NCBI GenBank assembly: GCA_034668585.1
Contig: JAXDPB010000007.1
Coordinates: forward strand, 19,051 to 83,050
Source: Sphingomonadales bacterium
GTDB lineage: Bacteria; Pseudomonadota; Alphaproteobacteria; Sphingomonadales; Sphingomonadaceae
Reading direction: 5' to 3'
DNA length: 64,000 bases
Both the position numbers and the translations under genes were made by a program. The number at the start of each line of letters is the position of its first letter. Within the stretch, counting starts at the first letter, position 1. The notes under the pieces were generated by a model that was not told the DNA's origin, searched no databases, and saw only the letters and a list, made by a program, of their open reading frames with translations. This document shows, one piece after another, positions 1 to 64,000 of the stretch.

Positions 1-2
1 CG

Positions 3-449
3 GCCGGGCTGGCGGAGATTTCCGGCGTCTACAGCCGGCTGGCGGCGCTCGAGATGCTGATGTTCCCGCTGCCGCCGCCCGGCGGCGGGCTAGTGGGATC
101 GGTCTCGTCCGCCCTCGGAATCACCGCGGCCGCGCCGTCGCGATCGGTGCCCGCCGGCGATCTGCCGCTGGTGCTCTTCGTATGGGGTCCCGGCCGCATA
201 GTACCGGTGCGGGTGACCAGCTTCACGGTCACCGAGAAGCTCTACGATTCGCTGCTGCTCAATCCGACCCACGCCGAGGCCCAGATCGGGCTGCGCGTGC
301 TCGCCTATAACGAGCTCAGCGACCTTAACGACATCATGAAGCCGATCGCCCAGGCCGCCTCCACCTATTCGCAGAAGCTGCGCCAGGCGCTCGCCCTCGC
401 AAACCTCGCCAACGCCGCCGACTCGATGGTCGGCATGCTGCCGATCTAG
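3..449 (+). CDS. CIS tube-family / Afp7-like protein, C-terminal part (5'-truncated)
   Basis: Frame open from base 3: AGLAEISGVYSRLAALEMLMFP...PLVLFVWGPGRIVPVRVTSFTVTEKLYD...P.HAEAQIGLRVL, the motif pattern of eCIS CIS_tube-type proteins; position upstream of LysM and hub genes. Confidence 0.7.
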   Translation, partial: AGLAEISGVYSRLAALEMLMFPLPPPGGGLVGSVSSALGITAAAPSRSVPAGDLPLVLFVWGPGRIVPVRVTSFTVTEKLYDSLLLNPTHAEAQIGLRVLAYNELSDLNDIMKPIAQAASTYSQKLRQALALANLANAADSMVGMLPI

Positions 450-456
450 GAGCCCT

Positions 457-738
457 ATGTTCACCGCCAACAGCCGCTATTTCGGATTGGGAACCTACAG
501 CGTCACGCTGGCCGACGGCCGCACCGTCACGGCGACGACGCTACCGGCTTCCGAGCGCGGCGCGCTGCTCGGATATCACCCCAAGGTGGCGGGCGACCGT
601 CTCGACCTGCTCGCGGCGCGCTATCTGAAGGAGCCCACCGCTTTCTGGCGTCTGTGCGACGCCAACACCTCCTTCTCGCCGGACGCGCTGATCGCGCGCG
701 AGCTGATCGGCATTCCGTCGCAGGCGAAGAGCCGATGA
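457..738 (+). CDS. LysM-like / phage tail protein X-like small baseplate protein (93 aa)
   Basis: MF..NSRY N-terminus and GDRLDLLAARYLKEPTAFWRLCDAN...P..L.....IGIP LysM/gp53-like motif; stop overlaps next start (ATGA). Confidence 0.7.
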   Translation: MFTANSRYFGLGTYSVTLADGRTVTATTLPASERGALLGYHPKVAGDRLDLLAARYLKEPTAFWRLCDANTSFSPDALIARELIGIPSQAKSR

Positions 739-1835
739 CGAGCAGCTTCGACCTCCTTGCCGGCGGGGCCCCCGTCTCCGACTTCGACACCAGCCTGCTC
801 GATCTGGAAATCGAGGAGAATGTCGATTTGCCGGGCGCGTTCCGAATGACCTTGCCGGTCAGGGTGTCGGCGACGAGCGATTACGACACCCCCTCGGATC
901 CGCGCTTCGGCCCGCTTGCGAACATCGCCGTGACCGCCCAGGCCGCGGACGGCCAGGCCCATTGCCTGATCGACGGCTACGTCCTCGCTCACGACCTCCA
1001 CCTCGATACCGCCGCCGCCGCCAGCACGGTCAAGATCAGCGGCCAGGACGCGAGCTGGCTGATGAACATGACCGAGACGGTGCGCGAATGGCCCGACGTC
1101 ACCGACGGCGCCGCCGCCAACACGATCTTCGGCGATTACGGCTTCACTCCGGACCCGAAGAATCTTGACGACGATTCCCCGGCCCATACCGCCGATACCG
1201 CCAGCCTGATGCAGCGCGCGAGCGACGCGCAATTCCTGCGCGACCTCGCCCGCCGCGGCGGCAAGCTGTTCCGAGTCTTCTGCACCGACACGCCGGGCGT
1301 GAGGATCGGCGCGTTCGTGACTCCCTCGCTCGACGGCGAACCGGCCGTCACCCTGATCCTCAATCCCGCCGATGCCGCCAATGTCGGGCCGCTCGATATC
1401 AGCTGGGACGTGATGCGGCCGAGCAGCGTCGTCGCCCAGCAATTGCTGGTCAGCGACGACAGCGGCGAAGCGGCCGGCGGCGAGACGACGACGTCGGGCC
1501 TGGCCACGCTGGACAGCCAGGATCTCGCCGCCTTCGCCGGCCAGCCGGTCAAGGCGCTGCTGACGACCCAGGCCGCCGACGCGGGCACGGTGACGCAGCG
1601 CGCCCAGTCGCTGTTGCGCGATTCCGGCTGGTTCGTCCGGTGCGAGGGAACGACCGATGCCGGGCGCCTGGGCGCGATCCTGCGTGCCGGCACGGTGGCT
1701 CAGATCGAAGCGGCCGGGTCGCTCCATTCGGGCAAATATCTCGTCTGGAGCGTTCGACACCACATCACCGCCAACGCGCACGAGATGAAGTTCGTGCTGA
1801 TGCGCAACGCGGTCGGCACGTCGGGGGGGCTGTGA
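735..1835 (+). CDS. Phage late-control D (gpD/gp27-like) hub protein
   Basis: ATG at 735 coupled to previous stop; motifs SGQDASWLMN, QRASDAQFLRDLARRGG, LRAGTVAQIEAAG..HSGKYLVWSVRHHI typical of gpD-like hubs. Confidence 0.75.
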   Translation: MTSSFDLLAGGAPVSDFDTSLLDLEIEENVDLPGAFRMTLPVRVSATSDYDTPSDPRFGPLANIAVTAQAADGQAHCLIDGYVLAHDLHLDTAAAASTVKISGQDASWLMNMTETVREWPDVTDGAAANTIFGDYGFTPDPKNLDDDSPAHTADTASLMQRASDAQFLRDLARRGGKLFRVFCTDTPGVRIGAFVTPSLDGEPAVTLILNPADAANVGPLDISWDVMRPSSVVAQQLLVSDDSGEAAGGETTTSGLATLDSQDLAAFAGQPVKALLTTQAADAGTVTQRAQSLLRDSGWFVRCEGTTDAGRLGAILRAGTVAQIEAAGSLHSGKYLVWSVRHHITANAHEMKFVLMRNAVGTSGGL

Positions 1836-2341
1836 TGAACGACGCGCTCCTCACGGACCTGCTCGAACGGGTCAAGCACCGCTTCTACGGCAAGTATCGC
1901 GGCACCGTCACCGACGTCGAGGCGGCAACGATGCGAATCAAGGCGACCGTCCCCGCGGTGCTGGGGGACATCACCAGCGGCTGGTGCGAAGCCTGCGTCC
2001 CCTATGCCGGCCCGAGCGTCGGCTTCGTCATGCTGCCCGAGGTCGGCAGCGGAGTCTGGATCGAGTTCGAGGGCGGCGACGTCTCCTATCCGATCTGGGT
2101 CGGCGGCTATTGGCGCTCGGGCGAGGTGCCGTCGGACGCCAGCGCGACCGCCAAGGCGGTCTTCGCTCAATCGGGCATTCTCAAGCTCGACGACGACGCC
2201 GCGACGGTGTCGCTCGAGGACGCTCACGGCGACAGCCTGACACTCACCGAAGGCGTCGCGACGATCAAATCGGACATGGGCAAGATCGTCGCCGACTCGT
2301 CGGGCGTCACCCTCAACGACAGCTCGCTGGTGGTGACCTGA
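1835..2341 (+). CDS. Baseplate assembly protein V / gp5 OB-fold spike protein (168 aa)
   Basis: RFYGKYRGTVTDV, RIKATVPAV, W...CVPYAG...GF..LPEVGSGVWIEFEGGD.SYPIWVG.YW motifs; TGATG coupling. Confidence 0.85.
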   Translation: MNDALLTDLLERVKHRFYGKYRGTVTDVEAATMRIKATVPAVLGDITSGWCEACVPYAGPSVGFVMLPEVGSGVWIEFEGGDVSYPIWVGGYWRSGEVPSDASATAKAVFAQSGILKLDDDAATVSLEDAHGDSLTLTEGVATIKSDMGKIVADSSGVTLNDSSLVVT

Positions 2342-2661
2342 TGCCCGCTTTGCTGACCACCGCGAGCACCCTGATGTGCCCCCATGGCGGCACGGTCACC
2401 GGAACGCCCGGGGCGACGAGCGTCAGCGCCGACGCCGCGATCCTGCGCGCGAGCGACAGCTTCAGCATCGCCGGATGCGCGTTCAACGTCTCCGGCGTCG
2501 CGCAACCCTGCACCAGCGTGCAATGGGTCGTGACCGGGCAGAAGGTTTCCGCCGGCGGCGACTTCGTTCTCAACGAGGCGAGCGTCGGGCTGTGCCTGGG
2601 GCCGGCGCCCCAAGGCACGGTGAGCGTCGCCGCCACCCAGGCCAAGGTCAGCGGGCTATGA
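2341..2661 (+). CDS. PAAR-like (DUF4280-type) spike-tip protein (106 aa)
   Basis: TLMCPHGG, AGCAF, PCTSVQW, S.GLC Cys/His pattern; located between gpV-like and gp25 genes. Confidence 0.75.
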   Translation: MPALLTTASTLMCPHGGTVTGTPGATSVSADAAILRASDSFSIAGCAFNVSGVAQPCTSVQWVVTGQKVSAGGDFVLNEASVGLCLGPAPQGTVSVAATQAKVSGL

Positions 2662-3044
2662 TCCGTCACGACTTCGCCTTTCCCTTCGCGATCGACGCCG
2701 GATCGGGGCAGGCCGCGCGCGCCTCGTACCAGGATCATGTCGACCAGATGATCCGTCAGGTGCTGCTGACCGATCCGGGTGAGCGCGTCTGCCTGCCGAC
2801 CTTCGGCGCGGGCCTGCGGCGGCTGATCTTCGCGCCGATCTCGGCGCAGCTCGCCGCGACGACGGAGATGGTGGTTGCGCAGGCGCTGACGACGTGGCTC
2901 GGCGACCAGATCGTCGTTCAGAAGGTGGAGGTCGAGAGCTCCGCCGACGCTCCGGGCGAGGCGGAGGGCATCGTCACGATCACGATCGATTATACATTGA
3001 TCGAAACGCAGGGCGTGCGTCAGACCCAGGTCACGGTGCTTTGA
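2658..3044 (+). CDS. GPW/gp25 family baseplate protein (128 aa)
   Basis: FAFPF, HVDQMIRQVLLTDPGERV..PTFGAGLRRLIFAP; ATGA overlap with previous gene. Confidence 0.9.
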   Translation: MIRHDFAFPFAIDAGSGQAARASYQDHVDQMIRQVLLTDPGERVCLPTFGAGLRRLIFAPISAQLAATTEMVVAQALTTWLGDQIVVQKVEVESSADAPGEAEGIVTITIDYTLIETQGVRQTQVTVL

Positions 3045-3045
3045 C

Positions 3046-5421
3046 ATGGTAGCCGCCAGAGACCGCCTCGGCGCGCTGATCGCCTCGACCACCCTCAACG
3101 GCATCGACTTCGTCGTGGTCGACGCGGTCGACCGCCGCAAGCTCTTCGTCCATTTCGTGAACGCGACGATCGTCAAGGGCGCGGCGATCAGCGCGACCAT
3201 CACCGGCGGCGACAGCCTTCCGACGATCCCGGTCGCGCCGATCGCGCCGGGCGACTGGGCGCTCGACCCGGAGGGCCGGCCGCTGCTCACCCTGCACGCG
3301 GCGCTCGAAGGCGATTTCTCGACCTACTGGCTCACGCTGGCGATCCCCGCGGCCGACCCGCAGCTGCTCGACATCGCCTTCGCGAGCAGCCCATTTTCGT
3401 TCAAGGCCAATTGCCCGAGCGATTTCGACTGCGCTCCGCCCGCGCCGGACTGCCCGCCCGACGATACCGTCGTCCCGCCGATCGACTATCTCGCCAAGGA
3501 CTATTCGAGCTTCCGGCGGGCGCTGCTCGATTTCTCCGCCTTGCGCTACCCCGGCTGGGTCGAGCGCTCCGAAGCGGATTTCGGAATCATGTTCGCCGAG
3601 GTCCTTTCGGCCATGGGCGACGACCTCAGCTATTTGCAGGATCGAGTCGCCGCCGAGGCGATGCTCGAGACCGCGACTCAGCGCCGCGCGCTGACCAGCC
3701 TGGCGCGGCTGGTCGATTATGAGCCGCGGCCGGCGACGAGCGCGACGACGTGGCTGCAGCTGACCGTGAGCACGGCCGGCGCGGTCGCGCCGGGCCTGCA
3801 AATTCTCGCCGCGGCCCCCGACGGCGGTCAGATCCCGTTCGAGGTCGGCACCGGGCTCGCCGACACGGTTGCGAGGCCGGTTTCGAACCTCTGGAACCAC
3901 GGCATCCTTCCTTATTGGTTCGACGACGAGGAACAGTGCCTGGCCGAAGGCTCGACCAGCCTGTGGGTCGACGGCGATGGCTTCGGCTTCCAGGAGGGGC
4001 AGGCGATCCTCATCCAGACCGACCTGCCCGGCGACAGCCAGAGGCGGCTGGTCCACCTCGTCGCGGTCGCGGGGATCGTCGGCTTCGAGGCGATCGACCC
4101 CCTGTTCGGCAATGCGCCGATCACCCGCATCCAGTGGCGCACCGACGAGGCGCTGGACCGGGCGATCGACCTGACGCGCACGACGATCGGCGGAAACATC
4201 GTCAGAGCCACGCAGGGCGCGCGAGTCTCCGAGACCTTTGCGATCGGGGCCGCCCCGCCGAGCGCGCCCGGCGCGATTCTGGCGATCGCCCGGCGAGGCC
4301 CGAATGGCGACGAGAAGAGTCCGAACTGGGTGCATCGCTATCCGCTCGGCCGCGATCCGCTCGCCTGGCTGGCGCCCGCCGACCGGGAGAGCGCCCCGAC
4401 GCCCGAGATCGTGCTCGCGCAGATTTTCCCGGCGGCTCGGACCTGGGCGTTCACGCCGAGCCTGTTGCAGGCGGAGTCGACCGACCTCGCCGTCACGGTC
4501 GATCCGGTCGCCTGGCGCGCGGTCGGCTTCACGGCCGCGGGCGCGCCGACGCATTACGACCTGGATGGCGACGCCGGCTCGACCCTGCGCTTCGGCGACG
4601 GGATATTCGGCGCCGCGCCGGCCGACGAGGATCTGTTCACGGCCGCCTATCGGGTCGGGGTCGGCGCGGCGGGCAATGTCGCGGAGGACACGATCGTCCG
4701 AGTCGACCGATCGGCGCCGGGCCTCGTCACCGCCGCCCGCAATCCATTTGCGGTCACCGACGGCGCCGATGCGGAGACTCGCGACCAGATCGTCCGGCGC
4801 GCGCCGCAGGCTTTCCGGGCCAGGCAATTTCGAGCGGTGCGTCCCGAGGATTATCAGGCTGAGGCCGAGCGTCTGAGCTGGGTGCAGAAGGCCGGGACGT
4901 CCTTCCGCTGGACCGGCAGCTGGCTGACGGTCTTCACCGCCGTCGATCCCAGGGGCGCCGAACAAATCAGCATGACGCGGGAGCTCGAGCTGGTCGAGCT
5001 TTTGAACCGGCGACGACTCGCCGGCTACGAATCCTACGCTCCGCCGCCCGATTATCTCTCGCTCGACCTGAAGATCGAGGTCTGCGCCCGACCGGGCTGG
5101 CTCGACGGCGACGTCGAGGCCGCCGTGCTCGCGCGGCTCGGCAGCCCCGGCCGCGACGACAAGGCGGACGACTTCTTCTTCGCCGACCGCTTCACCTTCG
5201 GCTCGCCGCTCTATCGCAGCCGGCTGGAGGCCGCGATCCAGGAAATTCCGGGCGTGCTCGGAGTCCGCGGCATTACATACCGCCAGCGCGGAAGCTTCGC
5301 CGGCTTCGTCGACCTGCCCGCGGCCGTGACGCCCTCCACCCGCCAGATCCTGCGCATCGACAACGATCCCAGCTGGCCCGAGCGCGGCACCATCCGAGTG
5401 ACCGTGGAGGGCGGACGATGA
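3046..5421 (+). CDS. Baseplate J-like wedge protein 1 (Afp11-like, 791 aa)
   Basis: IDYLAKDYSSFRRALLD, D.LSYLQDRVAAEA.LETATQRR, LRFGDG.FG..P, Y..G.G.AGNV, RAVRPEDY motifs. Confidence 0.85.
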   Translation: MVAARDRLGALIASTTLNGIDFVVVDAVDRRKLFVHFVNATIVKGAAISATITGGDSLPTIPVAPIAPGDWALDPEGRPLLTLHAALEGDFSTYWLTLAIPAADPQLLDIAFASSPFSFKANCPSDFDCAPPAPDCPPDDTVVPPIDYLAKDYSSFRRALLDFSALRYPGWVERSEADFGIMFAEVLSAMGDDLSYLQDRVAAEAMLETATQRRALTSLARLVDYEPRPATSATTWLQLTVSTAGAVAPGLQILAAAPDGGQIPFEVGTGLADTVARPVSNLWNHGILPYWFDDEEQCLAEGSTSLWVDGDGFGFQEGQAILIQTDLPGDSQRRLVHLVAVAGIVGFEAIDPLFGNAPITRIQWRTDEALDRAIDLTRTTIGGNIVRATQGARVSETFAIGAAPPSAPGAILAIARRGPNGDEKSPNWVHRYPLGRDPLAWLAPADRESAPTPEIVLAQIFPAARTWAFTPSLLQAESTDLAVTVDPVAWRAVGFTAAGAPTHYDLDGDAGSTLRFGDGIFGAAPADEDLFTAAYRVGVGAAGNVAEDTIVRVDRSAPGLVTAARNPFAVTDGADAETRDQIVRRAPQAFRARQFRAVRPEDYQAEAERLSWVQKAGTSFRWTGSWLTVFTAVDPRGAEQISMTRELELVELLNRRRLAGYESYAPPPDYLSLDLKIEVCARPGWLDGDVEAAVLARLGSPGRDDKADDFFFADRFTFGSPLYRSRLEAAIQEIPGVLGVRGITYRQRGSFAGFVDLPAAVTPSTRQILRIDNDPSWPERGTIRVTVEGGR

Positions 5422-7868
5422 ACTTTCCGATCTGTCCCTGCGACGACCATGTCCCGCGCGTCCCGGTGAACCCGCCGCAGCAGGAAACGCTCCAGTTCCG
5501 CTTCGGCGACTATGCGCAATTCCGCCGCGCGGTGCTTAAGCCGGTCGACGGCGAGGTCTCGATTGCGGCGTGGCGCACCCAGGGCGAGGGCGACCTGGCC
5601 GTGATGATGGCCGAGTGGTTCGCCTATATCGCCGACATCCTCACTTTCTATGACGAGCGGATCGCCAATCAATCCTATCTGCGCACCGCCGATCTCGACG
5701 CGAGCGTCAGGCGGCTGATCCAGATCCTCGGCCACCGGCCGCGCCCGGCGATCGGCGCGACCGGGCTGGTCGCCGCCCTGGTCACTCGCGGCCAGAGCGC
5801 GGTGCTGCCGAGCGGCCTTCAGTTCCAGAGCAAGCCGGGGCCCGGGCAGCCGCCGCAGATCTTCGAGCTGCTCGAAGATACGCCGATCGCCGCACCGGAC
5901 CTGGTCTCCGCGAAGGCGCCGCCGGTGCTGCTCTCGCCGATAGCCCGGTTCCGGTTCGCGAATTTGAGCGTCGGACTCGAATTCGCCGCGCCGCAGCGCG
6001 CTCTTCCCATCGCGACGGCGATGCGCACTTATTCCCTCATGAGCGGCCCGACCACGGGCGCGAATTACGGAGTGCTGCTGCTCGGCGCGGTGACCTCGGT
6101 CGATCCGGGAGACCAGCTGCTGCTCCGGGTCCGCGACTCCAGCAAGGGGGGTCCGTACCTCGCGACGGTGACGCAGGCGGTGGTGCAGCCGGCCCCGGGC
6201 GGCGGCAAGCAGACCGCCCTGGCCCTCCAGGTCGCCGACAATTCGGCGCACCCTCTGACGACGGCGCTGGCGAGCACGCTCGACGCGGCCGGAGCGGCGC
6301 TCGACAAGCCGGTCCAGTCCATCAGCGTCTGGAACCTCTACGGCGGCCAGGTCAGCGGCGCGACCGTGCATTTGTCGAGCCTCGCCCGGCAGATCCGACC
6401 CCAGGACTGGATCCTGTTCACCGCGCCCGGCTGGTCGTTCCTCGCCCAGGTGAAGACGACCGCCGACGTGATCCTCGATGCAAAGGCGGCTCCCGACGCG
6501 AACCACCCTCTGCCGATCCCGCACACCCTGCTGACGCTGCAGGCGGCGCCGTCGAGCTGGCCGTACGACAAGGGATCGATCACGGTGCGCTTCGACTGGA
6601 TCGGAGCCGGCCGGCTGATCGACCAGCCGCCGGGCCGGTGGAGCGGCACTCCGAGCGCCCTGGTCGCGGCCTCGGCCACGCACTTCCGAGCCGCGCCGGC
6701 CTCGCCGGTCCTGCTGGAGGACCGGAACGGCGTCGGAGCGATCGCCTCGGCGGCCTCCGCGGGCGATCTCAACGTGCAGCTGAGCGACCTCCCGAACCCG
6801 GTGCCCAGCCTCGCCTTGCCGATCGACCTCTATTACAACCTGCTCAAGGTGACGCGCGGCAAAACCGTCGCCAACGAGATATTGGGCAGCGGCGACGCGA
6901 CCCGGCCCAACCAGAGCTTCACCCTCTCGCAATCGCCCGTCACCTGGCTCCAGCGCGGCGCCGATGCGGCGAGCACGATCGCCTTGCGGGTCGACGGCCA
7001 GCCCTGGACCGAGGTCGCGAGCTTCTACGGCCAGCCGCCCGACGCCCAAATCTTCGTCACCCGCGAGGATGTGGAGGGCCGCACGCACGTCGATTTCGGC
7101 GACGGTATCGAGGGGGGACGGCTGCCGAGCGGGGTCAATAACGTCGTGGCGGACTATCGCGTCGGCGCCGGCGCGAGCAGCCCGGACGCGGGCAAGCTGA
7201 CGGTGATCGCGCAGCCCTTCCCGGGGCTTCGAGCGCTGCGCAATCCGGTCCCGGTCGGCGGCGGCGCCGATGCCGAGCCGGCCAGCCGGATCCGCCGCTA
7301 TGCGCCGCGATCGGTGCTGACCTTCGGGCGAGCGGTTTCGGTGTTCGATTACGAGGCGCTGGCCGCGCAGGCGCCCGGAGTGACCCGGGCGCGCGCCAGC
7401 TGGTCCTGGAGCGACGTCCTCCAGCGAGCGGCGGTGGTCGTCTATGTCGGCGACGACGTCGCTGCGGCGGATTCGGCCCGCGCCACGCTGCGGGCGGCCG
7501 GCGATTCCAACCGCCCGGTGCGGGTCGAGCAGGCGATTCAGACGAAGATAGAGCTGACCCTGACCCTCCTCGTCGAGGCGGGCTGGGACGAGGAGATGAT
7601 CGCGGCGCAGGTGACGGCGGCGCTGGTCGACCCCGAGCAAGGTCTGTTCAGCGCCGATCGGATGCCGATCGGGCAAAGCCTGTTCGACAGCCAGATCGAG
7701 GAGGCGGTGCTCGCCGTCGCCGGCACCGTCGCGATCAAGGCCTCGAGCCTCGCTATCGGCGGCGCCACGAGAGCAGGCCCGCTGCACAATGCCGGCGAGG
7801 GCGGGTTCTTCACCTTGGACCCGCTCGACCTCTCCCTCATTCTGCAGGCGGATTCCCATGGCGGATGA
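5418..7868 (+). CDS. Baseplate J-like wedge protein 2 (816 aa)
   Basis: DILTFYDERIANQSYLRTA, EILGSGDA...NQSFTL, FGDGIEGGRLPSG.NNV.A.YRVGAG, RAVSVFDYEALA motifs; ATGA overlap. Confidence 0.85.
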   Translation: MNFPICPCDDHVPRVPVNPPQQETLQFRFGDYAQFRRAVLKPVDGEVSIAAWRTQGEGDLAVMMAEWFAYIADILTFYDERIANQSYLRTADLDASVRRLIQILGHRPRPAIGATGLVAALVTRGQSAVLPSGLQFQSKPGPGQPPQIFELLEDTPIAAPDLVSAKAPPVLLSPIARFRFANLSVGLEFAAPQRALPIATAMRTYSLMSGPTTGANYGVLLLGAVTSVDPGDQLLLRVRDSSKGGPYLATVTQAVVQPAPGGGKQTALALQVADNSAHPLTTALASTLDAAGAALDKPVQSISVWNLYGGQVSGATVHLSSLARQIRPQDWILFTAPGWSFLAQVKTTADVILDAKAAPDANHPLPIPHTLLTLQAAPSSWPYDKGSITVRFDWIGAGRLIDQPPGRWSGTPSALVAASATHFRAAPASPVLLEDRNGVGAIASAASAGDLNVQLSDLPNPVPSLALPIDLYYNLLKVTRGKTVANEILGSGDATRPNQSFTLSQSPVTWLQRGADAASTIALRVDGQPWTEVASFYGQPPDAQIFVTREDVEGRTHVDFGDGIEGGRLPSGVNNVVADYRVGAGASSPDAGKLTVIAQPFPGLRALRNPVPVGGGADAEPASRIRRYAPRSVLTFGRAVSVFDYEALAAQAPGVTRARASWSWSDVLQRAAVVVYVGDDVAAADSARATLRAAGDSNRPVRVEQAIQTKIELTLTLLVEAGWDEEMIAAQVTAALVDPEQGLFSADRMPIGQSLFDSQIEEAVLAVAGTVAIKASSLAIGGATRAGPLHNAGEGGFFTLDPLDLSLILQADSHGG

Positions 7869-9969
7869 CGGCTACGTCGCATGGCATCAGGCCAAGATGT
7901 GGAACCTGCTTCCGGCATTGTACCGGACGCTGGACATGCCGGAGGGCTCGGGCCCCCTGCGCGAGATCATCGACCGGATCGGCGGCGAGTTCGCCAATCT
8001 TCGGCGCGGCATCGACCGCCTGTACGACAATCAGTCGATCGAGACCTGCGACGATTGGGTGGTGCCCTATATCGGCGACCTGCTGGCGACGCGGCTGGTC
8101 TCGTGCCTCGATGCGCGCGCTCAGCGAGTCGACGTCGCCAAGACCATCTATTACCGGCGGCGAAGCGGCACGCTCGGCCTGCTCGAGGAGCTCGCCGCCG
8201 ATATTGCGGGGCGCGACGCGCGCGCGGTCGAATTCTTCCGGAGGCTCGGGCGGACTCGGCACCAGTTCGATCCCGCCATCGGGCCGGTGCCCACCTATGA
8301 GCCCGGCCGCGCGCCCGGATCGGCGGTGATCGAGGGGCTGGCCGGCGCGATCTCGGGGACCCCGGCCGGAGGCTATGCCGATCTGCGCAACAATTATGCC
8401 GCCCACGGCAGCGCGGGCGCGTTCGACGAATTCGCGCATGTCGCCGATCTGCGCCGCGGCCGCCAGTCCGCCGGCTGGCACAATATCTCGCATCTCGGAG
8501 TGTTCATCTGGTGGCTGTACAGCTTCCCGATCACAGCCGCGACGCCGGTCAGCAACGGCGCGACGCCCCCCTGCTTCAGCTTCGATCCGTCGGGCCGGCG
8601 CATCCCGCTGTTCGCGCGCTCGGACCGGATCGACGATTCGAAGATCACCGGCTTCGGCGAGGACTGGATCGCGCCCGACGAATGGGGCTTGCCGGTGCCG
8701 GTGCGCGAGACCCTGTGGGCGGCCTACCCCGACGAGCTCTACCCCGTCTCCTACTCCGTGGATCTCGCGGGCGGCGTAACCCCGACGCCGCGGCCGCGCG
8801 CCGAGGTTCGAATCCACCCCGAAACGGGCGTCTTCAGCTTCGCGGATCCCACCGACACGACCTCGCCGGTCGTCGACTACCATTTCGGCTTTTCCTCGCG
8901 GATAGGCGCGGGCGGGTATGACGAGCGCGTGCTGGCGGCGCTCGACCCGCCACCGATCGCCGCGTCGGTCAGCGGAGGCTCGGGGCTCGGCGCGGCGCTG
9001 GCCGCGATCGGCGGAACCGCGACGGTCGAGATCGCCGATTCGCTGACCTACCAGGGGATCGGCGCGACGCTCACATTGCCGGTTCCCCCCGCCCCGCCGA
9101 CGCCCGGGATGGTGATGGTCCGCGCCCGCAACCAGGCCCGAGCGATGATCCGCTGGGGCGGCGGGGCCAGCTGGAAGATTGTCGGGCGAGGCGGCAGCCT
9201 GGTTCTGCAGGGGCTGTGGCTGCAGGGCGCCGACATCGTGCTGGCGGGCACCTTCGACAGCGTCCAGCTGCGCCTGATGACGCTCGACCCGGGCACGGAA
9301 GGACTGGGCGGAGCCTTTTTCGACAAGGCGATCGACGGGATGAAGCTCGCCCCGACGACGCTCTGGATCGAGGGCGCGGTTCAGGAGCTGGCGCTCGAGC
9401 GCTGCATCACCGGGCCGATCCGCGCACGCGGCGCCGGCTTCGTGGAACAGCTGATTGCGCGCGACAGCATCATCCAGGCCATCCCGACCCATGCCCCTAC
9501 CTCCGCCGCGCCCCCCGACCCGGCCCTGGAGGGAATAAGCGGAAATGTCGCGCTCACGCGCTGCACCGTGCTGGGGCCGATCGCCGTCCACCGACTGAGC
9601 GCGACCGAATGCATTCTCGACGAGCAGGCGATGGTCGAGGATATCCAGCATGGCTGCATCCGCTTCAGCGCCTATGCCGCCGGCAGCGTGCTCCACGCGC
9701 CCTATCGATCGGTGAAGGTGCCCCCGCACGGCCCGCTGTTTCGAAGCCGCCGGTTCGGCGACCCCGATTATGCGCGCCTCTACCGGCTCGCCGACGCCGC
9801 GATCGTCAATCCGGAGCTCGGCGACACCATCCTCGGCGGCGCCGAGAACGAGTCGGAGATGGGCGCCTTCAAGAGCGAGAACATACCGCTGCGCAAGCGC
9901 GGCCTGGCGGCGAAATACGAGGAATATGCACCCCTTGGCATCTATCCGGTGTGGATCGATGCCGACTAA
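7858..9969 (+). CDS. P2 gpI-like phage tail / baseplate protein (703 aa)
   Basis: Start MADD at 7858; WNLLPALYR..D, LYDNQSIETCDDWVVPYIGDLL, DVAKTIYYRRRSGT, C-terminal FRSRRFGDPDYARL and SEMGAF motifs. Confidence 0.75.
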   Translation: MADDGYVAWHQAKMWNLLPALYRTLDMPEGSGPLREIIDRIGGEFANLRRGIDRLYDNQSIETCDDWVVPYIGDLLATRLVSCLDARAQRVDVAKTIYYRRRSGTLGLLEELAADIAGRDARAVEFFRRLGRTRHQFDPAIGPVPTYEPGRAPGSAVIEGLAGAISGTPAGGYADLRNNYAAHGSAGAFDEFAHVADLRRGRQSAGWHNISHLGVFIWWLYSFPITAATPVSNGATPPCFSFDPSGRRIPLFARSDRIDDSKITGFGEDWIAPDEWGLPVPVRETLWAAYPDELYPVSYSVDLAGGVTPTPRPRAEVRIHPETGVFSFADPTDTTSPVVDYHFGFSSRIGAGGYDERVLAALDPPPIAASVSGGSGLGAALAAIGGTATVEIADSLTYQGIGATLTLPVPPAPPTPGMVMVRARNQARAMIRWGGGASWKIVGRGGSLVLQGLWLQGADIVLAGTFDSVQLRLMTLDPGTEGLGGAFFDKAIDGMKLAPTTLWIEGAVQELALERCITGPIRARGAGFVEQLIARDSIIQAIPTHAPTSAAPPDPALEGISGNVALTRCTVLGPIAVHRLSATECILDEQAMVEDIQHGCIRFSAYAAGSVLHAPYRSVKVPPHGPLFRSRRFGDPDYARLYRLADAAIVNPELGDTILGGAENESEMGAFKSENIPLRKRGLAAKYEEYAPLGIYPVWIDAD

Positions 9970-9986
9970 CATCGAGGATCTTGGCC

Positions 9987-12881
9987 ATGGCAAGTGACCG
10001 CGCACGGATCAGCTACGATCCCTCCCGCGCCTATCGCGGCGTCATCGCCCAGCAGGGACGGGTCACCCTCGAAGCCGATGCCAACGAAGCCTGGATGATC
10101 GGCAGCGAGGCGCTTCGCCGCGAGACGATCGACATTATCGGCCCCGCCGGCACGCCCGACGACGGCTACAAGGTCATCGGGGCTCCGACCGTTGCCAAGG
10201 TCCGAGTGGGCGCGGGCACTTATTATCTCGGCGGCTGGCGGCTCACGCTCGATGCGCCGGTCGCGCTCGGCCAGCAGCCCGACTGGCTCGATGCGCCGCC
10301 CCTCGACCAGGGCAAGAACGCCCTCGTCGCCTTGCTCGTCACCGAGCAGAGCGTTTCGGCGGTCGAGGACCAGGCGCTGCGCGAAGTCGCGCTGGGCGGA
10401 CCCGACAGCGCCGCGCGCTCGCGCCTCCTCCAGCATTTCCCGCTGATCCCGGTCGCCGGCGACAGCTGCGCGACCGCGGCATCGATCGTCGCCAGGCAGC
10501 TGGCCGGCGCCGGCATCCGGATCGACCCGGTCAGCTATGAATTGCTGTCCGACGCGCGGCTCGAGGTCGGCTTCGTCGCCGATCCCGCGCCGACGGACCC
10601 GTGCACCCCGGCCGCGGCAGGCGGCTATCTCGGCGCGGACAACCAGCTGATCCGGATCACCGTGATCGCCTATAACGCGCGGAGAAATGGCGGCAGGCTG
10701 CTGTGGGGCTTCAACAACGCCTCGATCCTCTACCGAGTGACCGCCGCGCCGGCGACTCCGAGATTGCTCACGCTTCAAGGCGCGCCGATCGACCAGGAGC
10801 ATGCGCCGCGGCTCAACCAGGCGGTCGAGGTGCTGCGCAGCCGCGCCGAGCTCAAGGACGGCGGCTTCACGCCGGCAAGCATGGCGGACCGCAACTTCGT
10901 CGCCGCGGACAGCGGCTTCGTGACGACGGTCACGGCCGCCTATGATTTCGATCACGGCACGCTGACGCTCGCCAATCCGCTGCCGGCCGAATATGTCAAC
11001 GATCCCAATCCCTTGTTCCTTCGCCTCTGGGATTCGATCGTGCCGTTCAGCGGCGGCACGCCGACGCCCCTCGACGGGACAAACGGGGTGACGGTGACGA
11101 TCACCCTCCCGGCCTTCTCGACCGCGATCGCGGCGCGGCCCTTCTGGCGCTTCGCGGTGCGGCCGGACACGCCGGCGCAGGTCTATCCGATACGCTATCT
11201 CGAGGCGCCGCAGCCGCCCGACGGACCGCGCCAGTGGCTCGGCGATCTCGCCGTCATCGGCCGGGGCAGGGGCCGGGGGGTCGACGTCCTCGCCGATTGC
11301 CGCCCGACCTTCGAGGCGCTCACCAAGGAGAAATGCGGCTGCTGCGCGATCACGCTCGATCCCCACGGCGTCGAAGCCCGCGGCGGTCTGCAGGCCGTGG
11401 TGGATTCGCTGAAGGGCGGGCCGGCGGTGCTGACCCTGAAGCCGGGTCGTTATCTGCTTCGCAGCCCGCTGCTTCTGACCGGCGACCATGAGCGGCTGGT
11501 GATCGAGGGCTGCGGCTTCGGGGCCACGATCGGCGCCGATCCCAAGGCGCTGAAGGCTTTCGTGTTCGGCCTGGTGATCATCACGAAGGCCGACGCCGTC
11601 ACCCTCCGGCAGCTCGAGTTCGATGTCCCGATGGTGGCGGGAGATCGCGAGGGCGGAACCTTCTCCGGAGTGATGGTCGCCGATTCGGGCCTGGTCGTGA
11701 TCGAGGACTGCAACTTCACGCTGCATCCGCCCAAGGGGGGCAAGATCCCCGGGCCGGTGTTCGGCGGAGCGATCACGATCTGGGGGCGAGCGGCGGAGCT
11801 GAAGGTTCGCCGGAACCGCTTCGTCGGCAAGGCGATCGTCCCCCACGGCGTGGTCTGCGGCTTCCTCGCCGCCGTCAACAACAGGGACGTCACCACCGCG
11901 CTTGTGGGAGTCGACATCAGCGACAATTTCTTCGATCGCCTCAACGGCGGAATCGTCGCGTTCGCGCGGCTGGGCGAAATACGGTGCGCCACCAACCGCA
12001 TGCGCGACTGCAATACCGGCATCTTCCTCGCCGATCCGGTCACCGGATCGACCAACGCCTTCGTCAAGCGTTCGGTCGCCCAGGCGGATTCCGACTTCGC
12101 GACCATGGTCCAGCGCAGCTTTCCCGTGCGTTTCATGGCGGAGATATCGCGCGAAACGCCGAACCGGCGGCCAGGCGAGCCGGCGGTCGCGACGACGGCT
12201 TCGCGGTCGGTGCGGACATCGCTGCTGAAGGAAATGGCGGCGTCCGGAGCGGTCGTCTTCCAGTCGATCGCGGGCACCGCGAATGCAGCGGCACCGGCCG
12301 AGGCTCAGGTCGCCGTCGCCGCCGAAGCGGAGGCGCCCGCGGCGGCCGCGGCGGCCGCCACGGCGGCGGCGCCCAAGGCGACCGGGGAGATGAGGGCACA
12401 GGCGAAGAAGGAACGGGCGCAGTTCCTCAACGACCTCACGCATCTCGACGCCGTGGCCGTGAACACGCGACTGGCGGGGCAGCGCCTCAACGCGGTGCTG
12501 CACATCGAGAATAACGACATCTCGCTCGCCAACACCGCCGCGAACGCCATTCCGGGGACCGGAATCGCGATCCTGCGCTCGCCCGACGACGATCCCAGCA
12601 TGGTCCTGATGAGCGGCAATCGCGTGGTCTGCGGCGACAATCGAACCCTCGGCGGCTCGCTCCTGTTTCCGACCATGGCGACGGTTACCGGCAACATGCT
12701 GATCCATCCGACGAGCAAGTTCAGGCAGGGACTGCCGGTCTTCGTCGCGTTCGGCGTCGAGGGGGGCCATTATGCGTATAACGGCAACGTCTTCCAGCGG
12801 GGCGCGACGATTCTCCCCGCCCGCACCGGCCCGGCGCCGAACGCCGCCGATTATTGGCCGTTCCTGAATACGGGGATGTGA
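9987..12881 (+). CDS. DUF6519-family protein with C-terminal parallel beta-helix-like region (964 aa)
   Basis: Start MASDRARISYDP..AYRGVIAQQGRV.LEADANE, GYLGADNQLIRI, WGFNNAS; C-terminal repeats ending in N.F / N.I / GN.. (IEDCNF, VRRNRF, ISDNFF, IENNDI, SGNRV, TGNML). Confidence 0.75.
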   Translation: MASDRARISYDPSRAYRGVIAQQGRVTLEADANEAWMIGSEALRRETIDIIGPAGTPDDGYKVIGAPTVAKVRVGAGTYYLGGWRLTLDAPVALGQQPDWLDAPPLDQGKNALVALLVTEQSVSAVEDQALREVALGGPDSAARSRLLQHFPLIPVAGDSCATAASIVARQLAGAGIRIDPVSYELLSDARLEVGFVADPAPTDPCTPAAAGGYLGADNQLIRITVIAYNARRNGGRLLWGFNNASILYRVTAAPATPRLLTLQGAPIDQEHAPRLNQAVEVLRSRAELKDGGFTPASMADRNFVAADSGFVTTVTAAYDFDHGTLTLANPLPAEYVNDPNPLFLRLWDSIVPFSGGTPTPLDGTNGVTVTITLPAFSTAIAARPFWRFAVRPDTPAQVYPIRYLEAPQPPDGPRQWLGDLAVIGRGRGRGVDVLADCRPTFEALTKEKCGCCAITLDPHGVEARGGLQAVVDSLKGGPAVLTLKPGRYLLRSPLLLTGDHERLVIEGCGFGATIGADPKALKAFVFGLVIITKADAVTLRQLEFDVPMVAGDREGGTFSGVMVADSGLVVIEDCNFTLHPPKGGKIPGPVFGGAITIWGRAAELKVRRNRFVGKAIVPHGVVCGFLAAVNNRDVTTALVGVDISDNFFDRLNGGIVAFARLGEIRCATNRMRDCNTGIFLADPVTGSTNAFVKRSVAQADSDFATMVQRSFPVRFMAEISRETPNRRPGEPAVATTASRSVRTSLLKEMAASGAVVFQSIAGTANAAAPAEAQVAVAAEAEAPAAAAAAATAAAPKATGEMRAQAKKERAQFLNDLTHLDAVAVNTRLAGQRLNAVLHIENNDISLANTAANAIPGTGIAILRSPDDDPSMVLMSGNRVVCGDNRTLGGSLLFPTMATVTGNMLIHPTSKFRQGLPVFVAFGVEGGHYAYNGNVFQRGATILPARTGPAPNAADYWPFLNTGM

Positions 12882-12905
12882 CGAGTGGGGTGTCCGGCAC
12901 AGGCA

Positions 12906-15407
12906 ATGGCCGCTCCGGAGCGGACGCCGCATGGGCTCATTGCGCCGCGCGCACCGAACGTCAGGCACCGCGCCGCGAGTCCCGGCGCCTCGGGCAACCA
13001 GTCGCATTTGCGCAGGCTCGCCGTGGGGGGGCAGCCGCTGCAGGCCCGGCTGACGATCGGCGCGGTCGACGATCCCTTGGAGCAGGAAGCGGATGCGGCG
13101 GCCGACCGGGTGATGCGGATGGCCGATCCGCAGGTCTCGCTGTCGTCCGCTCCGACGCTTTCCCGCAAATGCGCGGCCTGCGAAGAAGGCGAGGAGAAGG
13201 GGCAGCCTCCGCTGCGCCGCGCGGCGGCGGCGGCCGGCGGAACGGACGCGGCGGCCGCGCCGCCGATCGTTCACGATGTTCTGAATTCGCCCGGCCGCCC
13301 GCTCGACCCCGCCACCCACGATTTCATGGCGAGCCGCTTCGGAACCGATTTCAGCCATGTCCGCATCCACACCGATGCGCGTGCCGCCGAGTCGGCGAAA
13401 TCTGTCGGAGCCCTGGCATATACGGTCGGCGCCGACATCGTGTTTGGCGCAGGAACCTATGCGCCTGGTGCCGAGAGCGGCAGACGGCTGCTCGCCCACG
13501 AACTGGCTCACACGGTGCAGCAGGAAGCGGGCACCGCGCTGCGGCGCAAACCGGACCTCGCGGGATGCCTGGCCCAGAAGGATGATATCCTCCCCCCGAA
13601 TGTCGGCCTGGTCACCGCCATCGCTCGCGAACAGGAACTGGCCGACGCGCTGGGCGCCGACTATGAACCGTTCAAACAATTGATCCTGAAGCGGGTCGAC
13701 GCGCGCATCCTGGTTTGCCAGCACGGTGTGCCGGGGGTGCTCGCCTTGTGGCACGCGCGCACGGTGCAAAGCATAATCGATGTGCCGGCGGCCACGGCCA
13801 TGCTCTCCGGCGGCGTCGCACCCCCTGCCCCGGCCCCCACGGCCGTTCCCGCGATCACCCCGACGCCCGGCGCGGACGATTTCCAGATCAAACGAGTCGG
13901 CTGGTCGACCTCCTCGCGGCTTTTGTTCGCCCGCGGTTCGGACGCCATAAATCCGAGCGCGCAGATGCAGATCGACCTGCTCAAGGCCTCTCCTCCTTCC
14001 GGGAGCATCCGCCTGATCGGCTATTCCAGCGCCGACGAAGCGGCCGCGTTGGCGCAATCCCGCGCCGACGCCGCCAAGACCGCGTTCGCCAGCGCACCCA
14101 ATGCGCTCGCGATCAGCAGCGCCACCGGCAACGCCGCGGCCAACGCCTCGAAAATCGACTTCGTCACTTCTCGCGGCGTGGACGTCGTGATCGGCACGGC
14201 GGCGCCCACAACCGTCGACTGCGACGAGAAAAAAGACGGAAAGCTGGTCCATCCCCCCACGCAACCGTGCCCGATGATGGATCCTGCAACCGAGACCAAG
14301 TTCAAGGAAGCCCACAAGCTCGCCACGGACGTGATGGCCGATGCAGTGGCCGCGGTCGCCGGCAGTCCCCCGGCGGCCGACTCCGCCAAGATCGACAGGT
14401 TCTTCGGCGGTCACGACGCGGCCACGCTCGGCTTGCTGCAAACCAACCTTGGCGCTCTCAACACCCATGTGATCAACCTGCCCGCCGAAACCGATTGCGG
14501 GGGTGAATGCGACAAGGGCCTCTGCGCGGACGGCCCGATCGCCTACAACAATGGAAAACCCGCCGCGTCGCGTACGACGATTTGCGTCCCCACGTTCAAG
14601 GAGCTCAGCTCGGACAGCGACCGTGCCCGCAACCTCATCCATGAGACTGCGCACGGCACCTCGCCGCTTGGCGGAGCTCCCGGAACCGGTACCAAGGATT
14701 ATGCCTATCGACACGAACGGATGCTGCTAGAGCTTCCCTCCGCCGACCGCCTGCACAATTCGGACAGCTACGCGTTGTTCGCGCTGTTCGTCCACGAAGC
14801 CAAGACCACCCATGACCCGAACGCCGTCCCCAAAGGCATCAGGACGCCGGAAAACGACAAGCTCAATGGCTTCACTCCGGTCGATCCGGAAACCCCGGCG
14901 CTCAAGCTCGCCCTGGCCAAGATGGAAAAACGCCTTACCTGGTCACAGGACCGAGTGGCACAGCTCTATGGTCAGGTCGTCAACATCCGCGCTCCCGCCG
15001 GGCCCGGCAAGCCCGCCAAGACCTGGGCGGACTCCTGGGCCAAAGGACTGATGACCGAGGCGGCGAAGCATTTCCCGCTCACCCCCACTTCCAGCCCGCC
15101 GACACTCGCCGATCAGATCCGCATCGCCGCGATGGAAGATCGCTACCTGCGCATGTACATGATCTCCAAGAACGATCTCGTCGTCACCCGCGCCGCCACC
15201 GGCACCGTCACCTGGGCATCGCCGGCGGCCGGTTCCCCGTTTCTCGCGGGAGCGTCGCTCTCCATTGGCCCGGATTTCTTCCGCGCGGACCCCGAAGACC
15301 AGGTCTCGCTTCTGCTGGAGTCGGTGGCCGGCCAGACCAAAGACCTCGAACCGGCCTTCGTTCCCGCCTATGCCTCCCTTGCGAAATGGATTCATCAGAA
15401 TGCGTAG
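12906..15407 (+). CDS. DUF4157 eCIS-core protein 1: DUF4157 + OmpA-like + M35-like (aspzincin) metallopeptidase
   Basis: LTIGAVDDPLEQEADAAADRVMR leader, FGTDFSHVRIHTD...AYTVG.DIVF..G.Y......LLAHELAHTVQQ; LFARGSDAI...IGYSS.DE...LAQSRA; LIHETAH..GTKDYAY...NSDSYALF. Confidence 0.8.
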   Translation: MAAPERTPHGLIAPRAPNVRHRAASPGASGNQSHLRRLAVGGQPLQARLTIGAVDDPLEQEADAAADRVMRMADPQVSLSSAPTLSRKCAACEEGEEKGQPPLRRAAAAAGGTDAAAAPPIVHDVLNSPGRPLDPATHDFMASRFGTDFSHVRIHTDARAAESAKSVGALAYTVGADIVFGAGTYAPGAESGRRLLAHELAHTVQQEAGTALRRKPDLAGCLAQKDDILPPNVGLVTAIAREQELADALGADYEPFKQLILKRVDARILVCQHGVPGVLALWHARTVQSIIDVPAATAMLSGGVAPPAPAPTAVPAITPTPGADDFQIKRVGWSTSSRLLFARGSDAINPSAQMQIDLLKASPPSGSIRLIGYSSADEAAALAQSRADAAKTAFASAPNALAISSATGNAAANASKIDFVTSRGVDVVIGTAAPTTVDCDEKKDGKLVHPPTQPCPMMDPATETKFKEAHKLATDVMADAVAAVAGSPPAADSAKIDRFFGGHDAATLGLLQTNLGALNTHVINLPAETDCGGECDKGLCADGPIAYNNGKPAASRTTICVPTFKELSSDSDRARNLIHETAHGTSPLGGAPGTGTKDYAYRHERMLLELPSADRLHNSDSYALFALFVHEAKTTHDPNAVPKGIRTPENDKLNGFTPVDPETPALKLALAKMEKRLTWSQDRVAQLYGQVVNIRAPAGPGKPAKTWADSWAKGLMTEAAKHFPLTPTSSPPTLADQIRIAAMEDRYLRMYMISKNDLVVTRAATGTVTWASPAAGSPFLAGASLSIGPDFFRADPEDQVSLLLESVAGQTKDLEPAFVPAYASLAKWIHQNA

Positions 15408-15501
15408 TGGGCTGGAGCGGAGAGCGGAGGGCAGAGAGCCTATGTGGCTGCATTCGTCCGACCTGCGCTCGCCGGTCCTTCATGAATAGGGAGCCGTAAC
15501 G

Positions 15502-17199
15502 ATGAGCCATTCCGCGCCGACGATGGCTGCGGCGGAGCAGGCGCGCTGCGCCTCCCGCGCCGCACACGGATCGGATGTCGGGCGCCCTGCCGCAAGGACG
15601 GCGGGCCGGGGCAATCAGGCGAATCTGCGCCGGCTCCAGGCCAAGCTGACGGTCGGCGCCGTCAACGATCCGCTCGAGCGGGAAGCCGACGCCGCCGCCG
15701 ACCAGGTGATGCGCAAGGCCGACGCTCGAGTCTCGCTCGCCGCGCCGCCGAGGCTCAGCCGGAAGTGCGAATCGTGCGAGGAAGAGGAAAGCGGCGCCCC
15801 TCTCAAGCGCAAGGCGAGCGGCGGCGGCATGGCGGGCGAGGCCGCGCCGGCAATTGTCGATCGCGTGCTCGCCTCTCCCGGACGCTCGCTGGACCCCGCC
15901 ACGAGCAGCTTCATGGGCCGGCGTCTCGGCGCCGATTTCAGCGACGTGCGCATCCACACCGACAGCGACGCCGCGGCATCCGCGACGGCTGTCAAGGCGC
16001 GGGCCTACACCGTCGGCAGAGATCTGGTCTTTGGGTCCGGGGAATTCGAGCCGAACAGTCGTGCGGGCCGCCATCTCCTGGCTCACGAACTGGCCCATGT
16101 CGTCCAGCAGAGCGCAGATTCGGCACCGAACCTGCGGCGCGTGGCCGACCCCAGCGAGGCGCCTGCCAGCATGCCCTGCCGGATTGCGACGAACAGCGTA
16201 CTTTCCCTGCTGGACGTTCATTTCGACCGTGACAGCGCGACGATCCGGCCCGCGGAGCGAACGGCGCTGGAAGCCTTCGTCGCCAGCTGGCACGGCCAGC
16301 CTGGATCGCTCCGCTTGCGCATCGACGGCCATGCCAGCGAAGAAGGCACCGAGTCGCACAACTGGCCGCTGTCCTGTAACCGGGCGATGGCGGTCGAGAA
16401 CGTGCTCACCAGCCCGACTGGCGGAGGGATTGCGGGTATTCCAGGCAGCTTGATCGAGGTCGTGGCGCAGGGCGAGACCATCGCGTTCGGCCCCGCTCGG
16501 CCCGACAATCGTCTGGCCACCATCTGGAGCGACACTCCCACGCCGCCTCCGCCAGCTCCCGAGCCCGCCCCGACCCCGGCACCGGCTTTCCGCTGCGGCC
16601 CCAACGTGACGGCCGAGATTTCCGCGGCTGTCAGTCGCACCCGCAGCACCTTCGCCGGTTGGGGCGCGGCGACCCGCGAGGAACATTGTGACGCCCTCGA
16701 TTCCTTGAGTACGGGAGGATATGCCTGGGACATCGTTCAGCTTCACAACAATGATTGGATCCATCTGTTGTATCGGCCGGCCTGCGCGACGGCGGGAGCG
16801 ACGCCTCCTTGCGGCTCGACCGTGCAGGTCGACTCGGAATGCAGCTATGCGGGCAGCCCCAACTACGTGATCTTCGGCACGATGTGCGACCTGTGCCACG
16901 GCCATTATGTCTCGACGGCGAACAGCTCGGGGCAATCGCGCTTTACGCAATCGAAGATGCTCGGCCTGATCGCTTTCTACAAGGGACCGGGAGTGTTCAG
17001 CTCCGCCTCCGGCAATTATCAAGAGTCCCGACTCTGGGCTTCGGCCGGTTACCTCGGCTGGCCATCCGTCGCATCTCCGGCGGGGGATCGCCCCGGCTGC
17101 GATCCCAGTTGCCCGACTCCTCACACCGCCCCCTCTTTCCAGGTTGCGTGGTGGAGCAATCCGGGGCTGTTTTCGAGCGCGGTACGTACCGTGATTTGA
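15502..17199 (+). CDS. DUF4157 eCIS-core protein 2: DUF4157 + OmpA-like + uncharacterised Cys-rich C-terminal domain
   Basis: Same leader and LLAHELAHVVQQ; VHFDRDSATI...IDGHASEEG...N..LSCNRAMAV...GET...NR OmpA-like motif; Pro-rich linker then CGPNVT...AWDI...C.T....C.STVQV..EC....NYVIFG.MC. Confidence 0.8.
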   Translation: MSHSAPTMAAAEQARCASRAAHGSDVGRPAARTAGRGNQANLRRLQAKLTVGAVNDPLEREADAAADQVMRKADARVSLAAPPRLSRKCESCEEEESGAPLKRKASGGGMAGEAAPAIVDRVLASPGRSLDPATSSFMGRRLGADFSDVRIHTDSDAAASATAVKARAYTVGRDLVFGSGEFEPNSRAGRHLLAHELAHVVQQSADSAPNLRRVADPSEAPASMPCRIATNSVLSLLDVHFDRDSATIRPAERTALEAFVASWHGQPGSLRLRIDGHASEEGTESHNWPLSCNRAMAVENVLTSPTGGGIAGIPGSLIEVVAQGETIAFGPARPDNRLATIWSDTPTPPPPAPEPAPTPAPAFRCGPNVTAEISAAVSRTRSTFAGWGAATREEHCDALDSLSTGGYAWDIVQLHNNDWIHLLYRPACATAGATPPCGSTVQVDSECSYAGSPNYVIFGTMCDLCHGHYVSTANSSGQSRFTQSKMLGLIAFYKGPGVFSSASGNYQESRLWASAGYLGWPSVASPAGDRPGCDPSCPTPHTAPSFQVAWWSNPGLFSSAVRTVI

Positions 17200-17205
17200 T
17201 GCGCG

Positions 17206-17610
17206 ATGAGCTGGCGGAATCTTCCCAAAGCGATGTTCGACCTGCTCGGCGGGTTCGGCCGGCGGGTCCCGCGCAAGGTCTTCGAATGGGTTGAAGCGCG
17301 CAACATCCAGGCCGGATCGACGGAGAGCCTGGACCTGCCTTCTTCCCTGAGCCGCGCAAGCAGGGACGGCAAGGTATATGCAGCGCGTCTGTCGGACGGG
17401 CGCTTATGCGTGATGGTCAAGACTCATATTGGCTACAAGGACAATTTTGCCGGCGCCGTCCGCTGCAGCGGCCCCTTTCTAAAGAGCGAGGTGCGACAGG
17501 ATGTGGAGCGACCCTTTTTGAGCCTGGTGGGGCACGGGATTTTCGAAGAGCTCTACATCCGAAAGCAAGCTGGCGAGCAGGAGTTGGAGGTGTTCTTCGA
17601 TCTGAACTGA
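17206..17610 (+). CDS. Small hypothetical protein, candidate immunity protein (134 aa)
   Basis: Starts 7 bp after the stop of DUF4157 protein 2; no recognised motif; role inferred from position only. Confidence 0.5.
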   Translation: MSWRNLPKAMFDLLGGFGRRVPRKVFEWVEARNIQAGSTESLDLPSSLSRASRDGKVYAARLSDGRLCVMVKTHIGYKDNFAGAVRCSGPFLKSEVRQDVERPFLSLVGHGIFEELYIRKQAGEQELEVFFDLN

Positions 17611-17692
17611 CGAGCAAGCTGCTGCCGAATGGCCAGGCCTTAGTCTGCCCTCGAACGACGTCGATTGCTGTTGATCCTCGGCTGGAGTCATC

Positions 17693-18916
17693 ATGATGGA
17701 ATATGCATGTGCCGAACGGACGATGGCGAGCAGCCACGCAGCGAGGCTGCACGCCAATGCCGCCGTCCGCCCTTCGATCCCGAGCACCGGCAACCAGGCG
17801 CATCTGCGCCGGATCCAGGCCAGGCTGACCGTCGGCGCCGTCGACGATCCGCTCGAGCACGAGGCCGACGCCGCGGCCGATCGGGTGATGCGGATGGGCG
17901 ATCCGGAGCTTGGCGCTTCGACCGCGCCGCCACGGCTCACCCGCAAATGCGACACGTGCGACGACGATCGACAGCCCGCCATGCAGGCGAAACGCGGCGA
18001 TGACGGCCTCAAGGATGGCGGTGAAGCTCCCGACGGAGTCGAGGCGGCCTTGAACGCGCCGGGCCGGCCGCTCGACCCGGCCGATCGCGACTTCTTCGAG
18101 CCGCGCTTCGGCCGCGACTTCAGCCAGGTCCGCATTCATACCGACGGCGCCGCCGCCCGCGCCAATCGGCAATTGGGCGCGCAGGCCTTTACCTTCGGCT
18201 CCCACGTCTTCTTCGCCGAGGGCAACGCTCCGCGCCGGGACTTCCTGACCGGACACGAGCTGGCCCATGTGGTGCAGCAGGGTGGGGCACCGACGGTCGA
18301 TGGCGCCAGTGCTCCTCAGCCGGACGCCGGCGGCACGGCGCAACGCCAGATACAGCGCCTGCCCGGCGACGGCATGAGCCCGCCGGGCGATTGCGACTGG
18401 ACCACCTATGTCCCGCTGCGCATCGCGAAGGAGACCGCGGTGGCGATTGCCGAAGGGCTGGGGGGATGCGCGCCGGGCGACAGCTGCCCCCGTCTTGCGT
18501 TCAAGATCGCCGCCCTCGGCGCGGAGATCGCGGCCCGAGTGGCGATTGCCGTCCAATGCTTCAGGGGCGGAGATACCGGCCACGTCGAGCAGATCAACAT
18601 CAAGACCAGGGCGCTCGACAATTGCCTCGCCCTTTTCACCCGCTCGAATTGCTCGCCCGACCTGGTCACGGAGATGCGCTTCGTCGTCGAACGGCTGCGT
18701 GCGCTGCTCGCGACCCTCTTCGTGGTGGTGGCGGTCGCGGCGATCGTCGCCCTCATCGTCCTGCTCGTCGTCGCCATCGCCGCGCTCATCGAGGTGATCG
18801 CCGCGGCGATCGCCGCCGCCGCCGAGGCGGTGGTGACTGCCGGAGCGCTTGCCGCGTTCGGCGCGCTGCTTCTGCTGCTCAGCAGCAGCCTGTCGTCAGA
18901 CGATTCGGAAACCTAG
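17693..18916 (+). CDS. DUF4157 eCIS-core protein 3: DUF4157 + Ntox16-like domain + hydrophobic C-terminal helix
   Basis: GGAG upstream of ATG; LTGHELAHVVQQ; PPGDC...C.PGDSC..L..KI.....AR..I...CFRGGDTGH resembles Novel toxin 16; followed by about 50 Ala/Val/Ile/Leu-rich residues. Confidence 0.75.
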   Translation: MMEYACAERTMASSHAARLHANAAVRPSIPSTGNQAHLRRIQARLTVGAVDDPLEHEADAAADRVMRMGDPELGASTAPPRLTRKCDTCDDDRQPAMQAKRGDDGLKDGGEAPDGVEAALNAPGRPLDPADRDFFEPRFGRDFSQVRIHTDGAAARANRQLGAQAFTFGSHVFFAEGNAPRRDFLTGHELAHVVQQGGAPTVDGASAPQPDAGGTAQRQIQRLPGDGMSPPGDCDWTTYVPLRIAKETAVAIAEGLGGCAPGDSCPRLAFKIAALGAEIAARVAIAVQCFRGGDTGHVEQINIKTRALDNCLALFTRSNCSPDLVTEMRFVVERLRALLATLFVVVAVAAIVALIVLLVVAIAALIEVIAAAIAAAAEAVVTAGALAAFGALLLLLSSSLSSDDSET

Positions 18917-18920
18917 CGAC

Positions 18921-30551: not shown

Positions 30552-31613
30552 CTAGCCGGCGAAGGCGCGCCTGCGGTCGCTCGGCCGCCAGTCGCCGAAG
30601 CCGACGATCGAGACCGCGGTTCCGGGAGCCGCATCGGCGATCTCGACGTTGGCGCCCAATTGCTTGGCAAGCGCCTCGATGATGCTGGAGCCGAGGCCGG
30701 GCCGCGCGCTGAACGGCTCCACCGGAATGCCGACTCCGTTGTCGCCGACGGACAGCCTCCAGGCCGCGCCGCTGGCGTGATAGTCGACTCGGATCGTACC
30801 GTGCCGGCCGCCGGGAAATGCGTGCTTGAGAGCGTTGATCACCAGCTCGGTGACCATCAGGCCCAGGCTCACCGAAATGTCCGCGGTGGTGACGCTGTCG
30901 TCCGCGCAGACCTCGAGCGAGAGCTGGTCGTGATCGCGGATCATAGAGGCGCCGATGCTTCGGCACAGATCGGTCAAATAGGGGCGTAGCTCGACATTGC
31001 CGAGCCTCGAGGCGGCGAGCTGCTGCTGCACAGAAGCGATCGACATGACCCGGCTATGTGCGTCGTAGAGATGGTTCCGAGTCTCGTCCGACTCGACCCG
31101 GCGCGCGCTTTGCAGAAGCACGCTGGCGATGATCTGAAGGCTGTTGGCGACCCGGTGCTGCAGCTCCTGGAGCAGGATCGCCTTTTCGCGCAGCAGATTG
31201 TCCTTGAGCTTGGCGTCGAGGCGGGCGTCGGTGACGTCGGAAATCGAAAGCAGCAAGCGGACATTGGCGGTATCCTCATAGTCCAGCTTGTGGGCATCGA
31301 GAACCAGCCGCCGGTCGTCAAGGCCGGCTCGCCGGAGATCGAGCTCATGGGCTTCGATCCTGCCATGGCCGGCCACAGTTGCCCTCAGCCGGGACTGCAG
31401 CTGGGGCATGTTCCATTCGCCCGCGCCGAGCGCGGCAAGCGTACGCCCCGCGACCTTGCCGGGATCGATCCCGAAGGCCAGGCAGAAGGAGGTGCTCGCC
31501 GCGATCACGCCGAGGTTGCCGTCGAGCAGCAGCAGCGGCGTGTTCGACGCACCGACCATGGCCAAGGCCAGGCTATTGGCCGCTTCCGAGTGCATGATGG
31601 CGAGGCTATCCAT
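30552..31613 (-). CDS. PAS + HisKA_2 histidine kinase, paralog 3 (353 aa)
   Basis: MVGASNTPLLLLD, ELQHRVANSLQII, LMVTELVINALKHAF, VGDNGVG, GLGSSII. Confidence 0.88.
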   Translation of the reverse strand: MDSLAIMHSEAANSLALAMVGASNTPLLLLDGNLGVIAASTSFCLAFGIDPGKVAGRTLAALGAGEWNMPQLQSRLRATVAGHGRIEAHELDLRRAGLDDRRLVLDAHKLDYEDTANVRLLLSISDVTDARLDAKLKDNLLREKAILLQELQHRVANSLQIIASVLLQSARRVESDETRNHLYDAHSRVMSIASVQQQLAASRLGNVELRPYLTDLCRSIGASMIRDHDQLSLEVCADDSVTTADISVSLGLMVTELVINALKHAFPGGRHGTIRVDYHASGAAWRLSVGDNGVGIPVEPFSARPGLGSSIIEALAKQLGANVEIADAAPGTAVSIVGFGDWRPSDRRRAFAG

Positions 31614-31974
31614 GGCGAATTCCCGCGGCCGGGGGGCCCGCAACTTGAGAACCGTGCCCAACCGCAATGTCGACGAAGTCGTGGTCCGTAGACGGGCCGG
31701 CGGCAATCGATGGCTGAACTTATCATGGATCAGCCACCGTAAGTATGCTCAAGAATACGGTAGTGATGCGTCGTCGATTGCGGAGCATAGTCAGCAGTAA
31801 ACTTGGGACGGCGGCCTGCTCGTGGGGGAACATAAGCCGCCGCCCCGCCGACAAGACCGGCCTGTCAGCCACCATGTGTTTAGTCCCCGCCAAGCATAAA
31901 GAAATAGGGGGGCATTACGGTACGGACGCCCCGGACGTTCAGCGTCACTGCAGGCCGTACAAGGGAAATGCGAA

Positions 31975-34740
31975 TCAGGCGATAGAGGGCTGCGGAGAAC
32001 CAGACCGCTCTGGTCGTGCGCCGATCGCCATGATCAGACCCTGAATTGCCGCTTGGGCCAAACCCGGCGTGGCGTCGCCCTCGCTCTGCCCGATCATCTT
32101 GATCTCTCTTTCGACCTCCGCAGCGAGGTCGCCGAGGCCGGCCTTACCGAACATGCCGGCAGTTCCCGCGAGAATATGGGCAAGCCCGGCCGCTTCGCGG
32201 AGCAGAGCCGAGGCTTGCCGATCGCCTGCGCCCGCAAGCTCGGCGACAATCTCGGCGAGCCGCCCGCCCGATTTGCGCAACCTCGCCTCGAAGCGCACCG
32301 CACTGGACGCTGTCGCCAGTTCGCGAAAGCCCATCGCAGGGTTTGAGGATGGGGTAAGGTCGCCCCACAGCTCTACCGCCTGCTTCAGCTGGGCGAACCC
32401 GCTCGGCTTGGCGATATGATCGTTCATGCCCGCATCCCGGCATTGCTGCATCTCGATCGCAAAGGCATTGGCGGTGAGTGCGAGGATCGGGATCGTCGCT
32501 GCCCTCCCGCCAAGCGCGCGGATGGCGCGGGTCGCGGCGAGCCCGTCCATCACCGGCATCTGGATGTCCATGAGGATGAGGTCCCATGCGCCCGGATCGA
32601 GCTCGAGCCGGTGCGCCATGGCGAGCGCTTCGGCGCCGTTCCCGGCGAGGTCGACGCTGTGGCCGAGCCGAGTCAGCATTTCGGTGATCAGCTCCTGATT
32701 GATGTCGATATCCTCGACCAGGAGAATCGAAGCCTGCAACCGCGTCGGTGCGTCCAGAAGCGGGCTCGCCGCAGGGCTTTGCGGGACGGGTCTGATTGCG
32801 GTGCGAACCGGCACGACGACCTCATCCAGAGGAAGTGCGAGAGTGACAAGAGTCCCTTGATTCTCGAGGCTGTCGAGCACGATCGTTCCACCCATCAGGG
32901 CCACGAGGCTGCGGCTTATGCTCAGGCCCAGGCCGGAGCCACCGAAGCGGCGCGAAGTCGAGGCGTCGGCCTGCACGAACGCGTCGAAGATCGCCGCCTT
33001 GCGTTCCTCCGCGATGCCGACCCCGGTATCGGCGACCTTGATCAGGATGATCCGACTGCCGGCCGGCCCGACCGCTTCGCTTAGCGCTACGGAGACGGTA
33101 CCGTGATGAGTGAACTTGACCGCATTGCCGAGCAGATTGAACAGGATTTGGCGGAGGCGCAGGCTGTCGATCAATACGCAGTCCGGGAATCCGTCGGCCA
33201 ACGCGACCTGCAGGGCGAGGCCCTTTTGCTCTGCCGCGGGAGTCATCAATCGGACGCATTGCTTGATGTCGTGCCGTACGTTCGAAGGCTCGGCATTGAG
33301 GTCGAGCTGGCCCGCCTCGATCTTCGACAGATCCAATATATCGTTGAGCAATTTCAAAAGCGCCTGGGCCGATTCCTGGACGAGCAGCAAATGACGGCGC
33401 TGCTTGGCGTCGAGCTTGCTGTCCATGAGGAGCTCGACGAAGCCCATGACGCCGTTCATCGGCGTCCGGATTTCGTGGCTCATATTGGCCAGGAAGGCGG
33501 CCTGGGATGCGGACGCTGCCTCCGCTTCGCGTCGCGCAAACTCGAGCTCGGTGACATCGATGATTACGCCGAACATGGCTTCCGGCTCGCCCTGCGCATC
33601 GCGCTCGCAGACGCCGAGGGATCTGACAAAGCGGACCTCGCCGGTCGGCCGAAGAAAGCGATGACCGATTTCCCAGTCGCGACATTCGCGCAGCGCTTGC
33701 TCGACAAGCGTGCGGGGGCCTTCCCAATCGTCAGGATGGAAGCGCCCGAGCTCCTCGTCGAGACTCGGTATCGTGCCGACGGGCAGGCCCAGGATCGCCG
33801 AGACCTCGTCGGACCATTGCATCGCGCCGGTGGACCACTCGATCCGCCAATGACCGATATGTCCGACCTGCTCGGCATGGCGATAATAGCTTTCGCTCCG
33901 CCGTGTGGCGAGCTCGCCCCGGCGTCGCGCACGATCGGCACGGAGCAATGCAATTATGCACCCGGTCAGCATGACCGAAGTGACCAGCAAATTGGTAAAG
34001 ACCTGAAGGGCCGTTCCATCTTCCGTACCGACGATCACGGCGGCGAGAAGCACGAACGGAAGGGTCGAGCGCGCTACCGATCCCGCGACCCCGCGATCCA
34101 GAAGATAGCCCGTCATGCCGGCCTCGGACCGGATGCTGGCGACTCCAATGGCCAGAGCGATGAGCGCAAGGGCGGAATAGAAGGACATCCTGATGCGGAT
34201 GATCCCATCGAGACCTAAGCCGTCGAGTCCGTATCCGACCGCCGCGAACAACGCGATCGCCATCACGACCGTGCACAGAAACTGAGTGGCAAGCCCGGCC
34301 CGGCCGTGGCTCGACGGGCCTGTAAGCAATCCACCGCCCAGGAGAACCAATGCCAGGGCGACACCCGCCGGCATATCGCTGGCTGGCATGTCCCCCGCCC
34401 CAGCGAGCCGATCGGCAAACAGGTATTGATCGATTGCGAATGGTAGGCCGAGAAGGATCTGAGCCAGCTTTGTGACACCGACGCTAATGATGGCGATCGT
34501 CAGGATCGCGAGCAAAAAGGTCGGGCGGCGAGGCGGAAGTGTCAGCGCAAATGCAGCAAGAAGGCATGTGATCGCAGTCATCGGATTCATCGCGCCGAGC
34601 CCCGGCGCCAAGTCCGCCAACCCCCGATGACCCGCCGCCCAGCCGAACAGCACGATCACGGCGATCCCGCCCGCGAACGCTGCGGCGCAACGGCGAATTC
34701 GCGTCGTCAGTTCGAGGCGCGCAGGATCGCTACCGGGCAT
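31975..34740 (-). CDS. Membrane-bound hybrid histidine kinase (TM-PAS-HisKA-HATPase-REC-Hpt, 921 aa)
   Basis: Multiple N-terminal TM segments, PAS, FLANMSHEIRTPMNG, NLLGNAVKFT, DTGVGI, GSGLGLSI, LVEDI...LMDIQMP...AKP, C-terminal AHILAGTAGMFG. Confidence 0.92.
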   Translation of the reverse strand: MPGSDPARLELTTRIRRCAAAFAGGIAVIVLFGWAAGHRGLADLAPGLGAMNPMTAITCLLAAFALTLPPRRPTFLLAILTIAIISVGVTKLAQILLGLPFAIDQYLFADRLAGAGDMPASDMPAGVALALVLLGGGLLTGPSSHGRAGLATQFLCTVVMAIALFAAVGYGLDGLGLDGIIRIRMSFYSALALIALAIGVASIRSEAGMTGYLLDRGVAGSVARSTLPFVLLAAVIVGTEDGTALQVFTNLLVTSVMLTGCIIALLRADRARRRGELATRRSESYYRHAEQVGHIGHWRIEWSTGAMQWSDEVSAILGLPVGTIPSLDEELGRFHPDDWEGPRTLVEQALRECRDWEIGHRFLRPTGEVRFVRSLGVCERDAQGEPEAMFGVIIDVTELEFARREAEAASASQAAFLANMSHEIRTPMNGVMGFVELLMDSKLDAKQRRHLLLVQESAQALLKLLNDILDLSKIEAGQLDLNAEPSNVRHDIKQCVRLMTPAAEQKGLALQVALADGFPDCVLIDSLRLRQILFNLLGNAVKFTHHGTVSVALSEAVGPAGSRIILIKVADTGVGIAEERKAAIFDAFVQADASTSRRFGGSGLGLSISRSLVALMGGTIVLDSLENQGTLVTLALPLDEVVVPVRTAIRPVPQSPAASPLLDAPTRLQASILLVEDIDINQELITEMLTRLGHSVDLAGNGAEALAMAHRLELDPGAWDLILMDIQMPVMDGLAATRAIRALGGRAATIPILALTANAFAIEMQQCRDAGMNDHIAKPSGFAQLKQAVELWGDLTPSSNPAMGFRELATASSAVRFEARLRKSGGRLAEIVAELAGAGDRQASALLREAAGLAHILAGTAGMFGKAGLGDLAAEVEREIKMIGQSEGDATPGLAQAAIQGLIMAIGARPERSGSPQPSIA

Positions 34741-34800
34741 CGTCCTGCCCTCTGTTTCGGGCCTCCGGAGCAGTGGCGCATATCGTTGGCCTGCGGGACA

Positions 34801-35247
34801 TTATCGTCGGCCCCAACCGTGCTCGGCCTGGCGGCCGGACCCAAGCGGTGGCTGCATGGTCGCGGTGAGCCGCCGCGCCCGCCCCTGCTCGACAAGAATT
34901 TCGGCCCAGGAAACCAGCTGGTCGGGATCGAACGGTTTGCGCAGATAGTCGTTGGCGCCGGTTCGCATGGCGATCGCCTCGTCAGCTGCGCTGCGGCGAC
35001 CGGTGAGCATCAGCACCGGGGTTGCGAAGCAGGTTCGCGAGGTCCGGATTTGCCGGAGTGCCTCGATTCCACCCAGCTCGGGCATCGTGCAATCGAGAAT
35101 GACCAGCTCAGGATGCGTAGATTCCACTTCGCGGAGAACCGAAAGCCCGTCGTGGAGAGCGTGCACCACATGGCCGCGGGCGTCGAGCGCTTCGCTGATC
35201 ACGGCAACGACGATCTCGTCGTCATCAGCGAGTAGAATCAATGCCAC
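34801..35247 (-). CDS. Response regulator (receiver plus short tail)
   Basis: AAGGAG before GTG 35247; LLADDD, ILDCTMP, LMLTGR, DYLRKPF. Confidence 0.88.
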   Translation of the reverse strand: MALILLADDDEIVVAVISEALDARGHVVHALHDGLSVLREVESTHPELVILDCTMPELGGIEALRQIRTSRTCFATPVLMLTGRRSAADEAIAMRTGANDYLRKPFDPDQLVSWAEILVEQGRARRLTATMQPPLGSGRQAEHGWGRR

Positions 35248-35344
35248 GGAAATCTCCTTCAAGATCCGATTATGAATGCTGTTCCTCGCTTGGGGACCGG
35301 CTCGATCCCGCCGCGCATTCTAGCGGGGGCGGATGGGATTATGA

Positions 35345-36757
35345 TTACGCCCGCATAGAGTAGTTCTGCGGCAGGCGGCGATTGTAGACACCCGGAAATT
35401 CAACCCTTTCGGGGACCGCAGGGAACGAGGTCTCCAGCCTGACCTTGCCGCCGCCACGGGCTATCGCGGCCACACGTTGGAAGAGGGTCGGCCCACGCGG
35501 TAGAGAGGCATCGCACTCCCCGGTCGAGCCGTCCGCATCGTGGGCCCTGGGCGCCGAAATGATAGTCGACCGCATATTGTGGTTGCTGAGCAGCAGAACC
35601 TCTTCCGCATCGGCGATTGATGCCGTCGGAGCAGGATCGGCTGCGAACAAGTCCCCTACTGCCGGCTCCAGGTCCATTACCTCCTCCGCCGTCGGGGACG
35701 GCGGCTTCAGAAGGGCGGCTTTAGCGTCCGCCGTGCAAGGCAAAACCGCCGCGGGGAGCCTCGCCCGAAGGCACTGTTGCCCGCCAGGCGCCTCCGCCGC
35801 GATATCGAGCCCCGTCGCCACGATCGATACGCGCATGCTACCCTGCATCAGCGGGTCGATTGCGGAGCCCCAGATGATGTCGGCCTCGGGGTCGATCAGG
35901 TCCTTGATGTAATTGGCCGCCTCGTCGATCTCCATCAGCCGCATGTCCTCGCCGCCGACGATCGAGATGAGCAGGCCGGAAGCCCCTTTGATGGCGCCGT
36001 CGAGCAGGGGGTTGGAGATCGCCATTTCCGCCGAGTGCATCGCGCGATTGTCGCCCGAGGCCTCGCCGGTGCCCATCATCGCCTGGCCCATCCCGCCCAT
36101 CACCGAGCGGATGTCGGCGAAGTCGAGATTGACCAGGCCCGGCATGACCATCAGGTCGGTGATTCCGCGCACGCCCTGTTGGAGGACCTCGTCGGCCATC
36201 TGGAACGCTTCCTTGAAGGTCGTGTCCGGGTTGGCGATGCGGAACAGATTCTGGTTCGGGATGACGATCAAGGTGTCGACGTGCTGGCGCAATGCCTCGA
36301 TTCCGGCCTCGGCGATGCGGCCGCGGCGGGTGCCTTCGAAGCTGAACGGCTTGGTGACGACGCCGACGGTGAGAATGCCCTTGGCGCGCGCGGCCTTGGC
36401 GATGACCGGGGCCGCGCCGGTGCCGGTGCCTCCGCCCATGCCCGCGGCGATGAAGCACATGTGGCAGCCGTCGAGCGCGAGATTGATGGCGTCGATCGAT
36501 TCTTCCGCAGCCGCCTTGCCGATCGCCGCCACCGAGCCTGCCCCAAGCCCACCTGTGACTTCGGCCCCGAGCTGGATCGGGTGAGCCGGAAAAGCGGCGG
36601 TCAGGGCCTGCGCGTCGGTGTTGGCGACGACGAACTCGACCCCCGTAACGTCGCCCGCGACCATGTTCGCGACGGCATTGCCGCCGGCCCCCCCGACCCC
36701 GATGACGATGATGCGCGGACGCAATTCATCCGCGCCCAAGGGCTCCAGCTCAACCAT
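35345..36757 (-). CDS. ftsZ: Cell division protein FtsZ (orphan copy, 470 aa)
   Basis: [51 protein letters not shown]; not in a dcw cluster. Confidence 0.95.
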
Positions 36758-36973
36758 GATTATCTCCCCAGGCCGGTGCCTCGACTTGCGAGTCGCCGCA
36801 GCGGCCTGTCGTTAACCTTCATGTCGGATTCGGATGCACCGGCCTATGGCGTAACAATACTGTTCGCCTCGCTGGCAGCGTCGGCCTTTGCCCTGGGAGC
36901 CCGCTATGGTACAAACGATTGTTCCGCCGAGCGTGGATGGGCGCGTCTGGTCTTACGAAGAAATGCCCCGCCG

Positions 36974-38416
36974 ATGATCGCAGCGACAAGGGATACCGGC
37001 ATCGAGCCATTGGGCGATTTGCCCTGGGGCACACACGTTTGCCTGTTCTATGAAACCAAGCAGGATGCCCTCGACACCCTGATCCCCTATTTCAGAGCCG
37101 GATTGCAAAGCCGCGAGCGTTGCGTCTGGGCGGTGTCCGACCCGATCGAGGAAAAAGACGCGAGGACCGCACTTCACCGATCGATCCCGGATGCCGGGCA
37201 GCTTTTGGCGGATGGCGTGATCGAGATCCTGCCGGGCCACGAATGGTACATGGCGGGTTTCGACCACGGCATGAAAAACATCGTCCGCGGGTGGGAGGAG
37301 AAATTGGCCGTCGCGCTCGCCACCGGCCATGAGGGATTGCGCATCAGCGGCAACGCCTTCTGGCTGCAAACCGGCCAATGGGATGCGTTCGCGGAATATG
37401 AGCATGAGGTCGATTGCTCGCTGGCGGGCCAGCCGATGATCGCTTTATGCACTTATTCGCTTCAGCGTGCTCACGCGGCTGAAGTCCTGGACGTCGCCCG
37501 AGCCCACGAATTCACCCTCGCACGTCGCCACGGTCAGTGGGAGCGGATCGAAACGCCGGAATTGAAGCAGGCTAAGCGGGAAATTCAAAGATTGAAGGCG
37601 GAGCTGGAGGAACGCGTGATCAAGCGTACCGCCGAGCTGGCGGCGGCGAACGCACGGCTCGAGGCGGAATATGCCGAGCGGGAACGGGTCGAGGCGGTGC
37701 TGGAAGAGGCGAAAGTCGCCCTCTATCGCAGGGTTCGTTTGACCACGGCAGGCGTCCTCGCCGGTTCGATCGCGCACGAGATCAATCAACCCCTCGCTGG
37801 CATCGTCACCAACAGCGAGGCGTCGCTCCGATGGCTGACGAACGAGGAACCCGACCTGGATCAGGTCAGGGCCGGTCTCGGCCGGATCGCGCGCGATGCC
37901 AATCGGGCCGCGGACGTGATCAAGCGGATCCGCGCGCTGGTCGCCGGCAGGATCGAACGTTCGAAATTCGATATCAATGAGGCCTTGGGCGAAACCGTCG
38001 CCCTGATGAAGGCGACATTGCAAGCCCACCAGGTCGGAATGCAGCTGGTGCTGGGAGCCGGCCTGCCCGCTGTGGTCGGCGACAAAGTCCAGCTGCAACA
38101 GGCCATCATCAACCTCGTGACCAACGCGGCCGAGTCGATGGCGGATGCAACCGGCCCCCGGGAGATAATCATCGGGACGAGCCTTGCCGAAGGAGGCTGG
38201 CCGATGGTGACGATAGAGGATCGCGGCCGCGGTCTGAGCCCGGAGGCTAGCGATCATATGTTCGAACCGTTCTTTACGACGAAGGAAAAGGGGATGGGCC
38301 TGGGCCTCTCCATCGCCCGGACGGTGGTCGAAGCCCATGGCGGATCGCTTTCGGCATCGCCTGGCCCTCTTGGAGGGACCGTGTTCCGGTTCACAATCCC
38401 GGGCGCATCGCCGTGA
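36974..38416 (+). CDS. MEDS-domain histidine kinase (480 aa)
   Basis: PWGTHVCLFYE...YFRAGL...ERCVW MEDS pattern, GLRISGN, ALCTYSL; IAHEINQPL, NLVTNAAESM, DRGRG, GMGLGLSI. Confidence 0.88.
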   Translation: MIAATRDTGIEPLGDLPWGTHVCLFYETKQDALDTLIPYFRAGLQSRERCVWAVSDPIEEKDARTALHRSIPDAGQLLADGVIEILPGHEWYMAGFDHGMKNIVRGWEEKLAVALATGHEGLRISGNAFWLQTGQWDAFAEYEHEVDCSLAGQPMIALCTYSLQRAHAAEVLDVARAHEFTLARRHGQWERIETPELKQAKREIQRLKAELEERVIKRTAELAAANARLEAEYAERERVEAVLEEAKVALYRRVRLTTAGVLAGSIAHEINQPLAGIVTNSEASLRWLTNEEPDLDQVRAGLGRIARDANRAADVIKRIRALVAGRIERSKFDINEALGETVALMKATLQAHQVGMQLVLGAGLPAVVGDKVQLQQAIINLVTNAAESMADATGPREIIIGTSLAEGGWPMVTIEDRGRGLSPEASDHMFEPFFTTKEKGMGLGLSIARTVVEAHGGSLSASPGPLGGTVFRFTIPGASP

Positions 38417-39039
38417 GCGACGCTCCCGCCACCGTGTTCGTCATCGACGATGACCCTTCGGTGCGGGAGGCCATTCAAAGCCTGCTCCTGTCGGTCGGCC
38501 TGCGGGTGGAACTCTTCGCCTCGGGGCAGGAATTCCTCGTCGCGTGGCAACGCGCCGGGCCGGCTTGCCTGGTTTTGGACATCAGGCTGCCTGGGCGCAG
38601 CGGTCTCGACTTCCAGGACGATCTGGCCCGGACGCGGATTCAATTGCCGGTGATCTTCATCACCGGCCACGGCGATGTGCCGATGTCGGTGCGAGCGATT
38701 AAGGCCGGCGCGGTTGAATTCCTGACCAAGCCGTTTCGGGATCAGGACCTTCTCGACGCCATCCAGACGGCCCTGGCGCGCGACCGCGCGGCTTTGGAGG
38801 AAGAAAGAACCTTGGCGGATCTGCGCCGGCACTGGGCGAGGCTAACCGCGCGTGAGCGCGAAGTGATGCGGCACGTGGCGAGCGGTCAATCGAACAAGCA
38901 GATCGCTGGCGCGCTGAGTCTTAGTGAGCCAACAATAAAAACACATCGCGGACAGGTCATGCGCAAAATGTGCGCCCGATCTATCACTGACTTGGTCAGA
39001 ATGGCCGACCGCCTCGACAGCGTGGGAAGCGATACCTGA
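38413..39039 (+). CDS. FixJ/NodW-like response regulator (REC + LuxR HTH)
   Basis: GTGA coupling with the kinase; VIDDD, VLDIRLP, ITGHGD, EFLTKPF, LTAREREV, TIKTHRGQVMRKM. Confidence 0.92.
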   Translation: MSDAPATVFVIDDDPSVREAIQSLLLSVGLRVELFASGQEFLVAWQRAGPACLVLDIRLPGRSGLDFQDDLARTRIQLPVIFITGHGDVPMSVRAIKAGAVEFLTKPFRDQDLLDAIQTALARDRAALEEERTLADLRRHWARLTAREREVMRHVASGQSNKQIAGALSLSEPTIKTHRGQVMRKMCARSITDLVRMADRLDSVGSDT

Positions 39040-39042
39040 GAT

Positions 39043-39169
39043 TGATACTATGGTGTCGATAGACTCGGCATTGATCTATTCAAAGCCTATCTCAAATGTC
39101 ATAGACGCGCCCTTTACAGGAAGCCCATCAGCTTCGAAAGCGAATCGGAACTCGGCAATGGCGCCTCGC
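39043..39169 (+). promoter_or_regulatory. Conserved ~127-bp non-coding element, copy A
   Basis: Colinear with 40645-40772: shared blocks tgatactat.gt.tc, tctattcaaag, atgtcatagacgc, atcggaa.tcggcaatggcgc.tcgc. Confidence 0.7.
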
Positions 39170-39360
39170 TACCGCACATGACTGCCTGACCTGCGTCGAT
39201 CGGGAGAGCACTGCCTGCCTATGGCGTAACGATACGGATCGCCTCGGGCGGATCGGTGTCGACGCCCTGCCGAGGGGACCATGCTCAAGTTCACAATCCC
39301 GACAAGGAGGCCTATTCGGGCAATCGGGGCGCGTTGGTCGTCCCCGAGCGAGGACGAGCC

Positions 39361-40356
39361 GTGCTCATCACGATCTTTGCCCCCAACAACGTGCATTTGC
39401 TCGAGATCGCCGGGATACGCGATGCGCTTTTCGAGGCGAACTGCAAGATGCAATCCGGACAGCCCTATCGCGTTCGGCTGGTAACCGAGCAGGGCATTAC
39501 CACGGAGAGCGCATCGGGCGTGAAGTTCGTCCCCGATGCGGGTGTACGGGAAGCGACCCAGCCTTCCGACACCTTGATCGTCGTTGGGCCGTATGGAGTG
39601 CCGGATAGTGCAAGCGAAGACGTTACGCGCTGGCTGCGGGAGCAGGCCCTGCAGTCGCGACGCTATGGCTCGACTTGTACGGGCGCCTTCCTGTTGGGCC
39701 GGGCAGGACTGCTGTCGGGGCGACGCGTTACGACCCACTGGGAATATGCCCAACGCCTTGCCGGCGAATATCCCGATATCCGTGTCGAGCCCGACCGCAT
39801 CTTCGTTCGAGACGGGCCGGTATTCAGCTCCGCAGGGGTGGCCGCGGCGATCGACCTCGCCTTTTCGCTGATCGAGGAGGATCATGGGCGCGCTCTGGCC
39901 CTATGGGTGGCACGCCGACTCGTCGTTTTCCTGAAGCGGCCCGGCGGACAGTCGCAGTTCAGCGCGGCCTTGACCGCGCAGACCGCAGCCACCAGTCCGA
40001 TCGACAGGATTCGGCTTCACATCCTCGAAAATCCGCGCGCAGATCTGGGTCTCGCGGCGCTTGCCACGGTGGCCGGTGTGAGCCCGCGCCACTTGTCCCG
40101 GCTGTTCCGCGCCAAGTTGGGCATGAGCCCGACCGCGTATGTCGAATTGACTCGCGTCGATATCGCCCGACGCCTGCTGGAAGACAGCAACGCGCCGATC
40201 AAAACCATTGCCTATGCCGCGGGCTTCGGATCGACAGCGACGCTCAGACGCGCATTGCTGCGTGGAATTGGTGTTACCCCCCGGGAGTATCGCCATCGGT
40301 TTCAAACCACTTCCGACGACGCAAGACACGACGAAAGTGACGCTGGTTTGTCCTGA
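39361..40356 (+). CDS. GlxA-family transcriptional regulator (DJ-1/PfpI + AraC HTH)
   Basis: GSTCTGAFLLGRAGLL.GRR.TTHW, SSAGVAAAIDL, RPGGQSQFS, SPRHLSRLF, GFGS...LRR. Confidence 0.92.
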   Translation: MLITIFAPNNVHLLEIAGIRDALFEANCKMQSGQPYRVRLVTEQGITTESASGVKFVPDAGVREATQPSDTLIVVGPYGVPDSASEDVTRWLREQALQSRRYGSTCTGAFLLGRAGLLSGRRVTTHWEYAQRLAGEYPDIRVEPDRIFVRDGPVFSSAGVAAAIDLAFSLIEEDHGRALALWVARRLVVFLKRPGGQSQFSAALTAQTAATSPIDRIRLHILENPRADLGLAALATVAGVSPRHLSRLFRAKLGMSPTAYVELTRVDIARRLLEDSNAPIKTIAYAAGFGSTATLRRALLRGIGVTPREYRHRFQTTSDDARHDESDAGLS

Positions 40357-40644
40357 ATTGTCGCCCGCCTGACGTTGTGGCGACGAGGCGGGTGCGGCAT
40401 GGTCGCGTGGCAGTCCATCGACAGGAGCAACAGCGTTCAATCCGATGCGATGGCCTTTCCTGGCTGAGCGGGAAGTGACGCGATTTCTGGTGAGCAAATG
40501 GAATAGCAGACCGTCAGCCCGCTAAGTCCCAGTGAACCAACAATAAAGAGCCGCCCTAGTAAGTTATGCGAAAAGTGCATACTCAGTCCGTCACTGGCTG
40601 ATGAGCGGCCGACCACCTGGAAATGCGGAACGGCCTTTTGAAAC

Positions 40645-40772
40645 TGATACTATAGTATCAGCAGACATGACGATTAGTCTATTCAAAGTCCGTCCGTCAT
40701 GTCATAGACGCCAGTTTTATAGTCAGGCCATTAACGCCGAAACTTGATCGGAAATCGGCAATGGCGCGTCGC
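40645..40772 (+). promoter_or_regulatory. Conserved ~128-bp non-coding element, copy B, with perfect 18-bp palindrome
   Basis: ctgatactatagtatcag (40644-40661) is its own reverse complement; the element ends across the ATG of the downstream regulator. Confidence 0.7.
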
Positions 40773-41417
40773 GCATCTATAGCAGATCGAGTACAAACGG
40801 ACGGGGTTGAGCCCAATCTCGTCGTCATCGTCGACGACGACCCTTTCGTCCGCGAGGCCGTGAAGGCCCTGCTCCTGTCGGTGGGCCTCAAGGTGAATGC
40901 CTTCGCGACGGCACATGACTGCCTTGCCTGCATGGATCCGCAGAACACTTCCTGCCTCGTACTCGACGTCAGATTGCCGGACATGAGCGGCCTGGACTTC
41001 CATGATGAGCTTAGGCGCGCGAACATCCCCGTTCCAGTCGTCTTCATCAGCGGATACGCGGATGTTGGAATGTCGGTGCGCGCCATGAAGGCGGGCGCCG
41101 TCGAGTTTCTGCCTAAACCGTTTCGCGACCAGGACCTGCTGGACGCGGTTCAGCGGGGCATCGAGGAGAGCCGGAAGTGGCGCGAGAAGGAGGCTGCCGT
41201 GGCAGCCGTAAAGGCGCGCTGGGCCAGGCTGACGGCTCGCGAGCGCGAGGTGATGGTTCGCGTGGTCAAGGGCTTGCGAAACAAGGCGATCGCGGTGGAA
41301 CTTGGCATCAGCGAAGTGACCGTGAAGACTCACAGAGGGCAAGCCATGCTCAAGATGGGCGCCCGCACACTGCCCGATCTGGTACGAATGAGCGATGCGC
41401 TCGATCAGACTAGTTAG
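40761..41417 (+). CDS. FixJ/NodW-like response regulator (REC + LuxR HTH)
   Basis: IVDDD, VLDVRLP, ISGYAD, EFLPKPF, LTAREREV, TVKTHRGQAMLKM. Confidence 0.92.
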   Translation: MARRASIADRVQTDGVEPNLVVIVDDDPFVREAVKALLLSVGLKVNAFATAHDCLACMDPQNTSCLVLDVRLPDMSGLDFHDELRRANIPVPVVFISGYADVGMSVRAMKAGAVEFLPKPFRDQDLLDAVQRGIEESRKWREKEAAVAAVKARWARLTAREREVMVRVVKGLRNKAIAVELGISEVTVKTHRGQAMLKMGARTLPDLVRMSDALDQTS

Positions 41418-41778
41418 AAGTGGCGAGGCCGGCGATACTTACGGATCAGCTACCGGCCCTTAAGTTCCATATACAGGCCTGTCGCACGGGTCCACGCTGA
41501 CCACTCATCACGATGAGGTACGGCATGGCTCCCTATTATTTAGATGTCGATGGGGGCGCACGGTACAACTACGGTACGTTCCGCGACGAAACGGGCAGCC
41601 TCTTACTCCTCGATTCCGGCGCGTGCCAGCACGTCCCGCATGTCATTTCCGAAGACGAGGCGGACTTGCTCGCGCGCAACCGTGAGATCGCGCGACTCCC
41701 ATTTTCGTGGGTAACCTGACCGTGGCGGCAGCGTCGGAGCTTGAGCGTGAAAGCACGACCGCCCGCCGGGCCGACGGA

Positions 41779-42423
41779 ATGAGACGCCTCGTTCACATCG
41801 TCGACGACGACAGCGAGGTACGCGCGGCTACCAGCTTCATGCTGCGTCAGCAGGGATATGAAACCCAGATTTATGCGGGCGGTCCCGAATTCCTGAATCA
41901 AAGGAGATTGGATCGGGGCTGCGTTCTTCTGGACCTTCACATGCCCGAAATGGACGGCTTCGAGGTCCTCGGCAGGCTCGCGAGGCGTGACGTCGATTTG
42001 CCGGTCATCATCCTCACCGGCCACGGCGACATACCGCTGGCCGTCAGGGCGATGAAGCGAGGCGCTGTCGATTTCCTGGAACAGCCCTACGACGCCCACC
42101 GGCTCACCGGGGCGATCGAACGCGCTTTCGCCTTGGCCGACGAGAGCCAGGAGACGCGCCAGGCCAGAAGGGAGGCCGTCGCCAAGCTTAAGACCCTGAC
42201 CCCCCGGGAATCCCAGGTATTGCAGGGCCTGCGCGCGGGCATGCCGAACAAGGTGATTGCCCGTTGGCTCGCCCTCAGTCCGCGCACGGTGGAAGCCTAT
42301 CGCGCGAATATGATGGTGAGGATCGGGGTGACCGGAATGTCAAATGCGCTGCGCATCGCGAACGATGGAGGGTTGCCCGCGATCGAGGCAGGAACAGTCC
42401 AAGCAGGCCGGAATCTCAGGTAA
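41779..42423 (+). CDS. FixJ-like response regulator (REC + LuxR HTH)
   Basis: HIVDDD, LLDLHMP, LTGHGD, DFLEQPY, LTPRESQVL, LSPRTVEAYRANMM. Confidence 0.9.
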   Translation: MRRLVHIVDDDSEVRAATSFMLRQQGYETQIYAGGPEFLNQRRLDRGCVLLDLHMPEMDGFEVLGRLARRDVDLPVIILTGHGDIPLAVRAMKRGAVDFLEQPYDAHRLTGAIERAFALADESQETRQARREAVAKLKTLTPRESQVLQGLRAGMPNKVIARWLALSPRTVEAYRANMMVRIGVTGMSNALRIANDGGLPAIEAGTVQAGRNLR

Positions 42424-42527
42424 GTATTCTTACTGCGTAGTGATGCTCTGACGCCCCTTAAGAGACAGGATTATCGAAGAATGGTTCGCAAACTCTTCGG
42501 GCCTACGGGCCGGGATCGAATTCCATT

Positions 42528-42998
42528 TTGGAGCACCTCTTCAACAGCAGCGCCTTATGCACCGTTGACGCTGACGGGTGCGTCTCGCTGCCGCCCTTTG
42601 TCCGCACCACTCTGGAGCGGCGCTCGGACAGCCCGGCCGTGGTGATCGGTCTCCATGAGGCGGATCCCTGCCTCCGCGCCTATGACCGCGGCTACGTCCG
42701 GATTCTCCACGCCGACCACGAGCGTTGCCACCCGGCCGAAAGTAGCTCCGAGGTCCACCACGCCCGCGCCCGTCGAATCTTCGGGTTCACCGAGGAAGCG
42801 TGGTGCGACCTTGACGGCAGGATCACGCTGCCGCCGTTGATGCGCCGCAAGGGCAACATCGAGGATCTCGCGCTCTTCGTCGGGACCGGCGGCACTTTCG
42901 AGATCTGGAATCCGCAGCTCGCGCTCGAAGCCGGCGACGCCGCCCTGCGGGAGCTCGCCGCCTGGCGACTCGAAGAATTTCTGCCGCCGGCCAATTGA
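42528..42998 (+). CDS. mraZ: MraZ-like transcriptional regulator (orphan, TTG start)
   Basis: Two SpoVT/AbrB-like repeats: VDADGCVSLPPFVR and DLDGRITLPPLMRR...FVGTGGTFEIWNP; no rsmH downstream. Confidence 0.8.
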   Translation: MEHLFNSSALCTVDADGCVSLPPFVRTTLERRSDSPAVVIGLHEADPCLRAYDRGYVRILHADHERCHPAESSSEVHHARARRIFGFTEEAWCDLDGRITLPPLMRRKGNIEDLALFVGTGGTFEIWNPQLALEAGDAALRELAAWRLEEFLPPAN

Positions 42999-43007
42999 GG
43001 AACCGCA

Positions 43008-43439
43008 ATGTCATTTCTCTGCTTCGCCGGCAAACACGCTGCCCGTACCGGCGAGATCTGGAACCAGGGCCTCTTTTTCAGCAGCTGCCGGCGCTGCGGC
43101 TGCGACATGGTCCGAGCGGACAAGGCCTGGGAACCGGTCCCGCACGGCTTCAGGATTGTCTGGAGGCTGGTGGAGCGGCCTGAGCAAGCTGGACGAAAGG
43201 AAGTGATCCGGAACCTCCCTATGGTGATCCCGCAAGGCCCCGTCGAACCTCCGCCCGCGGCAGCGCAAGGATCAGTGCAAGGCCATGCCGCCCGTCGACC
43301 GTTCGGCCTGGTGCACTTGGTCTTCCTGGGGGTCGAGCTTCTTGCCTTGTACGGTGGCGACGGCTTCAGGAAATGGCGCAAGAACGTGGCGGCAAGGCGC
43401 CTGCAGCGGCACGCGACCGTGCTGCTGTTGGCTCGCTAG
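43008..43439 (+). CDS. Hypothetical protein with N-terminal Cys/His motif (143 aa)
   Basis: LCFAGKH...W...FFSSCRRCG.DM.R...W..P.GFRIVW; 9 bp after mraZ. Confidence 0.6.
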   Translation: MSFLCFAGKHAARTGEIWNQGLFFSSCRRCGCDMVRADKAWEPVPHGFRIVWRLVERPEQAGRKEVIRNLPMVIPQGPVEPPPAAAQGSVQGHAARRPFGLVHLVFLGVELLALYGGDGFRKWRKNVAARRLQRHATVLLLAR

Positions 43440-43500
43440 GATCGCCGTCACGTCGGCGGCGGCGCCTCGGCAGCCTGGCTTCCTGCCCTATCGCGGCCGA

Positions 43501-45033
43501 ATGGCGGACGCGGTACGCCGCGCGGACTGGGATTCCTCTCCGTTGGGGCCCCTGGAGACATGGCCTCCCAGCCTGAGGACCGCGCTCGGCATCGTGCTCG
43601 GCGCCGCCAGCGCCAAAATTCTTCTGTGGGGACCGGATCTCATCACATTCTACAATGACGCCTGCCTCCCACTGCTCGACCGCTCCAATCATGAGATCGG
43701 GAAGAGCTATCCTCCGTGCAAGTCGGCGGTGTGGCCGACGATTCGGCCGCATGTGGAAGCTGCCATGGCCGGTCGCCAGCAGTTTAGTGGGCCGTCGGTG
43801 GGTGTCGCGCGCAAGGCCGGCGGCGATCAGATCGGCTATTTCACGATTTGCTGCACAAGCATTTGCGATGACGACGGCAATGTACTCGGCACGATCACCG
43901 ACATTCATGAGACGACAGCCCAGGTCCAGCTCCGGGAGGTCCTCGAGGCCGAGAACAGGCGCTTTCGCGAGCTGTTCGATCAGGCACCGGTCTTTCTCGT
44001 CCTCACCTCCGGGCCGGATTTTCAGCTGGAATATGCAAACAAGGCCTATGAGCGGCTGGTCGGGAGGGGGAGCCTGATCGGGAAGACGGCCGAGGAAGCC
44101 GTTCCGGAACTCGCGAAACAGGGGTTCATCGATCTCCTGCGCCAAGCCTATGAAAGCGGTCAGCCGCTGAATTTTCGCGACTCGTTGGTCGAGCTGCGGA
44201 CACAGCCAATTGGGCCGCTCGAGCCCCGCTTTCTCGATTTCGTCTATCAGCCGATCTTCAACGGCACGGAGGTGACGGGGCTGCTTGTGGTCGGCCAGGA
44301 CGTCACCGAGCAACATTTCGCGGAGGAGCGGGCACAGGCGTTGCGCGACCAGCTCCATCGCGCTTCTCGGCTGAGCGCGATGGGAACCGTGGCCAGCACC
44401 CTGGCGCACGAGCTCAACCAGCCGCTGACCGCCATCCAGAATTACGCGGTGGGAAGCCGGACCATGCTCAACGGCGGCGAAGAGGGTTCGGGGATGCTGG
44501 ACAATGCGCTGAAGGCCATTGGCGAGAACGCCCTTCGCGCCGGCGAAGTCATTCGGCGACTGCGCGACATGACCGAGCGCGGCATGGTGCGGAAGGAGGT
44601 TTTCGACCTCGAGGAGGCTATCAGGGAAGCGGCCGAACTTGCCAGGAGCGGCGACTGCGAAAGGGTAGGTTTGAGCTACGATTTCACACCCGGGGCGAGG
44701 GCTTCGGCCGACCGGATCCAGGTCCAGCAGGTCCTCCTCAACCTCATCCGCAACGCGTGCGAAGCGTGCGAGCAGGCAGAGCGTCCCGAGGTATGCATCG
44801 CGACGGCCCAACGAAATGAGTGGCTGGAGGTGAGGGTCAGGGACGTTGGCGAAGGCGTTTCGCGTGAAGCGCTGCCCACCCTGTTCGAGCCTTTCATATC
44901 CACCAAGCCCGGAGGCATGGGTCTGGGGCTTTCGATCAGTCGCACCATCGTCGAGTCTCAGGGAGGGCGCATCTGGGCCGAGAACGAGCCCGGGGGCGGC
45001 GCCGTCTTCTGCTTTACCCTTCCGAAAGCCTAG
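43501..45033 (+). CDS. PAS-domain FixL-like histidine kinase (510 aa)
   Basis: DWDSSPLGP...WP.SL, LFDQAP PAS, LAHELNQPL, LNLIRNACEA, DVGEG, GMGLGLSI. Confidence 0.9.
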   Translation: MADAVRRADWDSSPLGPLETWPPSLRTALGIVLGAASAKILLWGPDLITFYNDACLPLLDRSNHEIGKSYPPCKSAVWPTIRPHVEAAMAGRQQFSGPSVGVARKAGGDQIGYFTICCTSICDDDGNVLGTITDIHETTAQVQLREVLEAENRRFRELFDQAPVFLVLTSGPDFQLEYANKAYERLVGRGSLIGKTAEEAVPELAKQGFIDLLRQAYESGQPLNFRDSLVELRTQPIGPLEPRFLDFVYQPIFNGTEVTGLLVVGQDVTEQHFAEERAQALRDQLHRASRLSAMGTVASTLAHELNQPLTAIQNYAVGSRTMLNGGEEGSGMLDNALKAIGENALRAGEVIRRLRDMTERGMVRKEVFDLEEAIREAAELARSGDCERVGLSYDFTPGARASADRIQVQQVLLNLIRNACEACEQAERPEVCIATAQRNEWLEVRVRDVGEGVSREALPTLFEPFISTKPGGMGLGLSISRTIVESQGGRIWAENEPGGGAVFCFTLPKA

Positions 45034-45431
45034 CCGCCGGCAGCTGCGGTTTGCGCGCCGATCTTCCCGGAGGACAAGGCCCGATCGAGGATTTGCATCA
45101 GCATCTCCTCTTCGAATGGCTTCTCCAGAAAGTCGAAGACCCCGTGACTCATCGCCTTCATCCTAACGTTGATGTTGCCGCGGCCGGTCATCATTATCAC
45201 GGGCCATTCGACCTCCATCCATCGAAGCTCCGACTGCACCTCGAGGCCCGTCAGCCCGGGCATCTGGAAGTCCAGCAGGACGCAGCCGGGATCGAGCCCG
45301 AGCAGCTCCGTCAGGAACTCGCTCCCGTTGGCAAAGGCGCGGCAGGCATATCCCTCACCCTGCAGAAGAAAGACGAGCGAGCTCCTGACCTCCTCGGCGT
45401 CGTCCACGATGTAGACCGTCCGCTTCGTCAC
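45030..45431 (-). CDS. Single-domain response regulator (FixJ-type receiver)
   Basis: GTGA coupling to upstream gene stop at 45428-45431; YIVDD, LLDFQMP, MMTGRG, DFLEKPF. Confidence 0.88.
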   Translation of the reverse strand: MTKRTVYIVDDAEEVRSSLVFLLQGEGYACRAFANGSEFLTELLGLDPGCVLLDFQMPGLTGLEVQSELRWMEVEWPVIMMTGRGNINVRMKAMSHGVFDFLEKPFEEEMLMQILDRALSSGKIGAQTAAAGG

Positions 45432-47776
45432 CGCGACAGCCTGGCGCGACGGAGCCGAGCGGCCTTGCCCTGCCGCGCGAACGCCGCCGTCGACGGGCGC
45501 AGACACAGCGGCGGCGCCCCCCTTTCTGCAATGATGCCACTACCTTCGCCCCCAACCTCGATCTTCAACGAGCTCGCCAGGAGGGAGGTCGACTTAAGGC
45601 GATCCGCTCTTGCCGACATCGCGGCTACCATGGTCGGTACGTCCTTGCGTGGTACGGCGGCTCCAAAGAGAAACCCTTGGCCGTACTCGCAACCATGCTT
45701 GCGCAAATAGGCCGACTGCGCAGGTGTCTCGATCCCCTCCGCGACCACCTTGATGCCAAGGCCTTTGCCGAGATTGATGACGGTCCGCACGATCGCGTCA
45801 TTGTCCTCGTTATGATGCAGATCCCGCAGAAAGGATCTGTCGATCTTGATGATATCGACAGGGAATTTCTTGAGGTGGGACAGAGACGCGTAGCCGGTAC
45901 CGAAATCGTCGAGGCAGATCCGTACCCCCGCCGCGCTCAATGTCCGTAGCGCGTGTTCGACATAATCCGCGCCCTCCCCAAGGAACACGGTTTCGGTCAC
46001 TTCCACTTGGAAGCAGCGGGTAGGCACTTTAGCCGTGGCAAGCCGCTCAAGCAGCCGCTCCGCGAAGTCGCCGCGCTTCATCTCCGCCGCGGCGGCATTG
46101 ATCGCAACATGACCAAAGGGGACTCCGGCCCGAATCCAGCCCTGGACGTCCTTGATCGCCAGAGCAATCATGCGATCACTGATCTCCAGGGCAAGAGAGG
46201 CATCCTGGAAAGCCGCGGCCATGGTGTCTGGCGTTTGGATGCCGCGTCCAGGATGCCGCCAGCGGAGCAGGGCCTCGAAGCCCGCGAGCCGCCCCGTCTG
46301 GAGATTTATCTTCGGCTGATAGAAGGGAACGATCCGATTGCGGCGCAGAGCCTCTCTTGCAACGGAGAGCATGGAAAGCCGCCGCTGCATTTCCTTTCGC
46401 ATCGCCGGCTCAAAAATCCGAAAGGTCGCCCTGCCTCCATCCTTGGCCGCGTAAAGCGCGATGTCGGCCTGCTTCAACAGCTCGACTTTGTCCATGCCGC
46501 CCGGGCGATAGATGCTGGCCCCGATGCTGGCGAGGCATTCGAGCAATCTGCCTGTGCCGGAGCAGGGCTCGCCGAGCTTGAGAAGAATGGACTTGGTCGC
46601 GGCCTCGATCTTGTCGGCGTCACTGGCGCCGGCGACGACGACCGCGAACTCGTCACCTCCCAGTCGGACAACCAGATCCTCAGCCCGCGTTGCCAGCTTG
46701 AGACGCGCCGCGATCGTGCGCAGCAGCGCATCCCCCGTGTCATGGCCCAGCGTATCGTTGACCCGTTTGAAATTGTCGACGTCAAGGAGGAGGAGCCCAA
46801 AGCCGCTATCCGCTTTGTCCGCATGCTTCATATATTGATCGAGCCGCAGTTGGAAAAAGGCGCGGTTCGGCAGGCCCGTCAGAACATCGTGATTGGCCGC
46901 CCATAGAGCCTGCTCTTCGGACACCTTCTGGTGGGTGATGTCGCGCGAGATCACCACCAGGCTGCTCGGCTGGCTATCATCGCCGACAACGGGAGCAACG
47001 ATGATGTCCCACCAGCTCTCCATCCCCTCGGCCGTCGTCGCCATGACCGTGAATCGCGCCCGTCCACCGCCCCGCGCGATATCCAGCGCACCTTGTCCCT
47101 CCTCGGCGGCGGACGGCGTCAGCAGGTCGATCCAAGGTGTCCCAAGCAATGACGTGTCGTCCGGAATGCTCAGCACTCGCATACCGCCCTGGTTCACGAA
47201 GAGGATGTCGCCCTCGAGATTAAGCATCATGATGCAGTCTGGCGTAGAATCGAGGATGCTTCGGTTGAGCGCGTCGCTCTCCCTCACCATGCGCTGCTGC
47301 TGGACGCGGCGGTGAACGTCGGTGCAGGTACCGAACCACCGAACGATCCGGCCGGAAGCGTTTCTCTCCGGCCGGGCCCGGGTCAGCGTCCACCAATATT
47401 CGCCGCTTCGATGTCTCAGCCGGCACCCGATCTCGAATGGCTCGCCGCTGACCAGGCTATGTGTCCACGCTGCCGTGACGCGATCAACATCCTTCGGGTG
47501 GAGGAGATTTCTAACGTTGAGAATCCTGCTCGTGTCGCGGCTGATGCCAGTGAACTCGTGCCATTGCCGATTGAAATAGTCGTTTCGCCCGTCAGCTCCG
47601 GCTGACCAGACCATTTGAGGCATTGAATCCAGAATCCTGCGGAGCCGTTCCTCGGCCCGGTCTGGTCGCCCGATGGCCGGTGCCGAAAGGGACGCCTCCC
47701 GATACAGCTCGAGCGGGCCGGCAGAGGACGTGTCGGGGGCATGGACCGGCGCGCGATCCAACGGCAGATCGGTCAT
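45428..47776 (-). CDS. PAS-PAS-GGDEF-EAL c-di-GMP protein (782 aa)
   Basis: Two PAS; DVDNFKRVNDTLGH..GD, RAED-x5-GGDEF; FEALLRW, EVTE, DDFGTGYASL, KIDRSF, VAEGIET all intact. Confidence 0.93.
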   Translation of the reverse strand: MTDLPLDRAPVHAPDTSSAGPLELYREASLSAPAIGRPDRAEERLRRILDSMPQMVWSAGADGRNDYFNRQWHEFTGISRDTSRILNVRNLLHPKDVDRVTAAWTHSLVSGEPFEIGCRLRHRSGEYWWTLTRARPERNASGRIVRWFGTCTDVHRRVQQQRMVRESDALNRSILDSTPDCIMMLNLEGDILFVNQGGMRVLSIPDDTSLLGTPWIDLLTPSAAEEGQGALDIARGGGRARFTVMATTAEGMESWWDIIVAPVVGDDSQPSSLVVISRDITHQKVSEEQALWAANHDVLTGLPNRAFFQLRLDQYMKHADKADSGFGLLLLDVDNFKRVNDTLGHDTGDALLRTIAARLKLATRAEDLVVRLGGDEFAVVVAGASDADKIEAATKSILLKLGEPCSGTGRLLECLASIGASIYRPGGMDKVELLKQADIALYAAKDGGRATFRIFEPAMRKEMQRRLSMLSVAREALRRNRIVPFYQPKINLQTGRLAGFEALLRWRHPGRGIQTPDTMAAAFQDASLALEISDRMIALAIKDVQGWIRAGVPFGHVAINAAAAEMKRGDFAERLLERLATAKVPTRCFQVEVTETVFLGEGADYVEHALRTLSAAGVRICLDDFGTGYASLSHLKKFPVDIIKIDRSFLRDLHHNEDNDAIVRTVINLGKGLGIKVVAEGIETPAQSAYLRKHGCEYGQGFLFGAAVPRKDVPTMVAAMSARADRLKSTSLLASSLKIEVGGEGSGIIAERGAPPLCLRPSTAAFARQGKAARLRRARLSR

Positions 47777-47929
47777 GGAGCGCACCGCCGAGCAGAGCCG
47801 GGGGTCGCATCCTCCGCATTCGGCCGGCGCGCTTTCTCCCATCGACTGACGCAGCAAAGGCGCAAAAGCCGATCGAACACAAATCGGCTACATCCCCCGT
47901 CGGACCAGCGGACGGAATCGCGAATAGGA

Positions 47930-48400
47930 TCGAGGTATCTCAGGAACACGACGACCTCGCACCCCACACGACGGTGTGCCGCCGCTGCGGCATCACTGAA
48001 TTTGACGCCGGTGCGAGACGCCCCGTACCGCCGATCGCTGATCCAAGCACCGCACTCTCCGATGAAGACCGCCAAGCAGGCGGCGAAATACGCCCTGTCT
48101 GTCCGGTCCATCCTTTATGGAACGGGCGTGAATCGAACGTCTTGGAGCGATTGGGGAAACTACGGTGCGTCTTCTACTCGCGGCAGAACGCCGCCTGGTC
48201 TCGCCCTCGACGATTTCGGCAAGGGCCATTCCAGTCTCTGCCGCCCGCGCAAGCTGCATTTCGGCCATCTCAAGATCGACCAATCCTTCGTCAATTCGAT
48301 GGACACAATCGAGAGCGTCGAGGTCGTCGGCGCCCCGACAGGACTGGGTAAGGCGCTCGGAATGCCGGTCACTGCCGAAGGAGTGGAGACCGTAGGTAGT
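47930..48400 (+). pseudogene. Degraded EAL-domain fragment
   Basis: LALDDFGKGHSSL...LKIDQSFV...LGMPVTAEGVET in one frame, a decayed ITEFDAGARR (cf. ITGFEALARW) in another; no intact N-terminus. Boundaries approximate. Confidence 0.55.
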
Positions 48401-48519
48401 ACAAAGGCTATAATTTCTTGCCGGCATCGGCCGGCTAAAAATCTTGCAATGATCCCCTCCCGTAGGGGTCGCCAGCTATCACTTCAGCCATCCGGATAGG
48501 TGTTCCGTCCCCAGGAAAG

Positions 48520-48539
48520 TGGCTGGGCGGCAGGATTCG
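48520..48539 (-). mobile_element. tRNA-Gln-like 3'-end fragment, possible att site of an integrative element
   Basis: Minus strand CGAATCCTGCCGCCCAGCCA resembles a tRNA T-arm/acceptor/CCA end with one C missing; adjacent TAAGTCATTGATTTT (48560-48574) and a 9-bp inverted repeat ggcgtacaa/ttgtacgcc (48578-48601). No integrase in window. Confidence 0.45.
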
Positions 48540-48854
48540 CAGCCGGTTTTTTCGGTGGCTAAGTCATTGATTTTGTTGGCGTACAAAACGGCTTGTACGC
48601 CGCAGATGTACAGCGAATTGGCACAATTTTTCAAGGCCTGATCTGGCCAAGGCACCGTGGCAGCGTGGTGGTCACCGGCGGGGCTGGACGCGCGTGGGTG
48701 CATCTGAAATGGACCGAGTTTACGCTTGGCGGCGGCGGGTTTGTGCCGCACATTGACGTTGCCGGATTCCCGCGTGGATCTTTCCACAAAACTCGCTGCG
48801 TGACGCCGCCTGTACCTTGATTTGCGAGATGCAGAGGGCGGGTCGGACCGAGCG

Positions 48855-50819
48855 GTGGCGAAATTCTGCTTCTTCACGGACCCGACCAAGCTTGCGCCGC
48901 AGCAGGCAAGCGAGGCGTTCGGGGCGATGCCGCCGGCCGACGGCAACGACCGCTATCGCGTCAGTGATCTTCATAGTGCCGTAGGCACCGCGCCAGTGGT
49001 AGCAATCTGCGACGGGCTGCTTTGCGCCCAGCGGGACGAGTCTGGCACGCTCAGCCTGGTCCTCAAGCCAATCGAGCAGCCGCCCTTCGATTTCCCGGCG
49101 ATCGCCTATTTCATCTACAAGGGCGTCGACCCGGCAAGCCTGCTGGCCGGAGCGTCGGTGGACGTCGCGAAGGCGGCGGACAACGATCTTATCCGCCAGG
49201 TCGACGCCACCTGGCTCGCACCGGTCAACGGCAACAGCGGAGACCCTCCCGGGCGCTGCCTCGGCCTCCATCTCACGCCCGCGTCCAATACGGCGGATTT
49301 CCCGGATCTGGACCTCGGCCAATATGCCGACTCGGAGCCGCTCGATAACCTCTTCTATCGCGGCGACCCGGAGTTCCAGCTTCCCCTGGTCCGCAGCGGT
49401 TGGCGGTTGGGCGATTTCAGCGCGGCGGGGCCGTTCGGGCTGGAGATTATCGTGGACACTGCCGCCTATGCTCCGCGGATCAGGCTGGCGAGACGGGTAG
49501 AGAACCTGATCGAGGTGGGCTCGCTCGACGCCGGCCTCGCCTACCAGCCTTACGAGGCCGCCTATTTCATGCACTGGCATGCCAAGGAGGAAGTGCTCCA
49601 CTTCGTTGATCCCTGCGCCTTCTGGGGGTCTTTCTATCACGCGAAATTGCGAGTGGTGGCCGCGGACGGGTCCGCCGATCGCAAGAAGGGCGGGGCAATC
49701 TATGCGGACTTGCTGCGCGGCTCCCACGACGACCAGACCCCCATAGCCGGCCTGTTTTACAATCGTAATAAAGTGTATTTGGATATTCGTAACGAACACA
49801 ATCGTTCGTTCGATTACTATAAAACGAATGGCAGGCAGATTCTCGTTACTTTGGATGTCAATGAGTCGGTCGATGATTGTGCTCATGACTATCACCGGAA
49901 TGACTGGCCACTCTACACATTGGACCAGAGCGACGTCGCGGGAGGGATATCGACTGACCGTGCCAAGCTGCGCATCGCGTTCTACACCAACAACTTCAGT
50001 AAGCTGGGCATCTTCAAGCCACCGGATGACCTGGCTCGAGCCGTCTCCGCTTCCTCGCGGCGCCTCGTGGAACTCGTGATCAGCGGACAGCAGAGGAGTC
50101 AACCTGTCTCGTTGCGAATTCCGTCCCACGGCCCGACTCATCGCACGATCGCGCGCTACGTCGGGCTCACGACCCGGTTCGACGATCCGTCAATCCCATC
50201 CGGCCATTACGGAGCGACCGGCCCCTATCCCTGGAGCGTCCCGACCGGAGTGCCCCTTCCGCGGCTGGCTATCGCATTTGAGCGCGACGGATCAGCGGCA
50301 TTGAGAACCTATCCCGATCCCTGCGCCCTGAGGCTGCGAGAAGGCTCACCACAGCCGCTCCTGTGTAACATCGGCTGGATCCGCGCCGGCCTGCAGGCGG
50401 TGCTGTTCGTCGTACCCGCCGGGGCGGCAATCAGCGACATGGAGGCCCCAAGCCCTTCGTATAGCGGCGAGACACCGGGCAACGCCCCGCTGTCGCTGGC
50501 CAATCGGTTGGCCAAGCCGCGGACGATCGTTGCCAGGGATGACGGAAACGGACACACATATCTCGATTATGCCTTTCCCGCCCGCGGACGGGTGCCGGAT
50601 TCATCATGGTCAAGCGCGATGCTGTTCCTGTCCGGTCAGGATCTCGACGCCATCCGGCAATGCGAGGCTGCCGTGGCCACCCTGGTAGTAGCGCCGGGTC
50701 CGCCGGGCACGGACGCGACCGTCGCGCTCGAGATCCAGGGCCTCCAGCAGGCCGGCGAGATCGTGAAACCTTTCAGGCAGACGCTCGGCCAGGCGGTTCC
50801 CAATGCTCCTGTACACTAG
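48855..50819 (+). CDS. Uncharacterised protein (about 654 aa; alternative TTG start 48822)
   Basis: Long ORF, first of four co-directional genes; KFCFFTDP..L..Q....AFG, LVLKP.EQP...I.YFIYKG, N.VYLDIRNE motifs; no function recognised. Confidence 0.75.
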   Translation: MAKFCFFTDPTKLAPQQASEAFGAMPPADGNDRYRVSDLHSAVGTAPVVAICDGLLCAQRDESGTLSLVLKPIEQPPFDFPAIAYFIYKGVDPASLLAGASVDVAKAADNDLIRQVDATWLAPVNGNSGDPPGRCLGLHLTPASNTADFPDLDLGQYADSEPLDNLFYRGDPEFQLPLVRSGWRLGDFSAAGPFGLEIIVDTAAYAPRIRLARRVENLIEVGSLDAGLAYQPYEAAYFMHWHAKEEVLHFVDPCAFWGSFYHAKLRVVAADGSADRKKGGAIYADLLRGSHDDQTPIAGLFYNRNKVYLDIRNEHNRSFDYYKTNGRQILVTLDVNESVDDCAHDYHRNDWPLYTLDQSDVAGGISTDRAKLRIAFYTNNFSKLGIFKPPDDLARAVSASSRRLVELVISGQQRSQPVSLRIPSHGPTHRTIARYVGLTTRFDDPSIPSGHYGATGPYPWSVPTGVPLPRLAIAFERDGSAALRTYPDPCALRLREGSPQPLLCNIGWIRAGLQAVLFVVPAGAAISDMEAPSPSYSGETPGNAPLSLANRLAKPRTIVARDDGNGHTYLDYAFPARGRVPDSSWSSAMLFLSGQDLDAIRQCEAAVATLVVAPGPPGTDATVALEIQGLQQAGEIVKPFRQTLGQAVPNAPVH

Positions 50820-52914
50820 CCAGGGCTTCGACCCCGGCACCGCGCCGATCGACTCGCCGACCTACACGCAGATGGCCGGCTGGGCAGGCGTGGAAAATCG
50901 CCGGCCCGTGGGTCAGGCCGGACATTGGTCCTGCCTCGTCGATTGCGACGACCAGAAGCGGACCGTGACCCTGAAGACGACGATCCTGCTGTTCATGGCC
51001 GAAATCGTGAAACCTATGACTCCCCAGCAGATGGAGATGTACGCGGCATACGTAAAGTATATTATCGAGTCCGTCTGGAGCACCAGCACTAACTTGGGAA
51101 TGACCAAGGGCTGGAACGTAACCTGTAAGGTCGATGCAAAAGTCGTAACGGTAAACGAGGGCACTCTTAACGATGGGGAGCTGTTCATCTCGGTGAAGCG
51201 AGGATCCGGCCGTTCTTTCATAGTTTCCGATCGCAGGGCGGGAGTCTTCTTCATAGACGCGTGGGCGTGGGTCGAGCTGAAGGCGGCACTGCGTGAAAAA
51301 GCCAAGATTAAACCGTCGAAAACGGACATAACAAAATGCTTTCGTGACTCCGGATACACACCCGCTCATGAATTCGGGCATGCTATCGGCTTGGCCGACC
51401 GCTACGCATATATCTGTTATTACCTTCCAAAGGAGAGCTCAGCACCCGCTGAGGTGATCGTCGATCGCGCCCACACCGTCGCAATATTCCTCCACCGCAG
51501 CTATGATTACGAATACGGACATAAGTTCAATTGGTTATTCAATCTTATGGCGATCCAGAATGACGCGTTTCCTGGATCATCCACTGCTCAATTCCAGTGG
51601 GATGGCTTCGATCCGACACGATCCAAATCCGTCAGAGTGCATAATACGTTATTTTATCAAGAGGTGTTCACGGCGCAGACCGCGCCATCTGGCCCAATAA
51701 ACGTTTCAATTACTGAAAAGCAGATCGATATTGTCGGCCACAAGACGGTGGAGGATCAGCTTCTAGGTTGTCCTCCTGCCGCTATTACTTATTTTAAGTC
51801 AATTGATCGTGATTTTTACAAACTTCACAAAGAAAACATAAGCAAGGGATTACCTAGCACTTACGATGAATCTTACGTGTTTCGCGGGACATTTGTCGGG
51901 CTCCCGAATTCTTCTGTGGCCGGTGGACCCGTCCTGCACGACGACGGCTATGACAGCAGCCGAAATACCGGGCTGTCGAACAACAGCCCCTTGTCGAGCA
52001 AGGCTTGGTTCGATGGGGAGATGACCGCGCGTTGCCGGCAGATTCCGCCGGGTTGGTCCGGAAGCCTGGTCCAGGCGGAAGCGCTCAATCGGTCCGGTGG
52101 CCTGCTCGATGCCGCCCTTGAGCTTGGGGGCATGAGCCATCGCTTCGCCGAGCAGACGGAGGTTGACGGAATCAGCGTGCCGAGAAAGTTGGCCGATCTG
52201 CTCGACATAGAAAATCTGGATCGTCGAATATCGATCCGTCGCTTCGTCAGGGAATATATACAAAGCAGGGTGAATGCCGCTGGCGATTTCAATCTGGTGC
52301 TCCCGCCTGTCGGCCCGCTTCGGTCGCTCAACCTTAAGTGTATGCGTGAGATTAAAGCGGCCGATGGCAATTTCTTTCCAACTGACCTGTTTTCGGCCGA
52401 GGGCGACCTTTATCAAGCGCAGTCGCCGGCAACCGCCTGGTTATTCCTTCCATTCGATTATGATGCCGATTCGTTCCGTCCGGGCCGGATCTGGTTCCGT
52501 GCCGATCCGGGCGACCAGACCGGCCCCGGAGTGACGATCGATGTTCAAGACAATCACAAAATCTCAGTCGGATCTTCGGGCCCCGGCATCGTTTACGGAA
52601 CGGGTTCCTCAGCTTCCGAAGTTGCCGAGATCTGGAATGCCGGCTTCAGTCCGGTCGAACGCTGGACGTTTAACGCGGCCGAGTACATGCCGTACAGCGC
52701 CGTTGCGTACAAAAACAGAACCAGACTCATCACATTGGCGGCTCATGGAGTATTGAAGGGCGGCAATACCGACGGCTTGGACCCGTCGAAGTTCACTCTC
52801 GAGAGATGCTTCGAGATGGTCGTCATGACCTACTCCGGCATGGCGGGCGTGGGCGGGCCGGGCAATTCGAACCCGTTCGGAAGCTATCTCGCGCTCCGCT
52901 ACAAGCGGACCTGA
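50803..52914 (+). CDS. Putative zinc metallopeptidase (HExxHxxGxxD), 703 aa
   Basis: YTPAHEFGHAIGLADRY; overlaps previous gene by 17 bp; visibly more AT-rich than flanking genes. Confidence 0.7.
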   Translation: MLLYTSQGFDPGTAPIDSPTYTQMAGWAGVENRRPVGQAGHWSCLVDCDDQKRTVTLKTTILLFMAEIVKPMTPQQMEMYAAYVKYIIESVWSTSTNLGMTKGWNVTCKVDAKVVTVNEGTLNDGELFISVKRGSGRSFIVSDRRAGVFFIDAWAWVELKAALREKAKIKPSKTDITKCFRDSGYTPAHEFGHAIGLADRYAYICYYLPKESSAPAEVIVDRAHTVAIFLHRSYDYEYGHKFNWLFNLMAIQNDAFPGSSTAQFQWDGFDPTRSKSVRVHNTLFYQEVFTAQTAPSGPINVSITEKQIDIVGHKTVEDQLLGCPPAAITYFKSIDRDFYKLHKENISKGLPSTYDESYVFRGTFVGLPNSSVAGGPVLHDDGYDSSRNTGLSNNSPLSSKAWFDGEMTARCRQIPPGWSGSLVQAEALNRSGGLLDAALELGGMSHRFAEQTEVDGISVPRKLADLLDIENLDRRISIRRFVREYIQSRVNAAGDFNLVLPPVGPLRSLNLKCMREIKAADGNFFPTDLFSAEGDLYQAQSPATAWLFLPFDYDADSFRPGRIWFRADPGDQTGPGVTIDVQDNHKISVGSSGPGIVYGTGSSASEVAEIWNAGFSPVERWTFNAAEYMPYSAVAYKNRTRLITLAAHGVLKGGNTDGLDPSKFTLERCFEMVVMTYSGMAGVGGPGNSNPFGSYLALRYKRT

Positions 52915-52939
52915 GCAATGGCCTGCCCGCGAGCCCCCG

Positions 52940-55900
52940 ATGAGTGACCCCCGCGCCCGCGGCCGAGTCTCGGACCTTGTCGATTTGTCGGCCCTGCCGG
53001 TGCCGCTCGAAGGTGCAGGCGAGAGCCTGACGGAGCTGCTCGGGCGGGTCGGCTACAGCGAGTTCATCGCCGAGGTCTCGCCGGATGGGGACCGGGCCTA
53101 TTATGGCCTTACCCTCGCTACAAAGGAGCTTGCGCTCGATGTCGCAGGCACCGGCCTAAAGCTCATCTTCTTCCCTTCCGCCGACCCGCAGCAGGCGGAA
53201 TCCCACATTCCGCTCGGCATGGAATATCAGTGGCCGATTCTCAAATATGTGGCGGCGTTCGAGCGGCTCTCATTCTCGAATGGGCCGCGCGCCTTCTTCG
53301 ACCTGCTGCTCGACATAGCAGGCCTCACCGAACAGGAGCTGATCGCCGGCATAGTGAGTGTATTCATCGACGATCCGGCGCCTTATCAGGTGCTTGTCGA
53401 CAAGCTCGCCGACTGGAGCTCGGGCGGAAGCAATCCGTTCGCCGGCCTTTCACTTGCCAGCCTCGCTCCGGGCCAGGACGAAAGCGAGCATCTCTCGGAA
53501 CAGGCGCTGGCGCTCGGCGGCGACCTGATCAGCGCCCTGTTCGAGGCGATCATCGACAGCGGGGCCTCGCCCGACGACATTATTGACGACGTGATCACGC
53601 TCTTCCGCGGCTGGCTGGGCGACATCGACCGGGCGGCGATCGAACGGCTGCTCGTCCCCCAGTTCAGCGTCGCTCTGCAGAACGTCAGCATGGCGCTGGA
53701 GGCGCCGCGGAGCGTGCTGCTGCCGCTGGACGAGGACGGGGAGGAGATTGCCGACTCGAAAGTACATTCGCGAGTCACCTTCACCGCCGGAGGAATCAGC
53801 TACGACAGCGAGACCGGGTTCGACATCGCCGTCGACGACAGCCTCGGAATCGCCTTCACGCGGTCGAAGATCCCGGGCTTCGGGCTCACCCTCGATTTCC
53901 AGGACATCAAGGTCGACCTCAGCGCGAAGACCAACATCGCCGAGGCGGATGCGGAAGGGCGGCCGGCCGACTTCAAAGGCGTCTATATCGGCCACGCCAT
54001 CATCGGCCTTCCGAAGCAATGGTTCTCGAGCGCCACCGGCGCCGGCGCCACGATCGGCATCGTCGGCCGCAAGCTGCTGATCGGAACCGGCGGCTTTTCC
54101 GGCACGATCGGGCTCGAGGCGCTCGGCCTCGACGGCAAGCCGCTCATCGACAAGCCCGACACGGGCCCGCCGGGCGCGATGGAATTCGTGCTCGGCAAGA
54201 AGCCGCCGGACGGCGGCCCCCGCCAGGGCTTCAAGGTCGGCTTCACCGCCTTCGACATGAAGTTCCGCCAGAACGTCCTGCTCGAGAGCCGGATCGCCGG
54301 CAAGCTGACCATCCCCAAACTCCAGGCGCAGCCTATCGGGGTGGAATTGTTCATCGCTGCCGACGGCGACTTCAGGCTGACTGCAAGCTCGTCGCCGCCG
54401 GTCGATATCAAGGTACCAAACGTCTTCATCTTCAGGTGCAGCAAGGTGGCGGTCGGCAAGGACGGCGACCGGATCTATCTCGAGACCAGCGGCGACCTCA
54501 GCTTCGAGAATAACAGCCTGATCGGCAGCCTGCTCAAGACCCCGATCCACATCGACAAGTTCCTGATCAACTCGGACGGAAGCTTCGAGCTCGAGGGCGG
54601 CTCGATCCCCCTCCCCTCGAGCGCGACGATCAAGGTCGGGCCGGCCAAGATCGCGATCACCGCCCTCCATTTCGGAGCCCACGAGCAGGTCCACCAGGGC
54701 GAGCTTCGCAAATATCGCTACTGGGGCTTCGACGGCGGAGTCAGCGTCAATCCCGGCGGAGTCGACTGCCGCGGCGACGGCATCAAATTCTACTTCACCG
54801 TCGACGACAAGCCGCTCCACTGCTTCCTCAGGATCGAGGGGATCGGAATCGACCTCGTCATCCCGGGGACGGCGTCGAAGGACCAGGCGGTCCTCATCCT
54901 CAAGGGCTATCTGTCGCTCAAGAATCCCGAATATCTCGGCTCGATCTCCTTCTCGCTGCCCAAGGTGAAGATCGCCGGCGGCGGCACGATGAAATACAAT
55001 ACGTCCTATCCGGCCTGGGCGGTCGACGTCTGGCTGGAGCTGCCGATGCCGATCCTGGTCGGCTCGACCGGGCTCGGCATATACGGCTTCAGGGGCCTGT
55101 TCGGCCTGCGCTACATCGCCTCGAAGGCCGCCATCAACCCGCCGCTGGCCGCCGATGCGAGCTGGGGTGATTATTACCGGGCGCCGCAGCCGAAGAAGGG
55201 GCTGTGGGTCGACAAGCTGATGACCCCCGTGGACACGGGCGGCGCCAAGAACCCCTTCTCCGTCGGCGCCGGAGTCAGCCTCGCCACCGCCCAGGACAAG
55301 GGCAAGGCCTTCTCGTCGCAGCTCTTCCTGCTCGTCTCCCTCCCCAACCTGATCATGCTGGAGGGCCGCGCCGACATTCTCGCCAAGCAGCGCGTCGGGC
55401 TGACCGACGGCGAACCGCCTTATTACGCCTATCTTGCGCTGTCGCCGGAAAGCATCGAGCTCGGCGCCGGGGTCAATTACCTGATACCGAAGGAGACCGG
55501 GGAGACGCTCAACCTCACCGCCGTGTTCGAGGCCGCCTATTTCTGGCGCAATTCCTCGGCCTGGTACGTCCATTTCGGAACCAAGGCCAAGCCGATGACG
55601 GCGCGCATCCTCGATATGCTCGACGGCTACGCCTATCTGATGCTGTCGGCGAGCGGCATCGAGGCGGGCGCCGGAGTCCATTTCGAGTTCAGCAAATCCT
55701 ACGGGCCGGTGTCGGTCGACGCCTACGCCTATCTCGACACCTGGGCCTATCTCAGCTTCGAGCGTTCGCAGGCCGGCGGCGGCATCGCGCTCGGCGGGCA
55801 TGTCGACGTCACCTTCATGAAGGTCGGCTTCTACATCTCGCTCGACGCCGGGCTGACCGTCGAGGCGCCGACGCCCTATCGCGTCGCCGGCTATGTCGAG

Positions 55901-58900
55901 ATCTGCGTGACCGTGAATCTGAAGATCAAAAGCTTCAGCAAATGCGTCGACCTCAATTTCGAATGGCAGCGCAGCAACCAGGTCGACATGAGCCCGGTCG
56001 CCGCCCTGATCGCACCGCCGGCCGCGCCGGCGCCGCCGCCGGCGGTGGCAGTGCACATGATGTCGGGGGCGACCTATCCGGTCGAATTCTCGACCCATCC
56101 GGCGATGGTGCCGACGGCCGACAATGACTGGGCGATCCCGCTCGACGCCTATATCGACGTCAAGCTCGGCAAGCGGGTCGACCCTCTCCACGCCACGGGC
56201 GCCAGGATCGGCGGCGCCACCACGCCGCCCGCCGGCCAGGTCGAAACGCTGCCGCCTCGCTACGGTTCGCGCATCGTCGAGCATGCCTACTCGCTCGAAA
56301 GGGTGGCGCTCGAGGTGCTCGGCCCCGACGGCTGGCGCGATTACCGGCCTTATGAAGCGATCGCCGGCGAGGGCTTCGTCACCGCGGTCGGCGGCCAGGA
56401 CATCGCGGCGATGCCGGTCGGCCTGTGGCAGAAACAGGAAGAGGGATACGGTCAGATCCGCTTCCTGGCGCTGACCCCGTTCAGCTTCGTCGGCCCGACC
56501 CCCGACCACCGGCCGGAGGAGACCGGGGTCACCGCTGCCTCGCTCTACTGCGTCGCGCCCGAGCGTCCCGAACAATGCCTGGTCTGGCGAGAGCCGCGAG
56601 ACCTGGCCTCGGGCGCCGACCATTTTCGCGACGGGATCCTCTATCGGGTGGACGGCGCGGCGACCGCATCGATCCCGCGCCCGGGCGCCCCGTCGCCCGG
56701 AGCCGCCGCGACGGCCGGGCCGCCGCCCCCCTCCTGCCAACTGGCGATCGGCGAAGGCGGCCGAGCCACCTTCCTGCTTCCCGGGTCCGTCGTTTCCTGC
56801 CGGGTCCACGCGACCAGCCGAGCGCCGCGGATCGTGCTGCGCTTCCAGCGGCTGAAATCGTCCGGGCCGGTGCCGGGACCCGATGGGCTCGTCTGGCCGC
56901 CTTCGCCGCCCGAATATGAGGACGTTCGGACCGAAACCGTCGCCCGCGCGGATCTTGCCAGGCCGATCGTCTACGACGATCCGGCGGCGCCGATCAGGCG
57001 CATCGTCATCGAGACCCCGGTACCCGACCGCCGGGCGATCGGCGCCCTCGAGGAGGAGATCGCGCTCCGCCAGGACGAATGGTATCGCGCCGACGAGCGC
57101 GCGCGGCCGAAGCTCCGCGCCGAGATGGACAGGCTCGCGGCCAGGCTCCGCGAGGAGCACGCCAGGACGTGCGTGGACGGTGGCGGAGGCGGCGGCGCCG
57201 ACCCCGGCGAAACGGGCGCGATCGAAGCGCTCGAGGAACTGCTCGCCGCCTTGCTCGCCGAGATCGAGACGCTGGCCGCGGCCTACAATTCGGGCTGCGT
57301 CCCCCGCCCGGCGCCCGATCCCGAATGCGCCCGGCTCGCCGCCGAAATCGCCGCCCTCGAGGCCCGAGTCGAGGCTCTCAAGCGCGCGCTCGCCGAGCTC
57401 CGCCGGAAGCCCGGCGGTCTGAGCGCCGCGCTCGCTCGGGAAATCGCCGCGCTGGAGACGCGCGTCAAGGAGCGCGAGCGCGCCCTGGCGGCGTTCGACG
57501 ATCGGATCGCCGGCCTGCGCGCGGCAATCGCCGCGCTGGAGCAGCGCTCGGAGGTGCTCAGGAGGCACCGCGCGGAGCTGGACAAGCCTGCGGCTCCCGA
57601 GGCCCCGCGCGGCGAGGCCTGGGCCTGCGGCACGTTCGTTCAGGAGATTTGCTGGCTGTCGGAGGAAGACCGGCGATATAATGACAGCCGGCCCGACATC
57701 GCGGCGATCGCGGCGGATTACGAACCGATGCGGCAGGCGGTCGAATGCGCGGTGGCGCCGATCTGGCGCCCGCACCAGACCTACCGAATCACCCTCGCCG
57801 TCCGCGACACGGTAAAGGCCGGCGGCAGCACCGCCCCGGCGGACGGCACCTTCTACGTCCATTTCAGGACGAAGGGACCGATCGGAAGCTTTCGCGACCC
57901 GCCCCAGCCCGTGCCGGGCGAAGTGGAGGATCCGCGTCCCGACAGCCCGGAGCAGTTCCTCAAATATTATATCGACCGGGAACGCTCCTTCCCCGATCCG
58001 GCCGGCGACCTGCTCTATGCCAAGCCTCTCTTCTACCGCGACGTGGTGCTTCACCTGCGCCTCGCCAGGCCCCATGCCTTCCATTTCTTCGCCGACTGGC
58101 CCGATTACGGCCTCGGCCCCTGCCACTACGAGATGGCGATCCGGGTCAAGGATCCGGCCGAGGCGGTGCCGTCCTCGAGCGACCCCGACCATGCGGCGGT
58201 CATCGTCTCGTCGCCCATCCTCGGCGATCAGACGTGGAAGCCGGTCGCGGCTCCGCCCACGCCCGAGCTCACGATGCTCAACAACCTTCACGACCCCCTT
58301 GCCGGCGGCGCCTCGAACGGCACCGCCTGCCTGAACCAGGCGATCAGGGGCCCGGTCAAGCCGGCGGCGCTGGCGATCAGCACCGAGCTCGGCGACCTCA
58401 AGCCGAACAAGCTCTATACGGCCGTCATCCTCAATCGCAGGCTGGACGTCTCGCCGCCCACCGAAGCCGAGGTCCACCGCTACCCGTTCAAGACATCGCG
58501 CTACCCCGATTTCGCCGCCCAGATCGGCAGCTGCGTGCTGGATGCCGAGCCCGACAGCCTCAAGATGGCGGTGTTCGCCGTCGATCACGACCTCGCGGAC
58601 CCGGCGGGAGCCCCGGCGGCCTATGCGAAGGCGCTTCAGATCGTCAAAGGCTCGGCGCCGGCGGATACTGCCTTTCCCGACTATTTCGACCAATTGCTCT
58701 ACGGCCATTTGAAGCTTGCCCCGCTTCCGCCGGCGGCGGACCTCGAATTCAACTTCGTCACCAATGCCCTTGCGGGCGAGACTTACGGGCTGTGGATACG
58801 CGGGCCGGAGGCGCTCAACGACCGGCGCGCGCCGCGGCAGAACCGGGAAGCGGCGCTGACACTCCACCACGCCGGAATGCCGCGCAGCGACGCCCGGGTC

Positions 58901-59059
58901 CTGCTGTCGAAGGACGGCTGCCAGGCCTTCGTCATGATCGAGGGCGGACCGATGCCGACGGACGACCTGTCGGTGGCGTTCGGGTTGCTCGCCCCGGACG
59001 GTCAGAGCGTGGCCGAGACGGTCGTCACCGGCACGCTGACCATGCCCCGGGAGGTGTGA
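52940..59059 (+). CDS. Giant uncharacterised protein (2039 aa): long beta-rich region, coiled coil, C-terminal domain
   Basis: Single ORF with strong high-GC codon bias; long run of Gly/aromatic amphipathic strands (DUF6603-like by recollection); heptad-rich segment at about 57030-57590. Confidence 0.85.
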   Translation: MSDPRARGRVSDLVDLSALPVPLEGAGESLTELLGRVGYSEFIAEVSPDGDRAYYGLTLATKELALDVAGTGLKLIFFPSADPQQAESHIPLGMEYQWPILKYVAAFERLSFSNGPRAFFDLLLDIAGLTEQELIAGIVSVFIDDPAPYQVLVDKLADWSSGGSNPFAGLSLASLAPGQDESEHLSEQALALGGDLISALFEAIIDSGASPDDIIDDVITLFRGWLGDIDRAAIERLLVPQFSVALQNVSMALEAPRSVLLPLDEDGEEIADSKVHSRVTFTAGGISYDSETGFDIAVDDSLGIAFTRSKIPGFGLTLDFQDIKVDLSAKTNIAEADAEGRPADFKGVYIGHAIIGLPKQWFSSATGAGATIGIVGRKLLIGTGGFSGTIGLEALGLDGKPLIDKPDTGPPGAMEFVLGKKPPDGGPRQGFKVGFTAFDMKFRQNVLLESRIAGKLTIPKLQAQPIGVELFIAADGDFRLTASSSPPVDIKVPNVFIFRCSKVAVGKDGDRIYLETSGDLSFENNSLIGSLLKTPIHIDKFLINSDGSFELEGGSIPLPSSATIKVGPAKIAITALHFGAHEQVHQGELRKYRYWGFDGGVSVNPGGVDCRGDGIKFYFTVDDKPLHCFLRIEGIGIDLVIPGTASKDQAVLILKGYLSLKNPEYLGSISFSLPKVKIAGGGTMKYNTSYPAWAVDVWLELPMPILVGSTGLGIYGFRGLFGLRYIASKAAINPPLAADASWGDYYRAPQPKKGLWVDKLMTPVDTGGAKNPFSVGAGVSLATAQDKGKAFSSQLFLLVSLPNLIMLEGRADILAKQRVGLTDGEPPYYAYLALSPESIELGAGVNYLIPKETGETLNLTAVFEAAYFWRNSSAWYVHFGTKAKPMTARILDMLDGYAYLMLSASGIEAGAGVHFEFSKSYGPVSVDAYAYLDTWAYLSFERSQAGGGIALGGHVDVTFMKVGFYISLDAGLTVEAPTPYRVAGYVEICVTVNLKIKSFSKCVDLNFEWQRSNQVDMSPVAALIAPPAAPAPPPAVAVHMMSGATYPVEFSTHPAMVPTADNDWAIPLDAYIDVKLGKRVDPLHATGARIGGATTPPAGQVETLPPRYGSRIVEHAYSLERVALEVLGPDGWRDYRPYEAIAGEGFVTAVGGQDIAAMPVGLWQKQEEGYGQIRFLALTPFSFVGPTPDHRPEETGVTAASLYCVAPERPEQCLVWREPRDLASGADHFRDGILYRVDGAATASIPRPGAPSPGAAATAGPPPPSCQLAIGEGGRATFLLPGSVVSCRVHATSRAPRIVLRFQRLKSSGPVPGPDGLVWPPSPPEYEDVRTETVARADLARPIVYDDPAAPIRRIVIETPVPDRRAIGALEEEIALRQDEWYRADERARPKLRAEMDRLAARLREEHARTCVDGGGGGGADPGETGAIEALEELLAALLAEIETLAAAYNSGCVPRPAPDPECARLAAEIAALEARVEALKRALAELRRKPGGLSAALAREIAALETRVKERERALAAFDDRIAGLRAAIAALEQRSEVLRRHRAELDKPAAPEAPRGEAWACGTFVQEICWLSEEDRRYNDSRPDIAAIAADYEPMRQAVECAVAPIWRPHQTYRITLAVRDTVKAGGSTAPADGTFYVHFRTKGPIGSFRDPPQPVPGEVEDPRPDSPEQFLKYYIDRERSFPDPAGDLLYAKPLFYRDVVLHLRLARPHAFHFFADWPDYGLGPCHYEMAIRVKDPAEAVPSSSDPDHAAVIVSSPILGDQTWKPVAAPPTPELTMLNNLHDPLAGGASNGTACLNQAIRGPVKPAALAISTELGDLKPNKLYTAVILNRRLDVSPPTEAEVHRYPFKTSRYPDFAAQIGSCVLDAEPDSLKMAVFAVDHDLADPAGAPAAYAKALQIVKGSAPADTAFPDYFDQLLYGHLKLAPLPPAADLEFNFVTNALAGETYGLWIRGPEALNDRRAPRQNREAALTLHHAGMPRSDARVLLSKDGCQAFVMIEGGPMPTDDLSVAFGLLAPDGQSVAETVVTGTLTMPREV

Positions 59060-59060
59060 C

Positions 59061-62000
59061 GTGCCCTTCTTCAACAGCTACGCCTTCGACCTGCCGAACC
59101 ACTTCAACCGTGCGCTGCCGGTCATAGGCGGCACGGCCGGGCGCTTCCTGGCGGTCGGTGGCGCGGGCGGCACCGGGACCGCGGCGATGATCGAGGCCGA
59201 CGGCTCCTGCACATGGGCCCGCCGCTACCAGGACCCAACGCCCGACTTCGGCGACGCCGTCTTCAATGTGCTCGACTTCGTCGACGCCGTCCAGGTCGGC
59301 AATGAGGGCTTCCTTCTGCTGTCGGCGGTCGAGGGGAGGACCGAATATGTGCTCGTACGGATCGATGCGGGCGGGGCGGTCTTGTGGTCGCGCGCGATCC
59401 CCGACGTCGGCTTCGGCCCCGGCGCGCGTGTGCTGAGGCCCCGCGACAGCGTGAACGAGTTCCTGGTCGTCGCCTGGCCCCCACCCCTCGCCTCGAACTA
59501 TCGCAAGGTCGCGGCGAAGCTGTTCCGATTGGCGGCGGACGGGTCGGTGCTGCAGGCGGCCGAGCTTGCCGGGAACGGCGGACGGGTGTTCGACGCGGTC
59601 GCGGTCGGCGGCGGCTACATATTGGTCGGCGACCAGGACCCGCGCACGGCCGCCCAGTTCGCCGCCGGCGATCCCGGCCTGAACCTCCTGTGGTCGCCCC
59701 CCTTGATCGTCCAGATCAACCTCGGCCTAACCGCCTGCGAGCGATGGACGCTGCGGCAAATAGATTCAACGACCGGCACTCCGTTCCCGGCCTCGGCGTC
59801 GCTGCGCGCCGTCACCGCCGGAGCGGGCCAGTCGCTGTTCATCGCGGGCGCGATGGCGAACCCTCTCCTTCCCCTCTGGACGGGGGTGATGCGGTTCGAT
59901 GCCGATTGGAAGGCCCCGACGTTTAAGAGCGCGGTGACCTATCAGCCGTTCGGCGGCGGCCACCGTCCGCACCGGATCGGCTGGTCGTGGCCGCGATCGG
60001 GCGGCGACGCCGCCTCCGGCGACCTCGAGCTTTACGTCCTCGATGTCGGGCTGGAGCAGCTGCAGGACACCAGCAGCGTCATCCGGCTGGACAAGAAACT
60101 GGCGGCGCAGGCCCTGTACGGGTTCGGATGGCCGGGGGAGCATCAGGTCGACGATTTGCGGGTGGCAGCGAACGGCGACGTTGGGCTCGCCGCCACGCTT
60201 ACCCATGCCACCGCCATCGGGCTCGAAGGCCCACCCGTCCAGCCGAGTGCCGAGCTTGCAACCTTCATCTCGGTCGACTGGCGGTTCGAGACCTGCAGGT
60301 CGACGCCGCGCGACATTCCGACGACCAGGCCGCTCGGCTTCGACGTCGCGGCCGGTCCGGAGACGCTGGTCAAGATCGCGGCGAGCAGCCGGCCGGCAGC
60401 AATGTCCTCCGGGCCGACGCCCGTCCGTCCCTACTGGTGGTGCGGCAAGCCAGAACCAGAGCCCAGGTTCGAGCTGCAAGAGAATGCGCTGGTGCAATCG
60501 CCCTATCTCATCCTCCAGGCCGCCGGTTCGGAGGGCAGCGACGCGTCGCGCGGCATCTTGCTGCGCTGGCTCCTCGCCGGGACGCTCGGCGACACGCATT
60601 TGCCCAAAGGCTCGCTCGCCGGCACGAGCACGAACTTCAACAAGCCCGACGATTTCGTGCGTCTCTACCGCGCGCCGTGGCCGGCTTCGATGCCGGTGCG
60701 GAGCTTGAGCTTCCTCTCCGACCGGCCGCGCCACGTCGACGACGGCGAGCGGCTGCTCGTGTTCGAGACCGGCAGCGCCAAGCCCGCCGACCTCTTCCAC
60801 GTCCGCTTCCTCGATGCGGCGGCCTATGCGGCGGCCAGGCAGACCAGCGACCCCGCGACCAGCCCGCCCGCCTTCCTCGCCGCTTACGGGGCCCGTCCCG
60901 TCGAGATCGAATTGCGGGGCCGGCTGGCGATCGGCTGCGACCTGGATTTCGCGCCAAATCCGGGCTGCAGCGTGCGAGTGGAGACCCGGTCGGTCGGCGA
61001 GAACCGGCCGCTGGCGCCGAAGCAGACGAGCTCGCGCCGGATCCTCGGCCCGGCCGACGGTCCCACCGCGAGGCTCTACGCCGAGAACATGCGCAGCCTC
61101 AGGGTGCAGTGCGCCGGCACCGGGATCCGAACGGTAGCGTTCCTCTGCTACGAGGACGTGCTGGCGGTGCTGAACCGGGACCAGGCCTGGAGCGAGGTCG
61201 GACGCTTCGCCCTGACCGACGATACCGCCACGGCGCTCGCCCGCCTCGAGGACCCGGCGCGCTTTCAGGTGAACGGGCTGTGGCGCAAGTTCAACGACGG
61301 CGCCTTCGTCAATGTGAAGAATTACCAGGACCGGTGGAGCGATTCCCAGAGCGGCCTCCGCTCGGCGGTGAAGACCTACGTCCAGCTCAGCGAGACCGAC
61401 CCTAATGCCGAGGCGAAGCTGGCGGGCGCGTCGTCGCAGGACGGCGAGATGAAGGTCAGCTATCTCGACCTGCTGCAGCTCGCGGCGACCGATTTCCACG
61501 TCGCCCGAATGCTCGGGCTGGGACATGTCGACTGGGAGGCGGCGCTGCCTGGGGCGCCGCCGCAAACCTGGGTCCACCTCGCCGAATATCTCACCTCGGG
61601 CGACCTCGGCGACGGCGGCGGGCCGAGGCCGGTCCAGCATCTCTATCTGAGCCTGCCGACCAACTCCGGCGAGGCCCGGTTGCCGGTTACGCCGCGGCTC
61701 GACGCCGTGGAGTACGGGCTTACGGTCACGACCGCGTCGGGCGATCCCTACTGGCTGACCGATGCCGGCGGCTACACGCCTGACGGCCTGTCCCGCTTCA
61801 TCCGGCTCTATCCCGACTGCCCGCCCTTGTTCGAGCAGGAGAAGGGGTTCTTCGACCCGCCCAACCTCTTCGACCTGTCGCGTGAGAGCCTGCCCGTCTT
61901 CTACGGAGTCGAGCATCGCCTTCAGGGCGAGCCGGGATGGCGCCGCCCCGAGATCGCCCACGATCCGGTCTATCTCGACACCGCGGCTCCGCCTCGGGCC

Positions 62001-64000
62001 GAAGCCCGTCCGGTCCCGTTCGGGGCGACGCGCATGGCGAAGCCGTTTCCGCACGAGCAGAAGGAGCCGGGCGTCCACGAATATGCCGTCTACGGAGTCA
62101 ACCTCTTCTCCCGCGCCTCGCCGGTCAGCCCGGCCTTCGCCAGCGCCGCGACGACATTCGTCAAGGCAAACCGCCTGCTTCCGCCGAGCGACCTGCAGGT
62201 GCAGTTCATCCAGCCCGAATCCCCGCTCGTGCTGACCTCGGCCGACGAGCAGACGATGCTCGACGACCTGGTGCAGGCCGGGAAGGACCCGACGCTGGTG
62301 CGGCTCTGCTTCAACTATGGCTTTCCCCAGGAGGCCAATTACGATTTCGGCCGCGCCGTCGAGATCCTCCACCGCCGCCTTCCCCCGGCCAACGTAACCG
62401 GCGCGGTGGCGGCGGTCGCCGCGGCGACCGACCCGTCGTTCGCCCGCATCGAGACTCGGCCCTATACCTATTCAAGCACGAAGGAGACGATCCAGCCGAC
62501 GCTGCCGCCTGCCGCCAAGGCCAATTTCCTCGGCGGCGTGCTGGCCGTCGGGAGCCGGCGCCTGATTATCGAGGATATCATCTGGCCGCCGGGAAGCAGC
62601 GGCGACAATCCGATCTTTGTGGTCCGCAAGCCGACGACGACCGGCGCCGTCGGCACGGGCAGCCTGGTGATCGAGAGCGCGCCGCTCGATGCCAATCCGG
62701 GCGACCTGTTCATGGCCGTCGAGAACATGGCGGCCGCGGCCAGCTGGGGCCCGGGCAATCCGCTCGGTCGGGTGATCGCGCTCGGCGACGATCCGAGCTG
62801 GAAGACCCGGACCGAAAGCTTCACGCGCCCGGGCCAGACCCAGGTGAGCCGCCGCCTGCGCGGGATCTGGGAAAGCGCGAAGGTCGTCGAGGACCCCGCG
62901 GGATCGAAACATTACACCATCACCTTCGCCAGCTATACGCTCTCGCCGCATCCGCAATCGGCCGCCGCCGATCCGGTGAGCTGGTTCCGCGGCACCGCCC
63001 GGGTGCCGGTGACGGGCCGGGATCCCGAGGACCGGCGGATGCTGAAGGTGATCGGCATCGGCCAAAGCGGCGGCCGGCTCGAGCTGCGCGCCGTCGACGA
63101 CGGCGGCGAGGCGGGGACGGTCGCGACCGGGCCCGGGCAGCTGGTCCATTATCTTCCGGGCTATCGGGTCCATCTCCATGCCGATCCCACCAGCGGCTTC
63201 GATCGGACGACTCTGATGCCGGCGCCCGGGGAGAGCTCGCGAACCACTCTGATCGGGGTGCGCTCGGTCGATCCCACGACCCTGGACGCAAGCGCGAAGC
63301 CGTACCGCTCGCCGGTCGGCGTGCCGCAATTGCTGACCGCGATGGAAATCGTCGAGCCCGGCATTCCCTTGCGGCCGAGGGGCCTCAGATATGCGACCCC
63401 GCCGGACGCCTATGGCAAAGCGAGCTATACGCTGAATGTCGAATTCAAAGCGGCGCCTTTCGCCGTCGCTTTCTATCGCGCCGACGCGCTCGCCATCCTC
63501 GAGGCGCTCTACGAGCCCGCCCAGCAGGCGGAAATTCGGGCGGCGATATTCCCCGCCCAGGCCGACCCCTATTTCGCCAGCCGCTTCGACGATCTGTTCG
63601 CTTTCTTCGATTCGGACGATTCCACCACGGTCCTGGCCGTTTTCCCGCTTGCGCTCGGCGACAATTATTTCCTGCCCCTGCCCAACGCCGCGTCGCTGGC
63701 GCTGGCCGGCCTGACGACGCTGGCGGAACGCAAGCAGCGGATGAAGGCGGCCGTGCTCGAGGCATTCGTGGCGCTGACGGAGCAGCCGCTCATCTACGAG
63801 CTGATCAGCACCGACCCGGCTTTCGCGCCAACCAACGCCAGGCAGACGTTCCGGGACGCCGACGGGAAAGTCCTCGCCCCCGGCCAGACCGGCTTCGACC
63901 TGGCGCCGATGGCGAAGCGGCCAGGCGGGTACGCCGTCCAGTTCACCGATTTCACCCTCGAAGGATCGATGAACCGGAACACCGTCTATTTCTATCTTGC
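59061..64000 (+). CDS. Giant uncharacterised protein, >1646 aa, 3'-truncated (not in supplied ORF track)
   Basis: GGAGGTG then GTG at 59061, 1 bp after the previous stop; manual translation finds no stop to base 64000: MPFFNSYAFDLP...W.RRY...WSRAI...QSPYLILQAAGS...GILLRW...SYLDLL....DFHVARMLGLG...YAVYGVNLFSRAS...FTDFTLEGS. Confidence 0.88.
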   Translation, partial: MPFFNSYAFDLPNHFNRALPVIGGTAGRFLAVGGAGGTGTAAMIEADGSCTWARRYQDPTPDFGDAVFNVLDFVDAVQVGNEGFLLLSAVEGRTEYVLVRIDAGGAVLWSRAIPDVGFGPGARVLRPRDSVNEFLVVAWPPPLASNYRKVAAKLFRLAADGSVLQAAELAGNGGRVFDAVAVGGGYILVGDQDPRTAAQFAAGDPGLNLLWSPPLIVQINLGLTACERWTLRQIDSTTGTPFPASASLRAVTAGAGQSLFIAGAMANPLLPLWTGVMRFDADWKAPTFKSAVTYQPFGGGHRPHRIGWSWPRSGGDAASGDLELYVLDVGLEQLQDTSSVIRLDKKLAAQALYGFGWPGEHQVDDLRVAANGDVGLAATLTHATAIGLEGPPVQPSAELATFISVDWRFETCRSTPRDIPTTRPLGFDVAAGPETLVKIAASSRPAAMSSGPTPVRPYWWCGKPEPEPRFELQENALVQSPYLILQAAGSEGSDASRGILLRWLLAGTLGDTHLPKGSLAGTSTNFNKPDDFVRLYRAPWPASMPVRSLSFLSDRPRHVDDGERLLVFETGSAKPADLFHVRFLDAAAYAAARQTSDPATSPPAFLAAYGARPVEIELRGRLAIGCDLDFAPNPGCSVRVETRSVGENRPLAPKQTSSRRILGPADGPTARLYAENMRSLRVQCAGTGIRTVAFLCYEDVLAVLNRDQAWSEVGRFALTDDTATALARLEDPARFQVNGLWRKFNDGAFVNVKNYQDRWSDSQSGLRSAVKTYVQLSETDPNAEAKLAGASSQDGEMKVSYLDLLQLAATDFHVARMLGLGHVDWEAALPGAPPQTWVHLAEYLTSGDLGDGGGPRPVQHLYLSLPTNSGEARLPVTPRLDAVEYGLTVTTASGDPYWLTDAGGYTPDGLSRFIRLYPDCPPLFEQEKGFFDPPNLFDLSRESLPVFYGVEHRLQGEPGWRRPEIAHDPVYLDTAAPPRAEARPVPFGATRMAKPFPHEQKEPGVHEYAVYGVNLFSRASPVSPAFASAATTFVKANRLLPPSDLQVQFIQPESPLVLTSADEQTMLDDLVQAGKDPTLVRLCFNYGFPQEANYDFGRAVEILHRRLPPANVTGAVAAVAAATDPSFARIETRPYTYSSTKETIQPTLPPAAKANFLGGVLAVGSRRLIIEDIIWPPGSSGDNPIFVVRKPTTTGAVGTGSLVIESAPLDANPGDLFMAVENMAAAASWGPGNPLGRVIALGDDPSWKTRTESFTRPGQTQVSRRLRGIWESAKVVEDPAGSKHYTITFASYTLSPHPQSAAADPVSWFRGTARVPVTGRDPEDRRMLKVIGIGQSGGRLELRAVDDGGEAGTVATGPGQLVHYLPGYRVHLHADPTSGFDRTTLMPAPGESSRTTLIGVRSVDPTTLDASAKPYRSPVGVPQLLTAMEIVEPGIPLRPRGLRYATPPDAYGKASYTLNVEFKAAPFAVAFYRADALAILEALYEPAQQAEIRAAIFPAQADPYFASRFDDLFAFFDSDDSTTVLAVFPLALGDNYFLPLPNAASLALAGLTTLAERKQRMKAAVLEAFVALTEQPLIYELISTDPAFAPTNARQTFRDADGKVLAPGQTGFDLAPMAKRPGGYAVQFTDFTLEGSMNRNTVYFYL

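Follow-up and report, generated by a model that had tools for sequence, protein, structure and literature searches.

A four-gene island operon encoding two giant partner proteins, and its possible role as a scaffold for exchangeable binding modules

The right end of the analyzed DNA carries a four-gene operon. The window is a stretch of 64,000 nucleotides from a Sphingomonadales bacterium (assembly GCA_034668585.1, contig JAXDPB010000007.1, positions 19,051 to 83,050 of the forward strand). We refer to the genes, in operon order, as F3, B, F1, and F0 (Table 1). The four genes are flanked on the right by a tRNA-Gln gene and on the left by a 20-nt repeat of the 3' end of that tRNA. An ORF of 467 aa after F0 was rejected as a fifth gene because it overlaps the tRNA-Gln gene.

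Table 1. Features of the locus, in window numbering
Feature	Position	Strand	Description
Candidate left att-like boundary	48521..48540		20-nt copy (one indel) of the tRNA-Gln 3' end
F3, 665 aa	48822..50819	+	First module gene; conserved N-terminal ~400 aa, variable C-terminus
B, 703 aa	50803..52914	+	Hypervariable; HEFGH motif (HExxH) at aa 189
F1, 2039 aa	52940..59059	+	Obligate partner of F0; beta-rich, coiled-coil insert
Ribosome binding site GGAGGTG	59050..59056	+	Overlaps the F1 3' end; GGAGG is 59050-59054, GTG start 6 nt later
F0 aa 1-465	59061..60455	+	Variable N-terminal region, candidate SBBP/CylK-type beta-propeller (weak CylK profile match, E 1e-4)
F0 aa 466-1015	60456..62105	+	Most conserved core: beta-sandwiches and helical subdomain (AlphaFold2)
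F0 aa 1016-1646	62106..64000	+	Rest of the body, to aa 1915 beyond the window; mainly beta-strand domains
Intact tRNA-Gln(ttg)	window-equivalent 64962-65036	-	Beyond F0, right side of the island

F0 is a genuine gene and the last of the operon. The first-pass annotation had proposed a giant gene with a GTG start, a GGAGGTG ribosome site, and a frame open to the window end, and all of these were there: the frame starts with GTG at 59061-59063, is free of stops to 63998 (1646 codons within the window), and continues in the contig to a stop at window-equivalent 64808, giving a protein of 1915 aa. The start begins 1 nt after the stop codon of F1 (TGA, 59057-59059) and, with its ribosome binding site overlapping the end of F1, F0 is translationally coupled to F1. 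The proposal that the gene was hidden from the ORF list holds in a trivial sense. The omission was most likely solely an effect of the window edge, because the frame runs off the end of the window, whereas public gene callers list the homologs as hypothetical proteins.

DNA of 69% GC yields many long spurious ORFs, and several overlap F0, including one of 868 aa on the minus strand, so that F0 might itself be a chance open frame and no gene. However, the GC content at codon positions 1, 2, and 3 of F0 was 0.68, 0.51, and 0.87, and this signal was in phase for the F0 frame only; every overlapping ORF had its GC peak at position 1, out of phase with F0. Relative to the closest homolog (82% amino acid identity), there were 445 third-position differences versus 374 over positions 1 and 2 together. 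We found 113 full-length homologs, with identities down to 29% and with conserved blocks, and the AlphaFold models described below were confident. Based on GC phase, homologs, substitution pattern, and models, the chance-frame explanation is already refuted, and we give it practically no credence. The third-position GC and the homologs bear out the earlier claim of a very large, real gene. The motifs quoted in that claim are all present (QSPYLILQAAGS at aa 479, GILLRW at 498, DFHVARMLGLG at 811, YAVYGVNLFSRAS at 1008, LLPPSDL at 1039, and YATPPDAYGKASYTL at 1444). They are conserved blocks throughout the family; therefore homologs with the same motifs, whose absence had been named as grounds for giving up the gene, do exist.

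The F0 family spans several bacterial phyla and matched no described family. A profile search of 1.84 billion representatives gave about 390 clusters at 50% identity, from Alphaproteobacteria, Acidobacteriota, and Bacteroidota. F0 matched 0 families in Pfam (E ≤ 0.01), NCBIfam, PHROG, and PADLOC, and sequence and profile searches of the PDB with F0, F1, F3, and B returned nothing beyond a propeller match at the F0 N-terminus and coiled-coil noise. The module is found in Alphaproteobacteria, Acidobacteriota, Kapaibacteriota, and Bacteroidota, with a patchy distribution among close relatives. Its carriers live in soil and water, belong to at least four phyla, and include cultured strains (Asticcacaulis sp. 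AC402, several Flavobacterium species such as Flavobacterium akiainvivens IK-1, Chryseobacterium sp. FH1, and Pedobacter glucosidilyticus DSM 23534). There was no match to the family in 72,556 plasmid records, and plasmid carriage was rejected. Literature searches on tailocins and giant proteins in Flavobacterium, and on giant proteins and tail fibers in Bacteroidota and Acidobacteriota, returned nothing relevant.

F0 has two parts: the N-terminal ~465 aa are variable, and the remaining ~1440 aa form a body that is conserved throughout. The N-terminal region is poorly conserved and gap-rich in the family alignment. The earlier suggestion of a beta-propeller there is weakly supported by the CylK match, in which the family profile aligned to the CylK beta-propeller over about 200 positions (profile positions 34-232), although Pfam gave no propeller match in this region; it may be an SBBP/CylK-type propeller. 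Blade units repeated across the first ~430 aa, as had been described, were not found: there are two clear G..W.R.[YI] units (aa 48-56 and 104-113) and no running series. Other lineages have Invasin_D3/Big_1, filamin, or LamG domains in this extension or do not have the extension at all.

The body of F0 is well conserved and confidently modeled. Members from different phyla share 30-40% identity over 1400 aa, and many His, Asp, Glu, and Arg residues of the core are invariant (for example, D811 and H813 of DFHVARMLGLG). Conservation this strong would also fit an enzyme and counts against the scaffold reading that we favor below. The AlphaFold2 model of aa 466-1015 had a pLDDT of 93.5 and a pTM of 0.91, and a Foldseek search against the PDB gave 0 matches at E ≤ 1e-3. 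Such a confidently modeled core of 550 aa, for which the PDB has no structural neighbor, points to new folds; the region is unique and non-repetitive and is not a tandem stalk repeat. Modeled as one piece, aa 716-1915 (pLDDT 86) formed chiefly beta-strand domains with one helical stretch. Foldseek matched this part to FN3/Ig arrays with probability 1.0, but the matches were generic, with TM-scores of about 0.1. The FN3-like content noticed earlier thus stands in general, whereas the motif quoted for it could not be assigned to an FN3 domain.

F1 is the constant partner of F0. A member of the F1 family was directly upstream of the F0 family in 72 of 83 loci, which strongly supports the link of F0 with its 2039-aa neighbor that had been proposed. 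Profile comparison found F0 and F1 unrelated, ruling out paralogy, and a profile search of the PDB with F1 gave coiled-coil noise only. The F3 family was present in 19 loci, and proteins of about 720 aa from Flavobacteriia align over its first ~400 aa; F3 had no Pfam or PDB match. B is compositionally foreign (third-position GC of 0.65 versus 0.87 in F1 and F0) and likewise had no Pfam or PDB match. It has a single homolog (38% identity) among 5.8 billion proteins, also in the context F3-B-F1. A hydropathy scan found no signal peptide or membrane segment in any of the four proteins, and Pfam and NCBIfam searches found no NTPase, nuclease, or other effector domain.

The lack of export signals bears on the possibility that F0 reaches the cell surface by an unrecognized export route and serves there as a fibrillar adhesin or an S-layer-like protein. 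F0 has what appear to be stalk-like FN3/Ig arrays and a terminal binding domain (propeller-like, or invasin, LamG, or filamin in other lineages), and DUF5977, which occurs in downstream genes, is listed in a survey of fibrillar adhesins; our literature search on DUF5977 gave nothing beyond that survey. However, F0 has no signal peptide, lipobox, or membrane anchor. It belongs to no Pfam or NCBIfam family, and therefore no secretion-signal or surface-anchor domain was detected. In addition, F0 is obligately coupled to three further proteins without signal peptides, and its conserved core is not built as a stalk. We consider a surface adhesin distinctly unlikely.

The module is a candidate mobile island. 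The sequence TGGCTGGGCGGCAGGATTCG at the left boundary matches TGGCTGGGGCGGCAGGATTCG at the 3' end of tRNA-Gln(ttg) in the same orientation; the repeat is short, with 15 of its 20 nt in an exact core. The module was present in one of 24 congeners and in none of 16 other genera of the order, and a conjugative-transposon-type gene adjoins the copy in Mucilaginibacter. Together with the low third-position GC of B, these features suggest mobility. There was no integrase inside the island. No empty site was found in 40 congeners, in which the left flank had no ortholog and the tRNA-Gln and right-flank genes were on different contigs.

Upstream of the module in its own genome are genes of signaling and housekeeping types (AraC/DJ-1, response regulators, histidine kinases, MraZ, GGDEF-EAL), and a phage-tail or extracellular contractile injection system (eCIS) operon upstream of F0 was rejected. 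In cultured Flavobacteriia, the upstream genes encode FtsK, LptFG, and a histidine kinase, with no head or tail genes. A minority of Bacteroidota loci have tail-fiber-like genes after F0 (PHROG tail fiber families, Gp53-like_C) or encode peptidoglycan amidases of the endolysin type (Amidase_2/Amidase_3) downstream of it; the alphaproteobacterial island itself has no amidase, holin, or fiber gene.

These fiber and amidase genes could indicate that the module is a remnant of a tailed prophage, either domesticated or in decay, with F3, F1, and F0 being tail-tip or baseplate and central-fiber (gpJ/Tal-like) proteins that need a phage tail. Entries for lambda gpJ, or "tip attachment protein J", were among the Foldseek matches listed for aa 716-1915 of F0 (8k35_A, 9e7m_Ja, and 8iyk_F; TM of about 0.1), and the FN3-type beta-sandwich body typical of gpJ is found in F0. 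One provirus record of IMG/VR has the module near a tape-measure-like gene. However, that record was the single match in 2.9 million viral contigs, and in it the module lies beyond the prophage boundary, since the tail genes and the module are on opposite sides of a tRNA-Arg and a tyrosine integrase; we rejected prophage membership based on this match. The family had no match in 50,697 phage records. Placement in a tail gene block after tape-measure genes was seen neither in phage records nor at the locus itself nor in the provirus record. The island has no tube, tape-measure, sheath, or capsid gene, and F0, F1, and F3 matched no Pfam or PHROG tail family, including gpJ-type hub and tail-tip families in the case of F0. 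Pfam searches of the locus and of representative genes of related loci also gave no match to eCIS or tailocin genes (sheath, tube, gp25/gp6-type baseplate, or spike). Based on these results, a prophage origin of this kind is unlikely.

The variable genes of related loci mostly encode binding repeats (LRR, WG, Ig-like) rather than enzymes. Across these genes we found LRR, WG repeats, phage fiber repeats, RHS, TIG, and Peptidase_C15, and Peptidase_S8 was also among the variable modules; RHS repeats were in one of 36 variable genes, and one downstream gene had a weak PT-HINT match. A STAND NTPase (SMEK_N plus NB-ARC) lies within one Flavobacterium operon.

This repertoire could be that of a complex like the Tc toxins. 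In such a complex, F1 and F0 would together bind a receptor and translocate a variable enzyme (B or the F3 C-terminus, for example an HExxH or S8 peptidase) into the target cell. Several features are consistent with this: the giant subunits have no signal peptides, the variable genes in the cargo position are of peptidase type or contain RHS repeats, a downstream gene has the weak PT-HINT match, and lysis-type amidases are nearby. In addition, lysis cassettes release Tc toxins (PMC10847048). However, the Tc signature domains (VRP1, TcA_TcB_BD, SpvB, and the RHS cocoon) were absent from F0, F1, F3, and B in Pfam searches, RHS repeats are rare and most variable modules are not enzymes, and no TcA structure was among the best 50 Foldseek matches listed for either F0 model. 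We regard a Tc-like complex as improbable.

Alternatively, the module might have an intracellular role. It could, for instance, be an anti-phage or other conflict system that detects invaders through its variable domains, or it could form a large structure in the cytoplasm. The missing export signals, the patchy and island-borne distribution, the STAND NTPase, and the hypervariability of B would all fit. However, F1 matched PADLOC defense models only through its coiled coil, at 13 bits, and F0, F3, and B had no match; a known defense system was rejected. The four proteins also have no effector domain, and the FN3, Big_1, invasin, LamG, LRR, and tail-fiber repeats are typical of extracellular binding proteins. 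An intracellular role is very doubtful.

F0 and its giant partner belong to a module that fits no described family or system and that probably builds a large target-binding complex. Tentatively, and with somewhat less than an even chance of being right, we favor a conserved scaffold carrying interchangeable modules with binding or enzymatic functions, which would act outside the cell as a device for adhesion or delivery. The scaffold would be assembled from F1, the body of F0, and the F3 N-terminal domain. The swappable parts would be B, the N-terminal region of F0, and the C-terminal region of F3, to which Bacteroidota would add separate tail-fiber-like proteins. The conserved F1-F0 pairing and operon order, the binding and enzymatic domains of the variable parts, the FN3/Ig arrays in the F0 body, and the lack of signal peptides in all four proteins are consistent with this scaffold. 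The complex would work on a target surface after leaving the producing cell by a non-Sec route, most likely lysis, given that a minority of Bacteroidota loci also encode peptidoglycan amidases; the Tc toxins, giant complexes without signal peptides that are freed by a lysis cassette, provide a precedent (PMC10847048). We infer the extracellular location solely from domain types and from neighbors that this island itself does not have.

By exclusion, with no detectable relation to known systems, the module would fall into a new category. More tentatively still, it may be an undescribed mobile machine found across phyla: a megadalton-scale scaffold of new folds with swappable binding or enzymatic heads. 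Such a machine would have no dependence on phage tails, contractile injection systems, or Tc toxins and would serve to attach to other cells or to attack them. The ~390 clusters of a ~1900-aa protein, each with a ~2100-aa partner, have no annotation, Pfam family, or solved relative. A conserved scaffold, exchangeable heads, fiber-like accessories, and mobility together make up the pattern of devices for cell-cell conflict, and the module, if this is true, would form a new class beside tailocins, contractile injection systems, and Tc toxins. Because some carriers are in culture, the module is directly testable.

Known systems resemble the module in part. F1 alone resembles DUF6603, over residues 894-997, with a score of 21.1 bits that is below the curated cut-off of 27 (19.5 bits in the genome search); a few F1 homologs carry a precomputed match to this domain, which has no known function and for which we found no mention in the literature. 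Like fibrillar adhesins, F0 has a terminal binding region followed by beta-sandwich arrays, but it differs in having no signal peptide or anchor, a unique core, and the obligate partners F1 and F3. The working logic that we propose would be like that of a phage tail-tip or receptor-binding apparatus or of a Tc-type toxin complex, with the module being a detectable member of neither. Lambda gpJ and the receptor-binding assemblies of siphophages are likewise large, have no signal peptide, contain chains of FN3/Ig-like domains, and carry variable target-binding parts on a conserved body, and the Bacteroidota modules adjoin tail-fiber-like genes and amidases; in contrast to gpJ, F0 has no sequence match to tail families and a structural likeness limited to generic FN3 arrays, and its module has no tape-measure, tube, or capsid gene and is absent from the phage genomes searched. 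The module differs from the Tc (ABC) toxins, or type 10 secretion, in having none of their signature domains, no RHS cocoon partner as a rule, and no TcA among the best 50 Foldseek matches listed for F0, but it shares with them several giant subunits without export signals in one mobile operon, exchangeable receptor-binding Ig-like modules, a variable enzyme-like gene, and, in some lineages, lysis-type enzymes nearby.

F0, the giant protein read from the GTG at 59061, is the product of a genuine gene. As the first-pass annotation had claimed, the start has a GGAGGTG ribosome-binding site (59050-59056), and the frame is open for 1646 codons, up to the final complete codon of the window (C7:19051-83050, in a genome of 99 contigs). 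The TGA stop of the upstream neighbor F1 (59057-59059) lies between this site and the GTG. The F0 stop is in the contig at window-equivalent 64808, and the full gene encodes 1915 aa (L004:112-5859, on a segment that extends past the window end). The motifs quoted in that annotation were all found, at aa 479, 498, 811, 1008, 1039 and 1444. GC content at codon positions 1, 2 and 3 is 0.68, 0.51 and 0.87, the usual pattern for genes at 69% genomic GC. In every ORF overlapping F0 or F1, GC peaks at codon position 1, and these ORFs, including an 868-aa ORF on the minus strand and a 1874-aa ORF opposite the neighboring gene, are therefore out-of-phase shadows. The ORF track omitted F0, most likely for no reason other than that the frame runs past the window end, and with this codon pattern and its homologs a chance ORF is hardly conceivable. 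The "hidden ORF" is real as a gene, but that it was "missed" is trivial. Its homologs in public data are already called and labeled hypothetical proteins. The interest lies in the F0 family and its module rather than in a hidden ORF.

Judged by sequence, the F0 family is new. F0 matches no family in Pfam, NCBIfam, PHROG or PADLOC, and the PDB contains no sequence relative of it. In an alignment of 42 full-length homologs, the first ~470 residues were gappy and poorly conserved; residues 475-1915 were evenly conserved, with dozens of invariant positions. This conservation and the many invariant charged residues leave room for a catalytic role of the core. A profile of the core that is unmatched in the PDB found 390 clusters (50% identity) in 1.84 billion representatives, 331 of them at E <= 1e-30, and the family is closed, with hardly any distant halo. 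The position at which the core begins ranges from residue 5 to residue 2029 among family proteins, and other lineages either lack the N-terminal extension or have one with Invasin_D3/Big_1, filamin or LamG domains. The proposal that the N-terminus of F0 is a beta-propeller is plausible yet weakly supported, because the sole match of the family profile was the CylK beta-propeller (E 1e-4, profile positions 34-232) and two of the G..W.R.[YI] units are clear.

The PDB contains no structural relative of the F0 core as modeled. We made two AlphaFold2 models of parts of F0 from alignments of 75-78 sequences out of related loci. The model of residues 466-1015 (pLDDT 93.5, pTM 0.91) has runs of beta-strands with interspersed helical stretches, one of which contains DFHVARMLGLG; Foldseek found no PDB match to it at E <= 1e-3 and a faint likeness to carbohydrate-binding jelly-rolls only. 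The model of residues 716-1915 (pLDDT 86) matched many FN3/Ig arrays with high probability and TM-scores near 0.1, among them titin-like filaments, cytokine receptors, lambda gpJ, phage "tip attachment protein J" and minor tail proteins. The likeness of this second model is one of single domains, with no relation of whole proteins.

F0 is the last of four genes, F3-B-F1-F0, that form one operon downstream of ordinary signaling genes in the window. Each later gene begins within the preceding one or shortly after it, an arrangement suggestive of translational coupling.

Features of the F0 module, its borders and a related provirus record
Feature	Coordinates	Strand	Size	Remark
F3	48822-50819		665 aa	first of the uncharacterized gene block
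B	50803-52914		703 aa	between F3 and F1
F1	52940-59059		2039 aa	between B and F0
tRNA-Gln(ttg), intact	L004:6013-6087 (window-equivalent 64962-65036)	minus		153 nt past F0 stop
Copy of tRNA-Gln 3' end	48521-48540	same as tRNA	20 nt	one indel; ~280 nt before F3
tRNA-Arg, then tyrosine integrase	L088:6945-8295 (provirus record G004)			true prophage end

F1 is the obligate giant partner of F0, in a gene order conserved across phyla. In all, 303 species genomes contain a relative. We took 80 related loci from named genomes (Allosphingosinicella, Asticcacaulis, Hyphomicrobiales, Rhodospirillales, Acidobacteriota, Kapaibacteriota and many Bacteroidota, including cultured Flavobacterium, Chryseobacterium, Pedobacter, Mesonia and Aquimarina strains) and clustered all of their ORFs. 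F1 is immediately 5' of F0 in 72 of 83 loci; the two are unrelated to each other, and F1 has a sub-threshold match to DUF6603 only. The first ~400 residues of F3 are conserved between phyla, and Flavobacteriia proteins of ~720 aa are F3 members. Between F3 and F1 stands a variable gene, in some loci fused to F3, with LRR, WG repeats, phage fiber repeats, RHS, TIG or peptidase domains. In our locus this gene, B, has a foreign composition (GC3 of 0.65, versus 0.87 in both F1 and F0), a HEFGH motif and, among 5.8 billion proteins, a single homolog (38% identity) in the same F3-B-F1 context (L095); it looks like a recently swapped cassette. Flavobacterium limnosediminis JC2902 has a tandem duplication of an F3-like gene together with its variable partner (L090:1262-13197; 720 + 922 aa and 720 + 938 aa). 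Identity is 84% between the two F3 copies but only 26% between the partners, suggesting alternative heads on one scaffold.

The operon in Bacteroidota often extends past F0. About 33 of 83 loci have tail-fiber-like genes 3' of F0, and fewer have DUF5977 and DUF285 proteins or enzymes of the Amidase_2/SH3 or Amidase_3 type (~12 for the amidase families). By eye, two N-termini of the tail-fiber-like proteins (L047:5903-6703, L084:14843-16072 and relatives) apparently have in common a short motif, F..GD.PT...F..L.DS, which might serve for docking onto the scaffold. A co-directional run 3' of the F. limnosediminis module includes a gene for a 1127-aa SMEK_N + NB-ARC protein (STAND NTPase; L037:18883-22266).

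The distribution of the module is patchy and island-like. Such a repeat is the pattern that integration into a tRNA 3' end leaves behind, and tRNA-Gln and the 20-nt copy of its 3' end, as candidate att sites, would bound a ~16.4-kb island with exactly these four genes and no integrase. We consider this island likely but not proven, given the shortness of the repeat and the lack of an empty site among 40 congeners. In these congeners the well-conserved right-hand gene (82-89% identity) is on a different contig from the tRNA-Gln region, so the contig at L004:6088-6160 (window-equivalent ~65040-65110) has either a lineage-specific breakpoint just past the tRNA or a misjoin. The 252-aa ORF at 47741-48499, which abuts the att-like repeat, encodes just the final third of an EAL domain, possibly as a remnant cut by rearrangement or insertion there. 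Mobility is independently supported by rarity (the core was found in 1 of 24 congeneric species and in 0 of 16 further genera in the order), by a Mucilaginibacter copy adjoining a conjugative-transposon-type gene (DUF4134) and a gene for a giant helicase protein that weakly matches Eco57I-type methylases, and by transposase genes next to the Rhodospirillum copy. The sole congener copy (G020:C4:170057-174387; 70% identity) is split over three reading frames, and is either a pseudogene or affected by indel errors of long-read assembly.

The module is not itself a phage. The F0 family had no match in 50,697 phage records or 72,556 plasmids, and one match in 2.9 million IMG/VR contigs. That provirus record (G004) contains a tape-measure-like gene, a BACON-domain protein, a 594-aa protein, tRNA-Arg, a tyrosine integrase and then F3-B-F1-F0. 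A tRNA/integrase junction is the customary end of a prophage, so the module lies just outside, the provirus call being too generous by ~22 kb. In cultured Flavobacteriia, the genes 5' of F3 encode FtsK, LptFG, a histidine kinase and GH25 lysozyme, with no head or tail genes. A degenerate phage tail tip would fit the gpJ-type domain matches and the tail-fiber-like genes; set against these phage searches and the single-domain level of the likeness, we consider it unlikely.

Binding-type variable modules occupy three positions of the module, and export signals are absent: all four proteins lack a signal peptide and any hydrophobic segment. We tentatively favor, at somewhat less than even probability, a complex whose conserved parts would serve as a scaffold and whose variable parts would contact a target, acting outside the producer after lysis or other non-Sec release. 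A toxin complex delivering cargo, to which the RHS and peptidase domains might point, is about as improbable as the tail tip; the intervening gene elsewhere has LRR, WG or TIG domains. Still less probable are a surface adhesin, suggested by the Invasin_D3/Big_1 extensions and disfavored by the lack of export signals, and, equally, an intracellular conflict system or structure, with which that lack agrees and the binding-type modules do not.

The conserved parts of F0, F1 and F3 had no relation to known systems in any library compared and no mention in the searchable literature, and we therefore place the module outside the known kinds, by exclusion only and with its function predicted. The proposed scaffold with target-contacting parts would resemble phage receptor-binding devices and Tc toxins; Tc toxins are released by lysis cassettes (PMC10847048).
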